NCBI GenBank assembly: GCA_036400975.1
Contig: DASWWL010000110.1
Coordinates: forward strand, 8,550 to 72,549
Direction: 5' to 3'
From: Novosphingobium sp.
Lineage (GTDB): Bacteria > Pseudomonadota > Alphaproteobacteria > Sphingomonadales > Sphingomonadaceae
DNA: 64,000 nt
Shown: piece by piece, positions 1-64,000 of the stretch
Layout of the letters: each line of letters starts with the position of its first letter
How positions within the stretch are numbered: position 1 is the first letter of the stretch
Made by a program: the position numbers and the translations under genes
The notes under the pieces: generated by a model
What the model saw: only the letters and a program-made list of their open reading frames with translations
Databases searched by the model: none
Told to the model about the DNA's origin: nothing

Positions 1-1081
1 CAACCAGCCGAGTCAGGATGCCGGAATCGGACAATAGGGGCGGGGTTCGCGCCGCAGGAATTCGTCCCTCGATTGCAGGTTCGCCGACGATCTGTTCTAT
101 CCGTCCGAAGATCGACTGGCCGCCCGCATCCCGCATCTCGATGGCGACACGATCGCCACTCCGCAGGAACGGCGTCTTCGGCTCGCCATGCAGGATCGTC
201 TCGATCATGCGCAACTCGGCAATGCAGCTGTAACCACGCCCGCCTTCCGCGACCGGCAGTCCCGGTCCGCCCTCCGGCCCACGGTTGGAAACCGTGCCCG
301 AACCGATGATCGCGCCCGCTCCCAAAGGCCGGGTCTTCGCAGCGTGGGCGACAAGATCGGCGAAACCGAAGGTCGCATCCTCGCCTGCCTGCGCACGGCC
401 GAACGAATGTCCGTTGAGATCGACCAGCAAAGGCAAGTGCAGCCTGCCGCCCCGCCACGCGCCGCCCAGTTCGTCGGGCGTGACGGCGATCGGCGAAAAG
501 GCGGAAGGCGGCTTCGACTGGTAGAAACCGAAGCCCTTGGCCAGTTCGCCGGGAATGAGGTTACGCAACGAGACGTCGTTGCAGAGCAGGACCAGCCTGA
601 TGTGCCCCAATGCCTGCTCCGGCGAGACCCCGGAGGGCACGTCACCGGTGATGACGGCGATTTCGCCTTCGAAGTCGCAGCCCCAGGCTTCCTCGACCAG
701 CGGAATCGGATCACGGGGGCCGAGCATCGCATCCGATCCGCCCTGATAGATCAGCGGGTCCGAATAGAAGCTTTCCGGCATGTCGGCGCCCCGCGCCTTG
801 CGGACCAGTTCGACGTGATTGATATAGGCGCTGCCGTCAGCCCACTGATAAGCGCGCGGCAGCGGCGCAGCGCAAGCGGCTTCGTCGAACGGAACGCCGG
901 CAACTTCGCCCGCTTCAAGCCTTTCCCCGAGCTGGCGCAGAGACGGTTCGAGCAAATCCCAGTCGTCGAGCGCAGCCTGGAGCGTCGGCGCGATCGTATC
1001 GGCGTATATGCAACGCGTCAGATCCCGCGAGACTATGACGAGACGGCCATCCCGGCCGGATTTGAGCGAGGCAAGCTTCAT
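1..1081 (-). CDS. Fumarylacetoacetate hydrolase family protein (partial; 3' end lies beyond the left edge)
   Basis: Not in the ORF track because it has no stop in the window. ATG at 1081 overlaps the maiA stop (ATGA). Reads MKLASLKSGRDGRLVIVSRDL..., with YQWADGSAY, DFEGEIAV, NDVSLRNL and IIGSGTVSN motifs. Confidence 0.88.
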   Translation of the reverse strand, partial: MKLASLKSGRDGRLVIVSRDLTRCIYADTIAPTLQAALDDWDLLEPSLRQLGERLEAGEVAGVPFDEAACAAPLPRAYQWADGSAYINHVELVRKARGADMPESFYSDPLIYQGGSDAMLGPRDPIPLVEEAWGCDFEGEIAVITGDVPSGVSPEQALGHIRLVLLCNDVSLRNLIPGELAKGFGFYQSKPPSAFSPIAVTPDELGGAWRGGRLHLPLLVDLNGHSFGRAQAGEDATFGFADLVAHAAKTRPLGAGAIIGSGTVSNRGPEGGPGLPVAEGGRGYSCIAELRMIETILHGEPKTPFLRSGDRVAIEMRDAGGQSIFGRIEQIVGEPAIEGRIPAARTPPLLSDSGILTRLV

Positions 1082-1725
1082 CCTGCCCGCTCCCTCTGGC
1101 TGTCCGACTGATTGTCGGGATGCGCCCGGGCGAAGGCCTGCAGGCCGAGACAGGCGGCCTCGATGCGGCGCATGTGCGGCATCGGCGAGAGGTCGAAGGC
1201 AAAACGGCGCGCGTTGTAGAGCTGGGGAATCAGCACCGCCTCGAAAAGGCCCGGCGTCGCGAACAGGAAATCTTGCGCGCAAAGTTGCTCCAGCCGCTGC
1301 TCGACCGGCAGCAGCGTTCTTCCGAGCCAATGGCGATACCAGGTGTCGATCTCCGCCTGATCGTGGCCAAGCTCGCTCTTCAGGTATTGCAGCACCGGCA
1401 GGTTGAGCGGGGCATGCAACTCGGTCGCGATGGCATAGGCCAGTTCCCGCGCCGAGAACCGGCTTTCCCGATCGGCGGGCAGTAAAGGCGGGTCCGGATA
1501 GCTTTCGTCCAGCCATTCGAGGATCGCCATGGATTGCGCATAGCGCCGCCCTTCCGCCTCCAGCAGCGGCACACCGGCGAAGGGATTGATCGCGCGATAG
1601 GCTGCGCTCCGCTGCGCCCAGGCGCGCAAATCGACCGGCACGATCTCGTAATCGAGACCCTTGAGGTTGAGCGCGATCCGCACCCGGTAGCTCGTCGAGC
1701 TGCGGTAGTAGGCGTAGAGGCGCAT
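1078..1725 (-). CDS. maiA: Maleylacetoacetate isomerase (GST zeta class)
   Basis: N-terminal LYAYYRSSTSYRVRIALNLKG zeta-class motif; Tyr catabolic context. Confidence 0.93.
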   Translation of the reverse strand: MRLYAYYRSSTSYRVRIALNLKGLDYEIVPVDLRAWAQRSAAYRAINPFAGVPLLEAEGRRYAQSMAILEWLDESYPDPPLLPADRESRFSARELAYAIATELHAPLNLPVLQYLKSELGHDQAEIDTWYRHWLGRTLLPVEQRLEQLCAQDFLFATPGLFEAVLIPQLYNARRFAFDLSPMPHMRRIEAACLGLQAFARAHPDNQSDSQRERAG

Positions 1726-2286
1726 TCAGCCTTCTCCCCCGCCCAAGTCATGGAGCCAAGCGGCATGGCGCGGAGCCTTGCGGGTCTGAGACCACTCCTC
1801 GAGCATCATGGGAGCGACGCGGCGCAACTCGTCCATCTGCTCGGGCGTGTGAATGTCGCAGGCCAGTTCGATCCGATGGCCGTTGGGATCGAAGAAATAG
1901 ATCGACTGGAAGATGCCGTGATGCACCGGACCGATCACGTCGAGCCCGCGCGCTTCGGCCCGCGCCCTGGCGGCAAGCAGGCTGTCCATGTCGGCGACCT
2001 TGAAGGCAATGTGCTGAACCCAGCGCGGAGTCGTCACGTCTCGCTGCATCTCCGGTGCGTTCGGCAATTCGAAGAAGGCCAGTACGTTACCGCCGCCGGC
2101 GTCCAGGAAGACATGCATGTAGGGATCCGGCTCGCCGGTCGAAGGCACCTTGTCCTCGGCGATGGCAAGCTCGAAGGCCATGCCCAGGACATCGCGATAG
2201 AACTCGACCGTCTCGCGCGCGTCGCGGCAACGATAGGCGACATGATGAATGCCGCCGAGCACCGGCGGTTTGCCCGGCCCGCTCAT
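1726..2286 (-). CDS. VOC/glyoxalase family protein
   Basis: HHVAYRC, QHIAFKV and [17 protein letters not shown] motifs; ATGA-coupled to hppD. Confidence 0.85.
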
Positions 2287-3377
2287 TGCGTGACCTCCTG
2301 CAACACATGGCGCCTCAACTGATCGCGCTCCAGGCTTTCGAACAAGGCCTGGAAATTGCCTTCGCCGAAGCCTTCATCGCCGCGCCGCTCGATGAACTCG
2401 AAGAAGACCGGGCCTATCGTCGGTTCCGCGAAAATCTGCAGGAGCAGCCGGGGACCGTCGCCCGCCACCGTCCCGTCCAGCAGGATGCCGCGGGACCGCA
2501 GCGCCCCGATGTCCAGACCATGCCCCGGCAGGCGCTCCTCGACCATGTCGTAATAGGTATCGGGCGGCGGGGGCATGAAGGGCACGCCGGCATCTTTCAG
2601 CCGGTCACACACCTCGGCAAGATCATCGCAGGCGAAGGCGATGTGCTGGATGCCTTCGCCATTGAAGCGCCGCAGGAACTCGTCGATCTGGCCATGGCCG
2701 CGCTCGCCTTCTTCGTTCAGCGGAATGCGTATCCTGCCGTCGGGCGCAGTCAGTGCGCGCGAGGTCAGGCCGGTATGTTCGCCCTTGATATCGAAGTGCC
2801 GGATTTCCCGGAAGTTGAAGAGCTTTTCATAATAGCCGGCCCAATAGGCCATTCGCCCGCCATAAACGTTATGCGTCAGGTGATCGATCCGGCGCAGGCC
2901 CGCGCCCGCCGGATGGCGGTCCTCACCGGGAAGGTAAGCGAAATCGATGTCGTAGATCGAAAGCGCGCCGTCGCACTCGCTCTCATAGCGGTCGACCAGA
3001 TAGACGATCGCGCCGCCGATCCCCCTGATCGCGGGCAGATGCAATTCCATCGGGCCGGTCTCGACCAGTACGGGTTCGGCCGAACGTGCGAGCAATTCAG
3101 CATAGGCGCGATGCGCGTCCCTGACGCGGAATGCCATGCCGCAGGCGCTTGGCCCATGCTCGCGCGCGAAGTAGCTGGCCGGGGATCCCGGCTCATAATT
3201 CGTGACGAGATTGATCTCGCCCTGCCGCCAGAGCTCAACGTCCTTAGAGCGGTGCCGGGCGATGCGGCGGAAACCCATGGCCGCGAAGACGGGTTCGAGC
3301 AGGCCCTTTTCCGGCGCGGAGAATTCGACGAACTCGAAGCCGTCGAGGCCGATGGGATTGGTGAATAGCGTGGTCAT
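2283..3377 (-). CDS. hppD: 4-hydroxyphenylpyruvate dioxygenase
   Basis: [54 protein letters not shown]. Start moved to MTTLF (3377), overlapping the phhA stop. Confidence 0.96.
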
Positions 3378-4246
3378 CCGCCATTCTCCATCGGAACGAC
3401 TATCTTGTAGATGCGATCGCCAGGCTGATGTTTTCCGGGCGGGAGCGGCGGAGAATCGCGCCACTTTTGATAGATTGGGCCGAAATCGAGGGAGACCAGT
3501 TCGGAAAGCAGGCGATCCAGACTATCGAGAACGAAGTAGCAGCTCTGGAACGTGTCGATGTTATAAGCGGTGCGCATGATCCGCACCGGATCGAAGCGCA
3601 GCCGCATCACGTCCGGATTCTCGACGCTGTAGACGATCTCCCCGGCCGAGGAGACGAGCCCGGCGCCGAAAGCCCGCAGGCCGCGGCCTTCGTCGATCAG
3701 GCCGAACTCGACCGTGTACCAGTATATCCGGGCCAGCATATCGAGCGCGCCCATGGCCATCGCGCGTTCTCCCGCACGGCCATAAGCGGTCATGAAATCG
3801 GCGAAAGCCGGGTCTAGCAGCATCGGCACGTGGCCGAAGAAATCATGGAAGACGTCCGGCTCGACGAGGTAGTCCAGCTCATGCTCCTCGCGCAGCCAGC
3901 CGGTTACCGGAAAACGGCGGCCGGCAAGGTGATCGAAGAAAACCTCGTCGGGAATGAAACCGGGCACGGCGACCAGCCGCCAGCCGGTGGCCGGCCGCAG
4001 CACATCGTTTGCCTCGTCGAAGCGGGGAATGCGGTCGGCGCAATCGAGCCGGGCCAGGCCGGCGAGGAACCGGGAGGAAGCATGGCGCTGCGCCAGCGCA
4101 CTCTGGCGGGCATGGAGCCGCCGCCAGCGATCGTGCATCTCTGGACGGTAGGCCGTCCAGTCCTGCGTGATCGTATAATCGGCGCCAGCCGCTTCATAAT
4201 TGCCACGAAGACCGCTGGCGCTCTTGGCGGAGCCAGGTCGTTGCAT
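3374..4246 (-). CDS. phhA: Phenylalanine 4-monooxygenase
   Basis: [38 protein letters not shown] motifs. Start (MQRPG) is approximate. Confidence 0.95.
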
Positions 4247-4353
4247 GTCATGAAGATACCACCGATCGGACGCGATTTTCGTGCAAATCACTGCATTGGA
4301 AGAGGACCATAATAGTGGTATCCTCTATAAATAATCATCAATTGAGTGAAATC

Positions 4354-4815
4354 ATGCCCATCGACACTTTCGACCGCCAGATCATCACTGCGCTGCAGGA
4401 AGACGGCAGGATGCCGATCGCCAACCTCGCCGACCGGGTCTCGCTATCCGCGACACCGGTCAGCCGCAGGCTGAAGCGGCTGGAAGAGGAAGGCTACATT
4501 CGGGGTTACGCGCCGATCCTCGACTTGCGCAAGCTGGGTTTCGAACTTGACGCTTATGTGCTGGTCAACCTGCAGATCCACAACGACGAGAACATCGACC
4601 GGTTCGAACGCGAGATCCTGGCGAATCCCTGCATCGTGTCGTGCCATTCGGTGACCGGCGACATGGACTACCTGCTCCACGTGATTGCACGCGATGTCGA
4701 TCATCTCAACCAGTCGACGCTCAAGATGCTCGTCCGCATTCCCGGCGTGCGCGACGTGAAGTCGATCATCGCGCTTGAGGCGGTGAAGCCCCTCCAGTCG
4801 GTGCCGCTCGGCTAA
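4354..4815 (+). CDS. Lrp/AsnC family transcriptional regulator
   Basis: DRQIITALQEDGRMPIANLADRVSLS HTH and VTGDMDYLLHV AsnC domain; divergent from phhA across an AT-rich gap. Confidence 0.93.
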   Translation: MPIDTFDRQIITALQEDGRMPIANLADRVSLSATPVSRRLKRLEEEGYIRGYAPILDLRKLGFELDAYVLVNLQIHNDENIDRFEREILANPCIVSCHSVTGDMDYLLHVIARDVDHLNQSTLKMLVRIPGVRDVKSIIALEAVKPLQSVPLG

Positions 4816-5046
4816 CACGGGCTCCGATAACGGGACACAGTCTCTTTTCCCGATCCCTCGCCGGGACAGCTTTCGCGATCGCGCCGAAAGGTATATCATG
4901 CGCGCACCGCCATGAGGGCGTACTCGCGCCGAAGGACATGCTCATTTGCACCGCAAGGCGAAAATCGTGAGCATGATCCCGCAAGAGTAAAGAAAAACGG
5001 CGCAGATCGACGCTTCATCATGGCGAAAGCCAGGAGGATGCGATCC

Positions 5047-5847
5047 ATGACAATAGCTCGTCCCGCTCAACGGTTTCCGGCCCAGAAGGAAATCGAGATC
5101 CGCAGACTGGAATTGCACGATCTTCGGATAGCCCTTGTTCAGGGCTGGGACGATTTTCTGCACAAACGCGGTGATCTGGTCTTTATCGGGTTCATTTATC
5201 CTGTCGCGATCGTGCTCGCCGGCATCTACGCCTATCAGGCCTCGGTTCTGCCGCTGATCTTCCCGTTGGTCGCCGGATCGGTTTTCTTCGGACCGACAGT
5301 CGCCAGCGGTTTTTACGAACTGGCGCGCCGGCGCGAACTGGGCCTCGATACGCGCTGGCGACATTTCCTGGACGTCGTGCGCGGCCCCGCCGCACTGTCC
5401 TTCTTCAGCCTGACGAGCGTTCTCGTCCTCGTGTTCATCGCCTGGATCATCAGCGCATGGCTTATCTATGCGAAGACCCTGGGCGCGCAGATGCCCGATG
5501 CGGCCGCCACGACCGCCGGGTTCCTGCATACGGTGCTCACCACATTCGAAGGCTGGCGAATGATGATCGTCGGCAACGTCGTCGGCCTGGGCTTCGCCCT
5601 CCTGACGCTTGCCATCAGCGTCGTCTCCTTCCCGATGATCGTCGACAAGCCGGTCGGCTGGAGCACCGCCCTGCAAACGTCATTCCGCGTCGCCTGGCAC
5701 AATCCGGTCACGATTGCGGCATGGGGGCTGATCGTCGTCGGCTTGCTGGTGCTGGGCACGCTGCCGGCATTCGTCGGCCTGGCGGTCGTACTGCCCGTGC
5801 TGGGATATGCGACCTGGCATCTCTACACGCGCGCGGTCGTTCGCTGA
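5047..5847 (+). CDS. DUF2189-type integral membrane protein
   Basis: Multi-TM; GPTVASGFYELARRRE and ISVVSFPMIVD motifs; AGGAGG RBS before ATG 5047. Confidence 0.75.
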   Translation: MTIARPAQRFPAQKEIEIRRLELHDLRIALVQGWDDFLHKRGDLVFIGFIYPVAIVLAGIYAYQASVLPLIFPLVAGSVFFGPTVASGFYELARRRELGLDTRWRHFLDVVRGPAALSFFSLTSVLVLVFIAWIISAWLIYAKTLGAQMPDAAATTAGFLHTVLTTFEGWRMMIVGNVVGLGFALLTLAISVVSFPMIVDKPVGWSTALQTSFRVAWHNPVTIAAWGLIVVGLLVLGTLPAFVGLAVVLPVLGYATWHLYTRAVVR

Positions 5848-5880
5848 AAGACAAAGCTGACCGTTACCCGATGGCGCGCT

Positions 5881-6558
5881 TCACGGTTTCCCGCCCGGCT
5901 CGGCCGGGTGGGGCTGTGGCAGCGGAAGCGGACGGTCGTTGAGCGTGGCCAGATACTTGATGATGGCCGCGCGGTCTTCCGGGCGGCGCAGGCCGGCGAA
6001 GCTCATCTTCGTGCCGGGAACCTCCCTCGCCGGCGAGCCGAGATAGGCGAAGAGCGCATCGTATCCCCACCCTCCCGGATGCGCGATCATCGCCGGCGAA
6101 TATGCGAAGCCCGAGACAGAGGCGACGTCACGTCCCACGACACCCCACAGATTGGGCCCGATGCGATTTGGCCCGCCCTTCTGGAAATCATGGCAGCTCA
6201 TGCAGACGCGGGCCTTCTGCTGTCCGGCGCCGGCGTCGGCCTGCGCCAGCAGCGTACCGAGGTCTAGCGGCACCGACGGCGCCACGGCTCCAACGGCGGC
6301 TATCGGCGCGGTTCCATGCATGTCGTGCTGATAAGCGACCAGCCGATTGCGTTCTTCCACGTCGCCGAGGTTGGCCGGCCAGCCCCGCTGCACCGAGGCG
6401 AGATCGATGCGCGGCGGCATGTGTTCGACCGGCTTGTAGGCCAGCTCTCCCGGGTGAGCTTCGGGATAGAGCTGGTCCAGGAACCAGCTTACGCCGATCA
6501 TGAGGGTCAGACTGACCGCGACGGTCGCGCCGGCCGCCATCCATTGCCCGCGCTTCAT
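5881..6558 (-). CDS. Membrane-anchored class I cytochrome c
   Basis: N-terminal TM, CMSCH heme motif, GPNLWGVVGR, PGTKMSFAGL. Confidence 0.92.
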   Translation of the reverse strand: MKRGQWMAAGATVAVSLTLMIGVSWFLDQLYPEAHPGELAYKPVEHMPPRIDLASVQRGWPANLGDVEERNRLVAYQHDMHGTAPIAAVGAVAPSVPLDLGTLLAQADAGAGQQKARVCMSCHDFQKGGPNRIGPNLWGVVGRDVASVSGFAYSPAMIAHPGGWGYDALFAYLGSPAREVPGTKMSFAGLRRPEDRAAIIKYLATLNDRPLPLPQPHPAEPGGKP

Positions 6559-6561
6559 GGC

Positions 6562-6918
6562 TCAGCCCCCACCGCCCAGGAAGATCGCCCGGGTCCAATA
6601 GGTATAGTCCGATTCGATCAGCATGATGCGGATCAACACCAGCAGCACCAGCGGCGGCACCAGTATCGCATAGATCAGGGAAAGCCGCTCCCAGGCCATA
6701 TGCATGAAGATCGACACGATCAGCCCGGCCTTGAGCAGCATGAAGACCACGATCAGCGTCCAGCGCAGGATGCCCTGAACGTGGAAGTAGTCGACAAGGT
6801 AGGACAGAGTGCTGAGAACGAAGAGATAACCCCACACCTTGAGGTAGAGGCCGATAGGATGCTGCTGGCCGCTACCGTGGCCGGAAGCCTCTTGCTGGGC
6901 GGAAATGGGATCGTGCAT
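6562..6918 (-). CDS. Cytochrome c oxidase subunit IV family (CoxQ-like)
   Basis: YLKVWGYLFVLS and KAGLIVSIFMHMAWER; three TM helices; operon position. Confidence 0.82.
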   Translation of the reverse strand: MHDPISAQQEASGHGSGQQHPIGLYLKVWGYLFVLSTLSYLVDYFHVQGILRWTLIVVFMLLKAGLIVSIFMHMAWERLSLIYAILVPPLVLLVLIRIMLIESDYTYWTRAIFLGGGG

Positions 6919-6934
6919 CGGCCGCACCCTTCGT

Positions 6935-7630
6935 TCACCAGAGATAGAAAAAGGCGAAAATGAATACCCAGACGAGATCCACGAAGTGCCAGTAGAGTCC
7001 GGCGATCTCGACCGCCGAATAATCGCCCGCCGCGTCATAGTGTCCCCGCAGGACCTTCGAGGCGACGACCAGCAACAGGATGACGCCGCAAGTCACATGC
7101 AGACCGTGAAAGCCGGTGATCATGAAGAACGAGGCGCCGAATTGGGGGGCGCCCATGGGATTGCCCCAGGGACGCACGCCTTCCTCAACGATCAGCTTGG
7201 TCCATTCGAAGGCTTGCATGCCGACGAACATCGCGCCGAAAAGGGCCGTCACGAACATCAGCGCGGCCGTTTTCCGGCGATCGCGCCGATAGCCGAAGTT
7301 GACCGCCATCGCCATCGTGCCGCTCGAGCTGATCAGCACGAAAGTCATGATCGCGATAAGGATGAGCGGGATGGATTGCCCCCCGATCGTCAGCGCGAAG
7401 ACTTCGGCGGTATTGGGCCAGGGAAGCGTCGCCGAGGCGCGCATCACCATGTAGGAAGTCAGGAAACAGGAAAAGATGAAGGTATCGCTGAGCAGGAATA
7501 TCCACATCATCGCCTTGCCCCAGTGGGTATGACGGAAGACTTCCTGATCGGCCGACCAGTCGGCGGCGATCGCGCCCATGCCCCCAGGGGCATTTTCGTG
7601 GCTCTCTTTCTCCATCAGCAATTGCGACAT
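6935..7630 (-). CDS. coxP: Heme-copper oxidase subunit III (CoxP-like)
   Basis: WIFLLSDTFIF, FFMITGFHGLHV, GLYWHFVDLVWVFIF. Confidence 0.88.
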   Translation of the reverse strand: MSQLLMEKESHENAPGGMGAIAADWSADQEVFRHTHWGKAMMWIFLLSDTFIFSCFLTSYMVMRASATLPWPNTAEVFALTIGGQSIPLILIAIMTFVLISSSGTMAMAVNFGYRRDRRKTAALMFVTALFGAMFVGMQAFEWTKLIVEEGVRPWGNPMGAPQFGASFFMITGFHGLHVTCGVILLLVVASKVLRGHYDAAGDYSAVEIAGLYWHFVDLVWVFIFAFFYLW

Positions 7631-7653
7631 GGCGATATCATCCCGCCTTGTTT

Positions 7654-8286
7654 TCAGGTCGACACCAGCAACCCCACCAGAACGATCCAGACCAGCAACA
7701 GGAAATGCCAGTAAAGCGCGCAAAGCCCGACATTGCGCAGCGCATGGCGGCTGACGCCTTCATCGCCCAGCCGGGCCAGCACGCGCGCGGCGGCCACCAG
7801 ACCGCCGGCCAGATGCACGCCGTGCAATCCCGTCAGCAGATAGAAGAAGGCATTGGCCGGATTGGCCGAAGCGAAGTAGCCCGCCGCCTGGTAATGCCGC
7901 CAGAGCAGGATTTGCCCGAAGAGAAACGCCAGTCCCAGCAAGCCGCCGGTCACGCTCGCCAGCCGGACCCGCCGCAGTTCGTCCGGCGCGCGGCGCGCGG
8001 CTTCCCAGGCCGCACTGCTCGCGATGAGGATCCCCGTGTTGATCCAAAGCAGCATAGGCTCGGGCATGGGCCGCCAGTCGGCCACCATGCCGTGTTCCAT
8101 CGCGCCCGCCATGCCCATTCGCATGACATAGGCCGTCACCAGCAACGAGAAGGCGACGCTCGCGACGGCAAGATAGGCGACGAGGCCGACCGTCGTTGCA
8201 GCCGGGCGGTAATCCTCCGGCTCGCCGAAATCCTGCGCTCCGGGCGTCTGCCAGCTTTTCTCTGCAAGGCGGCTGAGCAGGCTCAC
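7654..8286 (-). CDS. coxO: Heme-copper oxidase subunit III (CoxO-like)
   Basis: AFFYLLTGLHGVHL and LYWHFLLLVW; GTG at 8286 overlaps the subunit I stop (GTGA). Confidence 0.85.
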   Translation of the reverse strand: MSLLSRLAEKSWQTPGAQDFGEPEDYRPAATTVGLVAYLAVASVAFSLLVTAYVMRMGMAGAMEHGMVADWRPMPEPMLLWINTGILIASSAAWEAARRAPDELRRVRLASVTGGLLGLAFLFGQILLWRHYQAAGYFASANPANAFFYLLTGLHGVHLAGGLVAAARVLARLGDEGVSRHALRNVGLCALYWHFLLLVWIVLVGLLVST

Positions 8287-10001
8287 GAGGGCGGCTCGTT
8301 CTGCGGGATGAAGTCGCGCGCGGCGCCGGGCACGCTGTAATCGTAGGCCCAGCGATAGACGACGGGAAGCCTGGGCCCCCAGTTGCCGTGATGCGGTGGC
8401 GTATCGGGCGTCTGCCATTCCAGGCTCGCCGCCCCCCATGGGTTGGGATCGGCCTTGGGCCCGCGGAACCAGCTCCAGATCATGTTGTAGAAGAAAAGCC
8501 CCTGGGACAGGAACACGACGATCGCCGCGACCGAGATCGCCTGGTTGGCGAGATGGACGGAATCAGGAATGAATCCGGTCTCCCCCAGCGCATAGTAGCG
8601 GCGCGGCACGCCCAGGACGCCAAGGTAGTGCATGGGCAGATAGATCACATAGACGCCCAGGAACGTCAGCCAGAAGTGAAGCTTGCCCAGCCTCTCGTTC
8701 CACATCCGACCGGTGATCTTCGGATACCAGTGATAGATCGCCCCGAAGATCACCAGGATCGGCGAAACCCCCATGACCATATGGAAGTGGGCGACTACGA
8801 AGAAAGTGTCGGAAAGCGGCACATCGACGCTGACGTTGCCCAGGAACAAGCCGGTCAGCCCGCCGTGGATGAATGTGAAGATGAAGGCGATGGCGAAGAG
8901 CATCGGCACCCGCAGGTGGATGTCCCCCCGCCACAGCGTCAACAGCCAGTTGTAGACCTTGATCGCCGTCGGAATGGCGATGACCAGCGTCGATACGGCG
9001 AAGAAGAACCCGAAGTAGGGGTTCATCCCGCTGACGTACATGTGATGCGCCCATACGATGAAGCTCAGCGCCCCGATGATGACGATCGCCCAGACCATCA
9101 TGCGGTAACCGAAGATATTGCGCCGCGCATGCACGCTGATCAGGTCGGAAACGATGCCGAAGGCGGGCAGCGCGACGATGTAGACCTCGGGATGGCCGAA
9201 GAACCAGAACAGGTGCTGGAACAGGATCGGACTGCCGCCGACCGTGCCGGCGGTCTGCCCCATCGTCTGCATCGCCGGCATGAAGAAGCTCGATCCCACC
9301 AGATGGTCGAGCAACATCATGATCGCCGCGACGAACAGCGCGGGAAAGGCCAGTAGGCCCATGATCGAAGCGGTGAAGATGCCCCAGACCGACAAGGGCA
9401 TGCGCATCAGCGTCATGCCCTTGGTCCGCGCCTGAAGCACGGTCGTCACATAATTGAGACCGCCCATGGTGAAGGCGATGATGAAGATCGCCAGGCTGAC
9501 GAGCATCGTGATGATGCCCCATTCGTGGCCCGGCGTGCCCTCGCTGATGGCCTGCGGCGGATAGAGCGTCCAGCCCGCCCCGGTCGGTCCGCCCGGCACG
9601 AAGAAGCCGGCGACAAGCACGAGAACCGACAGCAGGTAGAACCAGTAGCTCAGCATGTTGACGAAGGGGAACACCATGTCCCGCGCGCCGATCATCAGCG
9701 GGATCAGGTAGTTGCCGAAACCTCCGAGCAGCAGCGCGGTAAGCAGATAGACGACCATGATCATGCCGTGCATCGAGACATACTGGAGATAATTCTCCGG
9801 CTGGATCGCCGGGAAAAGGCCCGGAAAGCCAAGCTGGAGCCGCATCAGCACCGATAGCACCAGCGCCACGAGGCCAATGGCGATCGCCGTCAGGCCGTAC
9901 TGGATGGCGATGACCTTATGATCCTGGCTCCAAACGTACTTGCCGACCCAGCTTCGGGGATGATGCAGCGGCCTCAGGTCGTCGGCCAGAGTGGTAGCCA
10001 T
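8283..10001 (-). CDS. coxN: Cytochrome c oxidase subunit I (CoxN-like)
   Basis: WFFGHPEVY, VWAHHMY, VVAHFHMV ligand motifs; ATG at 10001 overlaps the subunit II stop (TGATG). Confidence 0.95.
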   Translation of the reverse strand: MATTLADDLRPLHHPRSWVGKYVWSQDHKVIAIQYGLTAIAIGLVALVLSVLMRLQLGFPGLFPAIQPENYLQYVSMHGMIMVVYLLTALLLGGFGNYLIPLMIGARDMVFPFVNMLSYWFYLLSVLVLVAGFFVPGGPTGAGWTLYPPQAISEGTPGHEWGIITMLVSLAIFIIAFTMGGLNYVTTVLQARTKGMTLMRMPLSVWGIFTASIMGLLAFPALFVAAIMMLLDHLVGSSFFMPAMQTMGQTAGTVGGSPILFQHLFWFFGHPEVYIVALPAFGIVSDLISVHARRNIFGYRMMVWAIVIIGALSFIVWAHHMYVSGMNPYFGFFFAVSTLVIAIPTAIKVYNWLLTLWRGDIHLRVPMLFAIAFIFTFIHGGLTGLFLGNVSVDVPLSDTFFVVAHFHMVMGVSPILVIFGAIYHWYPKITGRMWNERLGKLHFWLTFLGVYVIYLPMHYLGVLGVPRRYYALGETGFIPDSVHLANQAISVAAIVVFLSQGLFFYNMIWSWFRGPKADPNPWGAASLEWQTPDTPPHHGNWGPRLPVVYRWAYDYSVPGAARDFIPQNEPPS

Positions 10002-10870
10002 CAGCGAGTCCTCTCCAGAGCGGGCGAAGTGCAGACGTTGGCGGTATCGAACAAGGCTGTGCGCGCAGCCGGCGTGGCTTCGGCTAACAATTGCCCGAAG
10101 CTGCTTTGCTGGGCGAGCCAGACGTCGAAGTCGCGCGGCGAGTCGACAACGACGGTCCCGCGCATCTCGTGATGTCCGACGCCGCAAAGCTCCGCGCAGA
10201 GGATGTCGAACTTGCCCTTGCGCGTGGGCGTCATCCAGAAATAAGTGACGAGCCCCGGCACCAGATCCATCTTCGCGCGGAACTCGGGCACGTAGAAATC
10301 GTGCAGCACGTCCTTGGAACGCAGCACCATCTTCACCGGCCTGCCCAGCGGCAAGTGCAGTTCGTTGGTCTCGACCAGGATGTCGTCGCGCCCGAAAGGG
10401 TCGAGCGGATCGAGGCCGAACGTGTTGTCGGGAGTCATGTGCTTGATCCCGGCCGCGCCCAGCACTCCATCGGGACCCGGCAGGCGGAAGGACCATTGCC
10501 ATTGCTGCCCCAGCGCCTCGACGATGGCCGCATCACGGGGAACGTTCACATATTTCCCCCAGGCGATCAGGCCCGGCGCCAGCATGCCGATGATCCCGAT
10601 CGCCGTCCAGAACGTCAGCCGCTTCTCCAGGCTCGTGTTCTCGGGCTCGTAATGCGCGCGATGGCCGGGGCGATGGCGGTAGCGCATCAGTGAATGGGCA
10701 AGGAACAGGTTGAGCAGGACGAAAGCCGTGGCGCAGATCCACAAAGTGATGTCCAAAGCCGAATCGATCGAACCCCAGTTCGACGCGATCGGCGTCCGCC
10801 ACCACGGGCTGAGCAGATGAAAAGCAATTGACCCCAGCACGAGCAGCGCGATCGCGATCGCTACCGGCAT
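10001..10870 (-). CDS. coxM: Cytochrome c oxidase subunit II (CoxM-like)
   Basis: DVLHDF and CAELCGVGHHEM CuA motifs; GQQWQW; GGAGG RBS before MPVAI. Confidence 0.94.
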   Translation of the reverse strand: MPVAIAIALLVLGSIAFHLLSPWWRTPIASNWGSIDSALDITLWICATAFVLLNLFLAHSLMRYRHRPGHRAHYEPENTSLEKRLTFWTAIGIIGMLAPGLIAWGKYVNVPRDAAIVEALGQQWQWSFRLPGPDGVLGAAGIKHMTPDNTFGLDPLDPFGRDDILVETNELHLPLGRPVKMVLRSKDVLHDFYVPEFRAKMDLVPGLVTYFWMTPTRKGKFDILCAELCGVGHHEMRGTVVVDSPRDFDVWLAQQSSFGQLLAEATPAARTALFDTANVCTSPALERTR

Positions 10871-11041
10871 AGACCCTCCCCCTGTGTTCGGGCGGTCTCT
10901 TGCGTGGTCGTCCGGCTTGAATTCAATCCGGACGGTGCAGAGTCGCCCCACGGAAAGCCAATGGCGAATGGTACAGCCAATTGGACAAGAAGGAAAGTAA
11001 ACTACGTCGCAGGGCGCTGCGATCAATTCAGGGGGTAATAA

Positions 11042-12679
11042 CTAGCGATAGATTTCAAAATACTGCGTTTCGCCGATTTTGGTGAAATGCGTGCGTGCAT
11101 AGGCGGCCAGGGGATATCGGAAACTGGTCGGCGACGGTGTCAGTTTCCTGGCGATCAGTGCGGTTTCGTATTTGGCGACAATAATCGACAGTCTGCCTCG
11201 CTGTGCGTTCATGGCGCCGATCGCGCGGTCCCGCAGTCGCGGAGATCCGAGCTCGATCCATTGCGGCCAGTCGACGGGCAACGGATTGCCCTGATCGGCG
11301 GCGGCCCACCAGCCGGCGAAATCGGGCTGGATCGTATAGGGCTTTCCCGCCTCGGCTATCGCCGCCTGCAAGTCTCGCATGACGAGATAGGTGTTCCGAT
11401 CGACGAGCAGCCCCCTGCCGCCAGGCAAGATACCATCGAGACGCCAGACAAGTTCGCTCGCCGGCCGCTCCAGATAGACATATTTCAGACGCGCCTTGTC
11501 GAAGTTCCAAAGGCACAGCAGCGTCAATCCGACGACGATCGCAGAGGCGGACGATCTTATGGCGCGCGGGCTGGCGGAGGTGGCGAAATAGAGCGCAAGC
11601 AGAACCGTAGCGGACAAGCCCGCCGCCAGGGCCGGCGTATTATAGCCGATCGACAGTGCGGTGCACCATGCCGCCGCCACGGCAACCAGCCCCAATCGCC
11701 AATGCGCCCTGTTCCGGGCCGGGTCTGCGGCCAGTCCCAGGGTCGTGCCGCAGGCAAGCCCGAACAGGCCGAACGCCGGCGCGCCGATATAGCGGCCCGC
11801 AGTCATCGCGAAACCCGCTTCGGCCAACAGCAGCGCCACAACCGCCAATCCACAAAGCGAGAGTACCGGCGCATCGCCATGCTGCGAGGGCGCTTTCAGC
11901 AGGATGGCCATCAACAAACCGATCACCGCGCCCGCCGCATAGGCAGGTTCCCACAGGTATTTTAAAAACCCCGGCGTGATCATGTCGCCTTGAGTGGTGA
12001 GTTGCAGCCAGGCGTCACCCGCGCCGCCCGAAAGCACCACGATCAAGGCATAGATCATCGGCGCGGCGAGGACGGCCAGCGCCGCAAGTCCGCGCTGACG
12101 CTGCTCGAACAGAAGAACGATCAGAGGCGGACAGAACAGGAAGTTCTGCTTGCACAATATCGCCGCGCCCATCAGCCCGTAGCCCACGAACCTTGCAGCA
12201 CCCCTGTCGGCGACACAAATGGCGAAACCGGCCGTCAACAGGAATAGCCCGTCTATGGTGTGCCAGGCCATGACCGGGAAATAATGCGCCGAAAGCGCAA
12301 AGCCGGTCAGCCCCACGCAGATCCTGATCGACGGCGACAACTCCACCTCGAGAACGCGCGCGGAGATGCCTGTCCATGACCATGCGATGAAGGCCAGCTG
12401 TACCCATACGAAATAACGCGAAATCAAATAAATGTGGTCGCCGCCGAAGGCCACGAACGGTGCATGCAGGTAGCACGAACCGGCAAGATGGATCGCGGTG
12501 AAATCGAGGTGCGGGATCTGCCCGCCCAGGACGCGCCGCGCGCAGGCCAGAACGAATCCGTCGTCGGTGGGATTGAAGCCGAATGCCGAATACCGCCACT
12601 GCGCCAGCCCGCTAACTGCTGCGATGAAGAATGCCGGCATCAGCCGGCTGAGAAGATCGCTGGGCCTTCGGGCGTTCAT
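11042..12679 (-). CDS. Polytopic membrane protein, GT-C-fold glycosyltransferase-like
   Basis: Many hydrophobic helices plus soluble C-terminal domain; first loop PTDDG...GQIPHLDF resembles GT-C acidic motifs; GAGG RBS before MNARR. Confidence 0.55.
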   Translation of the reverse strand: MNARRPSDLLSRLMPAFFIAAVSGLAQWRYSAFGFNPTDDGFVLACARRVLGGQIPHLDFTAIHLAGSCYLHAPFVAFGGDHIYLISRYFVWVQLAFIAWSWTGISARVLEVELSPSIRICVGLTGFALSAHYFPVMAWHTIDGLFLLTAGFAICVADRGAARFVGYGLMGAAILCKQNFLFCPPLIVLLFEQRQRGLAALAVLAAPMIYALIVVLSGGAGDAWLQLTTQGDMITPGFLKYLWEPAYAAGAVIGLLMAILLKAPSQHGDAPVLSLCGLAVVALLLAEAGFAMTAGRYIGAPAFGLFGLACGTTLGLAADPARNRAHWRLGLVAVAAAWCTALSIGYNTPALAAGLSATVLLALYFATSASPRAIRSSASAIVVGLTLLCLWNFDKARLKYVYLERPASELVWRLDGILPGGRGLLVDRNTYLVMRDLQAAIAEAGKPYTIQPDFAGWWAAADQGNPLPVDWPQWIELGSPRLRDRAIGAMNAQRGRLSIIVAKYETALIARKLTPSPTSFRYPLAAYARTHFTKIGETQYFEIYR

Positions 12680-12690
12680 CGGACTATCCT

Positions 12691-13032
12691 CTAAGGCCGT
12701 TGCTGGAGTTCGATCAAAAGTTCGGGCGTGATGTCTTCGCTGACGGACTGGCCGGCCCAGGTGGCGTAATCGCGAATGGCCGCGCGTGTCTTGGCGCCGG
12801 TCTTGCCGTCGATGACGCCAGGATCGAAGCCGCGCGCGAAGAGGGCTTCCTGAACGCGATAAACCAGGTCCTGCCGAACCACTCCGGGATCGGGCATGAA
12901 ATAGAGCGGTGGATAGCCGGGCACGCCCAGCGGCTGATCTGGGGCGCAGGTTGCAAACTGGCCAAGCTCGAAAACGACAGGCGCCGCCAGGATGAGCAGT
13001 GCCCGCCGGGCGCTTCTCGTCTCGCTCAGCAT
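12691..13032 (-). CDS. Small peptidoglycan-binding domain protein with N-terminal hydrophobic segment
   Basis: RVQEALFARGFDPGVIDGKTGAKTRAAIRDY matches the PG_binding_1 pattern; overlaps the upstream gene's end by 7 nt. Confidence 0.8.
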   Translation of the reverse strand: MLSETRSARRALLILAAPVVFELGQFATCAPDQPLGVPGYPPLYFMPDPGVVRQDLVYRVQEALFARGFDPGVIDGKTGAKTRAAIRDYATWAGQSVSEDITPELLIELQQRP

Positions 13033-15932
13033 TTGTGCGCACCCCGCACCGCCGGCAGCGCATCGGTGCCGACGATTTCCAGACCGTTCGCGGCACCGAT
13101 GCGACAGACCAGCAACCGGGCGGCGGCCAGATCATAAGGCGGTCTGGCAAGGAAATTGAGCAACAGGTGGCTGTCGTAGACATCCCGGCGCTGCGGCAGC
13201 GGCCAGAAATCTCGCACCCGCCACAACCTGAGATCGCCGTGCGATCCGCCCGAGGCCAGCATCCGCCCGTCGGGGCTGAACCGTGCCGTCAGGGCAAAGT
13301 CGCGGTGCCCGGTCAGGAAGGCAACCAGCCTGCCTTTCCTGACATCCCATAAACGCAAGGTCTGGCGATCGTTGCTCTGCGATCCAGACGCAAGCAAGGC
13401 GCCATCCGGGCTGAACGCAAGCGTCCAGACCATAAACCCGTGGTGGCCCATCAGATCAGCCCGCGGACGGCAGGCATGAGCGGCAAGGCAAGCCCTGACG
13501 TTCCAGAACTTTATCCGGCCATCGCCGCCGCCGGAAACCAGACTGCCGTCATCGGGGGAAAATGCGACAGGCCTTGCCGCTTCGGAATGGCCGGACAGCA
13601 CCGCTGCGGGAGGCATCCGCCCGGTCGGATCGGCCGACTCCACGGCCCAAAGCCTTACCGCGTGATCATTGCTTGCGGAGGCGATCAGGCGGCCGTCGGA
13701 AGAGAAAGCCACGCCGCCCACCGCATCCGAATCCTGCCTGAGTTGGCCAAGGAAGCGCAAATCCGGCAGCGACCACAGCTTGACGGACTTGTCCCAACTG
13801 GCGGTCGCCAGAGTCTTTCCGTCACGGGATATCGCCAGATCGAAGATCCAGCGATCATGGCCCGGCACCGGCCCCTTTGCGATCCTGCGTCGCCGCCAGT
13901 CCCAGACGACGATCCTTCCGTCGCGCCCCGCCGATACGAGGAATTCTCCGTTGGGCGCAAACGCCAGGGCGCGGACAGCGTCGGCATGCGCGCCGGGCAG
14001 TGGACCGGGCAGAGGCTGCAGCGTCGATGCGTTCCACAGGCGAATGGCCTTGTCATCGCCCGCGCTCGCAAGGACTGTACCGCCCGGATCCCATGCCACC
14101 GCCCGCACCGCGCCGGAGTGGGCGGCGGTGGAGACGAAATCGAAAGGACGAGGAAGCGTCCAGGCTTGCAGGACGTGATCCTCGGAACTCGCGGAGAGCA
14201 AGGAACGGCCGCCATTGGCGAAAGCGAGATCGACAATCGGTCGTGCATGGGCGTTCAGGGTCGCGACGCGGTCCATCGACGTCACATCCCACAGGCTTAC
14301 GCTCCAGTCGTCGCTGCCGCTGGCCAACAGGCGGCTGTCAGGGCTGAAGGCCAAGGCTCCGACCAGGCGCTGATGGCCGGTCAGCACTTCGTCCGGCTGT
14401 TTATCGCGAAGACTGGAAAGGCGGATGGTACTGTCGAACAACCCCACCGCCATCCAGCGCCCGTCGGGGCTGAATGCCAGGGATTCCGGCGCCTCGGCAT
14501 ATGTTCTGACGGGGCCGTCCGACTTGCCGCTGGCGCTGTCCCACAGCATCAGGGTCTTACCGCCTCGCCCATCGGCGACCGCGCCCAGCTTGTGGCCGTC
14601 GGGGCTGAAAGCCAGGTCGTGAAAGTAGTTCTGGCCCTCGCCCAGCAGCCGAACCGGCCCCTGGACTGCGGAATTCTTTCCGATATCCCATATCCGGACC
14701 CCGAAGCCGTCTCCGGCTGCCGCCAGCCTCTCCTCACCGGAAGCAAAAGCGACCTTGCGTATCGGCGGGCCGCCAGTCTGCAGCAAAGCGGGAGCACCCG
14801 CGCCCCTGGACCAGAGCGCCACTGTCCCGTTGCGCGAACCTGCCGCGACCAGCCCCCCATTCGTCAGCGCCAGAGTAGCGATCGGCCCGGATTTCGACCG
14901 GAGGACTCTCAAAGGCCTGGAATCCTTCGCCGTTGCCATGACGATGGTCCCGTCGCCGCGCGACCAGGCAATGAATTCGCCATTCGGCGATGCGGCGAAT
15001 GCACCGGCGAAATCGGATTCGGTCAGCCGCCGCCCGGCAACGGTGCTGGTCGATATGGACCTGACGAAGTCCTTCTTGCGCTCAAGCTCAGGATTGCCAC
15101 CGGAACCCGTGCCAGCCAGTTCGCCAGCCATCAGGCCATATTGTATCCAGGCTGCCCCATAAAGCGCGGCCGAACGATCGTCGTTCTGTTGGGCCGCGGC
15201 CTGCGCCTTCTGGAACATCAGTTGTGCCAGACGCGTATTCTGGCGCTGTTCGGCCAGTAGCGTCTGCTGGTGTCCCTGATACCAGATGCTGCCGATTACC
15301 GCGAGAACGAGCGCCGCCGCCGTCATGGCCAGGATATTGCGAGTTGTCCGGCGCCGCTGCTCGCGTCGCATCAGATCATCGAAATTCACGCCGAGCACAC
15401 CGGCTATCAGCTTCATCTTGGCGCGGTGCAGGCCATCTCCGCCCTTGCGCAAATCGGCCGCGATCGGCTCCGCCCGCTGCGCGCCAAGCGTACCGGACGG
15501 GGTGACGTCGTACCGGATCGCTTCAGGAAAGCACTCGATCTCGCCAAGCTCGGGTTTGTCGGATGCGTTCGGTTCACCGGAAACGATGAGGCATAGAACG
15601 CGGTCGGCGCCGCCCGCCATCTTGAACCGTCTTATTTCCTCGTTGACCCATCTCGAAACCGCCGCGTGCGGCGAACAGATGACGATCAGGTATCTCGAGT
15701 TCTGCAGGGCCTCGCCGATGTTCTGCGACAGGCTGGAGGAAGTAGGCAATTCCTCGCGGTCGATGAAGACCGGGCTGATCCGTTCGGGAACGCTGCCATC
15801 CCGGCTGGGCAATCCGACCAGTCGGCGAGGAACGCGATATCTCTCCAGAGCCGCGTGGAGCCATCGCCCCCACCGGGCATCATGGTGACTGTAGCTGACG
15901 AATGCCCAGTATTTCGGTGAAGATTTCACCAA
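13026..15932 (-). CDS. TIR domain - transmembrane helix - WD40 repeat protein (about 14 repeats)
   Basis: AFVSYSH, FIDREEL, SRYLIVICSP, WVNEEI TIR motifs; hydrophobic ILAMTAAALVLAVIGSIWY; 14 repeats of the LAFSPDG...WD type; TTG start with G-rich RBS. Confidence 0.9.
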   Translation of the reverse strand: MVKSSPKYWAFVSYSHHDARWGRWLHAALERYRVPRRLVGLPSRDGSVPERISPVFIDREELPTSSSLSQNIGEALQNSRYLIVICSPHAAVSRWVNEEIRRFKMAGGADRVLCLIVSGEPNASDKPELGEIECFPEAIRYDVTPSGTLGAQRAEPIAADLRKGGDGLHRAKMKLIAGVLGVNFDDLMRREQRRRTTRNILAMTAAALVLAVIGSIWYQGHQQTLLAEQRQNTRLAQLMFQKAQAAAQQNDDRSAALYGAAWIQYGLMAGELAGTGSGGNPELERKKDFVRSISTSTVAGRRLTESDFAGAFAASPNGEFIAWSRGDGTIVMATAKDSRPLRVLRSKSGPIATLALTNGGLVAAGSRNGTVALWSRGAGAPALLQTGGPPIRKVAFASGEERLAAAGDGFGVRIWDIGKNSAVQGPVRLLGEGQNYFHDLAFSPDGHKLGAVADGRGGKTLMLWDSASGKSDGPVRTYAEAPESLAFSPDGRWMAVGLFDSTIRLSSLRDKQPDEVLTGHQRLVGALAFSPDSRLLASGSDDWSVSLWDVTSMDRVATLNAHARPIVDLAFANGGRSLLSASSEDHVLQAWTLPRPFDFVSTAAHSGAVRAVAWDPGGTVLASAGDDKAIRLWNASTLQPLPGPLPGAHADAVRALAFAPNGEFLVSAGRDGRIVVWDWRRRRIAKGPVPGHDRWIFDLAISRDGKTLATASWDKSVKLWSLPDLRFLGQLRQDSDAVGGVAFSSDGRLIASASNDHAVRLWAVESADPTGRMPPAAVLSGHSEAARPVAFSPDDGSLVSGGGDGRIKFWNVRACLAAHACRPRADLMGHHGFMVWTLAFSPDGALLASGSQSNDRQTLRLWDVRKGRLVAFLTGHRDFALTARFSPDGRMLASGGSHGDLRLWRVRDFWPLPQRRDVYDSHLLLNFLARPPYDLAAARLLVCRIGAANGLEIVGTDALPAVRGAHKC

Positions 15933-16279
15933 TCGCGTCCCCCAACGCTCCCCCCATGCCGTGGATAGCCGCGTTTGGCGCCAGGAGATACCGGCTAATT
16001 CCGGAGACAGAAAGCTATCGCCCGACTTCCTGCGGCACAGACGGAACGCGCGCGGTCAAGCCTCAGGCCGGCCTATGCTCATCTGCCGGCGTCGCCGCAT
16101 ATTCGGCATTCGGCGCCATATAGCGCCCAACAATTTCTTGGCGTACGGGAAAGACCTTTTTCTTTCAATCTCAATTGATATGATAGAGATTGTCGATGCG
16201 AGGACACGCGGCGAACATCGCCGCAACCTTCGCATCAACTCGCTGCCGCGGCGTACCGGTGGCCCTTGGACGCGAAACG

Positions 16280-17257
16280 ATGACTGAAAACCTGTCCGAT
16301 TCAAACACCGCGCCAGCCGAAGATTTCTGGCAGGTAGAAGACATCGTCGCCAAACTCCGCGACATTCGCAGGCGCTGGCGATCCGCGAACGCCTGCCACG
16401 CCGAATACGGCGCGGAAGGATTTCCCTCGCGCCTGCGATTGACGAAAGTAACCGAGGAACTGGCCGGCGTCCTGTTTCCGCTCCGCCTGGGGCCCCATCA
16501 CGTTCGGCTGCACAACGAGGACATTTTCGTCACGCAATCCTTGCAGATCGCGCTTTCGCGGCTGCACGCCCAATTACGCCTCGAACTGACTTATGCGCAT
16601 AGGACGGCGACAAGCGCCGAGATCGACCGGCGCGCCAGTGCAATAGCCGTCGCGTTTGCGCATCAGCTTCCGGAAGTGCGCGTCATTATCGATACGGACA
16701 TCGAGGCGGCCTTTCGGGGAGATCCGTCAGCACGCAGTTTCGACGAAGTATTGATTTGCTACCCGGGCCTGCTGGCGATCATTCATCACCGTCTGGCACA
16801 TCGCCTGCATCTACTGGGTGCACCGCTGGTGGCGCGGATCATCTCGGAAATCGCGCACAGCCGTACCGGGATCGATATCCATCCAGGCGCGCAAATCGGC
16901 GAAAGCTTCTTCATCGATCACGGCACCGGCGTCGTGATCGGCGAGACGGCGATTGTCGGCAAGAACGTGCGTCTTTACCAGGGCGTCACCCTGGGCGCGA
17001 AAAGCTTTCCGCAGGAAGCGGACGGATCGCTGGTGAAAGCAATTCCGAGACATCCGATCATCGAGGACGATGTGGTCATCTATTCGGGTGCGACGATCCT
17101 CGGCCGCGTGACCGTTGGGGCGAACAGCGAAATCGGCGGTAATGTCTGGCTGACGCATGACGTACCGCGTCGCAGCCGGGTGCTGCAGGCGCGAGAGCAG
17201 AACCTTGTGACCCTGGAACAGATTCCCGAAGCAAGCTTCGCGACGGAATTACGGTAA
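16280..17257 (+). CDS. cysE: Serine O-acetyltransferase (EpsC/CysE type)
   Basis: GDPSARSFDEVLICYPG, TGIDIHPGAQIG, FIDHGTGVVIGETA, RHPIIED. Confidence 0.92.
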   Translation: MTENLSDSNTAPAEDFWQVEDIVAKLRDIRRRWRSANACHAEYGAEGFPSRLRLTKVTEELAGVLFPLRLGPHHVRLHNEDIFVTQSLQIALSRLHAQLRLELTYAHRTATSAEIDRRASAIAVAFAHQLPEVRVIIDTDIEAAFRGDPSARSFDEVLICYPGLLAIIHHRLAHRLHLLGAPLVARIISEIAHSRTGIDIHPGAQIGESFFIDHGTGVVIGETAIVGKNVRLYQGVTLGAKSFPQEADGSLVKAIPRHPIIEDDVVIYSGATILGRVTVGANSEIGGNVWLTHDVPRRSRVLQAREQNLVTLEQIPEASFATELR

Positions 17258-17437
17258 CGGCGTCCGATTTGTATTTTGCCTCCCCGGCGACAACGGCGAA
17301 GGGTGCCCTTGCGCACCTCGCGTCATGGAAAAAGTGTCGCCAGGGTTGCGCATCCGGGCTTTCCTACAGCCCCTGAAAGAGCGAAGATCGGCCCGCTCTT
17401 TCCCATAGACACATCTCATTGATATATAATAATAATC

Positions 17438-17596
17438 TTACCAGAACGCGGACTCATGCTTCTTCACGTTCCATACGCCATACGCGTGACCTTCGCGAAG
17501 TTCCGCCGCATGAATGACCTTCCTGAACACCGTCGACTTCATCACTTGCACACCCGGTCCATTCGGACGCTCCGGGGTTTCGATCGATATGAACAT
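17438..17596 (-). CDS. Candidate 52-aa small protein (below the ORF-track cutoff)
   Basis: Hand translation MFISIETPERPNGPGVQVMKSTVFRKVIHAAELREGHAYGVWNVKKHESAFW*; fills an otherwise empty gap; weak RBS. Confidence 0.4.
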   Translation of the reverse strand: MFISIETPERPNGPGVQVMKSTVFRKVIHAAELREGHAYGVWNVKKHESAFW

Positions 17597-17844
17597 CACC
17601 CAGCTCTAGTCATTTTTGGTTCGCACCGGTGAGCGGACACTCCCTCATACGGAAAGTCACACCTTGCGCCGCGCGGAATCGGCACGAATCAGATCGTGGC
17701 ACGTCAGGAAACCTGATTATGTCCTGTAAAATCATATTCTTGAAATTACAGGCAAGGGGCGCCGGAAAGACATCGGGGAGCCGAAATCACAGAGTTTCAC
17801 TGCCCGTTCAGCATCAACTTCGGGGCGGTGAAACGCCCGGCCGG

Positions 17845-18762
17845 CTATTCCCCGATCTGGTGATCGCCACGCCCGAAATCGGGCCGCGCATCGTCCTGTC
17901 CCTCGGCGATGATCGAGCGGCGGATGGCGCGAGTGCGGGTGAAATGCTCGAACAGCTTCTGTTCGTCGCCCACCCGGATCGCCCGCTGCAGGCCGGTGAG
18001 ATCCTCGGTGAAGCGCTGGAGCATTTCCAGCACCGCATCCTTGTTCGCCATGAACACGTCGCGCCACATCGTCGGGTCGGATGCCGCGATGCGCGTGAAG
18101 TCGCGAAAACCGCCAGCGGAATACTTGATGACCTCGCTCTGCGTCACTTCCTCCAGATCGGAAGCGGTGCCGACGATAGTGTAGGCGATCAGGTGCGGCA
18201 GATGGCTCGTGACCGCGAGGACAAGATCGTGATGCTGCGCATTCATGATCTCGACATTCGCGCCCAGCGCTTCCCAGAACGCCACCAGTCCGCTCAACAG
18301 CACGAGGTCGGTCGGATCGGGCGGCGTAATGATGCACCAGCGGTTCTGGAACAGCGAGGCGAAGCCGGCGTCCGGGCCGGAATTTTCCGTGCCGGCGACA
18401 GGATGCGCGGGGATCACCGTGTGGTTCGGCAGGGCGTCGCCCAGCGCGCGGGCAATCGACTGCTTGCAACTGCCGACGTCGCTGACGAGTGCGGTGGCGG
18501 GCAAGACTTCGGCGATCTCGGCTGCGGCCTGGCCCATCGCGCCCGGCGGCACGCAGAAGATCACGAGATCGGCTTCGCGCACCGCGTCGGCGGCGGTTTC
18601 GTGCACGATATCAACCAGCCCGCGCTCCGCCGCGCGCAGCCGCGTGGCGGGATCGCGATCGTACCCGGTGGTCATAGCATTCGGCAGATGCGCACGCACG
18701 GCCAGCCCGATCGAGCCGCCAAGCAGGCCAAGGCCGATGATGGCGATGCGCTGGAAGCTCAT
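17845..18762 (-). CDS. tyrA: Prephenate/arogenate dehydrogenase
   Basis: GLGLLGGS Rossmann motif, [29 protein letters not shown]. Confidence 0.94.
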
Positions 18763-19859
18763 TTCGCCGCTTCCGCCATTTCGCGCAGGCCTGCGGCGAT
18801 CGCGTCCATCTGTTCGGCAGTGCCTATGGTGATGCGCAAGCCGTGCGGCAGGCCTTGCCCCGGCAGCCAACGGGTGATGTACCCGCGCTCGGCAAGGCCG
18901 TTATATGCCGCCTCGCCCGAAAGCTTGCCCTCGAACAGGACGAGGACGAAGTTCGCCTCGCTCGGCACGGCGCGCAGGCCGTGATTGCCCAGAGCCTCGA
19001 TCGCGGCGACGAAGCGCGCGCGTTCCGCCATGTTGTGGCGGCGCGACATCTCGACGAAGGCCTGGTCCTCGACCGCCGCAACCGTGGTCGCCTGCGCGGT
19101 GTTGTTGAGGTTGAAAGGGCCGCGAATGCGGTTGAGCACTTCGATCACCTCGGTCGCCCCCGTCGCCCAGCCGACCCGCTCCCCGGCAAGGCCGTACGCC
19201 TTGGAAAACGTCCGCGTCACCAGGACATTGCCGTGCGCAGCGGCAAGCGCAAGGCCGCCGTCGTCGTCCTCCGGCGCAACGTATTCGGCATAGGCCTGAT
19301 CGAGCACCAACAGCACGTCGCCGGGCAGACCGGCGTGCAACCGCGCGATCTCGCCGCGCGGCAGGAAACTACCCGTCGGGTTGTTAGGGTTCGCGACGAA
19401 GACGAGCCGCGTCTTCTCGTTCACCAGCGCCAGCAGCGCATCGACATCGGTGCCGTAGTCGGCATCGGGCGCGATCACGGGCGTCGCACCGCAGCGCCGG
19501 GCGACGATCTCGTAAAGGGAAAAACCGTAGCGGACGTAAAGGATCTCATCCCCCGGCCCGGCATAGGCGCTGGCGGCGACGCCGAGCAGTTCGCCCGAGC
19601 CCGTGCCGCAGAGTATCCGCGCGGGATCAATGCCGTGCAGAGCGCCCAGCGCGGCGCGCAGCGCATTGCTGTCCGGATCGGGATAAAGCGAGGGCGGAAC
19701 TGCATCGCCGCGCGCGGCCAATGCCTTCGTGCTGGTGCCGAGCGGATTCTCGTTCGCCGACAGCTTGATCAGCGGCCGGCCGTCCTTGCCGGCGGACTTG
19801 CCGGGGACATAGGCATGGATCGCGCTGATCCAGGGTTTGGGGATAAGTATCTGAGCCAT
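18759..19859 (-). CDS. hisC: Histidinol-phosphate aminotransferase
   Basis: [40 protein letters not shown]. Confidence 0.95.
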
Positions 19860-19946
19860 CTCGGCGCTGGCCTTTAGCCGAGGCGGGACAGCTTTGACAG
19901 CCCGCGATTGACAGTGCGGCGGCGCTCCCCCAATTCGCGAAGCGCA

Positions 19947-21056
19947 ATGGCTACCGCCGCGATCATCACCACCAGCGACGTGCTGGAGCTTTCCGAGCCG
20001 CTTCTGCTCGATGGCGGGCAACGCCTCGAAGGCGTACGCATCGCCTACGAGACATACGGCACGCTGAGCGCGGCGCGCGACAACGCGATCCTCGTCTGCC
20101 ACGCGACCACCGGCGATCAGCATGTCGCCAGTCCGCACCCGATCACCGGCAAGCCGGGCTGGTGGGATCGCATGGTCGGCCCCGGAAAGCCGATCGACAC
20201 CGGTCGCTTCCACGTGATCTGCGCCAATGTGCTGGGCGGTTGCATGGGCTCCACCGGACCCGCCAGCCCCGCGCCGGACGGGCAGCCATATGGCATGCGC
20301 TTCCCCGTCATCACCATCCGCGACATGGTGCGCGCGCAAGTGGCGCTGCTGGCGGAGCTGGGCATCGGCCGGCTCTATGCCGTCGTCGGCGGATCGATGG
20401 GCGGGATGCAGGCGCTATCGATGGCGGCGGACTGGCCGCAGCTTGCCGAGCGCGTCCTCGTCATCGCCGCGACCGCGACGATGCCCGCGCAGAACATCGC
20501 CTTTCAGGAGCTTGGCCGGCAGGCGGTGATGGCGGACCCGGACTGGCAGGAGGGCAACTATTACGGCACGGGCAAGGCGCCCGATTCCGGCCTTGCCGTC
20601 GCACGGATGGCGGCGCACATCACATACCTTTCGGAAGCCAGCCTGACCGAGAAGTTCGGCCGCCGGCTGCAGGATCGCCAGGCGAAGAGCTTCGGCTTCG
20701 ATGCCGATTTCCAGATCGAGAGCTACTTGCGCCATCAGGGCCTGAGCTTCATCAGCCGCTTCGACGCCAACTCGTACCTCTATATCACCCGCGCCATGAG
20801 CTATTTCGACCTGGCCGAGGAGCATGGCGGCCGCCTGGCAGATGCTTTCGCCGGGACGACCGCGCGTTTCTGCGTGGTCAGCTTCGACACCGACTGGCTC
20901 TATCCCACCGAGCAGTCGCGCCGACTGGTCCATGCGCTGAGTGCCACCGGAGCGGCAGTCAGCTTCGTCGAGCTTTCGGCGCCTTTCGGCCATGACAGCT
21001 TCCTGCTCGACGTTCCGGCGCTCGACCGCGTGGTCACGGGGTTTCTCAGCCGGTGA
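19947..21056 (+). CDS. metX: Homoserine O-acetyltransferase
   Basis: GGSMGG nucleophile elbow, [16 protein letters not shown]. Confidence 0.95.
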
Positions 21057-21643
21057 GCGCTTTGAGAACCGACCTTGCCGTCATCGCCGGCCACGTCACT
21101 TCCGCCACACGGGTGCTGGATGTCGGCTGCGGCGACGGCACGCTGCTGGCGGCGCTGCGCGACGAACGCGGTTGCAACGTGCACGGCATGGAAATCGATC
21201 CCGCCAATGTCGCGAATTGCGTGGAAAAGGGACTTTCGGTCATTCAGGGCGATGCCGACAAGGATCTGGCCTTCTACCCCGACGGCGCGTTCGACTACGC
21301 GATCCTTAGCCAGACCCTGCAGACGACGATGCGCCCGGATCGCGTGCTGGAGGAACTGCTGCGCGTCGGCCGCCGCGCTTTCGTGAGCTTCCCCAACTTC
21401 GCGCACTGGCGGGTGCGCCTGTCGCTGCTGTGGGGCGGACGCATGCCGGTGACGCGGCTGCTGCCGGTGGCGTGGTACGAAACGCCGAACATCCATCACA
21501 TGACGGTAAACGATTTCCGCGCGCTCGTCGGCGAACGCGGCATCAAGGTCGAGCAGGCATGGTTCCTTGCCGGCGACAAGGGCACGAGCCCCGCCGCAGC
21601 GAACTTCCGCGCCGAACACGCAGTATTCCTGCTGTCGCGCTGA
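21053..21643 (+). CDS. metW: Methionine biosynthesis protein MetW
   Basis: [33 protein letters not shown]; GTGA overlap with metX. Confidence 0.93.
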
Positions 21644-21680
21644 ACGCCGCCCCGGACCATATCCGGGACGGCGCAGGACA

Positions 21681-22067
21681 TCAGCCCATCTTCAATCCGT
21701 GATAGACACCCAGCTTGTTCCCGTCGGGATCGCGCAAGTACGCGCCATAGGCGCCGCGCGCCTGCGGTTTGGGCTCGGGCTTGCCTTCGCAGGTGCCGCC
21801 GTTGGCTAACCCCGCCGCGTACCAGGCATCGACTTCCGCATCGCTCTGCGCCGCGAAAAGGATCGTGCCGCCGTTGGCATGGGTCGCGGGATTGCCATCG
21901 CGCGTCTTGCCGACGAGGAAGCTGGGGCCGCCGGGCAGCTTGTACATCACCATCGGATATTCAGGCGGCGTGGTCGAAGCCGGCAGGCCAAGCGCGCCGA
22001 AAGTGGCGTCATAGAACTTGCGCGCGCCGGCAACATCGTCCGTACCCACGCGAAGGCTGATAAGCAT
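21681..22067 (-). CDS. VOC family protein (tandem paralog 2)
   Basis: THANGGTI and AYLRDPDGNKL motifs. Confidence 0.85.
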   Translation of the reverse strand: MLISLRVGTDDVAGARKFYDATFGALGLPASTTPPEYPMVMYKLPGGPSFLVGKTRDGNPATHANGGTILFAAQSDAEVDAWYAAGLANGGTCEGKPEPKPQARGAYGAYLRDPDGNKLGVYHGLKMG

Positions 22068-22086
22068 CTCTCCGTTCTCCGTTTTG

Positions 22087-22467
22087 TTACGCCATCATAT
22101 GCAGTGCGCAAAGCTTGTTCCCGTCGGGATCACGCAGGTATGCCAGATACATGCTGCCGAACGCAGCCTTGCGTTCGCCCGGCGGATCCTCGCAAGTCGT
22201 GCCGCCGTTCGCCAAGCCGGCTGTATGCCACGCATCGGCCTGCTCGGCGCTGGCCATGCCGAAACCGATCGTGCCGCCGTTGGCATGCGTCGCCGCATTG
22301 CCGTCCAACGGTTTCGTGACGATGAAGTTCGCGCCGTTGTGCATATAAACGAGGCGCCCCTTGGGATCGACAAAGGCGGGATTCCCGCCGATCGCGGCGA
22401 AGAGCGCGTCGTAGAACTTTTTGGATCTCTCGATGTCGTTGCTGCCGACGACCATGTGGCTGAACAT
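22087..22467 (-). CDS. VOC family protein (tandem paralog 1)
   Basis: MFSHMVVGSND, THANGGTIGF, YLAYLRDPDGNKLCA. Confidence 0.88.
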   Translation of the reverse strand: MFSHMVVGSNDIERSKKFYDALFAAIGGNPAFVDPKGRLVYMHNGANFIVTKPLDGNAATHANGGTIGFGMASAEQADAWHTAGLANGGTTCEDPPGERKAAFGSMYLAYLRDPDGNKLCALHMMA

Positions 22468-22634
22468 TAGGTTCTCCTACTTTCCGAAAGCCTTGGCGGG
22501 GTTCATATCCGGCCCCGGCGAGCGGTCAATCGCTCATTCCCCGATATCGAGAAAACGGTTGCGGCCAAATTCAACCGGGCGCACACCGGATATGCCAGCA
22601 GGCCTCCGTCTCGCGGATGGAAGGAGAGCATTCC

Positions 22635-23057
22635 ATGCGGCAGCCCTGTTTCCGACTTGCCTGGTGCCTCGGCATCCTTGTGCTCGCACCGGCTGCAGCC
22701 ATGGCGCAAGAACGCAATCCCCCCGACATCGCCGAGAAGTTTACCGATCCCGGCACGCAAGCCGCCGCTGCCGCCACGCTTACCGCGATGAGCGACGCCT
22801 TGTTCGACCTTCCGATTGCGCCGTTCGTGCGTGCGATGCGAAGCATGGGCGATGACGAAGCCGGCAAGGATCTACCTTCGGATGCCCGCGTTCGCGATCT
22901 GGCCAAGCCCGAGGCGAACCGGCTATCGGAAGAGATCAGCCGCCGCGTACCTCAGATGATGAGCACCACTTCGGATATCATGGGAGCTCTGCGGGAAGTG
23001 CTGCCGCAGCTTCGCTCGATGGGCGGTCGCCTGCGAGACGCCATACCCACCGACTGA
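22635..23057 (+). CDS. Hypothetical secreted protein
   Basis: AAGGAG RBS; signal peptide ending AMA-Q; helical body. Confidence 0.65.
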   Translation: MRQPCFRLAWCLGILVLAPAAAMAQERNPPDIAEKFTDPGTQAAAAATLTAMSDALFDLPIAPFVRAMRSMGDDEAGKDLPSDARVRDLAKPEANRLSEEISRRVPQMMSTTSDIMGALREVLPQLRSMGGRLRDAIPTD

Positions 23058-23142
23058 CCGCCTACTTATCCACCCCATTCGATTCGGCACCCGACGCGAC
23101 GCGGCTGGACGCAGTGCCCCCCCTTGGGCATTACCGACCATT

Positions 23143-23814
23143 ATGTGGCAGCTTTATCAATTCCCGCTTTGTCCTTTCAGTCGTAAGGTCCGGCTGCTGA
23201 TGAGCGAGAAAGGCATCGGCTATGAGCTGTGGCGCGAGAATCCGTGGGAAGGGCGCGACGAATTCCTGGCGATGAATGCCGCCGGCCGCACCCCCGTCCT
23301 GCACGATGCGGAACGCGGCATCACCCTTTCCGACAGCCGGGCGATCTGCGAATTCTTCGAGGAAACCGTCGAGCGCAATCCCATGATCAACGGCACGGCG
23401 GGAAACCGTGCGGAGATCCGCCGGCTGGTCGCCTTGTTCGACGAAAACTTCTTCGGCGATATCACCGCGCCACTGTTGCACGAGCGCATGAAGAAGCGGC
23501 TCGTCATGCGTCAATCGCCGGATTCGCGCATTCTGCGCGAGGCGATGAAACTCGCGCATGAGCATCTCTATTACATCGATTACCTGATCGATAATCGTCC
23601 GTGGCTGGCGGGCTCAACAATGAGCCTGGCCGATCTGGCCGCGGCGGCGCAGATATCGGTCGCGGATTACCTGGGCGGCATCGACTGGTCGTCACACGAA
23701 CAATCGCGCGGCTGGTATTCGGTCTTCAAGAGCAGGCCAAGCTTCCGGCCCCTGCTGTCCGAACGGATGGAAGTGATTCAGCCGCCGAGCCACTACGCCG
23801 ACGTCAACGCCTGA
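23143..23814 (+). CDS. Glutathione S-transferase family protein, FzlA-like
   Basis: LCPFSRKVRL, AGRTPVL, SLADLAAAAQIS, KSRPSFRPLL; sits beside an NDUFA9-like gene as fzlA typically does in alphaproteobacteria (recalled). Confidence 0.8.
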   Translation: MWQLYQFPLCPFSRKVRLLMSEKGIGYELWRENPWEGRDEFLAMNAAGRTPVLHDAERGITLSDSRAICEFFEETVERNPMINGTAGNRAEIRRLVALFDENFFGDITAPLLHERMKKRLVMRQSPDSRILREAMKLAHEHLYYIDYLIDNRPWLAGSTMSLADLAAAAQISVADYLGGIDWSSHEQSRGWYSVFKSRPSFRPLLSERMEVIQPPSHYADVNA

Positions 23815-23818
23815 CGCG

Positions 23819-24778
23819 TCAGCGCGTGACTTGCGCCTTTGCGCCAAAGCGCCCGTGCTTGCGAAAGCGCGTCATCCAGCGGTCGAGGAAAAGCCCCAGG
23901 GGATGCGGCGCGATGCCAAGCGCAGCGATGCCGGAAATGGCGCTCGTAGCGACGTTGCCAGCTTTCAACAGCATCCACTGATCGCTGCTGATCGGCGTGC
24001 CCGGCAACGCCGCGATCAGGCCAGAAACGGCGTCGGGGAGTTCGGCGAAGAGACGCTGGCGTCCCTGCGCCTTGGCGATACGCTGGTTGAGTTCGAGCAT
24101 GGTGAGTACCTCGGGACCCGCGAGCTCGTAAGTCTTGCCACCGTGCCGGCCGGGATCGGCGAGCGCGATAGCGACAGCTTCCGCTGCGTCATTGACGAAC
24201 AGCGGCTGCAACTTTGCCGTCGGACCGAACACGGGCAATACGGGAAAGGCGGCGATCAGGCCCGCGAACATGTTCACGAAAGCATCATCGGGGCCGAACA
24301 ATGTCGTCGGCCGCAGGATTGTCGCATTCGGGAAAGCCGCGCGCACGGCAGTTTCGCCCTCGCCCTTGGTGCGGGCATATTCGCTGCGCGATTCCGCGTC
24401 CGCGCCAAGCGCCGAGACTTGGACGAATGCCGATGCGCCGGCATCGCGCGCCGCAGCGGCGATCTTGCCAGCGCCCCGGCCCTGGAGCGCATCGAGATCG
24501 CCGGCGAAGGCGCCGACGAGATTGACCACCGCATGGGCGCCCGCCACCGCCGCCGACACGCTTTCCAGTCGCGTCACATCGCAGCGGATGAATTGAACCT
24601 GCCCAAGGTTGGCGAGAGGTCTCAAGCTGAAGGCCCGCTCGGGACGACGGCTGGCGATCTTGAGGCGAGCGCCGCGTGCAAGCAGTTCCTGCGCAAGATG
24701 GCGGCCAAGAAAGCCGCTGCCACCCAGAACCGTCACGTTCACGCCGCGCAAATCCTTCGTGTCGCCCGCCAAAGCCAT
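23819..24778 (-). CDS. NDUFA9-like NAD-dependent epimerase/dehydratase (atypical SDR)
   Basis: GGSGFLG, VVNLVG, QVSALGAD, YARTKGEGE, ILRPTTLFG. Confidence 0.88.
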   Translation of the reverse strand: MALAGDTKDLRGVNVTVLGGSGFLGRHLAQELLARGARLKIASRRPERAFSLRPLANLGQVQFIRCDVTRLESVSAAVAGAHAVVNLVGAFAGDLDALQGRGAGKIAAAARDAGASAFVQVSALGADAESRSEYARTKGEGETAVRAAFPNATILRPTTLFGPDDAFVNMFAGLIAAFPVLPVFGPTAKLQPLFVNDAAEAVAIALADPGRHGGKTYELAGPEVLTMLELNQRIAKAQGRQRLFAELPDAVSGLIAALPGTPISSDQWMLLKAGNVATSAISGIAALGIAPHPLGLFLDRWMTRFRKHGRFGAKAQVTR

Positions 24779-24900
24779 GTGTCCAATTATCCCATCAGCA
24801 TGCGCCCGTTTTTCTAGACGCCCTACGCCTGCCCTTTGCCCTGTCGGGCCCCGCCGCGCAACCGGGGATGGCATTCTCTGCCGAAGGCGACGAAAGCGCG

Positions 24901-24930
24901 TTGACAAGTCCGTGCTCCCCCCGCTATCGG
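24901..24930 (+). promoter_or_regulatory. Putative sigma70 promoter of tRNA-Leu
   Basis: TTGACA at 24901, GCTATC at 24923, about 50 bp upstream of the tRNA. Confidence 0.5.
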
Positions 24931-24977
24931 CCCGCTCCTACCCGACGCGGTGAGAGCTTTTTCTCCTCGTGTCCCGT

Positions 24978-25064
24978 GCCCAGATGGCGGAATTGGTAGA
25001 CGCACCAGCTTCAGGTGCTGGCGCTCGCAAGGGCGTGGAGGTTCGAGTCCTCTTCTGGGCACCA
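24978..25064 (+). tRNA. tRNA-Leu (anticodon CAG)
   Basis: GCCCAGA/TCTGGGC acceptor stem, GGAATTGGTAGA D-loop, CCAGC-TTCAGGT-GCTGG anticodon arm, long variable arm, GGTTCGAGTCC, encoded CCA. Confidence 0.97.
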
Positions 25065-25164
25065 CAACTGGCTCTGGCGACGTCCAGGTAAGTCCAGTAA
25101 GCGGCTGGTTTCACAGCATTTCTTGACCGAAAATCGCCAGACACCGTCCGGCGAAATCCGGCTA

Positions 25165-25209
25165 AGAGCACCAGCAGCAGCCACAAAATGTTGCTCTTTT
25201 TGGTGCTCT
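25165..25209. repeat. Putative integrase arm-type binding sites
   Basis: TGTTGCTCT-TTT-TGGTGCTCT direct repeat (25189-25209) plus inverted AGAGCACCA (25165-25173), between the tRNA and int. Confidence 0.55.
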
Positions 25210-25241
25210 CGGATCGACCCGGCTTTGCTGGGAAAACGACC

Positions 25242-26471
25242 ATGCTGACCTACATCCAGATCAATGCCGCCAAGCCGAAAGCGAAGGCTTGGACCCTGAG
25301 CGATTCACAAGGCCTCCATCTCCAGATCCAACCCAACGGCTCTAAGCTCTGGCGCTTCAAGTATCGGTTCCTGGATAAGCAGAAGACGCTCCATCTTGGA
25401 GGATGGCCGCAGGTAAGCCTGGCCGACGCCCGCGTGCAGCGTGACGAGGCGAAAAAGAAGATCGCGGAAGGGATCGATCCGGCGCTGGAGAAAAAGCGCG
25501 CCAGGATCGCTGCCAAGTACGCTGCTGCCAACACCTTTGAGGCGGTGGCGCAGGAATGGCTTGTTAAATGCGAGCGGGATGGCCTCGCGCCGGTGACTGT
25601 CGACAAGATCCGCTGGCTACTCGCCAAGGCGTACCCAGTGATCGGCACCATCCCCATCGCGCAAATCACACCCCATGAAGCACTCGCCGTCCTGCGCAAG
25701 GTCGAGGCGACAGGCGCCTATGAAAGCGCACGGCGAATGCGGAGCGTCCTTAGCCGCGTCTTCCGATATGGCGTCGCGACTGTGCGATGCGACAAGGATG
25801 TCGCGGCCGATCTACGCGGGGCAATCGCCGCGCCGAAGGTCAAGCACTTCGCCGCCATCACCAAGCCCTCCGAAGTGGGCGCCCTACTGCGGGCCATCGA
25901 CGGGTATACCGGGCACAAGGTGACAGTAATGGCCATGCGCCTGTCTCCGCACGTTCTACTGCGCCCTGGCGAGCTTCGGCAGACCGAATGGTCCGACATC
26001 GACTTCGATGAAGCCATCTGGTTCATTCCCGCCGAACGGATGAAGATGCGCCGCCCCCACCGCGTGCCACTGTCACGGCAGGTGATCGCAATGCTGAAGG
26101 AACTGCACGAGCACACGCATTGGTGGAAGTATCTGTTTCCCTGCCTCGGCAAGCCGCGCAAGCCGATGTCGGAGAATGCCGTCAACCAAGGCCTGCGCAA
26201 GCTCGGCTACACCACTGACCAGATGACTGCGCATGGATTCCGGGCAATGGCCGCCACGCTTCTCAACGAGATGGGCGAATGGAACCCCGACGCGATCGAG
26301 CGGCAACTCGCGCATGTCGATACCAACCAGGTTCGGCGGGCCTACGCCCGCGGCGAATATTGGGATGAGCGTGTGCAGATGATGCAGCGCTGGTCCGACT
26401 ATCTCGACGAACTGCGCGATGGCGGCAAAATCCTCCGGCCCAGCTTCCCGGCGACACGACGCGCATCCTGA
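25242..26471 (+). CDS. int: P4-like tyrosine integrase with N-terminal Arm DNA-binding domain
   Basis: LSDSQGLHLQIQPNGSKLWRFKYR arm domain; LLRPGELR, HGFR, QLAH, RRAY catalytic motifs. Confidence 0.95.
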   Translation: MLTYIQINAAKPKAKAWTLSDSQGLHLQIQPNGSKLWRFKYRFLDKQKTLHLGGWPQVSLADARVQRDEAKKKIAEGIDPALEKKRARIAAKYAAANTFEAVAQEWLVKCERDGLAPVTVDKIRWLLAKAYPVIGTIPIAQITPHEALAVLRKVEATGAYESARRMRSVLSRVFRYGVATVRCDKDVAADLRGAIAAPKVKHFAAITKPSEVGALLRAIDGYTGHKVTVMAMRLSPHVLLRPGELRQTEWSDIDFDEAIWFIPAERMKMRRPHRVPLSRQVIAMLKELHEHTHWWKYLFPCLGKPRKPMSENAVNQGLRKLGYTTDQMTAHGFRAMAATLLNEMGEWNPDAIERQLAHVDTNQVRRAYARGEYWDERVQMMQRWSDYLDELRDGGKILRPSFPATRRAS

Positions 26472-26483
26472 TCACACCACTCC

Positions 26484-26519
26484 ACGTGCTGGCGGTCGTC
26501 GACTGCCAGCACGTTCTTT
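26484..26519 (+). terminator. Probable intrinsic terminator after the integrase
   Basis: ACGTGCTGGC/GCCAGCACGT 10-bp arms plus inner stem, followed by TCTTT. Confidence 0.65.
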
Positions 26520-26534
26520 GGTCAGCATTAAGGC

Positions 26535-26611
26535 TTACGGCTGATCGTGGGACGAAGCCGCCATTCGTCATCCTGGCTGTGAATGGCGGGTTCTCGATGG
26601 AGCAGACGTCC
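26535..26611. repeat. Junction palindrome pair A (12-7-12 family)
   Basis: GAATGGCGGGTT-CTCGATG-GAGCAGACGTCC (26581-26611); 14 nt upstream, a second copy ends in AAGCCGCCATTC (26555-26566). Confidence 0.5.
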
Positions 26612-26760
26612 GCGGCGCTCAAACAGTCAGCAGCGCCCTCCTCGCGGGTGAGGGGCGAATCATCCTTGCATCTGTCTCTCGTGAAGCTGCTAGCTCTGAA
26701 GCACCAGCAGCCAATCGTTCCCAGACCATCCGATATGACGTGGCCGCAAGGCGCAGCCAG

Positions 26761-26991
26761 CTAAGTGGCGCCTGCTTCGGCGGCAATAAGCATCCCATAC
26801 CATTGTCCGGTAACGGTGCGGATCATTAACATCGGCCTATCGTCTGCTTCGGGCTGAAGCCGATAGCGGTCGTGATCGGCATTATTCTCGAGCCAATGCC
26901 GCGCCCAGGTCAGCGCTGCAAATTCGCTATCGAGGTCGCCGTTCTTCACCGCGATACTGCCGTTGTCCTCGCGCACTAACTTCCATTCCAT
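26761..26991 (-). CDS. Hypothetical protein (76 aa)
   Basis: GGAGG RBS; protein-like composition; divergent from hsp20. Confidence 0.65.
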   Translation of the reverse strand: MEWKLVREDNGSIAVKNGDLDSEFAALTWARHWLENNADHDRYRLQPEADDRPMLMIRTVTGQWYGMLIAAEAGAT

Positions 26992-27154
26992 AGCCTTGAA
27001 CCTCCGTTCTCGGGATGAATCGCCGGGTAAATTTGCGAAGCGAGATCAGGTTCCTACGCACTTACTGACGCCTCGGCAGCGCAGTATCCGCTCCCTGCTC
27101 ATTTTTTTCGCCGAAACATCTTGAAAGCCGCGCGACTAAAATTAGCTCAATGAT

Positions 27155-27255
27155 ACCGGACGCCAAACCGGGTCCGGTTGGACATCGAGAGCGCCGGCTC
27201 TTGGTTACCGGCGCATCTCATGCCCAAATTGCTTCGTTTGGAGGATTTGGAGATG
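27155..27255 (+). promoter_or_regulatory. ROSE-type RNA thermometer in the hsp20 5' UTR
   Basis: Hairpins ACCGGAC/GTCCGGT and GCGCCGG/CCGGCGC, then CCAAA-TTGCT-TC-GTTT-GG-AGGA-TTTGG, where the ROSE UUGCU motif with bulged G pairs with the SD. CTTGAA sigma32-like -35 at 27120; -10 is poor. Confidence 0.85.
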
Positions 27256-27726
27256 AGACCGAACTTTGACTTTACCCCCTATCGCCGATCGACGGTCGGT
27301 TTCGACCGGCTGTTCAACCTGCTCGAGGCGGGCGCGCGCGAGGACGATGGCTATCCGCCTTTCGACATCCAGCGGCTCGACGACGACAATTTTCGCATCA
27401 CCGTTGCGGTCGCCGGCTTCAAGCCGGAGGATATCGAGATCGTCGCGCATCAGAACCTGCTCTCGGTGACTGGCAAGCGTGCCGATGACGCCGACAAGGT
27501 CGAATACCTGCATCGCGGTATCGCGGCCCGGGCCTTCGAGCGGCGCTTCCAGCTCGCCGATTTCATCGAGGTCGGCAACGCGAACTTCGAGCACGGCCTC
27601 CTGTCGATCGAACTGACGCGCGTCGTGCCGGAGGCGATGAAGCCGCGTCGGATCGAGATCGGCGGCAATGCGTCCGACAACAAGCGACTGGGCGAGGTGA
27701 AGGAAAAGGCGAGCGAGCCTGCCTGA
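27253..27726 (+). CDS. ibpA: Small heat shock protein, IbpA class
   Basis: FDFTPYRRSTVGFDRLF, YPPFDI, YLHRGIAARAFERRFQLAD. Confidence 0.93.
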   Translation: MRPNFDFTPYRRSTVGFDRLFNLLEAGAREDDGYPPFDIQRLDDDNFRITVAVAGFKPEDIEIVAHQNLLSVTGKRADDADKVEYLHRGIAARAFERRFQLADFIEVGNANFEHGLLSIELTRVVPEAMKPRRIEIGGNASDNKRLGEVKEKASEPA

Positions 27727-27826
27727 GCCGCGTCCACTGGCCTGCCGGCGCCGCCTCCCGACACACCCCCGCACGCGGCGGCCGGCAGGTTCAGCCTTTC
27801 ATCCAGCCAGAAAAGGAGATGTCATC

Positions 27827-28342
27827 ATGGCAATTCGTGATCTCATTCCCTGGAGCCGGCAGGAAAACCGGCTGCCCGTTCCGGTGAGCGCCGAACGGGG
27901 AAGGGACACCCATCCACTGCAGTTGCTCCACCGCGACGTGAACCGTCTCTTCGACGATGTCTTCCGCAACTTCGGCATGCCCGCCTTTGCCGGTTTCGAC
28001 CGCTTGTCGGGATTGCCCCACCTCGAGCTCGGCGAGACCGACAAGGAAATTCGCGTGACGGCGGAACTGCCGGGTATGGACGAGAAGGACGTGGAGATTT
28101 TCGTCGAAGACGGCGCTTTGACCCTGCGCGGCGAAAAGAAGTCCGAAGTCGAGGACAAGGATCGCGGCTATTCGGAGCGCAGCTATGGCCGCTTCGAGCG
28201 CCGCATCGGCCTGCCCAGAGGCATCGAACGCGACAAGGTCGCGGCCACCTTCAAGAACGGCGTCCTCACGGTGACGTTACCCAGGACGGAGGCGGCGGAA
28301 CAGAACATCCGCCGGATTCCCGTCAATGGCGGCGCCCGCTGA
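27827..28342 (+). CDS. Hsp20/alpha-crystallin family protein (different class from ibpA)
   Basis: AELPGMDEKDV, ERSYGRFERRIGLP, ATFKNGVLTVTLP; AAGGAG RBS. Confidence 0.93.
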   Translation: MAIRDLIPWSRQENRLPVPVSAERGRDTHPLQLLHRDVNRLFDDVFRNFGMPAFAGFDRLSGLPHLELGETDKEIRVTAELPGMDEKDVEIFVEDGALTLRGEKKSEVEDKDRGYSERSYGRFERRIGLPRGIERDKVAATFKNGVLTVTLPRTEAAEQNIRRIPVNGGAR

Positions 28343-28808
28343 CGGCAGGGCCCGGACTTTCGAGTCCGGGCCTTCGGCCAACGACAACCTGGCGATTGCC
28401 CTGGCGGGTGCGACCTCGTTCCCGCACGGCGCCAAGGCGATCATCGAGCCGTTGGCCCTGGCGACAAACGGCGGCCGACGCCGCCAAAATCGCTGGCGGG
28501 TCAGGTTCGCGCCGCGCTGGGGCCCGGTTGCCGACCCGCTGATGGGTTGGACCGGCGGAGGCGATCCCCTCGCGACGATCGAGCTGCGCTTTCCCTACCG
28601 CGCCTCGGCCGAGCGATATTGTCAAAGGCAGGGTCTCATCTTCGAATGCCGGACGGCGCCATCGCCAGGCCAAATCCGTCCAGCTATCCCCGATGCCCTG
28701 GGTCCCGTGCTTTGCTGCTGGCCCACAGGCCCGCACGCCCTGTGCTGCGGCAATTTCCCTTGCGCCAGTACAGCCGCCAACGGCGAGGATGAACGCAGGT
28801 CTGCATAG
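28326..28808 (+). CDS. ETC complex I subunit / NDUFS4-like family protein
   Basis: WRVRF...DPLMGWTGGGDP...IELRF...AERYCQRQG. Start uncertain: a 9-bp hairpin (28349-28372) lies inside the 5' end. Confidence 0.7.
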   Translation: MAAPADGRARTFESGPSANDNLAIALAGATSFPHGAKAIIEPLALATNGGRRRQNRWRVRFAPRWGPVADPLMGWTGGGDPLATIELRFPYRASAERYCQRQGLIFECRTAPSPGQIRPAIPDALGPVLCCWPTGPHALCCGNFPCASTAANGEDERRSA

Positions 28809-28821
28809 CTTGGGGCGCGCT

Positions 28822-29236
28822 TCAGGTAGGCGAGGATTGCTTGTCAGAGCTCGCAGCGTGCGAGGGACGCTCGTGTCGATGCCATGCCTCGTCGAGGGCG
28901 GTGAGCACGCGGTCGATAACCGCCGCGTTGCTCGCCCCCTTGGGCAGTTCGCGAACCGCGAAATGCTGCAAAGCGGACAAGGTCCTTATTGGGCAAGCGA
29001 AGCTCGATCTGCTTCGTGGCCAGTTTGTTCGGCTCGATGCCTTGGGCGGCTCGGCCACAGGCCAGCATGTGATCGAGCAGCCATTTGCGTTGGGCAAAGG
29101 CCCCCCCAGCGCTCGCAGCTCGCGGGGCGAGATCGACAGAAGCGCATCGCGAACTCATGACGTCGCAAAACGGCAGGCGTACCGGCACATCGTCCGGCTT
29201 CGGCTTGCGCCACCGCTCAAGCAGATGGCGCGTCAC
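28822..29236 (-). pseudogene. Hypothetical gene downstream of usg, possibly frameshifted near 28985
   Basis: GTG overlaps the usg stop. After LRLPN the more typical codons continue in the adjacent frame (TLSALQHFAVRELPKG...RVLTALDEAW). Confidence 0.35.
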
Positions 29237-29502
29237 CGGATATCGATCACGCCATCGACCGCGCGCCACTCGGTGGGGCGGATCATCCCCTCATGCGAAA
29301 TGCACACAGAGTGAAGCGCGGCCTCGATCTCGCGCCGCCAGTGATCGAGGAACTCAAACAGCACCGGGAAATCGGGCGCGAGATCGTACTCCTGCCAGAC
29401 GAACAACTGCAGCAGCGAGGGCGCATCGGGACGGTAGTAGTGGATCTCTGCCGTCGTCAGCCGACAGCCCTCTAGCTGCACGATGAAGTCCCACCGGCTC
29501 AT
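29233..29502 (-). CDS. usg: Usg family protein
   Basis: [34 protein letters not shown]...[12 protein letters not shown]. Confidence 0.88.
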
Positions 29503-29735
29503 GGCGAAGCTCTGGAACCTTCCGCGGGCCTGTCGAGCGCATGCATGGCGGCAAGGATGTCATCGATCGGCACCGCCCGCTTGGCGCCGGGCGGCTTGCG
29601 CATTGCGGGCTGGTCACGGACCGCGACACGGTCGGACGCCCAGGACGCCAGGATGGCGCGTTTCACTTCCGGCTCCAGGCTCGGGTTGTGTGCAACGTCG
29701 AAGGGATGAAGATAACGGGAAAACGGCTGCGACAT
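29499..29735 (-). CDS. Conserved hypothetical protein upstream of usg
   Basis: HPFDV...[12 protein letters not shown]-type motif (here [13 protein letters not shown]); GGAGG RBS; ATGA-coupled to usg. Confidence 0.75.
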
Positions 29736-29864
29736 GGCTGTGCCTCCTTCCTTGGTGTCGCTCCTTTTTCATCTGTGGGCGCAGCGCCCACGCCGGGAAT
29801 TTTGGAACGCAGCCGAGTCGCGTCAAGAGGGAAAGTCGCTTCGGAACAACTTGATATGCTGCGC

Positions 29865-29891
29865 TTGGCACTCAGCGGTTACGAGTGCCAA
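29865..29891. promoter_or_regulatory. CIRCE element (HrcA operator)
   Basis: TTGGCACTC-N9-GAGTGCCAA perfect inverted repeat upstream of groES. Confidence 0.92.
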
Positions 29892-30005
29892 ATTTTTTCG
29901 CGCACCATCTTGACGCAAAAAATGACCTTTCTTAATTCCGCGTCACCTGTCGTTCGAAGGATTGGCAGGTTTATCACATCTCAGTTTTGCATCTGGAGGT
30001 TATGC

Positions 30006-32001
<1,996 letters not shown>

Positions 32002-32056
32002 TACACGAGGGCCCGGCTGCGGCCGGGTCCCATCATCGAATATGAGGAACTCGACG

Positions 32057-32242
32057 ATGAAAGACCATTATCTGCGCTACCTCGAGCGCGAACATACGCG
32101 ACTCGAAGCTGAAATCCGAGAGGAAGAGAAGCGACCTCTGCCGCGCCATTTCCTGATCGGCCGGCTCAAGAAGCTGAAGCTGGCGGTGAAGGATCAGATT
32201 GCCGCCTGCTCGGGACACAAGGCCGAGCGCGAAGCCGCTTGA
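32057..32242 (+). CDS. DUF465/YdcH-like small coiled-coil protein
   Basis: REHTRLEAEIREE...IGRLKKLKLAVKDQI; GAGG RBS. Confidence 0.8.
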   Translation: MKDHYLRYLEREHTRLEAEIREEEKRPLPRHFLIGRLKKLKLAVKDQIAACSGHKAEREAA

Positions 32243-32378
32243 GCGAGAGTTCGGTGCGGACGATCTGCGCAGGTGCCCGCCGCTTCCCGGTAGCGAGCGT
32301 TTGCCGGAAACCCGATGGCGCCCATCTGCGTTGCATGATCGTCGGCCTCGTTCGGGGAAGCTCGCGAGGATGGATAGG

Positions 32379-32415
32379 GGAGCCCCGAGCCAGCCGCCGG
32401 GGCTCCTTTCCCTTT
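32379..32415 (+). terminator. Possible terminator of the groESL-DUF465 unit
   Basis: GGAGCCCCG/CGGGGCTCC 9-bp stem followed by TTTCCCTTT. Confidence 0.5.
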
Positions 32416-32444
32416 CAGCAGTAGGTAAAGCCAGGAACTTGGCA

Positions 32445-32657
32445 ATGCACTGGCGCGTGACGAAACGGCTGCCCGCAGCTAGCGAGAATGGCCGGAAGCA
32501 CATCATCGTACAGATGGAGAAAGGCGAGGAAATCGATTTCATTTTGGAGGCCGGTCTGGCGGTGACGCGCCTCCCTGACGGCACCTTTTGTATCGACGAG
32601 ACGGGCGAAATCATCCGAACCGCTGGCTCGATGGTGGTCAAAACCGAACGGTTTTGA
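32445..32657 (+). CDS. Hypothetical protein (70 aa)
   Basis: AGGA RBS; MHWRVTKRLP...FCIDETGEIIR. Confidence 0.5.
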   Translation: MHWRVTKRLPAASENGRKHIIVQMEKGEEIDFILEAGLAVTRLPDGTFCIDETGEIIRTAGSMVVKTERF

Positions 32658-32881
32658 CACCAAGGCTTTAGCCGCTCCGCCGTCATGCTGGTCACGCCCG
32701 CTGCCTCGGCCTCAGCCATCATTAGTTGGCACACACTGCCGCAGAATGACTGCCTCGTCCCGCCTCTTCACACACGGCATGCGAGACAGCCAGACAGCCC
32801 ATAATGGCGGTTCTCGGGGTCAGCGGCGAGCCCCAGCATTATCAGGATGCGGCACTCTGCGATCATCCCTTTGATTAGTCC

Positions 32882-32912
32882 GAACGGCAGTTTCCGCCGC
32901 GAGCGGACGTTC
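32882..32912. repeat. Junction palindrome B (12-7-12 family)
   Basis: GAACGGCAGTTT-CCGCCGC-GAGCGGACGTTC, about 115 bp upstream of the small recombinase. Confidence 0.55.
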
Positions 32913-33026
32913 GCGAGGGCGGCGCTGAGCGACCGACTCTGGTCGGCACGAGCCCCACAGCAAGTCCCGCGCATCCTCGTCGGCAAGCGTTCTGCAGATG
33001 GCCAATGTGGCCATAGGAGAACGATC

Positions 33027-33658
33027 ATGGAGATGCCTGAAACAGAACTCACTGCCACCAAGCGCCCGGTTTGGAATGCCGGAAGGACCGTGGGTGCAAA
33101 GCGGGCTCTGAAACCGAAGCAGATTTGGGAAATCAGATTCTATCTCAATCAGCGCCGCCGCCTGCGAGATCGGGCGCTGTTCGATCTGGCGATCGACAGC
33201 AAGCTTCGGGGCTGCGACCTGGTTCAGATGAAGATCGGCGACCTTGTCAGCGGCGGGCAGATCCGAACGCGGGCAATCGTAATGCAGCAGAAGACAGGCC
33301 CCCCGTTCAGTTCGAGCTGCTGCCAGATGCTCGGGCGAGCTTGCTGGCATGGCTCGAACGCCGAGGCGGCACGGTGGACGATTATGTGTTCCCGAGCAGG
33401 GTTGATCACAATGGGCACCTGAGCACACGGCAGTATGCTCGGCTTGTCGACGAATGGGTGACAGGGGTCGGCCTTATGCGAAGCGAGTATGGCACCCATT
33501 CGCTTCGGCGAACGAAGGCATCGATCATCTACAGGGCGACCGGCAATCTGCGAGCTGTCCAAATCCTTCTTGGTCATAGCAAGATCGAGAATACGGTGCG
33601 GTATTTCGGGATCGACGTGGAAGACGCGCTCGCGCTTGCCGAAAACACCGAGATCTGA
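33027..33658 (+). pseudogene. Small catalytic-domain-only tyrosine recombinase, frameshifted by one missing base
   Basis: AGGAG RBS; DSKLRGCDL...QQKTG in one frame, PVQFE...GTHSLRRT...LLGH...TVRY in another; shift at the C6 run 33299-33304. Confidence 0.9.
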
Positions 33659-33689
33659 ATCCTTGGCGCCCGTTTCCGGTAGAAGCCGG

Positions 33690-33766
33690 ACACGGGCGCT
33701 TGGGGACAATTCCTGCCGATCACCGCCGCGACTGGGAACGCCCGGTTACGCCGACACCGGCCATTC
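33690..33766. repeat. Junction palindrome pair D (12-7-12 family)
   Basis: GAACGCCCGGTT-ACGCCGA-CACCGGCCATTC (33736-33766); a more degenerate copy ends 14 nt upstream (33690-33721). Confidence 0.5.
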
Positions 33767-33876
33767 CTGTACGGGCTTATGGGCATTCTCCCAGGTCCGG
33801 GCCGTTGGACTTTGCGGATCTTCTGGAATTGAGGGCTGGCGTGCGCCAAGCTGATGTGCAGCCGATAGGCGTTTCT

Positions 33877-35127
33877 TCAAGCCCCGCCGAACTTCGGCGC
33901 CTTCGCGAAGTCGGCCTTGCCGAAGGGGCGGTCGGTGAACAGGTAGCCGTAGTAGAATTCGCGAAGCCGGCGGTGGTAGTCGCGGATGCGATCCTGGTAG
34001 GCCAGTTGCGCCCGGAGGTCGGTTCCGGCTAGCCGCGTGAGCAGCGCCTGGAGCCCGACCGGCGGCAGAACCCACCCAAGGGTCCGCGCCGCGCCGTCGC
34101 GCTGCTCCAGCCCCGCGCGGTAGGCTTGCACCCGGTCGGCCACGCTCTCGTCGCCCACCTGGTGGAAGGCGAGATACCACTTGTAGTGGAAGTCCGGGCC
34201 GAGCGGGGACGAGTTCGCCCACTTCGGATGATTGGCGTAGAACTGCCGCATGGTATCCTCGCGCGGGATTTCCCAGGCGGCGTTCACTTTCTCGCGCTGG
34301 GCGAGCGCAATCTCGGCGCCCTGGTCGACGGGGACGGCGCTGTTGATCGTGACGTGCGCCAGCGTGGGCAGTACGAGCGTCAGGACCAGCCAGCAGGCGG
34401 CGAGCGTCGCGGCGTTGGCGACCGACGACCACGCAAGTCGGCCGACCAGGAGCGCCAGCGCGATCCAGAACAGGAGGTAGGCGGCCGAGGCGAGGACGAT
34501 CAGCACGATCGATCCAGCCGCCGCACCCGAAGCCATCGCGGCGGTCGCGAACGGCAGGACGACGACCGCGAACAGAATGCCGAAGCGCAATGCCACCCGC
34601 CGCAGCCACAGTCCCCTTGCCCCCGGCAGCGCCGACAACATTCGCTCGCGCCCCGCCTCGCGCTCGCCCGAAACCAGATCGTGGAACAGAGCGATGACGA
34701 ACAGCGGCGCGAGGAAGACGAGCAGGAACGAGAAGTCGAACCGTCCCGGTAGCGCTAGCTCGGGGTTGAACACGTCTCCGTCGTAGATCTGGGCCTCGAG
34801 CCCGAGCGCGCGCACGCGCAGGATGTAGGGCGAGACATCGCGCATGCCGATCGCCGCGAAGGCAAGCGGCGACGGCGCGTCCCAGGTTGGGTGGAAAGAG
34901 TAGTAGGCGGCGCTGCCGGCGTCCTTGCCCTTGTCGATCCAGGCGGCGATCGCGGCGATGTCTTCCTTCTGCGGCTCCGCGATGGCCGTGATCGCCGTAC
35001 GCTGGCGATCGACTTCTGCCGTTCCGGCAATGACCGCAGCAACGCTCAGCGCACCGAGCAGGACGATCGCGATCAGCGCCAGCCGGGCGCGGAACAACAG
35101 CTGCAGCTCGTGCATCCAGATGCGCAT
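33877..35127 (-). CDS. ABC transporter permease with DUF3526-like domain
   Basis: HDLVSGEREAG ABC-2 motif, multiple TMs, HYKWYLAFHQVGD; TGATG overlap. Confidence 0.8.
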   Translation of the reverse strand: MRIWMHELQLLFRARLALIAIVLLGALSVAAVIAGTAEVDRQRTAITAIAEPQKEDIAAIAAWIDKGKDAGSAAYYSFHPTWDAPSPLAFAAIGMRDVSPYILRVRALGLEAQIYDGDVFNPELALPGRFDFSFLLVFLAPLFVIALFHDLVSGEREAGRERMLSALPGARGLWLRRVALRFGILFAVVVLPFATAAMASGAAAGSIVLIVLASAAYLLFWIALALLVGRLAWSSVANAATLAACWLVLTLVLPTLAHVTINSAVPVDQGAEIALAQREKVNAAWEIPREDTMRQFYANHPKWANSSPLGPDFHYKWYLAFHQVGDESVADRVQAYRAGLEQRDGAARTLGWVLPPVGLQALLTRLAGTDLRAQLAYQDRIRDYHRRLREFYYGYLFTDRPFGKADFAKAPKFGGA

Positions 35128-36563
35128 CAGCGGGCTCCCAGGCGGTGAGTGGCGATGAACAGGGCGGCGACTGTCAGGGCGAGCCACAGCGCCAGCACGC
35201 TCAGCCCCGGCAGCGCCGCCGCGGCAAGCGCCGATCCCGCCGGCGCGCGATATGCGAAGTCGGGCATGGCCTGCCAGTTCTTGGCCGACACGCGCTTGCG
35301 CCGATCGGCATCCGCGTCCCTGGCCGTATCGTCGGCGAAGCTGACAGAGTCGGCCTGCAGCCTGTTCAGCCGCTGGACCAGATCGTAGCGGTAGGCTTCG
35401 GCCTGTTCGAGGAAGCGGCGGTGGCCGGCGAAATCGGTGCCCGCCGCGGCCATCGACATGGATCGCAGCGCGATCGCCGGACTGAGCACGCCGATCGACC
35501 GAACCATCTCGTTCTGCCGCGCCTGCGCGTCGTAGCTTTGCGCGGCATGACGATCGAACAGCTCAGAGGTCAGCCGCTCACCCTCGACACCGAGAACGCC
35601 CTTGTAGTTCACCGGCAGATCCTCGACCCGCTTGACGCCATACTGATCGAGCACCGATTGCTTGAACTTGGCAAAGTGCGGATCGTCGGGATTGTGGCTG
35701 TCGCCCATTGTGCGCAGGTCGCGCGCGACGGCGATGTCGGTTTGCAGGCGATTGCTCAGCGGCACGGAGGCGCCGGCGACGTCGGGCGCGATGCGCGGGA
35801 GCAGGACGACCAGCACAGCCCAGAGCGCCAGCAGCGCGAGCAGCGCGTCGCGGCTGCGCCTCACCAGCACCGAGACCAGCAGGATCAGCACGGCCCATAG
35901 CGCGAGATAGACGCCGTAGCCGAGCGCGATCACCGCCATGGGCGCGGCTTGGGCACCGGGCTGGCCCGCGATCAGTGCGAAACCGAGCATGGCCGGCAGC
36001 CCAGCCAGCAGGGCCACCAGCCCCAGCGCGCCGAGCTTGCCGGTGACGATCTGGCCACGCGACGCCCCCTGCAGCATCAGCGGCCGCAAGGTGCCGCGTT
36101 CGCGTTCGCGCGCGATGGCGCCATAGCCGAGGAAGATCAGCAGCAGCGGCGCGACCGCCTGCAGCACGAAGGCCGGCGTGAGCTGGCCGAAGCGGATCAG
36201 CAGCGAGCTCTGCCGCACGTCGCCGAAATTTGCGGTGTTCTGCCGGTGGCCTTCGAGGAACATCGAGTTGCCGGTGAAGGCGTCAACGCCGGGATCGAAA
36301 GCCGCAAGCGGGCCGAGCGGCCGGAAGATGAACGTGCCGTAGTGGACCACGCGGTGCGGGTGGCGGTTGGGCTGCGCATCGAAGGCGTGGTCCGCCGCGG
36401 CCTGGTGGCGCTCGCGCAGCGCGTCGATGCCTTGCCGATGGCTCCAGGCGGTGATCACCGCGGTCAGCGTCAGCAGGACTAGCAGCACGAAGGCGACGAC
36501 GGCGACCCGGTTGCGGCGCATCAGCCGAAGCTCGTCGCGGGCGATCAGCAGAGCGGGCCTCAT
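35127..36563 (-). CDS. ABC transporter permease with DUF3526-like domain
   Basis: HPHRVVHYG, LEGHRQN, AIARERERGTL, GDSHNPDDPHF. Confidence 0.82.
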   Translation of the reverse strand: MRPALLIARDELRLMRRNRVAVVAFVLLVLLTLTAVITAWSHRQGIDALRERHQAAADHAFDAQPNRHPHRVVHYGTFIFRPLGPLAAFDPGVDAFTGNSMFLEGHRQNTANFGDVRQSSLLIRFGQLTPAFVLQAVAPLLLIFLGYGAIARERERGTLRPLMLQGASRGQIVTGKLGALGLVALLAGLPAMLGFALIAGQPGAQAAPMAVIALGYGVYLALWAVLILLVSVLVRRSRDALLALLALWAVLVVLLPRIAPDVAGASVPLSNRLQTDIAVARDLRTMGDSHNPDDPHFAKFKQSVLDQYGVKRVEDLPVNYKGVLGVEGERLTSELFDRHAAQSYDAQARQNEMVRSIGVLSPAIALRSMSMAAAGTDFAGHRRFLEQAEAYRYDLVQRLNRLQADSVSFADDTARDADADRRKRVSAKNWQAMPDFAYRAPAGSALAAAALPGLSVLALWLALTVAALFIATHRLGAR

Positions 36564-37294
36564 ATCGCCGTAACGTCCCCGGCGAAGCGTGCGTGGAGGG
36601 CGCGCAGGTCGAAGCGCTCGCTGCCTGCCGCTTCGACCTCGTCAACGATCCGGCCTGCGTCGATGAAGCCGATGCGATCGGCAACGTCGACCGCGCTTAT
36701 CAGGTCATGGGTCACCATCAGCACCGCGGTCCCGCGCTCGCGCACCGAGGCGACGAGCGCATTGAAATCGCCCGTGGCGCGCGGATCGAGACCCGAGGTC
36801 GGCTCGTCCAGCAGCAACACCGGCACTTCGCGCAGCAAGGCCACCGCGATCGCCACCTTCTGTCGCATGCCCTTGGAGAAGCCGCCGAGCCGCTGGTCCC
36901 AGGCGCGCCCCTGAAGGCCCGCAGCGGCGAAGGCGCCGGTGATGGCATGGCGCGGCTTGGGCTCGCCCGACAGCGCCAGCAGGTAGTCGGCGTTCTCGAT
37001 CGCGGTCAGATGCTCGTAGAGCGCGACGTTCTCGGGCAGATAGGCGATCCGCTGGCGGGCGGCATCCGCCTGCGCGACGGGATCGAGACCGGCCACCCGC
37101 ACAGCGCCCGCGTCGGGTCTGGCGAAGCCGAGCAGAACCGAAAGCGTTGTCGATTTGCCCGCGCCGTTGCCGCCGAGCAAGGCATAGATCGTGCCGCGAT
37201 CGACCTGCAGAGTCAGACCGTCGAGCACACGGTGGGTCCCATAGGACAGGCTGACGCCGGACAGTTCGATGGGAGCAGGGGCGGGCTCTGACAT
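36560..37294 (-). CDS. ABC transporter ATP-binding protein
   Basis: GGNGAGKS Walker A, FSKGMRQK, LLLDEPTSGLDP; GGAGG RBS before MSEP. Confidence 0.93.
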   Translation of the reverse strand: MSEPAPAPIELSGVSLSYGTHRVLDGLTLQVDRGTIYALLGGNGAGKSTTLSVLLGFARPDAGAVRVAGLDPVAQADAARQRIAYLPENVALYEHLTAIENADYLLALSGEPKPRHAITGAFAAAGLQGRAWDQRLGGFSKGMRQKVAIAVALLREVPVLLLDEPTSGLDPRATGDFNALVASVRERGTAVLMVTHDLISAVDVADRIGFIDAGRIVDEVEAAGSERFDLRALHARFAGDVTAI

Positions 37295-37348
37295 GGGTCC
37301 TCCTTCGTGGTGACGCCTTGTTGCGTTCGGGATCGTGACGGTCAAGAG

Positions 37349-37366
37349 GATATGTTAGAACATATC
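37349..37366. promoter_or_regulatory. Zur box
   Basis: GATATGTT-AG-AACATATC palindrome; 17/18 to the recalled alphaproteobacterial consensus GATATGTTATAACATATC; between divergent ABC and TBDR genes. Confidence 0.75.
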
Positions 37367-37431
37367 ATTTGACGGCGTCGCGCCGCCTTACTAGGCGCGT
37401 GATACATCATATCATGACTGCGGGGGTAACA

Positions 37432-39519
37432 ATGACTGCGTGGACGCGCTGGCTGATTTCGAGTGCGCTGCTGGTTCCGGTGCCGGTTCTGGCGGAGGAG
37501 AGCGAAGGCGCGGAGCACGAGGGCGACCAGATCGTCGTTACCGGCTCGCGCGAGGCGAACGCCAGCATCAACGGGCTCTCGATCGCGCCGATCCTGCTGC
37601 CGCAGAACGTGCGCGTGCTCGACAGGACGATCGTCGAGCAGGCCGGCTTCACCGACCTGTCGCAGCTCTTCGATCTCGCCGGCGGCATGGCGCGGCAGAA
37701 CAGTTTCGGCGGCGCCTGGGATGCCTATGCGATCCGCGGCTTTTCGGGCGACATCAACCAGGGCCCGGACCTGCTGATCAACCGATTCACTGCAAATCGC
37801 GGCTTTAACGCTCGGCGCGACGTCGCCACGGTCGAAAGCTTCCAGGTGCTCAAGGGCCCGGCTTCGGCACTCTCGGGCAAAGGCGAGCCGGGCGGCTCGA
37901 TCAACGTCGTGACCAAGGCGCCTCAGGAAACCTTCCACGCCTCGAGCGAGCTGTCCTACGGCAGTTTCGATACCTACCGCGGCGTCTTCGACATCGGCGG
38001 CCCGGCCGGTGACGGCCTGTCGGCGCGCGCCATCGGCGTCTATCAGGATGGCGACAGCTTCCGCGACTTCAACAAGACCGACCGGCTGCTCTTCGCGCCT
38101 TCGATCGCCTGGAAGCTCGGTGACAGCGTCCGCTTCCTCTACCAGCTCGAATACAACCTGGTGCACTTCACACACGACCGCGGCATCGTCGCGGTGGCGG
38201 GCAATGCCAAGGCGTTGCCGCGCAGCCGTTTCCTCGGCGAGCCCAACGACGGGCAGATCACCCAGCGCACCGCCCAGCATCAGGGCACGGTCTACGTCGA
38301 TCTTGCCGAAGGCGTCGCTCTCGAAGCCGGCGTGCAATATCGCGATGGCCGGATGTCGGGACAGTCGACGCACAACGCGACGCTGGTCGGCACCACCCTG
38401 CGCCGCCAGCTGCGCATTCACGACTACGACTGGCGGGACCTGTCGGGCCGCGTCGAGCTGAGCGCCAACGGCAATTTCCTCGGGCTCGAACACCAGTTCC
38501 GCATGGGCGGCGACGCTTTCAAATATGACCAGCGGCGCGTGTTCTACCGGTTCAGCCCGACGGCTGCGAACCCCTACGGCATCGACATCTTCAATCCGGT
38601 CTATGGGCAGCCCAAGCCGGTCGCGACGCTCAACCAGGACCTGCTCGAACAGCTCCGCGGCGAAAGCATCTATGCGCAGGATCTGATGACGCTGGGCGAT
38701 CGCTTCTCGCTGCTGCTCGGCGTTCGGCACGACTGGATCCGTCAGGCCAACGTCAACTATCGGACCAATCGCACCGACCGCCAGTCGCCCTCGGTCACCT
38801 CGCCCCGCGCGGCCTTCACTTTCGCGCCGAGCGAGAACTTTTCGGCCTATGTCAGCTGGGGCAAGTCGTTCCGCTTCAACCAGGGCGTGGACTTCTTCTC
38901 TAACACCTTCGCCCCCGAACGCGGCGAAGCGCTCGAAGGCGGCGTGAAATTTGCGCTCGCCGACAATCGGCTGGCCGGCACGGTCTCGCTGTTCCGGATC
39001 ACCAAGGACAATGTGCTGGTCACCGATCCCGATCCCACGCACAGCGGCTTCTCGATCGCCGCCGGCCGGGCGCGGAGCAAGGGCATCGAGGCCGATCTCA
39101 ACTACCGCTTCGGCGACCGGCTCACTCTGACCGCAGTCTATGCCTACACCGATGCCAAGGTAATCGAGGACACGCGCCCGGCGCTCCTCGGCAGCGGCCT
39201 GTCGAATGTGCCGAAGCACAGCGGCGCGATCTACGGCTTCTGGCAGTCGAACGGCAAGGAACCCGGCTCGATCGGCCTCGGCGCCGGGCTGACCTATGTC
39301 GGCGAGCGGCCGGGCGACGACGTGGCCACCGGCTTTCGCCTGCCCGACTACGTCACCGCCAGGCTCAACCTCTCCTACCAGCTTACACGTGGTCTGAAGG
39401 CGCATCTCGATTTCGAGAACCTCTTCGACAAGTATTACATCGAGAGCTCTTACAGCGACGTCTGGATCACCCCGGGCGCGCCGAGGACGGTTCGTGCAAG
39501 GATCGTGCTGGCGCTGTGA
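37432..39519 (+). CDS. TonB-dependent receptor
   Basis: Signal peptide, IVVTG, LPQNVRV plug, IRGF, VLKGPASALSG, NLFDKYY, terminal aromatic-like strand. Start 37414 is also possible. Confidence 0.92.
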   Translation: MTAWTRWLISSALLVPVPVLAEESEGAEHEGDQIVVTGSREANASINGLSIAPILLPQNVRVLDRTIVEQAGFTDLSQLFDLAGGMARQNSFGGAWDAYAIRGFSGDINQGPDLLINRFTANRGFNARRDVATVESFQVLKGPASALSGKGEPGGSINVVTKAPQETFHASSELSYGSFDTYRGVFDIGGPAGDGLSARAIGVYQDGDSFRDFNKTDRLLFAPSIAWKLGDSVRFLYQLEYNLVHFTHDRGIVAVAGNAKALPRSRFLGEPNDGQITQRTAQHQGTVYVDLAEGVALEAGVQYRDGRMSGQSTHNATLVGTTLRRQLRIHDYDWRDLSGRVELSANGNFLGLEHQFRMGGDAFKYDQRRVFYRFSPTAANPYGIDIFNPVYGQPKPVATLNQDLLEQLRGESIYAQDLMTLGDRFSLLLGVRHDWIRQANVNYRTNRTDRQSPSVTSPRAAFTFAPSENFSAYVSWGKSFRFNQGVDFFSNTFAPERGEALEGGVKFALADNRLAGTVSLFRITKDNVLVTDPDPTHSGFSIAAGRARSKGIEADLNYRFGDRLTLTAVYAYTDAKVIEDTRPALLGSGLSNVPKHSGAIYGFWQSNGKEPGSIGLGAGLTYVGERPGDDVATGFRLPDYVTARLNLSYQLTRGLKAHLDFENLFDKYYIESSYSDVWITPGAPRTVRARIVLAL

Positions 39520-41429
39520 AGAAGCTTGTTTCCGCAGTACTGCTCGCCTGGGGAGGCGGCGAAACACCCGCTTTCGCCCAGCGGACCGAAGACAACGCCG
39601 CCCGCGCGGCCGAGGACGGCTTCGGTTCTAGTGTCGGCAACGAATCGATCGGCATCTATGCGAGCGGACAGGTGCGTGGCTTCAGCGCGTCGGACGCCGG
39701 CAACAATCGGATCGAAGGGCTCTATTTCGACGAACAGGGCGGCGTCACCGACGTGATCGTCCGCGGCTCGAACGTGCGCCTCGGCCTCACGGCCTTCGGC
39801 TATCCGTTGCCCGCGCCGACCGGCATCGTCGACATGGAACTGCGCCGCACGGGCAGCGAAACGATCGCCAGCGTGCAGGTCGCCAGCGGCGAATATCTCG
39901 GAACCGACCTGACCGCGGATCTCGCGCTGCCGGTCAGCGACCGCTTCCGCATAAATCTCGATCTCGGACTGTTCGACGACCAGTATGTCAACGGCGCCAG
40001 CGCCTGGTTCGTCAGTTATGGCGGCGTCGCGCGGTGGAAGCCGGTCGACCGCGTCGAACTGACCGGCTTCTTCGGCCGCTATGATTACGGCGACGAGGAA
40101 CAGGGGCCAACGATCTACACCGCCGGCGCCTACCTGCCGCCGCGCATAGAGCGCCGCCGCTTCTTCGGCCAACAGTGGGCGCAGTGGAAGGGGCATGCCC
40201 AGAACTACGGCGCCATGCTCAAGGCCGATCTCGGTGCGTGGGAGATCGCGGCGGGGGCGTTCAACAGCCGATTCACCCGCGACGACTACGCCTCGCCCTA
40301 TTTCGACGGTGTCGGAAAGGAGGGCATCGGCCGCTCCTTCGTTGTCAGCGGCCGCGACCAGCGTGCCGCCTCGACCTCGGGCGAGATTCGCGTGAGCCGG
40401 ACCTTCGCCGAAGGACCGCGGCGGCACCGCGTGCTGGTCTCGGCACGCGGGCGCAGTGTGGAAACCGACTATGGGGGCTACGACGTCGCCGATCTCGGCC
40501 TCGGCACGATTGGCGTACCTTCGCCGGTGTTGGAGCCCGACTTCGCCTATGGCTCGCTGACGCACGACCGCGTGCGGCAATTGAGCTATGCCATAGGCTA
40601 TGAGATGCGCTGGCCGCGCGTCGCCGAGCTCAACCTTGGCCTTACCCGCACCGACTATCGCAAGCGGATCGACCAGCCGGGCCTGCCCCGTGCCAGCCAG
40701 CGCGACCGGCCGTGGCTATGGAACGCCGCGCTGGCATTGACGCCGACCAGCCGTCTGACCCTCTATGCCGCGACCACGCGCGGGCTTGAGGAAAGCGGAG
40801 TCGCGCCGAGCAACGCGGTCAACCGCGGCGAGGCCTTGCCGGCGCTGCGCACGCGGCAATACGAATTCGGCGCGCGCTACACTGTCGGCGATTGGCGCTT
40901 CGTCGCCGCAGCCTTCGACATCGTCAAGCCCTATTTCGAGATCGACAGCAACGACGGGGCTTACAAACAGCTTGGATCGGTCACGCACCGCGGCGTCGAG
41001 GGATCGCTCTCGGCAAAGCCATTGCCCGGCCTCAATGTCGTCGTCGGCGCGGTCGTGCTCCGCCCGCGGGTGAGCGGGCAGGCGGTCGCGGACGGCCGGC
41101 TCGGTCGCAGGCCGATCGGACGCACCGGGCTGCTCGTCGATGCGGCGATCGACTATCAACTCGCCGCCTTGCCGGGTTTCTCGCTCGACGCCCGCATCAT
41201 CCACGAAGGTCGCCGGATCGCCAACGCCGCCGACACCCTGTCGATCCCGGCGCGAACGGTGGTCGATCTGGGCGCACGCTATCGCACGAAGATCGGCGGC
41301 GTCCCGACCATGTTCAGAGCGCAGGTCCGCAACATCGGCGACGTCTTCGGCTGGAAAGTGTCTAGCGGCGGCGGCTTCTCGCTACAGACGGGGCGACGGG
41401 CTGTCGTGTCGGCTACCGCTGATTTCTAG
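39516..41429 (+). CDS. Second TonB-dependent receptor-like outer membrane protein
   Basis: GTGA overlap; VRGFS...NRIEGLYFD short plug; beta-barrel pattern ending SATADF. Confidence 0.8.
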   Translation: MKKLVSAVLLAWGGGETPAFAQRTEDNAARAAEDGFGSSVGNESIGIYASGQVRGFSASDAGNNRIEGLYFDEQGGVTDVIVRGSNVRLGLTAFGYPLPAPTGIVDMELRRTGSETIASVQVASGEYLGTDLTADLALPVSDRFRINLDLGLFDDQYVNGASAWFVSYGGVARWKPVDRVELTGFFGRYDYGDEEQGPTIYTAGAYLPPRIERRRFFGQQWAQWKGHAQNYGAMLKADLGAWEIAAGAFNSRFTRDDYASPYFDGVGKEGIGRSFVVSGRDQRAASTSGEIRVSRTFAEGPRRHRVLVSARGRSVETDYGGYDVADLGLGTIGVPSPVLEPDFAYGSLTHDRVRQLSYAIGYEMRWPRVAELNLGLTRTDYRKRIDQPGLPRASQRDRPWLWNAALALTPTSRLTLYAATTRGLEESGVAPSNAVNRGEALPALRTRQYEFGARYTVGDWRFVAAAFDIVKPYFEIDSNDGAYKQLGSVTHRGVEGSLSAKPLPGLNVVVGAVVLRPRVSGQAVADGRLGRRPIGRTGLLVDAAIDYQLAALPGFSLDARIIHEGRRIANAADTLSIPARTVVDLGARYRTKIGGVPTMFRAQVRNIGDVFGWKVSSGGGFSLQTGRRAVVSATADF

Positions 41430-41597
41430 CACAACGAGATTTGCGCGATGGGGAGATTTAGAAATCTTTGGTGACCCAGCGATCGAACCTACGGGCTGCG
41501 GTTTGCAGCACCTGCACGAAGGGCAGATTGTGAAGTTCGTCAAGAGCCCGCTACGACGCTTTGTTGGCGGATATCGCCGGATGGCCCGGCGTAACCC

Positions 41598-41654
41598 GAA
41601 TGACTGCTCTTGTCAGATTGCGATGTTCGCGCCGCCAGAAACGAACGTCGCAAT
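41598..41654. repeat. Junction palindrome pair C (12-7-12 family)
   Basis: GAATGACTGCTC-TTGTCAG-ATTGCGATGTTC (41598-41628), then after 14 nt GAACGTCGCAAT (41643-41654). Confidence 0.5.
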
Positions 41655-41688
41655 TTGGTCGATAGTCGCCAGACCCATGAGTCCGGCA

Positions 41689-42609
41689 TTACCTACCGAT
41701 TGCAGCATTCAACCTGCCCCTCAGATCAGCATGCTTCCCAGGGTTTGCCTTCATCAGCTTCCTGAGATTGATCAGTTTCCACCGAACCGCCGGGAGATCG
41801 GCCGCTTCAGGTAAACCGATCAGGCTGAAGTCAGGCTGCGCTTCGTGGAGGGACAGGAGAAATTCGGCGGCGGGGCCATCGATCCGAGCCCGGATACCCT
41901 CGATCAGACGCTCGCGGGCGGAGAGAAGCGTTTCGAGCGGCACATGCTCGATCGTCATGCCGTCGAATTCCTGCGCGAAGGCGCGGTCAATATCGATGCG
42001 GTTGGGATCGATCAGTTCGTGGGCCGGGCGGCCCGAGCATGCGGAATAGACCAGGAAAGTGCGGAACAGGTCGTCGTCGATGCCTTCGTGCTGATAGAGC
42101 AGATGGATGTCATACAAGTCCCGTGGATGCTGGCGATCGAGTGCCGCGCAGATCTTGCCGGCATAGATGTCCTCGAAGGAAAGTACGGACATTTCAGCAA
42201 AGCCGAATGCTTCCTCCACCGCATCCGTAACCCGCATGGTGTGCGGCGCCTTCACGGTGCCTCGAAGGACAGGCGACACCTCTATCTTCACTTCGGCATC
42301 GGCGGAACGGAGGAGCACCCGGGTATCGCCATCGCCCCCGCCGCTGATCCTTTGCGCATTGACGCCAGGAAGGCTCTTCCGTGCCCGTTCGACGATGCGG
42401 TCGAAGGCGGCATCGATGTTGGCGAGGGCAGTTTCGCGGTCGTGGAGCGGCACGTAGGTCAGGTCGATGTCGACTGAGAGCCGCGGCATGTCCCGGTAAA
42501 AGAGATTGATCGCCGTGCCGCCCTTCAGTGCGAAATCCGGCTCGTCGGCCACGATGGGGATTGCGCTCACCAGGAGGCTGACTTGGGCTGCATAGCGTTC
42601 ACGCGCCAT
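41689..42609 (-). CDS. abiEii: AbiEii-type nucleotidyltransferase toxin (type IV TA)
   Basis: FALKGGTAINLF...RLSVDIDL, GKICAALDRQHPRDLYD. Confidence 0.92.
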   Translation of the reverse strand: MARERYAAQVSLLVSAIPIVADEPDFALKGGTAINLFYRDMPRLSVDIDLTYVPLHDRETALANIDAAFDRIVERARKSLPGVNAQRISGGGDGDTRVLLRSADAEVKIEVSPVLRGTVKAPHTMRVTDAVEEAFGFAEMSVLSFEDIYAGKICAALDRQHPRDLYDIHLLYQHEGIDDDLFRTFLVYSACSGRPAHELIDPNRIDIDRAFAQEFDGMTIEHVPLETLLSARERLIEGIRARIDGPAAEFLLSLHEAQPDFSLIGLPEAADLPAVRWKLINLRKLMKANPGKHADLRGRLNAAIGR

Positions 42610-43438
42610 CGCCAACCTCATTGGCTGGCTCGGGCGCCGCAAACTCCTCTGGCACGACGAGTTGATAGGCTGCCGCATAGCGACCGCCTTCGACCAGCAT
42701 GCGCGGACCCTTGCCCATATCGACCCCAGAGCGATCGATATGCGGCAGCCACCGGTGCCGATGGCGATCGGCAAACAGGAAGAACAGCCGCCTCACCTTT
42801 ATGCTCTTGCAGGCGCCCAGCAAGGCACTCAGCCGACCGGGGCGCAGCGTCGCCAGTCCCTGGAAAAGCATGTCGACCTTGTGGAAGCTCTCCTGGTCGG
42901 GAAGTTCGTTCAAGGCTTCGAGCACCGCGCGCTCTGGGGTTGAGCGCCGCAACGGCCAGTCCCAGGGGTTGGGTCCAGTACCTGCCGCGGGGTCGAAATC
43001 ATTGTTCTCGATTCCAAGAGAGTCCGAACCGAACAACTGCCGTCGCCGCATCAAGATGTGCGCATCGAGAGTTAGCCGGGACAGCCAGGACGGTGCGTCG
43101 CCGTAGAGATAGACGTCCGCGCTGCGGCCAAGGCCGAGATAGTGGTTGTACCCTTCAAGGCTCAGCGCGCTCATGCCGCCGACGTGGAAATCATAACCCA
43201 TGATCCACTGGGCGGAGAGCACCGCCATCTTCCATTCGACAACGTTTCCCGGTGGCTTGCCCGGGTAGGGCCGGCGATAGACGCCGCGTGCGACACGCTC
43301 GAGCCAGCCTTCTCGATCGTAGCTCGCTGCGGAACTCTTGGCGACGTCATGGGCACTCAACCATTGCGAGTCGACCAGGAAGCCAGCCGGAACCCGATCA
43401 AGGACATATTTTAGTCGATTGCGATTTGGTTCAGCCAT
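42599..43438 (-). CDS. abiEi: AbiEi-type antitoxin / transcriptional regulator
   Basis: WLERVARGVYRRP, STPERAVLE, CKSIKVRRLF; overlaps the toxin start. Confidence 0.88.
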   Translation of the reverse strand: MAEPNRNRLKYVLDRVPAGFLVDSQWLSAHDVAKSSAASYDREGWLERVARGVYRRPYPGKPPGNVVEWKMAVLSAQWIMGYDFHVGGMSALSLEGYNHYLGLGRSADVYLYGDAPSWLSRLTLDAHILMRRRQLFGSDSLGIENNDFDPAAGTGPNPWDWPLRRSTPERAVLEALNELPDQESFHKVDMLFQGLATLRPGRLSALLGACKSIKVRRLFFLFADRHRHRWLPHIDRSGVDMGKGPRMLVEGGRYAAAYQLVVPEEFAAPEPANEVGDGA

Positions 43439-43453
43439 AATGGCCTAAATAGC

Positions 43454-43501
43454 GAATTTTCAAAATTCCTGCAAATCCGATTTCGACAAACTAGGATTTG
43501 C
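43454..43501. promoter_or_regulatory. Inverted repeats upstream of abiEi (probable autoregulatory operators)
   Basis: GAATTTT-C-AAAATTC and GCAAATCC-N15-GGATTTGC. Confidence 0.6.
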
Positions 43502-43532
43502 TACATCGAGGACAGACCAAATTCGGCAGAGG

Positions 43533-43555
43533 CAAAATGTCGGTCAACCCGACAT
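43533..43555 (-). terminator. Probable terminator of the trb operon
   Basis: Minus strand ATGTCGG-GTTGA-CCGACAT followed by TTT, just after the HTH gene. Confidence 0.5.
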
Positions 43556-43577
43556 CGGATCACCACGCCCAGTTCGG

Positions 43578-43766
43578 CTAGGTCTGGGTCAGGTTCCTGA
43601 GGCTCCGGAACTGGATCAACGTCGCCCGCCCGACCTTGATGGTTTCAAGGTCCCCGGACTGGATCAACTCGTAGATCCGCGAGCGACTGAGACCCGTGAT
43701 GCGCACCGCCGTGGCGACACGGACCGTCAGCGGCTGCAATGCCTGCTCTGCCAAGTGGTCCATCAT
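43578..43766 (-). CDS. Excisionase-like helix-turn-helix protein
   Basis: ITGLSRSRIYELIQSGDLETIKVGRATLI (HTH_17/Xis pattern). Confidence 0.85.
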   Translation of the reverse strand: MMDHLAEQALQPLTVRVATAVRITGLSRSRIYELIQSGDLETIKVGRATLIQFRSLRNLTQT

Positions 43767-43993
43767 GTACGCCCCCTCTGCGCTGCCTCGCGAGCCCGGA
43801 CGAAAACCCGGTCGCTCTCGAGGAAGGACGCCAGCATTGCCGGGATCAACTCGACGATCGGCTCTTCGCTGCCATAGGCCGCCGCATAGATGGCGGCATA
43901 TTCACGCAAGGCGCCTTGCAGATCGGGCGTGATCATAATCGCAAGCTTGACCGGCGTGCGGTCCGGCAGCTTGGCAAGCTTCAGTTCGGCCAT
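43763..43993 (-). CDS. DUF2274 family protein
   Basis: LKLAKLPDRTPVKLAI...LIPAMLASFLESDRVF; canonical position after trbI. Confidence 0.88.
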   Translation of the reverse strand: MAELKLAKLPDRTPVKLAIMITPDLQGALREYAAIYAAAYGSEEPIVELIPAMLASFLESDRVFVRAREAAQRGRT

Positions 43994-43995
43994 AG

Positions 43996-45192
43996 CTATC
44001 CTCCAATATTGCCGCGCCAGGGCGCGAGGATGAGGTCCCGGCTGACCAGCAGCCGGACGGGGGCGCCCGGGCGGATCGTGATGGTCGGCTGGACATCGAG
44101 GTTTCGGGAAGTCAGTTGATCGCCAGCGCGCGATACATTCTGCTGCGTGGACTCGCGGATAGCTTGGACGAGATCGCTCTCGCCCTTGATCGACAGCTCC
44201 GAACCCACCCCTAGCAAGGTCGCCATGGCAACGCCCTTGAGCAGTGCCCAGCTATGGAAATCGACCTTGTCCGCTAGACCAGCATAGCCCGACGGGTCGG
44301 TCGCAGGCATGTTGTCGAGGCGCAGCGAGCTGCCGTCGGGCAGGATGATCCTTTGCCAGATTACCAATGCCCGGCGCTGGCCGAAGGCGACGACGCTGTC
44401 ATACTTGCCGACCAACCGGGCACCTTGCGGCACCAGCAGGAAGCGTCCGGTTGCACTGTCGAATACGTTCTGCGTGACCTGGGCCGTAACAAGTCCCGGC
44501 AGGTCCGAATTGAGGCCAGTGATAAGGCTGGCCGCGATGACGCTGCCCGCAGACAGCATGTAGGGAGAGGCCGGGGCCAGCAGCGCGTGCGGATTGGCAT
44601 CGCCGCCCGGGTCTGTCCGCTCGGCGAATGCCGTCTTGCGATCCTGCGGGGCCGCTGCTGCTGCCGGGACGAGCAGTTGGCCCGCCGAGTTGGCTTCGGT
44701 TGCCGATGGCGCGGAATCGCCAGGCCTCGTCTGGACCATGAGCACCGACTGACGCGCAGCCTTGAGCTCCGCGAGGCGCGCCATTCTCTCTGCCTCGGCG
44801 GTGTCAGTGCCGGTCCGGGCGGCAGCACTGCCATCTACCGGCGCGAACTGTTGCTGCTGGGCGCGAAGGATCGGTCGGCCAAGGTCGCCCGGCAGTGGCG
44901 GCCCCAGTCTTGGCGCATCGCCGTAGCTTGACGGCAAAGTCGAAAGGGCATCGGTCGAGGTCTTGCCCATCGGCTGCGCCAGCTCGCTTTCCTGGGGTGG
45001 CCGGTGGAAGATCCGGGGCTTCAGCGCCATCCAGGCAATGCCCATCAGGCTGGCTGAGCCCAGTGCGGCAATGCCGATGATCGCGCCCCGCCGAAACCGG
45101 ATGGCCCGTGCGGGACTTGCGCGCAGGACCAGCGTCTCGGGATCGACCTTGGTCGCGGGTGTGGCCGGCTGCCCGGCTATATCGGCCGTCAT
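43996..45192 (-). CDS. trbI: TrbI/VirB10
   Basis: GSVIAASLITGLNSDLPG, VPQGARLVGKY, GYAGLAD, PTITIRPG. Confidence 0.93.
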   Translation of the reverse strand: MTADIAGQPATPATKVDPETLVLRASPARAIRFRRGAIIGIAALGSASLMGIAWMALKPRIFHRPPQESELAQPMGKTSTDALSTLPSSYGDAPRLGPPLPGDLGRPILRAQQQQFAPVDGSAAARTGTDTAEAERMARLAELKAARQSVLMVQTRPGDSAPSATEANSAGQLLVPAAAAAPQDRKTAFAERTDPGGDANPHALLAPASPYMLSAGSVIAASLITGLNSDLPGLVTAQVTQNVFDSATGRFLLVPQGARLVGKYDSVVAFGQRRALVIWQRIILPDGSSLRLDNMPATDPSGYAGLADKVDFHSWALLKGVAMATLLGVGSELSIKGESDLVQAIRESTQQNVSRAGDQLTSRNLDVQPTITIRPGAPVRLLVSRDLILAPWRGNIGG

Positions 45193-46022
45193 GCGCCCCT
45201 CGGATGCTTTGCCCTGCCCCCGCGGGTGATGCGGACGACCTGCTGCTTCTTGAGACCGAGCCGGAGTTCCGCCACATCGAACAGGCGGTCGATGATGTAG
45301 TAGCGCTTGCGCACCCGGTAATTGGCGAGTTCGGCCGTTCCGTCGGGCCCAAGCACGAACAATGGCGGCGCCTCGCCCTGCGACAGGTCCGAGGGAAACT
45401 CGATATAGGTCTTCTGTCCGTCGTCGAACGCGCGCAGTGGCCGCCATGCCGGCCGATCCCCTGACAAGGCATAGTCGAAGCGCAACTGGCCCACGTCTAG
45501 GCCAGCTGCGATCGGTGCGGCGGACCGGGCAACGTCGGCCTGCCGCTTGAGCGCAAGCAGTTCGTCCTGGGGATAGGTCCAGCTTACCGCCGCCATGGGG
45601 GTTCGCGCCGTGCTGGTGAGGCGCAGGTGGTACGTTCGCCGGTCGGTGGTGATGACAAGGTTCGTGACGAGCCCCGCGTTGAACGGCTTTACGAGAATGT
45701 GCGTTCGCCGGGTATCGCCGTTTCCGCTGGTCGTATCGCCTATCACCCAGCGCGCCGTATCGCCGCTCGCCACGGCCACGAGGGCTTCGCCCGGCTGCAA
45801 TGCAATGTCGGTTACCGCTCCTGGCGCGGTATAGGCTTGGAAGATCATCCCCTCGGAAAAGGCGTAGACCTGTGTCGCGTTGATGAACCCCTGCGCGGCC
45901 GGTTGCTCGGTCGCACTGCGGTTGGCAGCGGCCACTCGGCGCACGGGCGACGCCCCGTCGCTTGCCTGCGCCGGGACACAGGCAAGCGCGGCAATGGAGA
46001 AAAGCACGGAGCGGATGATCAT
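45189..46022 (-). CDS. trbG: TrbG/VirB9
   Basis: TDIALQPGE, GDTARW, TNLVITTDRRTY, PLRAFDDGQKTYI. Confidence 0.93.
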   Translation of the reverse strand: MIIRSVLFSIAALACVPAQASDGASPVRRVAAANRSATEQPAAQGFINATQVYAFSEGMIFQAYTAPGAVTDIALQPGEALVAVASGDTARWVIGDTTSGNGDTRRTHILVKPFNAGLVTNLVITTDRRTYHLRLTSTARTPMAAVSWTYPQDELLALKRQADVARSAAPIAAGLDVGQLRFDYALSGDRPAWRPLRAFDDGQKTYIEFPSDLSQGEAPPLFVLGPDGTAELANYRVRKRYYIIDRLFDVAELRLGLKKQQVVRITRGGRAKHPRGA

Positions 46023-46834
46023 GGCTGGACCTCCTTGGCGTTCTGGGTGGCAGGTGCCGCTAGGCCGGGATCGAGCGGCGAGCCGAGTGGCAGGTTCGAT
46101 GCAGGCGAGGCCATTGGAGCTGACCTCGAAGGTGAAGGGGATTGCGGCTCGTCATCGAGCTCCCGGCTCCAGTCGATCGCGTCGACGTAGATGCCGAGCG
46201 GATTGCGACGCAGCGTGTCGGCATCGACGGGAGGCTTGGTCACGATGGTGAGGATGGCCGTCCAGCGGCTGCTCCCAGCCCGTGCACCGCGCTCGAACAC
46301 GGTCTCGGTCCACTTGACCTGGAACGAGGTGTCGGAAGCCCGCACAACGCTCGTGACCTGGACCGATACCGTTCGCTCACCGATGCGGGCGAAAGGGTCG
46401 TTGCTGCGGGCGTAGTCGCCGAGGAACTGAGCCCCGCGCCTTGTTGCGAAGTCATAGGCCTCGAGCCAGCCGCGCTTCATCAGGACAGGGTCGAGCGACG
46501 CTGAGCGTACGTTCGTAATGACGCGGCCAAGGTGCCAGGCGATCTGCGGATCGGTTGGCTGGTAACCAGTGGCCGCCTCGCTGACGGCGCGGGCTTCGCC
46601 CAGTCGATCGACCTCCACCACATAGGGTACAACCCGGCTTTGCAGGGACTGCCAGAGAAGCCCCCCGGACAGACCCGCGGCGAGCCCCAGGCTTACGAAG
46701 GTCGCAAGACGCCAATTGCGTGCCTGCACCCGGGCCGAGCCGATCCGGTCGTCCCAGACCTGCCCCGCACGCTGGTATGGCGTCTCCGGAATTGGGGTGC
46801 GTCCATAGCGCTGGACGCTTCGCTTGAAGATCAT
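46019..46834 (-). CDS. trbF: TrbF/VirB8
   Basis: TPYQRAGQVWDDRIGSARVQARNWR, RNPLGIYV. Confidence 0.93.
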   Translation of the reverse strand: MIFKRSVQRYGRTPIPETPYQRAGQVWDDRIGSARVQARNWRLATFVSLGLAAGLSGGLLWQSLQSRVVPYVVEVDRLGEARAVSEAATGYQPTDPQIAWHLGRVITNVRSASLDPVLMKRGWLEAYDFATRRGAQFLGDYARSNDPFARIGERTVSVQVTSVVRASDTSFQVKWTETVFERGARAGSSRWTAILTIVTKPPVDADTLRRNPLGIYVDAIDWSRELDDEPQSPSPSRSAPMASPASNLPLGSPLDPGLAAPATQNAKEVQP

Positions 46835-46837
46835 GGC

Positions 46838-48139
46838 CTAGTCGTTCCTTTCCTTGATGTCGGGAGTGGCGGCACCACCACCCCGGTCACCCTGTTGAAG
46901 CGCATGGAGGGCAAGCTGCCGGCGATGCCGCGTGGACTGCTCGGCGCGCATGGCGCGCGCCCAGGCGGGCGCAGCATCGCTGCCGCCGCCTGCCTGTGCC
47001 GGGCTTGTCTTCGTGTCGTTGAGTGCATTCCAGGCGGCCTGACGTCCGCTCGACGCAGCTTCGCCGAGGCCCAGTGCTTCCGATGCCTTGGCTCGGACCG
47101 CGTTGCCCGCGGCTTTCGTCACACCAGAAAGGCCAGCGCCGACTGAGGAATTGCCCGCCGCCTCCTGGCCAAGGCCATAAGCCGTGCTCGCTGCCGAACC
47201 CATGGCCGTGCCGGAACGGACCGCCCCCAGGGCTGCCCCGCCGAGCGCGCGCGCACCGCCCATGGCCGCGCCGCCTGCCACCATGGTGATGCCAGCCGCC
47301 CCGGCCGCCGTGCCGAAGGCTGCACCAGCACCAAGCTGGGGAGCGCCCGAGACAAGGCCGCTTGCAATCGAGGGCCCGAAGATTCCAAGGCCGAACAAGG
47401 ACAGGCTCGCCAGCACGAGGCTCATGGCCTGGCCGATGTCTGGCTCCTGGCCCTGTAGGGCAGCCGTGAATTCGGCGAAGAAGTTGGATCCGATGCCGAC
47501 GATCACGGCGAGCACCATGACCTTGATACCCGAGGAAACCACGTTGCCGAGAACGCGCTCGGCGAGGAAGCTGGTCCGGTTCCAGAGGGCGAACGGCACG
47601 AGGATGAAGCCGGCAAGGCTCGTCAGCTTGAACTCGATGATCGTCACGAACATCTGCACCGCGAGGATGAAGAAGGCGATGATCACCAGGGCCCATGCGA
47701 ACAGCAGCACCATAATCGTCAGAAAGTTGTCGAAGAAGGTCGTGAAACCAACCATCTCGCTTGCCTGGTTGAGCAGCGGCCAGGCTGCCTCGAACCCGGT
47801 CCCTGCAAGCCGCCCCGGCTTGAGCAGGTCATCGGCACCGAGTGTGCCGCCACCAGCGGTGAGCCCTGCCTTTGCGAAAGACCGGAAGATGATGTCCGCG
47901 AGCGTGGAGAAGCTGTTCAGGATGAAGGCGAACGTGCCGATGTAGAGGATCTTGCGGAGGAAGCGGCCGATGACATTGTCCTCGCCGCCCATCGCCCAGA
48001 ACAGGCCGGCAAGCGTGATGTCGATGCCGATGAGTACGGACGTCAGGAAGCCGACGTCCGGGCCGAGCAGCCCGAACCCGCTGTCGATGTAGGTGATGAA
48101 CGACTGCATGAAGCGGTCGATGACATTGAGGTCGTTCAC
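46838..48139 (-). CDS. trbL: TrbL/VirB6
   Basis: YIDSGFGLL, IEFKLTSLAGFILVPF, SGAPQLGAG, Gly/Ala-rich tail; GTG start. Confidence 0.93.
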   Translation of the reverse strand: MNDLNVIDRFMQSFITYIDSGFGLLGPDVGFLTSVLIGIDITLAGLFWAMGGEDNVIGRFLRKILYIGTFAFILNSFSTLADIIFRSFAKAGLTAGGGTLGADDLLKPGRLAGTGFEAAWPLLNQASEMVGFTTFFDNFLTIMVLLFAWALVIIAFFILAVQMFVTIIEFKLTSLAGFILVPFALWNRTSFLAERVLGNVVSSGIKVMVLAVIVGIGSNFFAEFTAALQGQEPDIGQAMSLVLASLSLFGLGIFGPSIASGLVSGAPQLGAGAAFGTAAGAAGITMVAGGAAMGGARALGGAALGAVRSGTAMGSAASTAYGLGQEAAGNSSVGAGLSGVTKAAGNAVRAKASEALGLGEAASSGRQAAWNALNDTKTSPAQAGGGSDAAPAWARAMRAEQSTRHRRQLALHALQQGDRGGGAATPDIKERND

Positions 48140-48269
48140 GGGCGTGGTCTTCCTGGATGGATTGGATGCCGCGGGGCGTGACTGGGGGTGGCCACGCCCC
48201 GCGGGCGGCGGGAGGCGCGGGAGGCTCGCCTTGCCGCCATGGCCGGGTCGGCTTTGAGCCGCGTGGGGG

Positions 48270-49016
48270 CTATTGCGGCGTGTAGGCCGACCCGGAGCCG
48301 AGGAACTTCTTCGTCGCGGCGCGCGCCTCGGCCCCTTGCGTCGCCCGGCGGGCCTGTTCCTGGGCCTCGGCCCGGAACTGGGCTGCCATCATCTGCTGGA
48401 TCTGGAACTGCTGCTTTGCCGTCAGGGCCAGCAGCTGGTTCGTCGCCTGCTGCGCTGCAAGCGATCCCTCGGCACCCTGGCTTCGCGACACGATGTCGGC
48501 GAGCGCCTGGGTGTCGTCCCGCACGTTCTCGACGACTTGCGACTGAACCGTCATCGTCTGGCGAAAGGCATCCATGCTCGCATCAAGCCGGCCGCGGGCG
48601 CCCTGCACGCGCTGGTCGGTTCGAAGGGCTGTCGCAAAGTCTTGCGGAAACAGTGATCGGAACCGGGCGTCGAGCTGATCGACCCGAAAATCGATACCCT
48701 GGGCCTGGCCCATGAGGCGGTCGATCTGGGCGAGCTTCTGCCGAAGGGCATCGAGCTGGGGAAAATCGATCCGGGAGAGGTTCTTGCCCATGTTGGCCAG
48801 CATCTGCGCCTCGTTCTGGAGCTGCCTGATCTGCTGGTTGACCTGCTGGAGCGTGCGCGCGGCGGTCAGGATGTTCTGGGCGTAGTTGCTCGGGTCGAAG
48901 ACCGAGATCTGTGCCTGGGCGGGCGCTGCGGGCAGGCCGAGTATGGCGCCCGCGACGCAGACCGATGCCAGGGCAAGGCTGCATGCGACGGCATGGGCGG
49001 GGGCAGGAATTCGCAT
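48270..49016 (-). CDS. trbJ: TrbJ/VirB5
   Basis: VFDPSNYAQNILTAARTLQQ, GSLAAQQATNQLLAL. Confidence 0.93.
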   Translation of the reverse strand: MRIPAPAHAVACSLALASVCVAGAILGLPAAPAQAQISVFDPSNYAQNILTAARTLQQVNQQIRQLQNEAQMLANMGKNLSRIDFPQLDALRQKLAQIDRLMGQAQGIDFRVDQLDARFRSLFPQDFATALRTDQRVQGARGRLDASMDAFRQTMTVQSQVVENVRDDTQALADIVSRSQGAEGSLAAQQATNQLLALTAKQQFQIQQMMAAQFRAEAQEQARRATQGAEARAATKKFLGSGSAYTPQ

Positions 49017-51460
49017 CAGGATTCTCCTTCTTCGGGGGACAGGGATTCGGGGGCCTGCGCCAGGAGGTCAGCCGCCCATTCGAGGCCAGCGGTGCGCAGG
49101 AAGCGGGCTGCGAAGTCGTGGGTGCCGCCCGCCTCGAGCAGCACGTCGATGCGGCCTTGCGTCGCGGCGTCGGAGGCAGCGCAGAATGCGAGCGCGACTG
49201 GCCCGAGCCCTAGCTCGAACAGCCGGTTCCCGCGGGCCGACTGGAGGTAGTACTGGCGCTTGGGCGTTGCTCTCGCGACCAGTTCGACCTGTCGGTCATT
49301 GAGGCCGAACTGCTCGTAGATGCTGCGGGATTGTGGTTCGATCGCCCGGTCGTTGGGGAGCAGGATGCGCTGCGGGCAGCTTTCGATGATGACGGGCGCA
49401 ATCGACGACCCCGCAATGTCGGCGAGGCTCTGCGTGGCAAAGACCACCGACACGTTCTTCTTGCGCAGGACCTTGAGCCATTCCCGAATCCGGGCAGCGA
49501 ACAGCGGATGGTCGAGGAATATCCAGGCCTCGTCGAGGATGAGCAGTGTCGGGCGCCCGTCGAACCGCTCCTCGAGGCGGTGGAAGAGATAGGACAGCAC
49601 CGGGGCGACCACGCCGGCCTGGCCCATCAGGGCCTCCGTCTCGAAGCATTGCATGTCGGCAAGCTCGAGGCCCTGCTCGGCGGCATCGAGCAGGCGCCCA
49701 TAGGGGCCGTCGAGCGTATAGGGTTGCAAGGCCGTGCGCAGGGCATTGGACTGCAGCAGCAGCGCGAGACCGGTCATCGTCCGCTGCTCCGCTGGTGCGG
49801 TGGCGAGACTGCCCAGCGCCGACCAGAGCATATCCTTTACGTCCGGCGTGACCGCGACCTTCTCGTGCTCGAGCAGGGCTGCGATCCATTCTGCTGCCCA
49901 GCTGCGCTCGAGGGGCCGGTCGATCCCGGCCAATGGCTGGAAGGCGAGCGCCTTGCCCTCGTCGCTGCCCAGGGCATGGTGGATGCCGCCGCAGGCGAGA
50001 ACGGCGGCGCGCGCGGAAAAACCCTTGTCGAAGATATAGACCTGTGCACCCTCGTATCTCCGGAACTGGAGCGCGAGGGTAGCGAGGAGCACGGACTTGC
50101 CCGCTCCCGTGGGGCCCACGACCAGCATGTGGCCGACATCCCCGACGTGCGTCGACAGGCGGAACGGCGTCGAGCCGGCCGTGCTGGCGAGGAGCAGCGG
50201 CGGCCCATCGAGATGATCGTTGCGGCGGGGCCCCGCCCATGTGCCCGCAAGCGGCATGAGGTGCGCAAGGTTGAGCGTATGGACGAGCGGCTGCCGAACG
50301 TTGGCGTAGGACTGGCCCGGAAGCGAGGAGAGCCACGCCTCGACGGCATTCACGCCCTCGCGAATGGTCGTGAAGCCAAGGCCATTGACGATGCGCTCGA
50401 CGGCGCGGAGCTTTTCCTCGACCGCGCCCCGGTCCCGGTCGCTCACCGTGATCGTCGTGGTCAGGTAGCCGAATGCGACATGGTCCTGCCCGAGCACCTG
50501 CAGCGCTTCGTCGGCATCGACGACCTTGTTGTCCGCATCGCTGTCGAGCAGCTGCGCCGGTTGGTTGTAGAGGACCTCGCGCAGCAGGGCGCTGACCGAC
50601 TTGCGCTTGTTGAACCACTGCCGACGGATTCCGGTCAGCGTCCTGGTTGCCTCTGCCTTGTCGAGCGCAATGAAGCGCGTGACCCAGCGATAGGGCAGGC
50701 CGAGGTGATTGAGCGCGTCGAGGATGCCCGGCCGGCTCATGTTCGGGAAGCCCAGCACGCTTAGCGTTCGCATGTGGCTCGCCCCGAGCATCGGCTCGAG
50801 CCCACCCGTCAGCGGGGTATCGACCAGCATCGCGTCGAGATAGACCGGCGTTTCCGGCACACAGACCGGATGCCGCTTTTCCGAAATGCACCCGTGGAGG
50901 AAGGTCAGCGTCTCGCTGTCGTCCAGTGCACGGACCTTGGGCATGAAACCCGAGAGGAGGTCTGCCACGCGGTCCGTCTCGGCCACGAAGCCCGACAGCG
51001 CCCCTCGCCAGTCCCGTGCTCCGCCGGCATCCGGCCGGTCGACGAGCGTGCGCCCGGCGCTGTCCACGGCATCGGCGGCAGGCAGCCATTGCAGGGTCAG
51101 GTGGTAGCGGCTCTCGAAATGCACGCCCTCTGCCTCGAAGGCCGCGCGGCGCTCGCGATCGACAAGGGCGCTGGCCGGATCCGGGAACCTGCTTGCAGGA
51201 TAGCCGGGAGCAGCCACCCGCTCGGCATCGAAGAACATCGCCCAGCCACTGCCAAGGCGCTTGAGGACATTGTTCGCTCGCGCGCAGGCACCGATCAGTT
51301 CGACCTCGGTCGCGGACTCAAGGTCTGGCCCGCGAAAGGCGAGCGTGCGCTGGAAGCTTCCGTCCTTGTTGAGCACGATGCCTGGTCCAACCAGGGCTGC
51401 CCACGGCAGGTGATCGGCAAGCCGGTCGGCGCGCGACCGATATTCGGCAAGGTTCAGCAT
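49016..51460 (-). CDS. trbE: TrbE/VirB4 ATPase
   Basis: LNKDGSFQRT, GPTGAGKS, ILDEAW, FATQSLADI. Confidence 0.95.
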   Translation of the reverse strand: MLNLAEYRSRADRLADHLPWAALVGPGIVLNKDGSFQRTLAFRGPDLESATEVELIGACARANNVLKRLGSGWAMFFDAERVAAPGYPASRFPDPASALVDRERRAAFEAEGVHFESRYHLTLQWLPAADAVDSAGRTLVDRPDAGGARDWRGALSGFVAETDRVADLLSGFMPKVRALDDSETLTFLHGCISEKRHPVCVPETPVYLDAMLVDTPLTGGLEPMLGASHMRTLSVLGFPNMSRPGILDALNHLGLPYRWVTRFIALDKAEATRTLTGIRRQWFNKRKSVSALLREVLYNQPAQLLDSDADNKVVDADEALQVLGQDHVAFGYLTTTITVSDRDRGAVEEKLRAVERIVNGLGFTTIREGVNAVEAWLSSLPGQSYANVRQPLVHTLNLAHLMPLAGTWAGPRRNDHLDGPPLLLASTAGSTPFRLSTHVGDVGHMLVVGPTGAGKSVLLATLALQFRRYEGAQVYIFDKGFSARAAVLACGGIHHALGSDEGKALAFQPLAGIDRPLERSWAAEWIAALLEHEKVAVTPDVKDMLWSALGSLATAPAEQRTMTGLALLLQSNALRTALQPYTLDGPYGRLLDAAEQGLELADMQCFETEALMGQAGVVAPVLSYLFHRLEERFDGRPTLLILDEAWIFLDHPLFAARIREWLKVLRKKNVSVVFATQSLADIAGSSIAPVIIESCPQRILLPNDRAIEPQSRSIYEQFGLNDRQVELVARATPKRQYYLQSARGNRLFELGLGPVALAFCAASDAATQGRIDVLLEAGGTHDFAARFLRTAGLEWAADLLAQAPESLSPEEGES

Positions 51461-51741
51461 GCGAGGTAGCCTTTCTGCCGCAGGTGCCGGACGAGCACCG
51501 GGGCGAAGTCTGGATCACGCCGGGCTGCGAGGACGGCGAGGCTGTGCCCCGCCGCCCAGAGCACCATCCCGGCCAGCCATTGCTGGAGGCCCAGCCCGAC
51601 GGCGGCAGCTAGCGTGCCGTTGACGATGGCAATGCCGCGCGGGGCACCGCCGAGCAGGATCGGACTGCCAAGCGAGCGATGGATTGGCGCCTCGAAGCCC
51701 TCGATGTGGCCGCCGGCAAAATGATGGACGATGCCGCTCAT
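51454..51741 (-). CDS. trbD: TrbD/VirB3
   Basis: IHRSLGSPILLGGAPR...RRDPDF; ATGA overlap with trbC. Confidence 0.88.
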   Translation of the reverse strand: MSGIVHHFAGGHIEGFEAPIHRSLGSPILLGGAPRGIAIVNGTLAAAVGLGLQQWLAGMVLWAAGHSLAVLAARRDPDFAPVLVRHLRQKGYLAC

Positions 51742-52073
51742 GCGATGAGGGCCCCGCCGCCGAAGCTGAAGAAGGAGAGGAAGAAGCTCGACGCGGCAAA
51801 GGCGATCGACAGCCCGAAGACGATCTGGATCAGGCGGCGGAAGCCGCCAGCCGTCTCGCCGAACGCGAGCGTGAGACCGGTGACGATGATGATGATCACC
51901 GCGACGATCTTCGCGACGGGGCCCTGCACCGACTCCAGAACCTGCTGCAACGGCTCTTCCCATGGCATGCCGGAACCCGCCGCATGCGCCTGCACAGAGA
52001 CCATGAGGGAAGTGGCAAGGGCAGCGACGGCCGCCAGCGTGGACGACGTCGGGATACGGGTAGGCTTGGTCAT
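51738..52073 (-). CDS. trbC: TrbC/VirB2 pilin
   Basis: GSGMPWEEPLQQVLESVQGPVA, GLSIAFAASSF. Confidence 0.92.
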   Translation of the reverse strand: MTKPTRIPTSSTLAAVAALATSLMVSVQAHAAGSGMPWEEPLQQVLESVQGPVAKIVAVIIIIVTGLTLAFGETAGGFRRLIQIVFGLSIAFAASSFFLSFFSFGGGALIA

Positions 52074-53077
52074 GAGGCATCTCCTTCGGGTTGGGCATTG
52101 AGAAGATCGGCAAGCTCGTAGGCACCGGAGCGAGGTTCCAAGCCGGTGATCCGCGCTACCGCGGCCACCCTGCGGCCAGCGCCGCGACCAGCGATGAAGA
52201 CGATGATGTCGATGGCCTCGGCAATGAGCTGCCGCGGCACGGTGACCACGGCCTCCTGGACGAGCTGTTCGATCCGGGTGAGCGCTGCGCGGGCCGAGTT
52301 TGCGTGGACCGTGGCGATACCGCCGGGATGCCCGGTGTTCCAAGCCTTGAGCATGTCGAGCGCTTCCGGGCCGCGCACCTCGCCAACCACGATACGGTCG
52401 GGCCTCAGTCGCATCGTCGAACGCACAAGGTCGGTCATCGACGCCGCTCCCGCCCTGGTCCGCAGCGCGACCGTGTCAGGCAGCGGGCATTGCAATTCCC
52501 GGGTGTCCTCGATGAGGATGACGCGGGCATCGACACTGGCCATCTCTGCAAGCAGGGCATTGGCGAGCGTCGTCTTGCCCGAACTGGTGCCGCCGGCGAC
52601 GAGGATGTTGAGCCGGTCGGCCACCGCCGTGCGCAGCAACCTTGCCGCTTCAGCCGGCATGATGCCCTCGGCGACATAGTCCTCAAGCAGGTGCAGCCGC
52701 TCGGCAGGCTTGCGGATGGAAAAGCACGGAGCTTCGGAAACAGGCGGAAGCACGCCTTCGAAGCGTTCGCCCGCGCGCCCTTCGGCATGGGGCGGCAACT
52801 CCGCCGAGATCACGGGCCTGTCTCCATGGATCTCGGCGCGGGCATGGCTGGCGACGAGGCGGATGATGCGCTCGACTTGCACGGACGGGATCCGCACGCC
52901 GGTGTCGATGCGGCCTTCGCCAAGGCGGTCGAGCCGCAGGGCGCCGTCCGGGTTGACCATGATCTCCTGGGTCCGGGGATCGGCGAGCGCCGAAGCGATC
53001 TCCAGCCCCATCGCGGTCCTCAGCATTGCGCGGCGTCGCGCGCTCGAAAGGACGGCCGGATCATCCTGCGCGCTCAC
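52070..53077 (-). CDS. trbB: TrbB/VirB11 ATPase
   Basis: EIMVNPDG, GGTSSGKT, MRLRPDRIVVGEVRG, WNTGHPGG. Confidence 0.95.
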   Translation of the reverse strand: MSAQDDPAVLSSARRRAMLRTAMGLEIASALADPRTQEIMVNPDGALRLDRLGEGRIDTGVRIPSVQVERIIRLVASHARAEIHGDRPVISAELPPHAEGRAGERFEGVLPPVSEAPCFSIRKPAERLHLLEDYVAEGIMPAEAARLLRTAVADRLNILVAGGTSSGKTTLANALLAEMASVDARVILIEDTRELQCPLPDTVALRTRAGAASMTDLVRSTMRLRPDRIVVGEVRGPEALDMLKAWNTGHPGGIATVHANSARAALTRIEQLVQEAVVTVPRQLIAEAIDIIVFIAGRGAGRRVAAVARITGLEPRSGAYELADLLNAQPEGDAS

Positions 53078-53469
53078 TCGCCCGCCTCCGATCCCAGGGT
53101 GCGCCGACCGGTCGCGACCTGGCGGCCGACCTGGTTGACGAAGGCCTCGAAGCGCTTGGCGCCGAGCGCCCGACCAGCCTGGTCATTCTCGGCAAGCGGG
53201 GTCTGGGTTGCGAGTTCGAACCGGATGAAAAGGGCCAGCGTCTCGAGGATCACGTAGGTGTCCCGGTCGACCCGGCCGATCGTCCGGGTCAGGCGGTCCA
53301 GCCGGATCGCGAAGCGGTCCTCGAGCTCGGACGCGCCGCGGCGATTGAGCCAAGCCGTCAGGGCATCGACCAGGATCGCCGACTTGGTCGCGCCAGGCTT
53401 TGCGGCCAGCGCCTCGAGCCTGTCGCTGAGCGGCCTCGGGAGGAAGAGTTGGTGGCGAACCTTCTCCAT
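53074..53469 (-). CDS. CopG/ribbon-helix-helix family protein
   Basis: RHQLFL...KSAILVDALTAWL; canonical position between traG and trbB. Confidence 0.85.
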   Translation of the reverse strand: MEKVRHQLFLPRPLSDRLEALAAKPGATKSAILVDALTAWLNRRGASELEDRFAIRLDRLTRTIGRVDRDTYVILETLALFIRFELATQTPLAENDQAGRALGAKRFEAFVNQVGRQVATGRRTLGSEAGE

Positions 53470-53471
53470 GG

Positions 53472-55520
53472 TCAAAAATCCAGCTGGAGGTCGTCGGGAC
53501 GGGGCGTCCCGGCATCGAGCGCGTAGACGGCCCGCGCCGCTCCAAGTCCCTGGACCCGATCCATGGCCCGGCGCTCGGCAGCCTGGTCCCCATCGTCGTC
53601 GGCCAGGCCAAGGGGATCGGCGACCTCTGCGTCCGGCAGTGCGACGGCCTCAATCTCGTGCGCGGGGTGGCGAGCCTGCTCCAGCCCGCCGGCATCGGCG
53701 CCGTCATCAAGGTCAAGGCGGCCACCGAGCCGTTCGTCAGCGCTGCGGAGCTGTCCCGCCCAGTCGTCGCCGCGCCGCGGCGGCAGGTCCTGGTACGCGC
53801 CAGGAGCCAGTGTGGGTGCAGGCAGCACGCGCGCGGCAAGGCGCTTGTCCTCATAGTAGCGCAGCTTGCTGGCGCGCACCGGCGGATGGCCCGAGACCAG
53901 CACGAGCTCATCCTTGTGGCTAAGCTGCATGACCTCACCCGGCGTCAGCAGCGCGCGGGCAGTCTCCTGGCGGCTGACCATGACGTGGGCGAGCCAGGGT
54001 GCGAGGCGGTGGCCAGCATAGTTGCGCATGGCCCGCTGCTCGGTGGCAGTGCCAAGGGCGTCAGAGATGCGCTTCGCGGTGCGCTCGTCATTGCTGGCGA
54101 AGGCAATGCGCAAGTGGCAATTGTCGAGGATGGCGTTGTGCTCGCCATAGGCCTTCTCGATCTGGTTGAGGCTTTGCGCGATGAGGAAGGCGCGCACCCC
54201 GTACCCAGCGAGGAAGGCGAGGCTCGTCTCGAAGAAGTCGAGGCGGCCCAGTGCGGGGAATTCGTCGAGCATCATGAGAAGCCGGTGACGGTTACCGCGC
54301 ACGGTGGCTTGGCCTGCGGCGCCCTCCGCCTGCAGCTGCTCGGTCAGCCGGCGACCGATCTGGTTGAGGATGAGCCGAACCAGCGGCTTGGTGCGGCTGA
54401 TGTCCGATGGCGGCACGACAAGGTACAAGGAAACCGGATTCCTGGCCTCGACCAGGTCGGCAACCCGCCAGTCCGAGGCGCTCGTCACGGCAGCGACAGT
54501 CGGGTCGCGGTAAAGACCGAGGAAGGACATGGCGGTGGAGAGGACGCCCGAGCGCTCGTTCTCGCTCTTGTTGAGGAGTTCGCGTGCGGCCGAGGCGACA
54601 ACGGGATGCACGCGCGGCGCGGCTTCGCTGCCAAGGTGGTTGGTCGCCATCATGCGCCGCAAGGTCGCGGTGAATGGGCGCTGCGGGTCCGATAGGAAGG
54701 TGGCGACCCGGGCGAGCGTCTTCTCCTCTTCCGCATAGAGGACATGGAGGATCGCGCCCACCAGCAGCGAATGGCTGGTCTTTTCCCAGTGGTTACGCCG
54801 CTCGAGCGCCCCTTCGGGATCGACCAGGATATCGGCGATGTTCTGGACGTCGCGAACCTCGTCGATGCCGCGGCGAACCTCCAGCAGCGGATTGTAGCGG
54901 GCCGAGCGGGCGTCGGTCGGGTTGAACAGGAGGCAGTGGGAGAAGCGCTGGCGCCAGCCGGCGGTCAGCTGCCAGTTCTCCCCCTTGATGTCGTGGATCA
55001 CGGCCGAACCGGTCCAGCCGAGCAGCGTAGGTACGACAAGGCCCACGCCCTTGCCCGAGCGGGTCGGCGCGAATGCCATGATGTGCTCGGGGCCGTCGTG
55101 GCGCAGATAGCGCGCGCCGAGCCGGCCAAGGATTACGCCGCGCTCATCCAGCAGGCCTGCGGCAGCGACGTCCCGCAGGCCTGCCCAGCGCGCCGAACCG
55201 TAGGTCGTTACATTGCTCGATTGCCGCGCGCGCCAGACCGACCCGAAAATGGCAGCTCCGCAGCCGAACAGGCCACCTGCCGCCGCGATTGCACCCGCCT
55301 CGTCGAAGACGACCGGCGCATAGGCGTCGAAGTGGAACCACCAGACGAAGATCGACCAGGGATGGTAGATCGGCACCCCGAGCACGAGGAGCCAGGGTTC
55401 GCCAAGCTGCGGCTGGTATGCGAGGGCCGCCGCCGCCCATTGGGTGGCAGACCATATGCCCGCGACGATGATCGCGAGCACGACAAGGATCTGTCCTATG
55501 AGCAGCTTGGTCGGGGTCAT
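53472..55520 (-). CDS. traG: TraG/VirD4 coupling protein
   Basis: APTRSGKGVG, HDIKGEN, MLDEFPALG, IAQSLNQI. Confidence 0.95.
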   Translation of the reverse strand: MTPTKLLIGQILVVLAIIVAGIWSATQWAAAALAYQPQLGEPWLLVLGVPIYHPWSIFVWWFHFDAYAPVVFDEAGAIAAAGGLFGCGAAIFGSVWRARQSSNVTTYGSARWAGLRDVAAAGLLDERGVILGRLGARYLRHDGPEHIMAFAPTRSGKGVGLVVPTLLGWTGSAVIHDIKGENWQLTAGWRQRFSHCLLFNPTDARSARYNPLLEVRRGIDEVRDVQNIADILVDPEGALERRNHWEKTSHSLLVGAILHVLYAEEEKTLARVATFLSDPQRPFTATLRRMMATNHLGSEAAPRVHPVVASAARELLNKSENERSGVLSTAMSFLGLYRDPTVAAVTSASDWRVADLVEARNPVSLYLVVPPSDISRTKPLVRLILNQIGRRLTEQLQAEGAAGQATVRGNRHRLLMMLDEFPALGRLDFFETSLAFLAGYGVRAFLIAQSLNQIEKAYGEHNAILDNCHLRIAFASNDERTAKRISDALGTATEQRAMRNYAGHRLAPWLAHVMVSRQETARALLTPGEVMQLSHKDELVLVSGHPPVRASKLRYYEDKRLAARVLPAPTLAPGAYQDLPPRRGDDWAGQLRSADERLGGRLDLDDGADAGGLEQARHPAHEIEAVALPDAEVADPLGLADDDGDQAAERRAMDRVQGLGAARAVYALDAGTPRPDDLQLDF

Positions 55521-55756
55521 GCGGGCCTCCGCCCGCCGCCGACTCATTCGTTGGCGGGCAGCCCCAAGCATCGGGCCAACCGCCTCCTGGCATCAGTCAC
55601 CAGCGGGTGCCGCGAAGGACCTCCCTGGTGCCATCGCGATTACGCCGGCTGGCTCGTGTGTCCAGCGAGATTGTATCATGGCGCTCGTCCGCCAGTTTCA
55701 ACGCGAGTTCCGGTCTACAGATCCAAGATCACAGATGAGCTAAATTTATATGCTAC

Positions 55757-55771
55757 TGCGTTGCATTCGCA
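55757..55771. promoter_or_regulatory. Putative Fur-type box upstream of the PepSY gene
   Basis: TGCGTTG-C-ATTCGCA; one perfect half of the 7-1-7 motif seen at 63566. Confidence 0.45.
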
Positions 55772-55840
55772 TAATGGTTCTGCAATTTTGGTCGAACCTT
55801 AGCAACCACGCGGGTCAAACTCGGATTGCCTTCCACTGCC

Positions 55841-56905
55841 ATGACACTCCTCGCCGCTTTCCATCGCTGGACCGGGGGGCTTATCGGCCTCTTGTTGGCG
55901 ATGCTGGGCCTGTCCGGCGCAATCCTCGTCCACAAGGACGAGTGGGTGGCGCTGCCCCATGCGTCCGACGCACAAATCCAAGATACTGCACATCTGGCGG
56001 ACCTCACGCAGCGGATCATGGAAGACCCGGCAACCCGGCCGGAATCAATCCTCTTCGCAACCAAGGATTTTGGACTGGATCGGTTGACCTACAAGGGCGG
56101 CGCGGGCGCCTATGTCGATCAGAACGGCGGCTTCGTGGCGCGATGGACCAGCCAGTGGGAACGACCGGAAATCTGGTTGTTCGACTTTCATCACCATCTC
56201 TTCGCCGGAGAGACCGGTGAAATCATCATCGGCATCGCCGCAGTCTTCGGCCTGTTCTTCGTAGTGACTGGCGCATTGCTGTGGTGGCGGACGCGCAGGA
56301 CCTATTCGTTCCGTCTTTGACCAGCCCGGATGAGCCGGCCAGCGATCATTCGGCATCACCGCGATCTCGGCATCATCATGGCACCGCTGCTAGCTCTCTC
56401 GCTCCTGACCGGAGCGGTACTGGTATTCCGTCCGTTGTCGGCGCCTCTCTTCGGTCCCGGCGCCCTAGCCCAGATCGAACGCGCGCTATCCGAACCAGCG
56501 TCACCCCCGGCAGGTCTCGCTGAGGGGTTGCGGTGGTCGGCAATGATTGAAACGGCGCGGCGGCGCTTTCCTCAAGCCGAGGTTCGAAGCCTCTCCCTGC
56601 CGCGCCAAGGCAACGGTCTTATCACCTTGCGCATGCGCAGTCCTGAAGAATGGCTGCCGAACGGGCGCACGACATTGTGGTTCGCGGCGGACAGCGGCGC
56701 GCTGGTGGCTACCCGCGACGCCAGGAATCTGCCGCCTGCCGCACGCGGATATAATCTTCTCTATCCGCTTCATGCGGCAAAGGTTGGAGGTTTTCTGTAT
56801 CGGCTCACGATGACGTTGTCCGGGCTGACCTTGACGCTGTTGGGAACGCTCGCAGTGTGGGTCTTCTGGTTCCGGCGCCTTGCGCCGGTACGTGGCGCTG
56901 GCTGA
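55841..56905 (+). pseudogene. PepSY-associated TM protein interrupted by an in-frame stop
   Basis: AFHRWTGG...FDFHHHLF...RHHRDLG...PLHA; the two track ORFs are in frame, separated by TGA at 56318-56320 (FRL*PARMSR). Confidence 0.88.
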
Positions 56906-56980
56906 AGGAGCGCTCTCACTCCATCGAAGAGACGCACGCCGCGCGTATTGTTACCAAGACCACCACGGAACACCTCGCGA

Positions 56981-58201
56981 TCAAGGATAGCTACCCTCGG
57001 GCTCGATATCCCAAACCAGCGCAGCAATCGCTTCCTTCAACGCATGCTCCAACATAGCGTTGCCAGACGCACTTACGCTCAGGACGCCAAGATAGTCCTT
57101 GTTGGAGTTCGTTATCGCAACGCGTTCGCCAACTTTTCGCAGCGCTCGGTATTCGACGCGCAGATCGCGGTCTTCGCGAAGGAAACTTTCGGGCGCCGAG
57201 ACAATCCGCCCCGCACTGACGGCCGGAAAATATCGGATCGCGGCGACTTTGGTCGCCAAGGGGATCGCGCCAAGCGGTTCGCCAAGATGCAGACGCAGAA
57301 TTCTCTCAAACAACGCAACGTCGAGGGTATGCTCCAACATGAATTCCATGTGGTCGCCGACTGTGCGGTAGTTGATTTCGATTAGCCGTGGCCCGTTGTT
57401 CGTCAGCACGAACTCAGTGTGGCACGATCCGAATCCGACCCCCACCGCTTCGATCTGACGTAGCACCTCGGTCCTCTGCGACGAGGTGAGGCAGTTGTCC
57501 CAGCGTCCCTCCATCTCGACGAAACTGGGTGGCGGCCCCAGCGCGACATGGAATCCCCCGAGAACAAGGATATCCGATCCATCGCCCAGAGTTTCGAGCG
57601 TGTAGAGCTCTCCCGCAATATATTCCTCGATCAGCATGGCGCGGCCCCCCTCCATGCCCCAGACATGCCGGGCGTGCGAGACGAGCGCGTCCTCGTGCTC
57701 GCACAGCCGCACGAGTTGGCTGCCAACGCCTTCGCGAGGTTTGAGCACGCAAGGAAAGGGAATATCGGAAAGACGAGCGATTTCGTCTTCGTTCGTCACC
57801 ACGGCGTGCCACAGGAGGTCCACTCCCCGATCCCGCAGGCATTCACGCATCGCTGCCTTGTTCTTGGCTCGGTAGGTGACTTTCCAGTCCTTGCCGGGCA
57901 GACCGAAATAGTCAGCCGCCAGCGCAGTGCTGGTTTGCAAATGATCGCTGTTCGAAAAGATGGCGGCGGGCCTGTCGGCATGGCGGCTGATTTCGCTGAT
58001 GACCGCGACCGGATTGAACACGTCGCATTCGATGATGCTGTCAGGACAGGCGGGTCGACCCTCAACTGAGAAGTAGCGTCGATGCGCTTCCGCCTGGTCG
58101 GTAAGCAGGGTCACGCTGAGGCCTAGACGTCGCGCCGCTGGGAGAAAGCCCTCGTTGACCGCATCTGTCGGCACATGGGCTAGCAACATCAGGGTCGGCA
58201 T
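56981..58201 (-). CDS. ATP-grasp ligase, PvsA (vibrioferrin)-like
   Basis: LAHVPTDAVNEGFLPAA resembles the recalled PvsA N-terminus; KNKAAMR, LKPREG, EEYIAGE, HTEF, IEINYR. Confidence 0.8.
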   Translation of the reverse strand: MPTLMLLAHVPTDAVNEGFLPAARRLGLSVTLLTDQAEAHRRYFSVEGRPACPDSIIECDVFNPVAVISEISRHADRPAAIFSNSDHLQTSTALAADYFGLPGKDWKVTYRAKNKAAMRECLRDRGVDLLWHAVVTNEDEIARLSDIPFPCVLKPREGVGSQLVRLCEHEDALVSHARHVWGMEGGRAMLIEEYIAGELYTLETLGDGSDILVLGGFHVALGPPPSFVEMEGRWDNCLTSSQRTEVLRQIEAVGVGFGSCHTEFVLTNNGPRLIEINYRTVGDHMEFMLEHTLDVALFERILRLHLGEPLGAIPLATKVAAIRYFPAVSAGRIVSAPESFLREDRDLRVEYRALRKVGERVAITNSNKDYLGVLSVSASGNAMLEHALKEAIAALVWDIEPEGSYP

Positions 58202-58265
58202 CGACAGTCCTTTCGTAGTTCGTATTTTTGCGAGCGCTGCCCGCCGGCAAGTAACCTGCTATTAA

Positions 58266-58280
58266 TGCAATTGACTCGCA
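58266..58280. promoter_or_regulatory. Putative Fur-type box between the ATP-grasp gene and sbnA
   Basis: TGCAATT-G-ACTCGCA imperfect 7-1-7 in an AT-rich divergent gap. Confidence 0.55.
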
Positions 58281-58387
58281 ATAGCGAATCAATTTATGTC
58301 GTTGGAGCGGGCCGGAAAATCACGAGCTGGCCTGACTACCCGCAGCGGCTACGACGCCGCACTCCCATCCGCTTGGAAGGAGCCGCA

Positions 58388-59482
58388 ATGCAATCTTCAG
58401 CAGAAATGTCCGTCGGCAACACGCCGCTTGTTGCCTTGGACCGCATGTTTCCGCCCGACGAGGTTCCAGTCTTCGCTAAGCTCGAGATGCTGAATGTCGG
58501 CGGCAGCGTGAAGGATCGCACCGCGCACTACATGGTGTCGCAGGCCTTGGCCGCGGGTAGGATCACATCAGAAAGCCACCTTGTGGAGAGTTCATCCGGC
58601 AATCTCGCCATAGCGCTCGCCATGATCGCCAAGCGGGAGGGCATTCCCTTCACTGCGGTGGTCGATCCCAACCTTGCCCCCGCCAATCGCTGCCTCATCG
58701 AAGCCTTTGGCGGGCAGATCGATCTGGTGACGGAGAAGGACGAGGGCGGCGGTTATCTGCACACCCGCATCCGGCGGGTGGATGAACTGGTACGCACCAT
58801 TCCGGGCGCGGTCTGGCTCAACCAATATGCCAATCCGGATAACTGGCGCGCCCATTACAATGGGATTGGCGAGGAGATCGTCCGCGAGATGCCCGTCGAG
58901 CCGACGCATGTGGTCGCGGCCGTCTCAACCTGCGGGACATTGATGGGTCTGGCGCGTCGTCTGCGCGAGCGCTGGCCGAACATCGAGGTTGTCGCGGTCG
59001 ATCTGGAAGGGTCCGTCATCTTCGGAGGGGCGGGCGGGAACAGGCAGATCCCGGGCATCGGCGCGAGCCGCGTGCCGGAGCAGCTCGCCCTGCCAGAGGT
59101 GGACGCCGTCATCTATGCGACGGACTGGGAATCGACGCTAGCCTGCCGCCGCCTCGCGGAAAGCCAGGGCATATTGGCCGGCGGCTCGTCGGGCACGGTC
59201 ATGGCGGCGATCACCAAGTTGATTCCAAACCTTCGCAAAGGATCCTGTATCGTCACCCTGCTGCCTGATCGTGGCGAACGCTATCTCGATACGGTCTATG
59301 ATCCCGACTGGCCGGCCCAGGAACGCCGCCTCACCCGGCCTTTCGCAGCGTCCTTCCGCCGGTTGGGTGAACGACCATCGATCGTGCGGCAGTCCCGGAG
59401 CACAAGCGCGGCCGCGTCTTCATGGATGCCAACCGCCCATGTTCTGCCCGTCCCGATGTTGTCGGAAGGGGCAGCGATATGA
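58388..59482 (+). CDS. sbnA: L-2,3-diaminopropionate biosynthesis protein SbnA-like (PLP)
   Basis: KLEMLNVGGSVKDR, ESSSGN, NQYANPDN; coupled to an SbnB-like gene; GGAG RBS. Confidence 0.88.
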   Translation: MQSSAEMSVGNTPLVALDRMFPPDEVPVFAKLEMLNVGGSVKDRTAHYMVSQALAAGRITSESHLVESSSGNLAIALAMIAKREGIPFTAVVDPNLAPANRCLIEAFGGQIDLVTEKDEGGGYLHTRIRRVDELVRTIPGAVWLNQYANPDNWRAHYNGIGEEIVREMPVEPTHVVAAVSTCGTLMGLARRLRERWPNIEVVAVDLEGSVIFGGAGGNRQIPGIGASRVPEQLALPEVDAVIYATDWESTLACRRLAESQGILAGGSSGTVMAAITKLIPNLRKGSCIVTLLPDRGERYLDTVYDPDWPAQERRLTRPFAASFRRLGERPSIVRQSRSTSAAASSWMPTAHVLPVPMLSEGAAI

Positions 59483-60489
59483 CAACGGCTACTCTGCGAT
59501 ACTTGTCCCGTTCGGACGTCGCTGCGCTCGGTGGCGACCATTCGGATCTCTATATGAGCGCGATCGAGGCGGGCTTCCGCAGCCATGCCGCCGGCGACTT
59601 CGTGCAGCCGCTCAAACCCTATCTGCGCAGCCCCCGTACCCAGCATATCGCGGATCGCATCATCGCGATGCCGGCCTGGATCGGCGGGGAGCAACCCGTT
59701 GCGGGACTCAAATGGATTGGCTCCAAGCACGACAACCCGGCCAGAAGAGGGATGGAGCGGGCGAGCGCCGTCATCGTGCTCAACGATCCGGAGACCAACT
59801 ATCCCATGGCGATCATGGAAGGCGGACTGCTGAGCGCGATGCGGACCGCCGCCGTCACCGGTGTTGCGACACGGCACCTGGCGCGGAAGAACTTCGAGGA
59901 AGCTGCGATCATCGGCTGTGGGCCGATTGCCGAACGGCAAGCGCAGATGTTGCTCGAGCAGTTTGCAGACGTGAAGGCACTGCGGCTGTTCGATCTGCGC
60001 GAAGACGCCGCACACGCGCTCGCCGCCCGGCTTCGCCAGCGTTTCGGCGACCTCGTCATTGCCGTCACGAAAAGCGCGGAAGCAGCAGTTCGCGACTGTC
60101 CGGTGGTGATCACCTGCACCGTGACCGACAAGCCTTATCTCGCTTTCGACTGGCTCAGCAAAGGCACGTTCCTGGCCAATGTTTCGATCATGGATGTGGA
60201 ACGCGATGTGTTCCTCAAGGTCGACAAGGTCGTTGTCGACGACTGGGACCAGTCCAACCGCGAGAAGAAGATCATCAACCTGCTGGTCGAAGCAGGCGAG
60301 TTTTCGCGCGAGCGACTGCATGCGGAGCTTGGCGAGATCATCGTCGGGTCCAAGCCCGGTCGTGAGACGGATGACGAGATCATTCTGCTGAATCCGATGG
60401 GCATGGCGATCGATGATATCGCCTGCGCAAAGGCGATCCTCGGCAGGGCTGAGGACAGGAACATCGGTACGGTCCTGCCCCTCTTCTAG
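59479..60489 (+). CDS. sbnB: SbnB-like ornithine cyclodeaminase family protein
   Basis: QPLKPYL, DRIIAMPA, KWIGS, SAMRTAAV, GCGPIA, NPMGMAIDDIA. Confidence 0.9.
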   Translation: MTTATLRYLSRSDVAALGGDHSDLYMSAIEAGFRSHAAGDFVQPLKPYLRSPRTQHIADRIIAMPAWIGGEQPVAGLKWIGSKHDNPARRGMERASAVIVLNDPETNYPMAIMEGGLLSAMRTAAVTGVATRHLARKNFEEAAIIGCGPIAERQAQMLLEQFADVKALRLFDLREDAAHALAARLRQRFGDLVIAVTKSAEAAVRDCPVVITCTVTDKPYLAFDWLSKGTFLANVSIMDVERDVFLKVDKVVVDDWDQSNREKKIINLLVEAGEFSRERLHAELGEIIVGSKPGRETDDEIILLNPMGMAIDDIACAKAILGRAEDRNIGTVLPLF

Positions 60490-60564
60490 GGGCGATGCTT
60501 CGTCGCCGGCCTGTATGCGCCAGCCGTCGCTTCCATTTCTTCCCATCATCGAGAGATCCGTCTG

Positions 60565-62265
60565 ATGACGTTGCCCCTGCCTGTGGAGAGAACAGCCGAA
60601 GATGCCGCCGTCATCCGCGCCGGTATCGCGATGGAGCGCCTGCTCAATACATGGCTGCGGGAACGCATGACCGAATCCGTGCCGGTCGAGGGCGAGGCCT
60701 GCATCTTGAACATGGGCGCGAACAGGCTGCGCGCCTCGTGTCAGCGGGTATCGCCGGGAGGTTTCCATCGCTGGCAGTTCCCCGTGCTGGTCGAACAAGC
60801 CGATGGGGCCGCAACTGCGACGGATGACCCTGTTCTCATCGCAAGCCTGATGGCAGATGCGCTTGCACAGGAAAATGGCTCTATCTCGTCTACGATCAAG
60901 GAGCGCCTCATCAAGGCGCTCGATGGCGCGGAGGAGCACGCTCTGGCCTGCGCGGCGCGTCCTTTCGATCCATCCCCACTGGGACTGGAGCAGAGCCTCT
61001 GGCACGGGCATCCATTCCATCCCTTTGCCAAAAGCATAGATGGCTTTTCAGTCGACGATATCGACCGTTATGCGCCGGAGCGCACCCATAGTTTTCAGTT
61101 GCGCTGGATCATCGCCGAGCCCGATGTCGGGGCGGCGTTGTGGCGCGACAGGCGGGCTCAGGAGCGGGGCAACCGCATCCTCGCCGATCTCTCCGGGCTG
61201 CCGGACAATGCAATCGGCGGCCGCCTTCTGATTCCGAGCCACCCCTGGCAGGCCGCGCGCCTCGAAACCGATCCATTATTCGCTGATCTCGTCGCGCGGG
61301 GGCGCGCGATCCTCACCTTGCCCACCGGCGCGACGGTGCAGCCGACGTCATCGGTTCGCACCGTGTTCGCGCCCAGCGCCAATATGTTCCTCAAGCTCCC
61401 GATTGCGGCCCGAATCACCAATTTCGCGCGCACCAACCCGCGCGACCAGATCGCCCGAAGCATGGCGGCCGCGCAGGCGCTTGCGGCGGTTGCGGAACAG
61501 GTCGCCGCCTGCGGACTCGACACGCTCGATGAGCCCGGCGCCGTCTGGATCGATCGTCCTGACCTCGAAGCAATTACCGCCGTCGTCCTGCGCGATGCGC
61601 CTCGGCGAGAGGCATTCGTGCTGGCTGGCCTGCTCGAGCCATCGCCGAACAATGGCCGCCCGATGCTAGAGGCCATGGGCTGCGGCTTTTCCGGTCTCGC
61701 CGCGGCGCAAGCCTGGCTACACGCTTACGTCCAGACGGCCATACTCCCGCCGCTGCGCCTGTTCGCCAGAACGGGCGTCAGCCTCGAAGCGCACAGCCAA
61801 AACAGCCTTCTGGAGTTGGACCGGGGAACTCCAGCCCGCCTGATCGTGCGCGACCTGGAAGGGGTCAGCATAGATCGCGAGCGCTTCGAACGCATCGCGC
61901 CGAGGCTGGAACTCAATCCATCGGTATTCTTCCTCGCCGAGGAAGCGCGCCGACGCCTGGCCTACTACCTGATCAGCAATCAGTTGAACCATGTGGTCGC
62001 GGCAGTCTCGCGTCTCGCTGATGCGCCGGAAGGCGACCTCTGGCGCTCCATTACCGAGGCATTGTCCACCGCCGCCGAGGACAGCTCCACCGCTAGCCTC
62101 GTCGCCTGGCTTCTCGAAGCGGAAACCTTGCCCGCCAAAGCGAATTTCACGAGCTGTTTCGCCGGTCGCGGGGAACGGCCCGATTATGTCGAGATACCCA
62201 ATCCCCTCCGACCTGCGATGCGGGATGGATATGCACTGCAGCAATCGACGGTGGCGCTAACATGA
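60565..62265 (+). CDS. IucA/IucC NIS siderophore synthetase, probably type A-like
   Basis: EQSLWHGHPFHPFAK, HPWQ, PTSSVRTV, RITNFARTN, EAHSQN, VRDLEG. Confidence 0.9.
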   Translation: MTLPLPVERTAEDAAVIRAGIAMERLLNTWLRERMTESVPVEGEACILNMGANRLRASCQRVSPGGFHRWQFPVLVEQADGAATATDDPVLIASLMADALAQENGSISSTIKERLIKALDGAEEHALACAARPFDPSPLGLEQSLWHGHPFHPFAKSIDGFSVDDIDRYAPERTHSFQLRWIIAEPDVGAALWRDRRAQERGNRILADLSGLPDNAIGGRLLIPSHPWQAARLETDPLFADLVARGRAILTLPTGATVQPTSSVRTVFAPSANMFLKLPIAARITNFARTNPRDQIARSMAAAQALAAVAEQVAACGLDTLDEPGAVWIDRPDLEAITAVVLRDAPRREAFVLAGLLEPSPNNGRPMLEAMGCGFSGLAAAQAWLHAYVQTAILPPLRLFARTGVSLEAHSQNSLLELDRGTPARLIVRDLEGVSIDRERFERIAPRLELNPSVFFLAEEARRRLAYYLISNQLNHVVAAVSRLADAPEGDLWRSITEALSTAAEDSSTASLVAWLLEAETLPAKANFTSCFAGRGERPDYVEIPNPLRPAMRDGYALQQSTVALT

Positions 62266-63458
62266 CGCTGTTGAGGCCAAGCGCCGCGCAAGTCGCCGCC
62301 CTGGTGGACAGCGAACGGCCGATCTGCGCCTTCCTGCACGATCTCGATGCGCTGCGGCGGCACGTGCTGGAAGTGGTGAGGTCGCTGCCGCCCCGGGCGG
62401 AGCTGTTCTATGCCGTCAAGGCCAACAACGACGCCCGGATATTGCGAACGCTCGCGCCGCAGGTTGCCGGATTCGAGGTCGCCTCGTCGGGCGAAATCCT
62501 GAAAGTGCGCGATGCGGTCGGCTCCGGCGCCCGGATCATCATGGGCGGACCCGCTCGCACGCGCGAGGATGTCGAACTGATCCTGGCGCAGGGTGTCGAA
62601 CGGCTCCATGTGGAAAGCCTGCACACGTTGCGCCTCGCGAACGCCGTTGCGGCACAGGCGGGTGCGGTCCTGCCCATATTGCTGCGTGTGAACTTTGCCG
62701 GCCCAGTGCCGGGAGCAACCCTCACCATGGGAGGAGCGGCAACCCAGTTCGGCATCGCGCAATCCGATATCCCCGACGTCCTGGAACTGCTGGCGCATTG
62801 TCCGGCGCTGCGGTTCGAGGGATTCCATTTCCACACGGTCTCGAACAATCGCGATGCTGCCGGACATGCTGCGCTCTGCGCGACGGAACTCGATCTCGCT
62901 CGATCCTGGGCAAACGAGCATGGTCTGGACTTGGCGGTAGTCAATCTCGGCGGTGGCTGGGGTGTCGACTATGGCGATCCGGACTGGCGGTTCGACGTGG
63001 AAGGCTTCACCCGCGCGCTCACACCACATGTAGCTGGCGATCTGCGCCTGCAATTCGAATGCGGCCGGATTCTCGCCGCCTATCATGCCGTCTATGTCTG
63101 CGAGATTCTCGACATTAAGGCCGTCCATGGACGTGCCTTCGCCTTGCTGCGTGGAGGCACCCACCATTTCCGGCTGCCGAGTTCATGGGCGCACAACCAT
63201 CCATTCGTGATCCTGCCTCGCGATTCCTGGCCATATCCCTGGCCTCGCCCCGAATGCACCCACACCGATCTCACGCTCGCCGGTGAGCTATGTACCCCCA
63301 AGGATGTGCTTGCCCGCGACGTGCCCGTTGCGCGGGCGCGGATCGGCGATCTCGTCTGCTTCCTGATGGCGGGTGCCTATGGCTGGGATATCTCCCATCA
63401 TGACTTCCTGTGCCACGCCCATCCCGAGCGCATCTATCTGAACGAGGCGGAGGCATGA
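62262..63458 (+). CDS. Fold-type III PLP decarboxylase (SbnH/PvsE-like)
   Basis: FYAVKAN, FEVASSGE, NLGGG, ECGR, GGTHHFR, GELCTPKD, GAYG. Confidence 0.9.
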   Translation: MTLLRPSAAQVAALVDSERPICAFLHDLDALRRHVLEVVRSLPPRAELFYAVKANNDARILRTLAPQVAGFEVASSGEILKVRDAVGSGARIIMGGPARTREDVELILAQGVERLHVESLHTLRLANAVAAQAGAVLPILLRVNFAGPVPGATLTMGGAATQFGIAQSDIPDVLELLAHCPALRFEGFHFHTVSNNRDAAGHAALCATELDLARSWANEHGLDLAVVNLGGGWGVDYGDPDWRFDVEGFTRALTPHVAGDLRLQFECGRILAAYHAVYVCEILDIKAVHGRAFALLRGGTHHFRLPSSWAHNHPFVILPRDSWPYPWPRPECTHTDLTLAGELCTPKDVLARDVPVARARIGDLVCFLMAGAYGWDISHHDFLCHAHPERIYLNEAEA

Positions 63459-63565
63459 GCACGGTGATCAGCTCACCTTTTCAACTATTTGGGAGACGCG
63501 AAACGCGGCGCGGCCTCGCCGCCATCCTTGACTTCGATCGCAACGCCACTCTAACAGCTCAGATA

Positions 63566-63580
63566 TGCGAACGATTCGCA
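63566..63580. promoter_or_regulatory. Putative Fur-type box upstream of the siderophore receptor
   Basis: TGCGAAC-G-ATTCGCA near-perfect 7-1-7, 25 bp before the ATG at 63605. Confidence 0.65.
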
Positions 63581-63604
63581 TTAGCAAATATTTGGGGGCG
63601 ACAC

Positions 63605-64000
63605 ATGCTTGCGACTACTATGAATACCCGGGCCGTTCGGAAACTCGGCACCGTCTCGATACTGGCTTTGCTTGCGGCAATGGCGTCATCACCAGCCTTT
63701 GGCGCGGAGAGCGCGGACGGCAAAGCTGCGGCAGCCGGTTCAGGCCGCGACGACATCGTGGTAACGGCCACGAACCCGGAATATCGCACCCCCGACACCA
63801 CGGCGTTGAAGATCGACGCGCCACTGCGCGACATCCCGCAGACGATCGACGTCATCCCCAGTCAGGTAATGCGCGATCAGCGTGCCTTGTCATTGCAGGA
63901 TGCGGTTAAGAACGTGGCCGGCATCGGCATGGCCACCGGAGACGGCCAGCGTGATCAGTTCGTGATCCGCGGCAATATCGCCTATGGTGACCTCTTTATC
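63605..64000 (+). CDS. TonB-dependent siderophore receptor (partial; continues beyond the right edge)
   Basis: Hand translation: signal peptide, DIVVTA, LKIDAPLRDIPQTIDVIP, LQDAVKNVAGI, FVIRG. Absent from the ORF track (no stop in the window). Confidence 0.9.
   Translation, partial: MLATTMNTRAVRKLGTVSILALLAAMASSPAFGAESADGKAAAAGSGRDDIVVTATNPEYRTPDTTALKIDAPLRDIPQTIDVIPSQVMRDQRALSLQDAVKNVAGIGMATGDGQRDQFVIRGNIAYGDLFI

What the first reader, a model, noticed from the sequence alone, without database searches (positions are those of the whole stretch)
11042..15932. Toll-like three-gene unit: TIR-TM-double WD40 propeller, PG-binding protein and GT-C-like enzyme
Seen: co-oriented genes (7-nt overlap, 11-nt gap). 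The first has an N-terminal TIR with the WVNEEI glutamate, one TM helix and 14 WD40 repeats (two 7-blade propellers), with Cys residues in the distal part. Known: bacterial TIR domains with this Glu are often oligomerisation-activated NADases in defence. Inference: a trans-envelope sensor with cytoplasmic TIR and periplasmic propellers, working with a wall-anchored partner and a surface-modifying transferase. It could be an undescribed defence or envelope-surveillance system.
Basis: partly seen in the sequence, partly recalled or inferred. Interest (0 to 1): 0.75.

Follow-up and report, generated by a model that had tools for sequence, protein, structure and literature searches.

The report
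Membrane TIR receptor with glycosyltransferase partners
Three linked genes encode a membrane protein with an immune-type TIR enzyme domain inside the cell and two propellers probably outside it, a small cell-wall-binding protein and a new type of sugar-transferring membrane enzyme; the trio travels together across three bacterial phyla and looks like an untested way of coupling events at the cell envelope to TIR signalling.

Summary
On the minus strand lie gene A (13026-15932), gene B (12691-13032) and gene C (11042-12679), with a 7-nt overlap and an 11-nt gap.

- **A** has a TIR domain with an invariant Glu99, one transmembrane helix and 14 WD40 repeats.
- **B** has a signal-anchor helix and a PG_binding_1 domain.
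- **C** matches no Pfam family, but its confident model matches only GT-C glycosyltransferases, and it has an invariant acidic motif in the first loop.

The linkage is real. All 11 C homologues that sit beside an A homologue form one clade spanning three phyla. All 12 glycosyltransferase-linked A proteins form one clade within a much larger TIR-TM family. In sister loci, B and C are replaced by DUF218 plus a GT28 glycosyltransferase.

Charge bias (105 of 108 proteins) and the family's alternative C-terminal domains support a TIR-in, propeller-out topology.

Ten of 12 related loci also encode a SLOG-domain protein, fused to a cyclase or a membrane region. In this genome that partner lies on another contig.

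My best reading is an outward-sensing, Thoeris-like TIR signalling module with a glycan-handling accessory pair. Its function is untested. I found no defence-island context in this window and no description in the literature I could search.

The parts
13026..15932 (-). Gene A: TIR - single TM helix - linker - 14 WD40 repeats - 60-aa tail (968 aa)
   Evidence: ORF and translation; Pfam TIR_2, ThsB_TIR and WD40 matches; more than 1500 homologues of the N-terminal module
15348..15914 (-). TIR domain with C-terminal extension (residues about 7-195); conserved Glu99 in the WVNEEI motif
   Evidence: Pfam TIR_2 E 4.8e-15. W95 and E99 align with the W...E of TcpB. E99 is invariant and E98 at least 90% conserved. 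This is the most conserved part of A, at 68% mean identity
15279..15335 (-). Single transmembrane helix (residues 200-218), arginine-rich on the TIR side
   Evidence: Hydropathy 2.11 and the only such segment in A. Across the family, K+R in the flanking 15 residues averages 6.75 on the N side and 2.9 on the C side, with N greater than C in 105 of 108 proteins
13209..15014 (-). 14 WD40 repeats (residues 307-908), consistent with two 7-bladed propellers; predicted periplasmic
   Evidence: A repeat profile finds 14 repeats in A and in 9 homologues; Pfam beta-propeller families. Cysteine pairs 815/821 and 943/968 are gained and lost together among homologues
12691..13032 (-). Gene B: small signal-anchored peptidoglycan-binding protein (113 aa); PG_binding_1 at residues 54-94 (nt 12751-12873)
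   Evidence: Pfam PG_binding_1 at 26.9 bits against cut-off 23. N-terminal hydrophobic helix at residues 11-29. Homologues have the same layout in L005-L009, L087 and L001
11042..12679 (-). Gene C: polytopic membrane protein of an unnamed family with a GT-C glycosyltransferase fold (545 aa)
   Evidence: No Pfam, NCBIfam or PADLOC hit. AF2 model pLDDT 92.7. Foldseek top hits are AftD, EmbA/B, ArnT, STT3, AglB, DPY19, PMT and ALG9/6. 225 loci in reference genomes encode relatives
12554..12580 (-). GFNPTDDGF motif of C (residues 34-42) in the first loop after TM1; candidate catalytic acidic pair
   Evidence: G34, D39 and G41 are invariant, and N36, P37, T38 and D40 at least 90% conserved, in 43 homologues. 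The position just after helix 8-30 in the model matches the first external loop where GT-C enzymes carry their catalytic Asp (established knowledge)

Best explanation
A, B and C form a horizontally spread, envelope-facing TIR signalling module.

- **A** is a type-II membrane receptor. Its enzymatically competent TIR domain is in the cytoplasm, and two WD40 propellers are in the periplasm.
- **B** is a small inner-membrane-anchored protein that binds peptidoglycan.
- **C** is a GT-C-fold glycosyltransferase. Its active site faces the periplasm and probably uses a polyprenyl-phosphate sugar.

Inferred mechanism: B and C make or hold a wall- or membrane-linked glycan, or glycosylate the receptor's ectodomain, and the propellers read it. 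A change at the envelope clusters the receptor. The cytoplasmic TIR domains then assemble and convert NAD+ into an ADPR-type nucleotide. Where a SLOG-domain partner exists, that nucleotide switches it on. The partner is a SLOG-cyclase (encoded on contig C112 in this genome) or a SLOG-membrane protein. Where none exists, as in Holophaga, NAD+ consumption itself may be the output.

Shown here: the domain content, the conserved linkage, the clade structure, the fold assignments and the charge bias.
Inferred: the topology, the enzyme activities, the ligand, the signal and the biological role. I favour an alarm or defence-type role over housekeeping because the module is sporadically distributed.
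For: **Linkage**
- A-type and C-type genes are adjacent in the window and in L001, L005-L010, L030 and L087. In Holophaga foetida the order is C-A-B.
- All 11 A-adjacent C proteins form one clade with SH-aLRT 98; 0 of 500 label shuffles are as clustered.
- The 12 glycosyltransferase-adjacent A proteins form one clade with SH-aLRT 99, set apart from 65 other TIR-TM proteins that have no such neighbour.
- Non-homologous replacement occurs. L094 and L095 carry A + DUF218 + GT28. L010 carries A + DUF218 + an SGNH/AlgX-like gene + C.

**Topology**
- There is a single helix, and the positive-inside rule holds in 105 of 108 proteins.
- The same TIR-TM module is elsewhere fused to PQQ, FG-GAP and PEGA domains. 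A different TIR lineage with the same TIR-TM layout carries a YARHG domain. These are domain types usually found outside the cytoplasm.
- The distal cysteines are gained and lost in pairs.

**TIR competence**
- E99 is invariant, and the TIR is the most conserved region of A.

**C as a GT-C enzyme**
- Evidence comes from the fold search and the invariant acidic loop motif.
- Distant C homologues sit beside GT2, DegT, FemAB, sulfatase-type and other glycan genes.

**Output**
- The domain shared by the neighbouring cyclases and membrane proteins folds like DprA, LOG, the MoCo-carrier protein and ShosA, i.e. the SLOG superfamily (probability 1.0, E 1e-4). Weak Pfam hits to YAcAr and DprA agree.
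- Such a protein lies within 10 kb in 10 of the 12 clade loci.
- The window's genome has exactly one, 66% identical to the L006 copy.
- bioRxiv 10.64898/2025.12.03.692087 reports Thoeris types whose effectors sense TIR-made cADPR. It notes that the TPR domain of the type VIII effector was predicted earlier to take part in TIR-mediated signalling.

**Sporadic distribution**
- C is absent from 40 relatives, 24 of them in the same genus.
- The nearest relative's copy lies between a Lamassu system and a recombinase.
Against: - No experiment exists for any member.
- In this window the unit sits among housekeeping-type genes, not defence genes. It hits no PADLOC system.
- The SLOG partner is not in the window. 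It lies on a 5.4-kb contig of a 204-contig assembly with 2.8% estimated contamination, where it overlaps a different TIR-TM gene by 4 nt. It may therefore serve that gene rather than A.
- The Holophaga genome has C-A-B but no such SLOG protein.
- GT28 acts on the cytoplasmic face and GT-C on the periplasmic face, so their equivalence is not straightforward.
- Fold matches for C are probable but weak in E-value and TM-score.
- WD40 propellers in a periplasm are unusual.
- The TIR-TM module is very strongly conserved (about 60% identity across phyla). The propellers are not hypervariable. This is unlike many fast-evolving immune sensors.
Confidence: 0.5

Rival explanations
1. A is a self-contained abortive-infection sensor and effector. 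Phage action at the envelope activates it, and its TIR simply depletes NAD+ and stops growth. B and C only help to place or mature it, and no second messenger is involved.
For: The catalytic Glu is retained. Holophaga keeps C-A-B without any SLOG partner. The window has no partner within 64 kb. The closest relative's copy lies next to Lamassu genes and a recombinase. The module is sporadically distributed.
Against: Ten of 12 clade loci, and about 30 loci of the wider family, carry a SLOG-domain neighbour. That arrangement is what signal-producing TIRs have. There is no defence island in this window and no PADLOC match.
Confidence: 0.2
2. The module is a physiological signalling pathway, not a conflict system. 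It would be a receptor that reports cell-wall or envelope status (growth, stress, nutrients, neighbours) to cyclic-nucleotide signalling. The glycosyltransferase and wall-binding protein would belong to the envelope process that it monitors or controls.
For: The flanks are housekeeping genes in the window and in L088, L094 and L095. The neighbours in L001 are signal-transduction genes (histidine kinase, GGDEF, SpoIIE, STAS). RyR-kinase and TrkA-RyR neighbours occur in L009 and L087. The output domain is a class III cyclase rather than a toxin. The TIR-TM module is highly conserved.
Against: The module is absent from 40 related genomes, so it is dispensable and horizontally acquired. It is associated with mobile-element genes in L005 and L007. 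SLOG-membrane partners resemble pore-type Thoeris effectors (the resemblance is by analogy only).
Confidence: 0.2
3. A is a non-enzymatic scaffold. Its TIR domain acts only as a protein-protein adaptor that organises a cell-wall glycosylation complex made of C and B.
For: Many TIR domains act as adaptors (established knowledge). A glycosyltransferase is always present in this clade.
Against: The residues typical of enzymatic TIRs are invariant, including the Glu. The frequent SLOG partner has no role in a pure scaffold model. Most of the TIR-TM family has no glycosyltransferase neighbour.
Confidence: 0.07
4. The adjacency is accidental: three unrelated genes that happen to be neighbours.
For: Nothing beyond the absence of experimental data. 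Promoter and terminator scans were uninformative.
Against: Linkage is conserved in 11 loci from three phyla, once in permuted order. The A and C trees both recover single clades. The genes overlap or are tightly spaced.
Confidence: 0.02

Closest known systems
Thoeris anti-phage systems (ThsB TIR signal producer plus an effector with a signal-binding domain: type I ThsA SIR2-SLOG; types VII (SLATT) and VIII (TPR-CMP hydrolase) in bioRxiv 10.64898/2025.12.03.692087)
   Same: A has a TIR domain with the catalytic Glu and a ThsB_TIR Pfam match. The recurrent neighbour carries a SLOG-fold domain, often preceded by the TPR-S domain, fused to an output domain. The logic is the same: TIR makes a signal and a sensor domain gates the effector.
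   Different: The TIR protein is membrane-anchored with a large predicted periplasmic propeller sensor. The output is a class III nucleotide cyclase or a membrane protein. In this window the effector gene is not adjacent. The B and C genes have no Thoeris counterpart. There is no PADLOC or NCBIfam Thoeris match above threshold. No phage phenotype is known.
GT-C glycosyltransferases (ArnT, PglB/STT3/AglB, PMT, EmbA/B/C, AftD, ALG and DPY19 enzymes)
   Same: The predicted fold of C is GT-C. An invariant acidic motif follows TM1 in the first loop. There is a C-terminal soluble domain. Distant homologues sit beside GT2 polyprenyl-phosphate-type glycosyltransferases and sugar aminotransferases.
   Different: C belongs to no described sequence family (no Pfam or NCBIfam hit). 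Structural similarity is only moderate (TM-score up to 0.48). Donor and acceptor are unknown. One clade is dedicated to a TIR receptor.
Animal Toll-like receptors
   Same: Both have a repeat-built ectodomain, one transmembrane helix and a cytoplasmic TIR domain.
   Different: Orientation is type II (TIR at the N terminus). The ectodomain is made of WD40 propellers rather than LRRs. The TIR is of the enzymatic bacterial kind. There is no sequence relationship beyond the TIR fold, so this is an analogy and not membership.
Receptor Ser/Thr kinases with extracytoplasmic beta-propeller sensors (e.g. Mycobacterium tuberculosis PknD; recalled from memory, not tested here)
   Same: Both have a cytoplasmic N-terminal catalytic domain, one TM helix and an external beta-propeller.
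   Different: The output domain is TIR, not a kinase, and the propeller is WD40, not NHL.
TIR plus TPR-S systems predicted by Burroughs & Aravind (J Bacteriol 2020, e00365-20; paper not held, known to me from memory and from its citation)
   Same: TPR-S-containing proteins sit beside TIR genes in L001, L010, L090, L094 and L095.
   Different: I could not check whether membrane-anchored TIR-WD40 proteins or the B and C genes are described there. The window's own cyclase lacks the TPR-S part.

Membership tests
TIR domain (Pfam TIR_2 / ThsB_TIR) | Match to the family profile above the curated cut-off | tested here: met
   TIR_2 56.6 bits (cut-off 28), ThsB_TIR 39.6 (21.2), TIR 26.5 (21.3)
Enzymatic (NAD+-cleaving) TIR domains | Conserved catalytic glutamate after the W of the alpha-C region | tested here: met
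   W95 and E99 align with the W...E of TcpB. E99 is invariant in 16 aligned homologues and at least 90% conserved in 96
Enzymatic (NAD+-cleaving) TIR domains | Measured NADase or cyclase activity | not testable with these tools
   Needs biochemistry
Thoeris | TIR gene next to an effector gene with a signal-binding domain (SLOG, Macro, SLATT, TPR and others) | tested here: not met
   There is no SLOG-domain gene in the window. The genome's only one is on contig C112. The feature is met in 10 of 12 related loci
Thoeris | Match to curated Thoeris or defence-system models | tested here: not met
   NCBIfam Thoeris_type3_ThcB4 scores 15.8 bits against cut-off 220. PADLOC gives only the weak PDC-S66 hit (22 bits) and a repeat-driven hit. 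The partners hit nothing in PADLOC
Thoeris | Protection against phage | not testable with these tools
   Needs a phage challenge in a laboratory strain
WD40 double propeller | Fourteen WD40 repeats in tandem | tested here: met
   14 repeats at residues 307-908 in A and in 9 homologues. Folding into two 7-bladed propellers was not modelled
PG_binding_1 proteins | Profile match above cut-off plus an export signal | tested here: met
   26.9 bits against 23. N-terminal hydrophobic helix at residues 11-29. Homologues have the same layout. Binding to peptidoglycan itself is untested
GT-C glycosyltransferases | GT-C membrane fold | tested here: met
   Eight of the 10 best PDB matches and 17 of the top 22 are GT-C enzymes, with probability 0.85-1.0 (at least 0.96 for the first eight), E 4e-3 to 0.13 and TM-score 0.25-0.48. 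Transporters fall to probability 0.4 or less. The model has pLDDT 92.7
GT-C glycosyltransferases | Conserved acidic residue(s) in the first extracytoplasmic loop | tested here: met
   In GFNPTDDG, D39 is invariant and D40 at least 90% conserved, directly after TM1
GT-C glycosyltransferases | Membership of a described GT-C sequence family; lipid-phosphate-sugar donor | tested here: not met
   No Pfam or NCBIfam family matches. The donor cannot be tested here. The only indirect hint is GT2 neighbours of distant homologues
Toll-like receptors | LRR ectodomain, type I orientation, C-terminal adaptor-type TIR | tested here: not met
   The ectodomain is WD40, the TIR is N-terminal and of the enzymatic type

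The most novel reading that the evidence does not exclude
This may be a bacterial transmembrane 'guard' receptor. The glycosyltransferase (GT-C here, GT28 in sister loci) installs a self-made glycan mark on peptidoglycan, on a lipid-linked precursor or on the receptor's own ectodomain. The wall-binding protein B (or DUF218) holds the receptor's propellers against that mark. Removal or alteration of the mark, for example by phage depolymerases or lysins, competitor enzymes or wall damage, releases and clusters the receptor. The cytoplasmic TIR domains then fire an NAD-derived alarm that a SLOG-gated cyclase converts into a cyclic-nucleotide response. That would be outside-in innate immune signalling across the bacterial envelope, without a STAND NTPase.
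Probability: 0.12. Interest if true: 0.85.

Novelty: new variant of a known kind. Interest (0 to 1): 0.62.

Why it matters
All characterised bacterial TIR systems sense events inside the cell. A TIR enzyme wired to a periplasmic sensor would show that bacteria can start NAD-derived signalling from the envelope, the first place that phages, predators and antibiotics touch.

The glycosyltransferase-linked clade gives a concrete handle on what such a receptor reads, because it comes with its own wall-binding and glycan-building genes. It also uncovers a large unnamed GT-C-fold family, with relatives in 225 loci of reference genomes across many phyla.

The system is small (three or four genes). 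It can be tested in laboratory strains with a Glu-to-Ala control.

Tried and rejected
- **Sequence-only naming of C:** Pfam, NCBIfam and PADLOC gave nothing, so I went to structure.
- **Sequence-profile search of the SLOG-like domain against PDB:** only chance-level hits. The fold search was needed.
- **Defining insertion boundaries from relatives:** this failed. The neighbouring cytochrome oxidase subunit II has no close homologue in 14 relatives, and the hexapeptide transferase only scattered ones. I can say the module is absent from relatives, but not where it was inserted.
- **Genomic island:** the tRNA-Leu plus P4-type integrase at 24978-26471 begins an island that runs away from the unit and carries chaperone and ABC-transporter genes. 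It is not the unit's vehicle.
- **Promoter and terminator scan:** counts equal those of shuffled sequence.
- **Plasmids:** no C homologue, and only distant TIR matches.
- **Literature:** searches for the TPR-S / DUF4071 terms returned noise. The key Burroughs & Aravind 2020 paper is not held.
- **Chance adjacency:** considered and rejected.
- **Second A-like gene in the genome:** considered and rejected; there is only one match.
Full report
**1. What is in the sequence**

The minus strand of window 11042-15932 carries three ORFs, exactly as described.
- A spans 13026-15932 (968 aa). It has a TTG start, a GTG one codon later, and a G-rich Shine-Dalgarno-like stretch just upstream.
- B spans 12691-13032 (113 aa).
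- C spans 11042-12679 (545 aa).
- A and B overlap by 7 nt. B and C are 11 nt apart.

Base composition is unremarkable against the rest of the window. Downstream on the same strand is a cytochrome oxidase operon: COX2, COX1, two COX3-like genes, COX4_pro and a cytochrome c. Upstream and divergent lies a hexapeptide-repeat transferase, followed by prephenate dehydrogenase and an aminotransferase.

**2. Gene A**

The N-terminal 320 residues match TIR_2 (E 4.8e-15), ThsB_TIR (7e-10) and TIR (6.5e-06). The rest matches WD40 and many beta-propeller families.

Against PDB sequences, the best though weak matches are bacterial TIR proteins. In those alignments W95 and E99 of the WVNEEI motif lie on the W...E of TcpB. 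That position is known to hold the catalytic glutamate in NAD-cleaving TIRs.

In 96 homologues the TIR-to-membrane module is extraordinarily conserved, and E98 and E99 are both at least 90% conserved. E99 is invariant in a 16-sequence alignment.

There is one hydrophobic helix at residues 200-218 and no other. A repeat profile finds exactly 14 WD40 units (residues 307-908) in A and in nine homologues. This is consistent with two seven-bladed propellers, although I did not model them.

By region, mean identity to 20 homologues is 68% for the TIR, 41% for propeller 1 and 58% for propeller 2. The sensor part is therefore not hypervariable.

**3. Topology**

Across 108 family members the 15 residues on the TIR side of the helix carry on average 6.75 Lys+Arg, against 2.9 on the other side. 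The N side is richer in 105 proteins, equal in 3 and poorer in none. No member has a second hydrophobic segment.

The same TIR-TM module is fused in other proteins to PQQ/BamB-like, FG-GAP and PEGA domains or to TPR. In this genome's contig C112, a different TIR lineage with the same TIR-TM layout carries a YARHG domain. Most of these are domain types usually found outside the cytoplasm.

The four distal cysteines occur as two pairs (815/821 and 943/968). Each pair is present or absent together among homologues, as expected for disulfides.

Together this makes TIR-in and propellers-out the most likely arrangement. It remains a prediction.

**4. Gene B**

B has an N-terminal basic stretch and a hydrophobic helix (residues 11-29), then a linker and a PG_binding_1 domain (26.9 bits, cut-off 23).

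Homologues of 91-125 aa with the same layout lie beside A-type genes in L005-L009, L087 and L001. In L001 the gene is on the opposite strand, between A and C.

**5. Gene C**

C hits nothing in Pfam, NCBIfam or PADLOC.

It has about 96 clustered homologues in the protein collection, all unnamed. Relatives are encoded at 225 loci in reference genomes of many phyla.

A 43-sequence alignment shows an invariant G34/D39/G41 within GFNPTDDG, plus other invariant polar residues (R88, D143, Q178, Q226, R397).

The AlphaFold model is confident (pLDDT 92.7, pTM 0.94). It shows a helix at 8-30, then the loop holding the motif, about a dozen further helices, and an alpha/beta C-terminal domain.

In Foldseek against PDB, the best hits are AftD, EmbA/EmbB, ArnT, human and yeast STT3, AglB, DPY19, PMT and ALG9/ALG6. 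Their probabilities are 0.85-1.0, while transporters fall to 0.4 or less. E-values (4e-3 to 0.1) and TM-scores (0.3-0.48) are modest.

I therefore call C a GT-C-fold protein of a new sequence family. Its activity, donor and acceptor are not established.

Distant homologues sit in glycan or cell-wall neighbourhoods. These include GT2 (11 loci), a sulfatase-type enzyme (8), FemAB-type genes (7), DegT aminotransferase (7), UDP-glucose dehydrogenase and flippase clusters. This fits an envelope glycoconjugate role.

**6. Is the trio a unit?**

Yes. A-type and C-type genes are adjacent in the window, in L001 (= L013), L005, L006, L007, L008, L009, L010, L030 and L087. L012 is truncated.

The hosts are Alphaproteobacteria (Sphingomonadaceae, Hyphomicrobiaceae, Rhodospirillaceae), Holophaga foetida (Acidobacteriota) and Methylomirabilota. 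In Holophaga the order is C-A-B.

On a tree of 87 C-family proteins, the 11 A-adjacent ones form one clade (SH-aLRT 98). One change explains the trait, and 0 of 500 shuffles are as clustered.

On a tree of 77 TIR-TM-linker segments, the glycosyltransferase-adjacent proteins form one clade of 12 (SH-aLRT 99). None of the other 65 has such a neighbour.

That clade contains two loci (L094, L095) in which B and C are replaced by a DUF218 membrane protein and a GT28 (MurG/UgtP-type) glycosyltransferase. L094 also has a UDP-glucose dehydrogenase. L010 has DUF218 plus an SGNH/AlgX-like gene plus C.

Replacement of both accessory genes by non-homologous genes of the same general kind is good evidence that the receptor needs a glycosyltransferase and a small envelope protein. 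The two transferase types work on opposite faces of the membrane, so the common product is more likely a lipid-linked or wall glycan than a direct modification of A.

A sample of 80 other TIR-TM loci from metagenomes has no B, C, DUF218 or GT28. The trio therefore defines a sub-family, not the whole family.

**7. The missing fourth gene**

The commonest neighbour of TIR-TM genes is a protein that carries a roughly 190-residue domain fused to one of two outputs:
- a class III nucleotide cyclase, often preceded by the TPR-S and MAP3K_TRAF_bd regions;
- a C-terminal membrane region.

That domain gives only weak Pfam hits, to YAcAr and DprA. Its model (pLDDT 93.8) matches DprA, LOG, the MoCo-carrier protein and ShosA at probability 1.0 and E about 1e-4. 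These are all members of the SLOG superfamily.

Such a gene is within 10 kb in 10 of the 12 loci of the glycosyltransferase-linked clade. In L005-L007 it lies directly downstream of C.

The window has none. The genome has exactly one, on the 5.4-kb contig C112. It is 66% identical to the L006 copy, which is about the same divergence as A and C show. It overlaps by 4 nt the end of a second, different TIR-TM gene that carries a YARHG domain.

The Holophaga genome has none.

SLOG domains are the cADPR-isomer sensors of Thoeris ThsA (established knowledge). A recent preprint reports Thoeris types VII and VIII, which use cADPR. It notes that the TPR domain of the type VIII effector had been predicted to take part in TIR-mediated signalling (10.64898/2025.12.03.692087).

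**8. Most likely mechanism**

A is an outward-looking TIR receptor. A cue in the periplasm changes the state of the propellers. The TIR domains assemble on the inner face and turn NAD+ into a nucleotide signal. A SLOG-gated cyclase or membrane protein, where present, converts that signal into a response.

B and C are periplasm-facing accessories that build, modify or tether what the propellers contact. This last step is the weakest inference.

Whether the purpose is defence or physiology is open.
- For a conflict role: the module is absent from 40 relatives. Mobile-element genes lie around L005 and L007, and a Lamassu system lies next to the closest relative's copy.
- For a physiological role: the flanks are housekeeping genes here and elsewhere, the neighbours are signal-transduction genes, the output is a cyclase rather than a toxin, and conservation is strong.

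**9. Comparison with the known**

The module works like Thoeris but fails its membership tests in this window. There is no adjacent effector and no curated model match. Its sensor topology and its B and C genes have no counterpart there.

It resembles Toll-like receptors only in outline.

C has the GT-C fold but belongs to no described family.

I found no paper describing this trio. The 2020 Burroughs & Aravind paper, which predicted TIR plus TPR-S systems, is not held, so I could not check it.

Earlier notes of this scan on other genomes reached the same view of the TIR-TM-WD40 family and its SLOG partners. They are not independent evidence. I reproduced the family-level claims here. The glycosyltransferase-linked clade appears in none of the notes that look-up returned.

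**10. Verdict**

I class this as a new variant of a known kind of system, of moderate to high interest, with every functional step still to be tested.

Noticed in passing
own genome contig C112 (locus L093) 2437-5018, minus strand: A second membrane TIR gene (TIR_2 - TM - proline-rich linker - YARHG domain, about 327 aa from the MVDVF start) overlaps by 4 nt a 377-aa SLOG-cyclase gene. The contig is only 5.4 kb in a 204-contig assembly, so its link to the window's organism is not proven.
   Followed up: partly
window 24978-32001: tRNA-Leu(CAG) is followed by a P4-type tyrosine integrase (25188-26471), then Hsp20, GroES and GroEL genes and, further on, a DUF3526-type ABC-2 transporter. This looks like an integrated island carrying chaperones, separate from the TIR unit.
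   Followed up: partly
window 5881-11026: The cytochrome oxidase operon next to the unit has two COX3-like genes. Its COX2 has no close homologue (E <= 1e-40) in 14 related genomes, so it may be an acquired accessory oxidase.
   Followed up: partly
L005 1340-4837 and 13086-14420: In the closest relative (an uncultured Novosphingobium MAG), the A-B-C-cyclase module lies directly downstream of Lamassu genes (LmuA E 3e-124, LmuB E 1.5e-174). A recombinase-like gene (named from its sequence, not scanned) lies about 1.7 kb beyond the cyclase gene. This is a defence-island-like, mobile context.
   Followed up: partly
L003 / L044 (Thermodesulfobacteriota MAG) 4483-9668 of L003: A distant C homologue sits directly downstream of an 1133-aa TPR-CHAT (caspase-like) protein that has an N-terminal hydrophobic segment. 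A CarD-TIR protein lies 3 kb away.
   Followed up: no
L051 7617-11611: Another C-family member lies directly downstream of a Ser/Thr kinase-TPR protein. C-family enzymes may often pair with receptor-like proteins.
   Followed up: no
L009 15292-16659 and L087 4749-6479: RyR-domain proteins (RyR-protein kinase; TrkA_N-RyR) lie next to two A-B-C loci from different phyla.
   Followed up: no
L001 7722-7997: In this locus the PG_binding_1 gene lies between A and C but on the opposite strand, overlapping the end of A.
   Followed up: no
L089 2940-10672; also L137, L153, L159, L175: Two TIR-TM genes occur in tandem, with different ectodomains in L089 (WD40, and PEGA/FG-GAP/PQQ).
   Followed up: no
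14 metagenome loci, e.g. L138 2517-4808: A roughly 770-aa secreted protein with a He_PIG Ig-like domain recurs within 5 kb of TIR-TM genes of about 750 aa (directly downstream in L138). It may be a further partner class of the wider family.
   Followed up: no

Follow-up and report, generated by a model that had tools for sequence, protein, structure and literature searches.

Sphingomonads seem to have an integron-like gene-capture system of their own. Within a window of 64,000 nucleotides from Novosphingobium sp. (contig DASWWL010000110.1), positions 26548-41661 probably form an array of two cassettes, belonging to a site-specific cassette system found widely across the Sphingomonadales that would work by the mechanism proposed below. 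This reading is built on established features, namely the sites, their grammar, their association with a small tyrosine recombinase and the homology breakpoints at their hexamers. We lean, with less assurance, towards the broader view that the Sphingomonadales have a second, independently evolved cassette-capture platform, in which a catalytic-domain-only tyrosine recombinase would shuffle multi-gene cassettes via double-stranded 13-6-13 cores, each with an accessory 12-7-12 palindrome. The platform, carried on ICEs and plasmids by roughly one in four genomes of the family, would be functionally analogous to the integron in a class that has few or no integrons. Our literature search, which most subscription journals lay outside, found no published description of such a system.

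Results

Two cassettes and a recombinase gene within a tRNA-Leu ICE

The host ICE is recognised by its integration target, tRNA-Leu(CAG) (24978-25064, plus strand, found by ARAGORN), a P4-type integrase of 427 aa (25188-26471, plus strand; Pfam Arm-DNA-bind_3, Phage_int_M and Phage_integrase), the conjugation protein TrbI (43996-45447, minus strand; Pfam TrbI) and a backbone that is 89-93% identical in the ICE of another genome, G242. At the nucleotide level the integrase is 89% identical to that of the G242 ICE and 85% to that of a third ICE, G195, and the conserved backbone with its trb conjugation genes (43574-55634) shares 93% identity with the G242 ICE over 12 kb. A terminator-like hairpin lies 3' of the integrase gene (26484-26514, plus strand; 15-nt arms, 93% complementary, 1-nt loop), and an AbiEii/AbiEi toxin-antitoxin pair (41689-43438, minus strand; Pfam) separates the array from the conserved backbone. 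The G242 and G195 ICEs were reached through the integrase flank in an empty-site search with flanks across 300 genomes of the family. This search yielded no pair of empty and occupied alleles; at the matching backbone position the G242 ICE carries a bare core, TAACGACTGATTG-TGGGAC-AAAGCCGTCGTTC, and the G195 ICE has no cargo at the position of the array.

The cassettes flank the recombinase gene, and the entire array sits in one core site of the ICE. The first, a heat-shock cassette (cargo 26612-32881, plus strand; Pfam assignments here and below), holds two Hsp20 genes (27178-27726 and 27827-28342), an NDUFS4-like gene (28326-28808), GroES (about 30030-30320) and GroEL (30376-32001), together with ORFs of unknown type. 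A 5.5-kb stretch of it recurs at 90.6% identity in a cassette of another locus (L026), there set between other inner flanks. The second cassette (cargo 33767-41597, both strands) comprises an ABC transporter with two DUF3526/ABC-2 permeases (33877-35187 and 35127-36563, minus strand) and an ATPase (36560-37345, minus strand), followed by two TonB-dependent receptors (37369-39519 and 39516-41429, plus strand). Homologues of this ABC module elsewhere had no composite sites of the kind described next.

Composite sites at the cassette ends

The preliminary description of this DNA had pointed to four 31-bp elements, at 26581, 32882, 33736 and 41598, and all four are present. Their 12-7-12 palindrome is only the inner part of a composite site of 64 bp. 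In a left-type (L) site the order is TGGGAC, arm A (13 nt), a 14-nt spacer, arm B (12 nt), a 7-nt spacer and arm C (12 nt); a right-type (R) site is the mirror image, with an arm (12 nt), a 7-nt spacer, an arm (12 nt), a 14-nt spacer, arm A' (13 nt) and the hexamer. Invariant hexamers stand beside the third arm, TGGGAC in left-type sites and TGGTCG or TGGGTC in right-type sites. The two ends of a cassette carry their arms in inverted and their hexamers in direct orientation. All 13-nt arms repeat a single half-site, GAAYGNCNGnnnn. Hexamer, outer arm and arm A or A' may be read, as part of the explanation that we prefer, as a classical 13-6-13 tyrosine-recombinase core, with the 12-7-12 palindrome located 14 nt inside the cassette. 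The second copy previously noticed exactly 14 nt away at three junctions corresponds to the third 13-nt arm, which is found there at all four sites, and the high complementarity reported for facing arms at two junctions amounts to 12/13 at 26554/26581 and 14/16 at 41614/41642.

In isolation the 31-bp elements look weak, with 6, 8, 9 and 4 of 12 positions complementary between their arms. The consensus first given for them is essentially the 32882 copy and fits the others more loosely (0, 3, 4 and 6 mismatches in the four copies); with 32882 as the query, 41598 scores 13-15/24, a chance level shared by 1466 such sites genome-wide. Mismatch and leave-one-out identity counts likewise put 41598 at chance level and left the others borderline, a chance hypothesis that was overturned by profiles built entirely from other genomes. 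We scanned an L-type profile of 96 sites and an R-type profile of 49 recombinase-upstream sites against the whole 3.1-Mb genome. The best matches genome-wide were 26548-26612 (E 3.7e-5), 32877-32913 (E 6.8e-4) and 33703-33766 (E 7.8e-4) for the L profile, and 32881-32945 (E 4e-7) and 41597-41661 (E 5e-5) for the R profile; the next match after the four sites had an E-value of 0.04-0.06 (0.056 with the R profile). The profile scan that had been suggested as a check on the elements recovers exactly these four places as its top matches, and neither profile found the motif elsewhere in the 3.1-Mb genome.

All four sites lie on the plus strand. L1 (26548-26611), the best match of the L profile, contains the 26581 element as its B-7-C part. 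R1 (32882-32945), the best match of the R profile, ends in TGGTCG and has a counterpart in the corresponding place at about 50 loci; lying some 150 nt upstream of the recombinase ATG, it was first interpreted as an L site in decay or as no more than an operator, and then re-read as a mirror-image R site. L2 (33702-33766) has the hexamer GGGGAC and one extra base ahead of arm A; its B-7-C part is the 33736 element, and about 45 loci have kept an equivalent site on the downstream side of the recombinase. R2 (41598-41661), the second-best match of the R profile, has the geometry and the TGGTCG hexamer of R1; as a reversed L-type site it reached an E-value of only 1.0, and the R profile identifies it as R-type. 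On the backbone side, the outer left arm of the L1 core, TTACGGCTGATCG (26535-26547, plus strand), matches GAAYGNCNG at 5/7 specified positions and has TAACGACTGATTG as its counterpart in the G242 ICE, and the outer right arm of the R2 core, ATAGTCGCCAGAC (41662-41674, plus strand), resembles arm A (CGCCAGAC vs CGCCATTC).

A frameshifted recombinase consisting of the catalytic domain alone

Between R1 and L2 lies a recombinase pseudogene (33027-33658, plus strand), which we read by two-frame translation. The Pfam profile PF00589 matches residues 28-195 of its 211 (E 3.6e-20) and is the sole domain found, which places the protein in the tyrosine recombinase superfamily. Pfam and translation both bear out the earlier account of a recombinase of about 210 aa with R, K, HxxR, H and Y residues and no N-terminal binding domain: the motifs LRGCDL, QQKTG, HSLRRT, GHS and RY are readable across the two halves, which are separated by a -1 frameshift where one base is missing in a C6 run (33299-33304). 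Intact homologues of 210 aa reach 98% identity. The frameshift in the recombinase and the imperfect hexamer of L2 make it probable that the copy of the array in this window is inactive, or frozen.

By curated cut-offs the recombinase belongs to neither IntI, Xer nor FimB/E. Its bit scores, each followed by the cut-off of the model, are 20.3 (265) for TIGR02249 and 19.1 (435) for NF011946, both IntI models, 56.9 (335) for XerC (TIGR02224), 40.2 (330) for XerD and 20.5 (222) for FimB/FimE-type invertases (NF007371); its best match in the PDB is XerH, at an E-value of only 1.4e-5.

The gene has conserved surroundings. Directly upstream of its RBS stands the palindrome ATGGCCA-ATG-TGGCCAT (32998-33014, plus strand), kept in all loci and with compensatory GACCA/TGGTC variants in one clade. 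It is followed by a terminator hairpin (33666-33699, plus strand; 14-nt arms, 93% complementary), whose structure is kept across loci in two sequence variants and which accounts for some of the weaker partial copies of the element listed previously; others, at 32744-32832, gave no score with either the L or the R profile, and the partial copies were thus not borne out. Recombinase, terminator and L hexamer move together as a highly conserved block, and the same block is found beside unrelated cargo on either side.

Site grammar, breakpoints and cargo across the Sphingomonadales

Dozens of Sphingomonadales genomes have composite sites on either side of a member of this recombinase family, and conservation both upstream and downstream of the gene extends to about 50 loci of many genera. 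We surveyed 80 Sphingomonadales loci that had been picked for carrying the recombinase, a sample thus biased towards it. Of the 190 sites in these loci, 85 L and 97 R point forward, which makes 182 with a common orientation, and 8 are reversed. They delimit 44 L...R cassettes, whose lengths run from 0.9 to 9.9 kb; an R-recombinase-L arrangement occurs in 39 cases, and R abuts L in 10, where a spacer of 19-29 nt is composed of the two outer arms. The cargo is highly diverse, with 90 different Pfam families among the 93 ORFs of 23 units.

Between loci, homology stops at the hexamers. This was the case at TGGGAC in 6-7 of 13 locus pairs that share their left but not their right side; in one pair with only the right side in common homology begins exactly at TGGGAC; and between loci L016 and L007 the homology of a shared cassette stops at TGGTCG. 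Between the window and the G242 ICE homology ends at 26553. The expectation that module breakpoints would fall at the sites was therefore borne out, though at their hexamers and not within the 7-nt spacer, and with the breakpoints there, a crossover within the 14-nt or the 7-nt spacer was rejected. The 12-7-12 palindrome, at first taken for the crossover core, is instead accessory, with the junctions at the hexamer 33 nt (L) or 27 nt (R) away.

The outer arms retain the half-site to differing degrees. The outer arms of L sites not preceded by a recombinase match it at 4.62/7 positions against a background of 2.1, and 62% of outer left arms match compared with 3% of background; at R sites in other loci the outer arm is semi-conserved, and the arms beside the recombinase gene itself (left of its L, right of its R) barely exceed background. 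What is conserved in the arms is their sequence. Hairpin covariation was not detected, either from arm complementarity, which is 6.92 within sites and 7.17 between sites (p 0.96), or for arms B and C (7.35 within and 7.35 between sites). With no covariation the sites do not look attC-like, and nothing in the arms speaks for folding of that kind.

An exact-pattern site occurs in 10 of the 12 genomes with a recombinase more than 90% identical and in 33 of 289 other genomes. The association is strong solely for this clade; over all genomes it is weak (17/43 vs 65/258), and the roughly 33 genomes with pattern matches but no close recombinase compare with about 20 matches for a reversed-pattern control. 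Taken together, the conserved flanking sites, the L...R and R-recombinase-L grammar, the breakpoints at hexamers and the variable cargo, along with the confinement of the motif to the array in this genome and its association with the close recombinase clade, support the central proposal of the preliminary description, that these are the sites of the recombinase, that the modules are cassettes and that they form an integron-like platform in an ICE.

Discussion

The recombinase gene lies in the interval from an R site to the L site that follows it. In the mechanism that we propose, recombinase dimers on the accessory palindromes would aid the loading of protomers onto the core arms. Strand exchange would occur inside the hexamers, and cassettes would be excised as circles and then re-inserted at any compatible core, whether beside the recombinase gene, beside another cassette or at an orphan core such as that downstream of the integrase in this ICE family, which in the window the heat-shock cassette, the recombinase and the transporter/receptor cassette together fill. 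We infer binding, strand exchange, the reacting site pairs and the circular intermediates. Since the L and R hexamers are unequal (TGGGAC vs TGGTCG/TGGGTC), excision by a plain attL x attR reaction, which calls for the same overlap in both sites, does not fit.

Among other readings, the one that survives best, though we consider it unlikely, is that the units are small self-contained integrative elements, like IMEs, each consisting of cargo and its own recombinase and piling up in tandem at one attachment site, with recombinase-less units as decay products and no capture platform. It would suit the travelling block of recombinase, terminator and L hexamer, the tandem units with two recombinases in loci L012 and L019, and the recombinase found in 15 of the 19 intervals that separate one L site from the next in the same orientation, a count from loci chosen for the recombinase and so favouring its carriers. 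Against it, cassettes on the downstream side of the recombinase carry L and R ends of their own and lack a recombinase (as in loci L004, L005, L010, L018, L021, L023, L035 and L076), R sites show the full core architecture and serve as breakpoints, and the identical recombinase block borders unrelated cargo on both sides.

The cassettes could also be non-autonomous and transposon-like, with 58-bp terminal inverted composite repeats and a recombinase acting as a tyrosine transposase with no target requirement beyond a TGGGWC-like sequence, arrays forming as each end recreates the target. The inverted arms and direct hexamers at the two cassette ends, the merely semi-conserved outer arms and the hexamer as the sole invariant feature on the target side would all agree with this. 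We nevertheless regard it as improbable: the excess of half-site matches in outer left arms (62% against 3%) indicates specific cores, not loose targets, and this genome is without sites beyond the array.

Still less probable is that the sites serve inversion, multimer resolution or regulation, as in a shufflon, a FimB/E-type switch or an operator, and not cassette mobility. The recombinase is of FimB/E size with only the catalytic domain, and the R site overlaps its upstream region, which makes autoregulation plausible; however, 182 of the 190 sites share the orientation of the recombinase, so inversion is not frequent, the hexamer breakpoints join unrelated DNA, and the invertase family score is 20.5 bits against a cut-off of 222. 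That the elements are chance GC-rich pseudo-palindromes and ordinary terminator hairpins unrelated to the recombinase, as arm complementarity of just 4-9 of 12, the chance-level likeness of 41598 to 32882 alone and the true terminator hairpins close by (26484-26514 and 33666-33699) could suggest, is refuted for practical purposes by the profiles from other genomes, which rank exactly the four sites top in the genome, and by the conservation of the sites across genera.

Like integrons, the cassette system that we favour has a tyrosine recombinase adjoining arrays in which variable cassettes share one orientation, cassette ends marked by a short invariant motif (here the hexamers), an imperfectly palindromic recombination site in each cassette and a platform able to ride mobile elements. 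Unlike IntI, its recombinase lacks both the IntI insertion and an N-terminal domain. Its sites are conserved in sequence without arm covariation, and so give no sign of a folded single-strand substrate, whereas attC sites, with their paired R''/R' and L''/L' boxes, conserve structure and vary in sequence; the integrated site is, moreover, split evenly between both cassette ends. Its cassettes are multi-gene, of 1-10 kb and with genes on both strands, in contrast to integron cassettes, which are mostly single promoterless ORFs expressed from Pc, and its recombinase gene lies between cassettes, not at one end with attI and Pc.

The pdif modules of Acinetobacter are similar in that cargo is bounded by recombinase sites with inverted arm orientation and strung along mobile replicons, with diverse accessory and toxin-antitoxin genes. 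They depend, however, on host XerC/XerD and simple 11-6-11 sites common to neighbours, while the system described here has a dedicated small recombinase far under the Xer cut-offs, 64-bp composites with accessory palindromes, and separate L and R cores. FimB and FimE share the length of about 200 aa and the lone catalytic domain, but there is no invertible switch here, where sites and cassettes are co-oriented and the family score is far below its cut-off. IMEs and tandem accretion at att sites resemble the system in site-specific insertion beside existing elements, hybrid junction sites and a position in or beside an ICE; they differ from it in that most cassettes here are without their own recombinase, that one very small recombinase module lies between cassettes and that full multi-arm sites are retained at both junctions. 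In geometry only, the three repeated arms round a short spacer of FRT/Flp recall the composite sites, as does the conserved core with one conserved and one poorly conserved arm of the R64 shufflon sfx site; the recombinases and biological roles of both are unrelated to the system here.

The L and R profiles make the system searchable, and with its recombinase unusually small and its sites cleanly defined it is possibly useful as a compact recombination tool. If our reading is true, the cassette-array solution arose more than once among tyrosine recombinases. Sphingomonads play a major part in breaking down pollutants and in colonising plants and water systems, and the cassette modules include chaperones, transporters, receptors, sensors and defence genes; if active, the system would be an undescribed route by which they assemble and exchange multi-gene adaptive modules.

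Four recombination-site candidates in the window

The preliminary description had identified four 31-bp elements, at 26581, 32882, 33736 and 41598, as 12-7-12 palindromes. Their positions are correct and the geometry holds, but complementarity between the arms is poor (6, 8, 9 and 4 of 12). When the 32882 copy is used as query, the remaining elements score 19, 17 and 13-15 of 24, levels reached genome-wide by 4, 54 and 1466 sites, respectively. Because of this poor complementarity and these many matches, the elements were at first read as chance occurrences plus terminator hairpins, a reading overturned by profiles of left-type (L) and right-type (R) sites built from other genomes.

The L profile was built with nhmmer from downstream sites of other genomes only and, after one iteration on the loci, comprised 96 sites with the consensus T-GGGAC, 13 nt (nttgCnGcCgTTC), 14 nt, GAAcGgCaGgTt, 7 nt (t.GcCAa), AAgCcGaCaTTC. 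Across the whole genome, its three top-ranking matches are window positions 26548-26612, 32877-32913 and 33703-33766 (E 3.7e-5 to 7.8e-4), with 41596-41650 matched on the minus strand at only E 1.0. The region upstream of the recombinase carries a mirror-image site (arm, 7 nt, arm, 14 nt, arm, TGGTCG), in which one clade has TGGGTC instead of TGGTCG, and the 41598 element has exactly this R-type geometry with hexamer TGGTCG. An R profile made from 49 of these recombinase-upstream sites, again from other genomes only, finds its two best whole-genome matches at 32881-32945 (E 4e-7) and 41597-41661 (E 5e-5), the next having E 0.056. As top matches of profiles built from other genomes, all four sites are validated at the sequence level, and scanning the whole genome with both profiles revealed no comparable sites elsewhere. 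Two lone 12-7-12-like palindromes on other contigs of the source genome G000 (C143:8146-8178 and C84:5284-5317) match both profiles weakly (E 0.04-0.4) and have neither hexamer nor third arm; they are chance matches or relics.

The array begins with L1 (26548-26611), followed by cassette 1 (two Hsp20 genes, an NDUFS4-like gene, GroES/GroEL and unknown ORFs), R1 (32882-32945), the recombinase gene (33027-33658) with its terminator hairpin (33666-33699), L2 (33702-33766), cassette 2 (DUF3526/ABC-2 permeases, an ABC ATPase and two TonB-dependent receptors) and R2 (41598-41661). Since the recombinase gene is one base short in the C-run at 33299-33304 and L2 is imperfect (hexamer GGGGAC, one additional base ahead of arm A), the sequence suggests that this array is frozen. 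At the frameshift, a C6 run, homologues have CCGCCCC or C7, and the allele P0003 reads Gly-Pro-Pro; the change may reflect homopolymer slippage or a sequencing error, and could be an assembly error.

A widespread recombinase with a conserved site grammar

The read-through protein has more than 8000 homologues, many of them intact at 210 aa and 90-98% identical, and is present once in the source genome. Domain searches bore out the proposal that it consists of a catalytic domain alone. Among curated families, it scores best with XerA/XerC, at 57 bits far short of the cut-offs, and reaches ~20 bits with the models for integron integrases and FimB/E-type invertases; the best-matching solved structure is XerH (E 1.4e-5). 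Among 301 family genomes, it occurs at E <= 1e-60 in 82 (58 of 112 genera), with as many as 4 copies in a single genome, and falls into two identity classes. A strict L-site pattern has 68 matches in 43 of these genomes (reversed control, ~20 matches) and is present in 10 of the 12 with a >90%-identical recombinase versus 33 of the 289 others. A second and larger clade (~68-77% identity) occurs commonly across the family; exact TGGGAC-pattern sites are missing from most genomes that carry it, and its site or hexamer may be a variant one.

We retrieved 80 loci from named genomes, nearly all Sphingomonadales. Nucleotide homology to the window is confined to the gene and ~100-150 nt on either side, where alignments show, in most loci, that a composite element is conserved in constant position both up- and downstream of the recombinase. 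Directly upstream of the ribosome-binding site, a 7-3-7 palindrome (ATGGCCA-N3-TGGCCAT, window 32998-33014) is kept in all loci, with compensatory GACCA/TGGTC changes in one clade; as an operator or a hairpin in the 5' UTR, it could control the recombinase.

Site orientation across loci is consistent (85 L and 97 R forward, 8 reversed), and the sites delimit 44 L...R cassettes of 0.9-9.9 kb, the R-recombinase-L arrangement occurring 39 times. R is directly followed by L in 10 cases, the tight ones having 19-29 nt between hexamers, made up by a pair of outer arms. In the 13 nt outside those L sites that are not preceded by a recombinase, agreement with GAAYGNCNG is 4.62 of 7 positions versus a background of 2.1, with at least 5 matches in 25 of 40 versus 3% of background; on their right-hand side, R hexamers repeatedly show an arm resembling GCTGCCGG.

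The cargo is diverse, 93 ORFs in 23 units falling into 90 different Pfam families. The heat-shock genes of cassette 1 recur at 90.6% identity, with different inner flanks, in a cassette of another locus, L026. The NDUFS4-like ORF (28326-28808; complex I accessory subunit family) lies between the Hsp20 genes and GroES/GroEL, and this arrangement is likewise 90.6% conserved in L026.

Homology breaks at the hexamers

In 6-7 of 13 site pairs with a common left flank and different right flanks, identity ends no more than 3 nt past TGGGAC; in the others, the A arms are similar and the breakpoint cannot be fixed. Homology begins exactly at TGGGAC in the sole pair sharing only the right flank, and the window and the related genome G242 diverge at the same point. 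A 4.6-kb cassette occurs in both locus L016 and locus L007, and its homology ends at TGGTCG, just upstream of the recombinase gene in L016, with no recombinase there in L007. The 7-nt palindrome spacer had been put forward as the crossover point; homology breaks at the hexamers instead, which are thus the predicted exchange points. Nor does an attC-like hairpin find support, since complementarity between arms A and B is 6.92 within sites versus 7.17 between sites (p 0.96), and that between B and C is likewise no higher within sites. The arms are, as judged from these comparisons, repeated copies of one sequence-specific half-site, and without excess within-site complementarity the system lacks the likeness to integron attC.

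The array within an ICE

The window comes from contig C110 of a 3.1-Mb sphingomonad assembly and carries a tRNA-Leu (24978-25064, ARAGORN), a P4-type integrase downstream of it (25188-26471) and, farther along, trb conjugation genes including TrbI (43996-45447). ARAGORN also calls a 90-nt tRNA-Arg(TCG) of unusual length within the conserved trb region (50928-51017, minus strand), which is perhaps either a miscall or a tRNA carried by the ICE. The ICE backbone is common to two related genomes, G242 and G195. Because G242 is 89% identical across the integrase region up to 26553 and resumes at 43574 (93% over 12 kb), and because the G195 integrase directly adjoins the trbI region, 26553-43574 is the region in which this family of ICEs varies its cargo. 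An AbiEii/AbiEi toxin-antitoxin pair (41689-43438) lies directly outside R2, before the conserved backbone; it is missing from the G242 ICE, and an AbiEii of ~70% identity occupies another position in the G195 ICE.

At the equivalent backbone position, the G242 ICE reads TAACGACTGATTG-TGGGAC-AAAGCCGTCGTTC, a putative bare 13-6-13 core split there by an IS. This IS-like element (locus L108, G242:C19, 1414-2982; ~1.57 kb) has its insertion point precisely at the TGGGAC, where GGGAC is duplicated, and carries terminal inverted repeats GGCYGTGTAAAAACG and an ORF of 464-490 aa. Given this bare core and the half-site-like 13 nt outside L1 (TTACGGCTGATCG) and R2 (ATAGTCGCCAGAC), the entire array appears to occupy a single core site of the ICE.

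A proposed mechanism

Full-text literature searches turned up no description of such a system. We propose that recombinase protomers would occupy both arms of every 13-6-13 core, that recombinase dimers would bind the accessory palindromes, and that strand exchange would take place within the hexamer. Since L and R hexamers differ, the reacting pair may be two L sites, two R sites or one of each. Cassettes would be excised as circles and inserted at compatible cores.

Follow-up and report, generated by a model that had tools for sequence, protein, structure and literature searches.

NRPS-independent (NIS) siderophore pathways are usually viewed as a handful of set solutions, each passed on as a unit. 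Vibrioferrin consists of citrate, ethanolamine, L-alanine and alpha-ketoglutarate and is encoded by pvsABCDE in Vibrio parahaemolyticus and Marinobacter, with xssABCDE for xanthoferrin in Xanthomonas. Staphyloferrin B is encoded by sbnA-I in S. aureus, Ralstonia and Cupriavidus, and achromobactin by acsABCDEF. A 2026 preprint (10.1101/2025.03.09.642270) contrasted NIS pathways that spread whole with the recombination-driven diversity of NRPS pathways. The reactions of SbnA, SbnB, SbnE and SbnH are summarised in a part of PMC9301485 that cites Cheung et al. 2009. For canonical vibrioferrin synthesis, the order of the steps was without a biochemical test as of 2017 (PMC5577590), and therefore the roles assigned below to PvsA and PvsB rest on the structure of vibrioferrin.

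The locus described here combines genes of the vibrioferrin and staphyloferrin B pathways. It lies in the window, a 64,000-nucleotide stretch of a Novosphingobium sp. contig, and we found no paper describing this hybrid cluster in the literature. We put at about 55% the probability that its nine genes make up a complete NRPS-independent siderophore cluster under iron control, which arose once by fusion of two pathways and makes a vibrioferrin analogue, aza-vibrioferrin.

Gene content, distribution and mobile setting

The end of the window splits the siderophore cluster (Table 1). The contig extends 7 kb past the window end, and this stretch contains the remainder of the receptor gene, a gene for a second IucA/IucC synthetase (NIS-2), an MFS transporter gene and a PanB-like gene; LuxR/LuxI come next. 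Counting the completed receptor gene, NIS-2, the exporter and the PanB-like gene, the unit therefore has nine genes. The pvsA-like gene is transcribed divergently from sbnA, which is followed by sbnB, NIS-1, the decarboxylase, the receptor, NIS-2, the MFS exporter and the PanB-like gene. The start codon of sbnA with its GGAAGGAG ribosome binding site was confirmed on inspection, and the start of sbnB overlaps the stop of sbnA as ATGA. Only two IucA/IucC genes are present in the whole genome. Both are in this cluster, one of SbnE type and one of PvsB type.

The original prediction, made from the window, had named the sbnA-sbnB-NIS-decarboxylase genes, the divergent PvsA-like gene and the receptor, and all of them are present at the positions it gave. 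It had also counted one NIS gene and no exporter. This is literally true of the window but is an edge effect, as the search to the right that it proposed recovered both a second NIS synthetase and an MFS exporter on the contig. A full canonical sbn cluster, which would have told against the prediction, does not follow on the right; the continuation is pvsB/pvsC-like. The PanB-like gene, a conserved ninth member that may change the product, had been missed.

Table 1. Features of the hybrid cluster and its surroundings. Positions beyond the window continue the window numbering; L001 9155-11299 corresponds to 63605-65749.
Feature	Position	Strand	Evidence or remark
Tyrosine integrase	25188-26471		ICE backbone
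TrbB to TrbI mating-pair genes	43996-53077		ICE backbone
IncP-type TraG coupling protein	53472..55571	-	NF010450, 1125 bits (cut-off 674); PF02534; ICE backbone and left neighbour of cluster
PepSY_TM gene (FoxB/PiuB-like inner-membrane protein)	55826..56905	+	PF03929; interrupted, accessory
pvsA-like ATP-grasp ligase, L-amino-acid-ligase type	56981..58201	-	PF02655, 37.8 bits (above its cut-off)
Operator block, putative Fur-type iron box	58266..58300	.	pvsA/sbnA divergent promoter
sbnA	58388..59482	+	TIGR03945 equivalog, 421.7 bits (cut-off 349.95)
sbnB	59479..60489	+	TIGR03944 equivalog, 402.5 bits (cut-off 326.9)
NIS-1, type A IucA/IucC synthetase, SbnE lineage	60565..62265	+	PDB matches, tree, AU test
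SbnH-type fold-III PLP decarboxylase	62262..63458	+	PF02784 and PF00278, tree
Second, weaker iron-box core copy	63567..63585	.	about 20 nt upstream of receptor start
TonB-dependent siderophore receptor	63605..65749 (in window: 63605..64000)	+	TIGR01783, 343.5 bits (cut-off 223.5)
NIS-2, type B IucA/IucC synthetase, PvsB lineage	65784-67583 (L001 11334-13133), beyond window	+	PF04183 and PF06276
PvsC-like MFS exporter	67580-68764 (L001 13130-14314), beyond window	+	PF07690
PanB-like enzyme (ketopantoate hydroxymethyltransferase family)	68775-69731 (L001 14325-15281), beyond window	+	PF02548, partial match
LuxR	L001 15388-16203, beyond window	+	PF03472/PF00196/PF00765 matches for LuxR-LuxI pair; neighbour, outside nine-gene unit
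LuxI/TraI-type AHL synthase, start only	L001 16160 to contig end, beyond window	+	PF03472/PF00196/PF00765 matches for LuxR-LuxI pair; neighbour, outside nine-gene unit

The same nine genes were found in identical order in Sphingobium Cam5-1, Rhizorhapis suberifaciens, Sphingobium R-21 and Sphingomonas pokkalii, and on a metagenome contig at 62% identity. Four of the best 80 PvsA loci from a survey of 185,579 species genomes have this layout, and all four are from sphingomonads. All hybrid copies, including those of the window genome, Cam5-1 and metagenomic contigs, form one clade. That neither canonical cluster has this combination, as originally claimed, is borne out by the best 80 PvsA loci and two canonical sbn clusters.

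The arrangement of the integrase, Trb and TraG genes is syntenic with that in Cam5-1, and these genes and the synteny support the predicted carriage on an ICE with an IncP/Trb-type T4SS. The nine-gene unit appears to lie within an ICE in both the window genome and Cam5-1, and it is chromosomal in Rhizorhapis. The contig ends 1.3 kb past the cluster. Beyond its own copy, Cam5-1 encodes ArdC, ParB and a DUF3363 protein; DUF3363 accompanies relaxases. The LuxR/LuxI pair also follows the cluster in Sphingobium R-21 and is 4 kb away in Cam5-1.

The operator block is TGCAATTGACTCGCAATAGCGAATCAATTTATGTC, with the core GCAATTGACTCGCAATAGC, and it is a putative Fur-type iron box. It is almost invariant in six of six hybrid loci, while its flanks have diverged. 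The weaker core copy on the receptor side is GCGAACGATTCGCATTAGC. This genome also has near-matches to the operator ahead of a TBDR and PepSY_TM gene pair, another TBDR gene and feoB.

The PepSY_TM gene beside the cluster is broken by an in-frame TGA at 56318-56320, and its halves match PF03929 positions 3-162 and 180-294. The orthologue in locus L006 has TGG (Trp) at the interrupted codon, and the gene is absent in Cam5-1. Such a premature stop next to the cluster, in a draft assembly of 204 contigs, might indicate that the cluster rides on the ICE in a decaying or silent state, with no product in this genome. We consider this extremely improbable, as all nine ORFs are intact with plausible starts, the copies from six or more genomes or contigs share 62-93% amino-acid identity, the operator is conserved, and the cluster is the sole NIS system of the genome.

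Lineages of the siderophore genes

SbnA shares 59% identity with its counterpart in a canonical Agrobacterium sbn cluster, and SbnB shares 63-64% with the SbnB proteins of canonical sbn clusters. The best PDB matches of NIS-1 are IucA and AcsD. NIS-1 shares 35-57% identity with homologues at the sbnE position of canonical sbnABCDEFGH clusters, SbnE references that were defined by genomic context, and 26-34% with PvsD. Phylogeny of the NIS enzymes, a check proposed with the original prediction, placed NIS-1 in the type A SbnE (citrate–L-Dap ligase) clade and NIS-2 in the type B PvsB clade. PvsD forms a clade separate from NIS-1, and a grouping of the two was rejected by the AU test (p = 2.7e-5); this placement and the test ruled out NIS-1 as a PvsD-type type A synthetase. 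The decarboxylase is sister to Agrobacterium SbnH (support 100/100), which ruled out a PvsE-type enzyme, and it lies outside the separate PvsE clade (98/99). Tree placement and the positions that homologues hold in their genomes served as the criteria for SbnE and SbnH membership. On this basis, NIS-1 would ligate citrate and L-Dap, and the decarboxylase is predicted to convert citryl-Dap to citryl-diaminoethane.

These placements bear on whether the cluster makes ordinary vibrioferrin. Five of the nine genes were counted as pvs lineage, and NIS-1 and the decarboxylase might still use L-serine, with SbnA and SbnB supplying alpha-ketoglutarate or being passengers. But PvsD and PvsE have both been swapped for SbnE- and SbnH-type enzymes. 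The genes for the latter are in every case inherited along with sbnA and sbnB, as a single operon in which stop and start codons overlap. Moreover, SbnE-type enzymes in the loci examined sit in clusters that also bear SbnA and SbnB. Ordinary vibrioferrin is thus a very unlikely product.

Trees and sequence comparison assign the ATP-grasp ligase, NIS-2, the MFS exporter and the receptor to the vibrioferrin (pvs) lineage. The ATP-grasp enzyme has L-amino acid ligases as its best PDB matches. Over its full length it is 55-68% identical to the first-position ATP-grasp enzymes of clusters with the canonical pvsABCDE order (48-68% in the wider comparison with vibrioferrin systems, with 49-52% against Marinobacter loci), and the ATP-grasp enzymes of the hybrid copies form a single clade adjoining canonical Reyranella PvsA. 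NIS-2 has the type B enzyme SbnC (7cbb) as its best PDB match, but in the tree it nests within the PvsB clade (SH-aLRT 99) and SbnC is apart. It is predicted to activate alpha-ketoglutarate. Because its branch within the PvsB clade is long (0.81), its substrate may have shifted. The exporter is about 40% identical to the MFS proteins of six canonical pvs clusters, and the receptor is 51-56% identical to receptors adjoining betaproteobacterial pvs clusters.

The pvs half also bears on staphyloferrin B, or a close analogue, as the product. For this, the ATP-grasp enzyme would replace SbnF and add a second L-Dap, and the PvsB-type enzyme would take on the role of SbnC at the diaminoethane amine. 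SbnA, SbnB, SbnE-type and SbnH-type enzymes are all present, and PvsB, like SbnC, is a type B enzyme. Automated tools may call such clusters 'staphyloferrin B', and an automated call of that name exists for a Sphingobium MAG (PMC12857086) that may carry this cluster. However, the ATP-grasp enzyme nests among canonical PvsA, and this closeness speaks for conservation of the acyl substrate. Both the receptor and the exporter are of pvs type; the receptor gives only short local matches to sbn-cluster receptors, at about 24% identity, and the exporter gives no match to SbnD. Neither SbnF (type C NIS) nor SbnC (the sbn-lineage type B NIS) is among the two IucA/IucC genes of the genome, and both form separate clades. 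An SbnG-like HpcH/HpaI gene was not found within the cluster, where the PanB-like gene occupies its place. Staphyloferrin B is therefore an unlikely product.

Proposed pathway and the PanB-like gene

We infer each chemical step and the product of the aza-vibrioferrin route from these lineages. SbnA would convert O-phospho-L-serine and glutamate to ACEGA, the first step of L-Dap supply, and NAD-dependent SbnB would release L-2,3-diaminopropionate (L-Dap) and alpha-ketoglutarate. NIS-1 would couple citrate to L-Dap, and the SbnH-type enzyme would decarboxylate citryl-Dap to citryl-diaminoethane. The PvsA-type ATP-grasp enzyme would add an amino acid, by analogy L-alanine, to the free amine, giving an amide in place of the ester of vibrioferrin. 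The PvsB-type NIS-2 would cap the product with alpha-ketoglutarate, the PvsC-type MFS pump would export the siderophore, and the pvs-type TonB receptor would bring the ferric complex back in. The predicted product, aza-vibrioferrin, is C16H23N3O11 with [M+H]+ 434.14. The phylogenies thus favor, as a prediction, the route proposed earlier from citryl-Dap through decarboxylation and ATP-grasp acylation to an amide-linked vibrioferrin analogue, and the product itself is a deduction.

The PanB-like enzyme is conserved in every copy of the cluster and has no step in this route; it may alter the product. In the other hybrid clusters it keeps its place, with 75-93% identity, and no PanB-like gene was found in any canonical pvs or sbn cluster examined. 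The metal and catalytic residues of PanB are conserved in the alignment. The AF2 model has a pLDDT of 91.9, and its top fold match is PanB (target-normalised TM about 0.78), suggesting a PanB-like fold. Relatives with 42-45% identity adjoin aminotransferase genes in two of the three contexts examined, and these loci look like amino-acid-tailoring loci. The PanB-like subfamily recurs in other secondary-metabolite-like loci.

From these features, it is possible, though doubtful, that the cluster makes an aza-vibrioferrin scaffold that is altered further. The PanB-like enzyme might modify an alpha-keto acid building block, for example by hydroxymethylation of alpha-ketoglutarate or pyruvate, or the ATP-grasp enzyme might use an amino acid other than alanine. 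A carboxylate siderophore of still greater novelty would result from either (e.g., +30.01 Da). On the other hand, the PanB-like enzyme may serve precursor supply, replacing the HpcH/HpaI protein (SbnG-like citrate synthase) of canonical clusters. Also, the nine-gene cluster contains no aminotransferase, and the substrate of the PanB-like enzyme cannot be deduced from its sequence. Taking unmodified and modified forms together, the product is probably an undescribed carboxylate siderophore, an all-amide, ethylenediamine-linked vibrioferrin analogue, maybe modified by the PanB-like enzyme, that an ICE has spread among plant- and soil-associated sphingomonads.

Comparison with known siderophore systems

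The hybrid cluster is a clear counter-example to NIS pathways spreading whole. Its parent pathways, both of them characterised NIS systems, were severed and joined anew at a kind of intermediate that they have in common (citryl-aminoethyl-X). The halves retain their own lineage signals, and the result appears to be mobile. If the proposed route is true, this would be a documented new NIS scaffold that arose by module-level recombination between two pathways and was then spread by an ICE. The prediction is of a new natural product whose mass can be tested, and the cluster is a tractable entry to the function of the PanB-like subfamily.

Achromobactin biosynthesis shares with the hybrid a type A NIS enzyme and a PLP decarboxylase that lead to a citryl-aminoethyl intermediate, followed by a type B alpha-ketoglutarate cap, and AcsD was among the structural matches of NIS-1. 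Unlike the hybrid, it uses serine/ethanolamine and 2,4-diaminobutyrate, and its three NIS enzymes are accompanied by no ATP-grasp ligase, SbnA or SbnB.

With the staphyloferrin B clusters the hybrid shares SbnA and SbnB, which exceed the NCBIfam equivalog cut-offs, and the predicted early intermediate citryl-diaminoethane. Its NIS-1 and decarboxylase are nearest to those of alphaproteobacterial sbn clusters (Agrobacterium, Methylobacterium, Methylocystis). The hybrid differs in having no SbnF, SbnC orthologue, SbnG, SbnD or Sir-/sbn-type receptor, and its ATP-grasp ligase has no counterpart in the sbn clusters examined.

With the vibrioferrin clusters the hybrid shares the PvsA-type ATP-grasp ligase, a PvsB-type type B NIS enzyme, a PvsC-type MFS exporter and a related TonB receptor, and the late steps are likely to be alike, with amino-acid addition followed by the alpha-ketoglutarate cap. 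In contrast, SbnE- and SbnH-type enzymes stand for PvsD and PvsE, sbnA and sbnB have been added, and the genes stand in a different order: pvsA is divergent, and the receptor gene lies in the middle of the operon. The PanB-like gene sits where some pvs clusters carry an HpcH/HpaI aldolase. The predicted swap from ester to amide should change hydrolytic stability. Receptor specificity may change too, and this matters for which members of a community can use the siderophore. The linker of vibrioferrin is ethanolamine, joined through an ester, whereas that of the hybrid product is predicted to be ethylenediamine, joined through an amide.

Gene content of the cluster and its continuation

Every gene named in the original prediction was found by ORF listing and HMM scans. 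The pvsA-like ATP-grasp gene is divergent from sbnA and sbnB; downstream of these two come NIS-1 (an IucA/IucC synthetase), a PLP decarboxylase of fold III and the 5' part of a TonB-dependent receptor (TBDR) gene. With gene starts refined, sbnA/sbnB, NIS-1/decarboxylase and NIS-2/MFS each overlap by 4 nt. The window covers C110:8550-72549 in a genome of 3.1 Mb and 204 contigs, and the contig extends 7 kb past it. In these 7 kb the receptor gene is completed (TIGR01783, 343.5 bits), and genes for NIS-2 (another IucA/IucC synthetase), an MFS transporter and a PanB-like protein come after it, then a LuxR/LuxI pair and the contig end. The original prediction of only one NIS enzyme and no exporter is thus correct for the window but is an edge effect for the cluster, since the contig past the window holds the NIS and MFS genes that it had proposed to look for there. 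An incomplete cluster is ruled out by the same sequence. Nor does a canonical sbn cluster continue rightward; the genes there are a receptor, NIS-2 and MFS of pvs lineage and the PanB-like gene. NIS-1 and NIS-2 are the only two IucA/IucC genes in the whole genome.

Features of the window, its continuation and the genome
Feature	Coordinates	Strand	Evidence or context
WD40-repeat protein, 968 aa, at least 8 repeats	window 13026-15932	-	chromosomal flank left of ICE integrase
Tyrosine integrase	window 25188-26471		left of cluster
AbiEii-type nucleotidyltransferase toxin gene (type IV TA / abortive infection)	window 41689-42774	-	ICE cargo, just before Trb genes
PepSY_TM gene	window 55826-56905		adjoins cluster; in-frame TGA at 56318-56320
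ATP-grasp (pvsA-like)	window 56981-58201	-	ORF listing and HMM scan
sbnA	window, start 58388	+	divergent from ATP-grasp; TIGR03945 421.7 bits (cut-off 349.95); RBS GGAAGGAG ahead of start
sbnB	next after sbnA		TIGR03944 402.5 bits (cut-off 326.9)
LuxR/LuxI	L001 (reading past the window end) 15388-16588		directly after the unit
Near-matches to operator core GCAATTGACTCGCAATAGC	G000 (this genome) C41:3498, C129:8368 and 10866, C48:10421, C139:2687		

The PanB-like gene (318 aa) lies directly after the MFS gene in every hybrid copy (75-93% identity). It is missing from those canonical pvs and sbn clusters that were inspected, where an HpcH/HpaI (SbnG-like) gene often takes its place. A housekeeping panB is ruled out, as the score of 75 bits lies below the cut-off of 272; separate, weaker PanB-like matches elsewhere in the other hybrid genomes are probably the housekeeping gene. 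The DS motif of PanB aligns in the protein and is invariant across the subfamily. The equivalents of E. coli PanB Asp84, Lys112/Glu114, His136 and Glu181, residues with metal-binding or catalytic roles in the PanB literature, also align. The AlphaFold model (pLDDT 91.9) best matched PanB structures, with a target-normalised TM of about 0.78. Two of three relatives inspected (42-45% identity) adjoin aminotransferases in unrelated secondary-metabolite-like loci, and these relatives appear to form a PanB subfamily that belongs to secondary metabolism and is so far uncharacterised. The aminotransferases are of class I/II and the loci are putatively biosynthetic (L106 6841-12133 and L107 1381-8987); an AurF-like N-oxygenase is also present in the Streptomyces locus, and two ATP-grasp ligases, an MFS transporter and a desaturase in the non-Streptomyces locus. 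Two roles are conceivable for the PanB-like enzyme in the hybrid cluster: provision of a precursor, as a substitute for SbnG, or modification of an α-keto acid that serves as a building block.

Two lineages among the pathway genes

As anchors for orthology, clusters whose gene order is canonical throughout were used (for pvs, L004 among others; for sbn, L088 and L089), in place of the S. aureus Sbn and V. parahaemolyticus Pvs sequences. In a PDB search, NIS-1 was closest to the type A enzymes IucA and AcsD, and NIS-2 to the type B enzyme SbnC. Outside the sphingomonads, NIS-1 relatives include an Agrobacterium salinitolerans protein, among those at 40-43% identity, and a Cupriavidus lacunae protein at 35%, both occupying the sbnE slot of textbook sbnA-B-C-D-E-F-G-H clusters. 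A metagenomic relative with 57% identity lies in an sbnD-E-F-G-H context. This NIS protein, the closest non-hybrid relative (L110 1388-3889), has 833 aa and precedes a short NIS fragment; it may be an SbnE/SbnF fusion or a rearrangement resembling that reported in Methylobacterium aquaticum 22A (PMC9301485).

The NIS phylogeny that had been called for was built from 72 sequences. NIS-1 of the sphingomonads fell within the type A SbnE clade (SH-aLRT 96) as sister to the Agrobacterium type (100), PvsD formed a clade of its own (100), and NIS-2 was placed within the PvsB clade (99), with SbnC separate. A careful tree of type A enzymes likewise grouped NIS-1 with SbnE. A clade of NIS-1 and PvsD, a grouping chosen for the AU test after the quick tree had been seen, was rejected (ΔlnL 125, p = 2.7e-5). 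NIS-1 as a diverged PvsD is ruled out by the tree and this test.

The other genes divide between the same two sources. The decarboxylase has Agrobacterium SbnH as its sister (100/100) and lies outside the PvsE clade (98/99), and SbnA and SbnB are 50-64% identical to their counterparts in the two sbn clusters. The receptor shares 51-56% identity with those adjoining betaproteobacterial pvs clusters; with sbn-cluster receptors it aligned only locally, over short stretches of about 24% identity. The MFS transporter is about 40% identical to PvsC and has no similarity to SbnD. ATP-grasp has hundreds of relatives with 55-76% identity; the Cupriavidus necator homolog (56% identical) heads a cluster in canonical pvsABCDE order without sbnAB (receptor, ATP-grasp, NIS, MFS, NIS, decarboxylase, HpcH/HpaI aldolase). 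Since the hybrid ATP-grasp proteins all form one clade (99), sister to canonical Reyranella PvsA (97), their phylogeny points to a single origin. On these sequence comparisons, the sbnA-sbnB-sbnE-sbnH genes came from an alphaproteobacterial staphyloferrin-B-type cluster, and ATP-grasp, pvsB, pvsC and the receptor from a vibrioferrin-type cluster.

Distribution, mobility and regulation

An ATP-grasp profile scan of one genome per species (185,579 species) gave 534 relatives, and the best 80 loci of the 534 were examined by tblastn. Every locus long enough to show its neighbors had the canonical order, with four exceptions. In the canonical loci, NIS-2 matched the PvsB slot (38-48%), the MFS transporter PvsC (34-44%) and the decarboxylase PvsE (41-51%), and NIS-1 matched the PvsD slot weakly (26-34%). 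The four exceptions have the window's layout with sbnAB and are all from sphingomonads: a Sphingobium MAG (a short contig in which sbnB, sbnA and ATP-grasp alone are visible), Rhizorhapis suberifaciens DSM 7465, Sphingobium sp. R-21 and Sphingomonas pokkalii L3B27. The claim that neither canonical cluster has this combination is therefore borne out among these 80 loci, as it is by the two canonical sbn clusters. The layout in Sphingobium sp. Cam5-1 is also identical to the window's. NIS-1 was present in two of 401 sampled genomes of the family, this one and Rhizorhapis, and in none of six genomes of the same genus. The hybrid was not found on PLSDB plasmids, where the best matches were Methylocystis and Ralstonia replicons bearing canonical sbn clusters. 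Neither the gene combination nor a Dap-derived vibrioferrin was found described in the literature; all that turned up was a Sphingobium MAG for which automated annotation gave "staphyloferrin B" and which may or may not carry the hybrid cluster (PMC12857086).

The proposed carriage on an ICE agrees with the flanks. Left of the cluster are the integrase, cargo genes, TrbI to TrbB and an IncP-type TraG, with housekeeping genes farther left. In Cam5-1, ArdC, ParB and a DUF3363 protein lie past the siderophore unit; DUF3363 proteins presumably accompany relaxases. As ICE genes stand on both sides, the unit is internal ICE cargo there. The T4SS region is 71-77% identical to that of Cam5-1 in nucleotide sequence and the siderophore unit 82% (window 43642-64000 on to L001 15272, against Cam5-1 1685284-1710381), the unit being more alike than the adjacent Trb/TraG genes. 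Cargo may have been transferred between related ICEs more recently than their backbones diverged. In Rhizorhapis the nine genes are flanked by ordinary metabolic genes, and on a metagenomic contig the unit adjoins a transposase; these contexts set its limits as pvsA-like through PanB-like.

LuxR/LuxI genes (AHL quorum sensing) directly follow the unit both here and in Sphingobium sp. R-21 (78% and 66% identity), and LuxR likewise follows it in Cam5-1 (LuxR/LuxI in the synteny comparison). These genes, for which L091 and L102 4254-5024 are the loci compared with L001, suggest that quorum sensing may be tied to the cluster or to transfer of the ICE. In the PepSY_TM gene adjoining the cluster, the in-frame TGA is TGG (Trp) in the Sphingobium MAG ortholog (L006) and is either a fresh pseudogene mutation or an assembly error. 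Contig C41 encodes an intact PepSY_TM paralog and a TBDR behind an iron box.

Between pvsA and sbnA lie 187 bp, within which a 35-bp block, TGCAATTGACTCGCAATAGCGAATCAATTTATGTC, is almost invariant over six hybrid loci despite diverged flanks. Near-matches to its 19-bp operator core, with downstream genes checked by Pfam, are found directly upstream of the cluster's own receptor and ahead of a TBDR and PepSY_TM pair, another TBDR and feoB; one more precedes a 152-aa ORF without a Pfam match. The near-matches are a candidate Fur regulon motif of this sphingomonad, and the block has the signature of a putative iron-responsive (Fur-type) operator, from which we infer that the cluster is under iron repression. 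That the cluster is silent is, beside this conserved block, the least probable of the outcomes considered.

Predicted product and relation to known pathways

From the published chemistry of SbnA, SbnB, SbnE and SbnH (summarized in PMC9301485, citing Cheung 2009), the sbn-type half is expected to give citryl-diaminoethane. Vibrioferrin consists of citrate, ethanolamine, alanine and α-ketoglutarate (PMC5577590), and a 2017 paper described the order of steps in the canonical pvs pathway as untested (PMC5577590). By analogy with vibrioferrin, ATP-grasp would attach an amino acid to the free amine by acylation, and NIS-2, of PvsB type, would add α-ketoglutarate. With all chemical steps drawn from such analogies, the product would be an amide analog of vibrioferrin, C16H23N3O11. 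The constant presence of the PanB-like gene makes it conceivable, if unlikely, that this product is modified further by the PanB-like enzyme.

Compared with a pvs cluster, the hybrid lacks a PvsD-type NIS and a PvsE-type decarboxylase, and plain vibrioferrin, despite the ATP-grasp, PvsB-type and PvsC-type genes, is a very improbable product. Compared with an sbn cluster, it lacks SbnC, SbnF, SbnG and SbnD; staphyloferrin B, with ATP-grasp standing in for SbnF beside the SbnA, SbnB, SbnE and SbnH counterparts, is rather improbable. The amide analog remains our preferred product, and for natural-product chemistry the cluster offers a solid lead that can be tested. The hybrid locus functions as though the early half of one pathway had been fused to the late half of the other; it is a tidy example of NIS pathway recombination rather than a new category of system.
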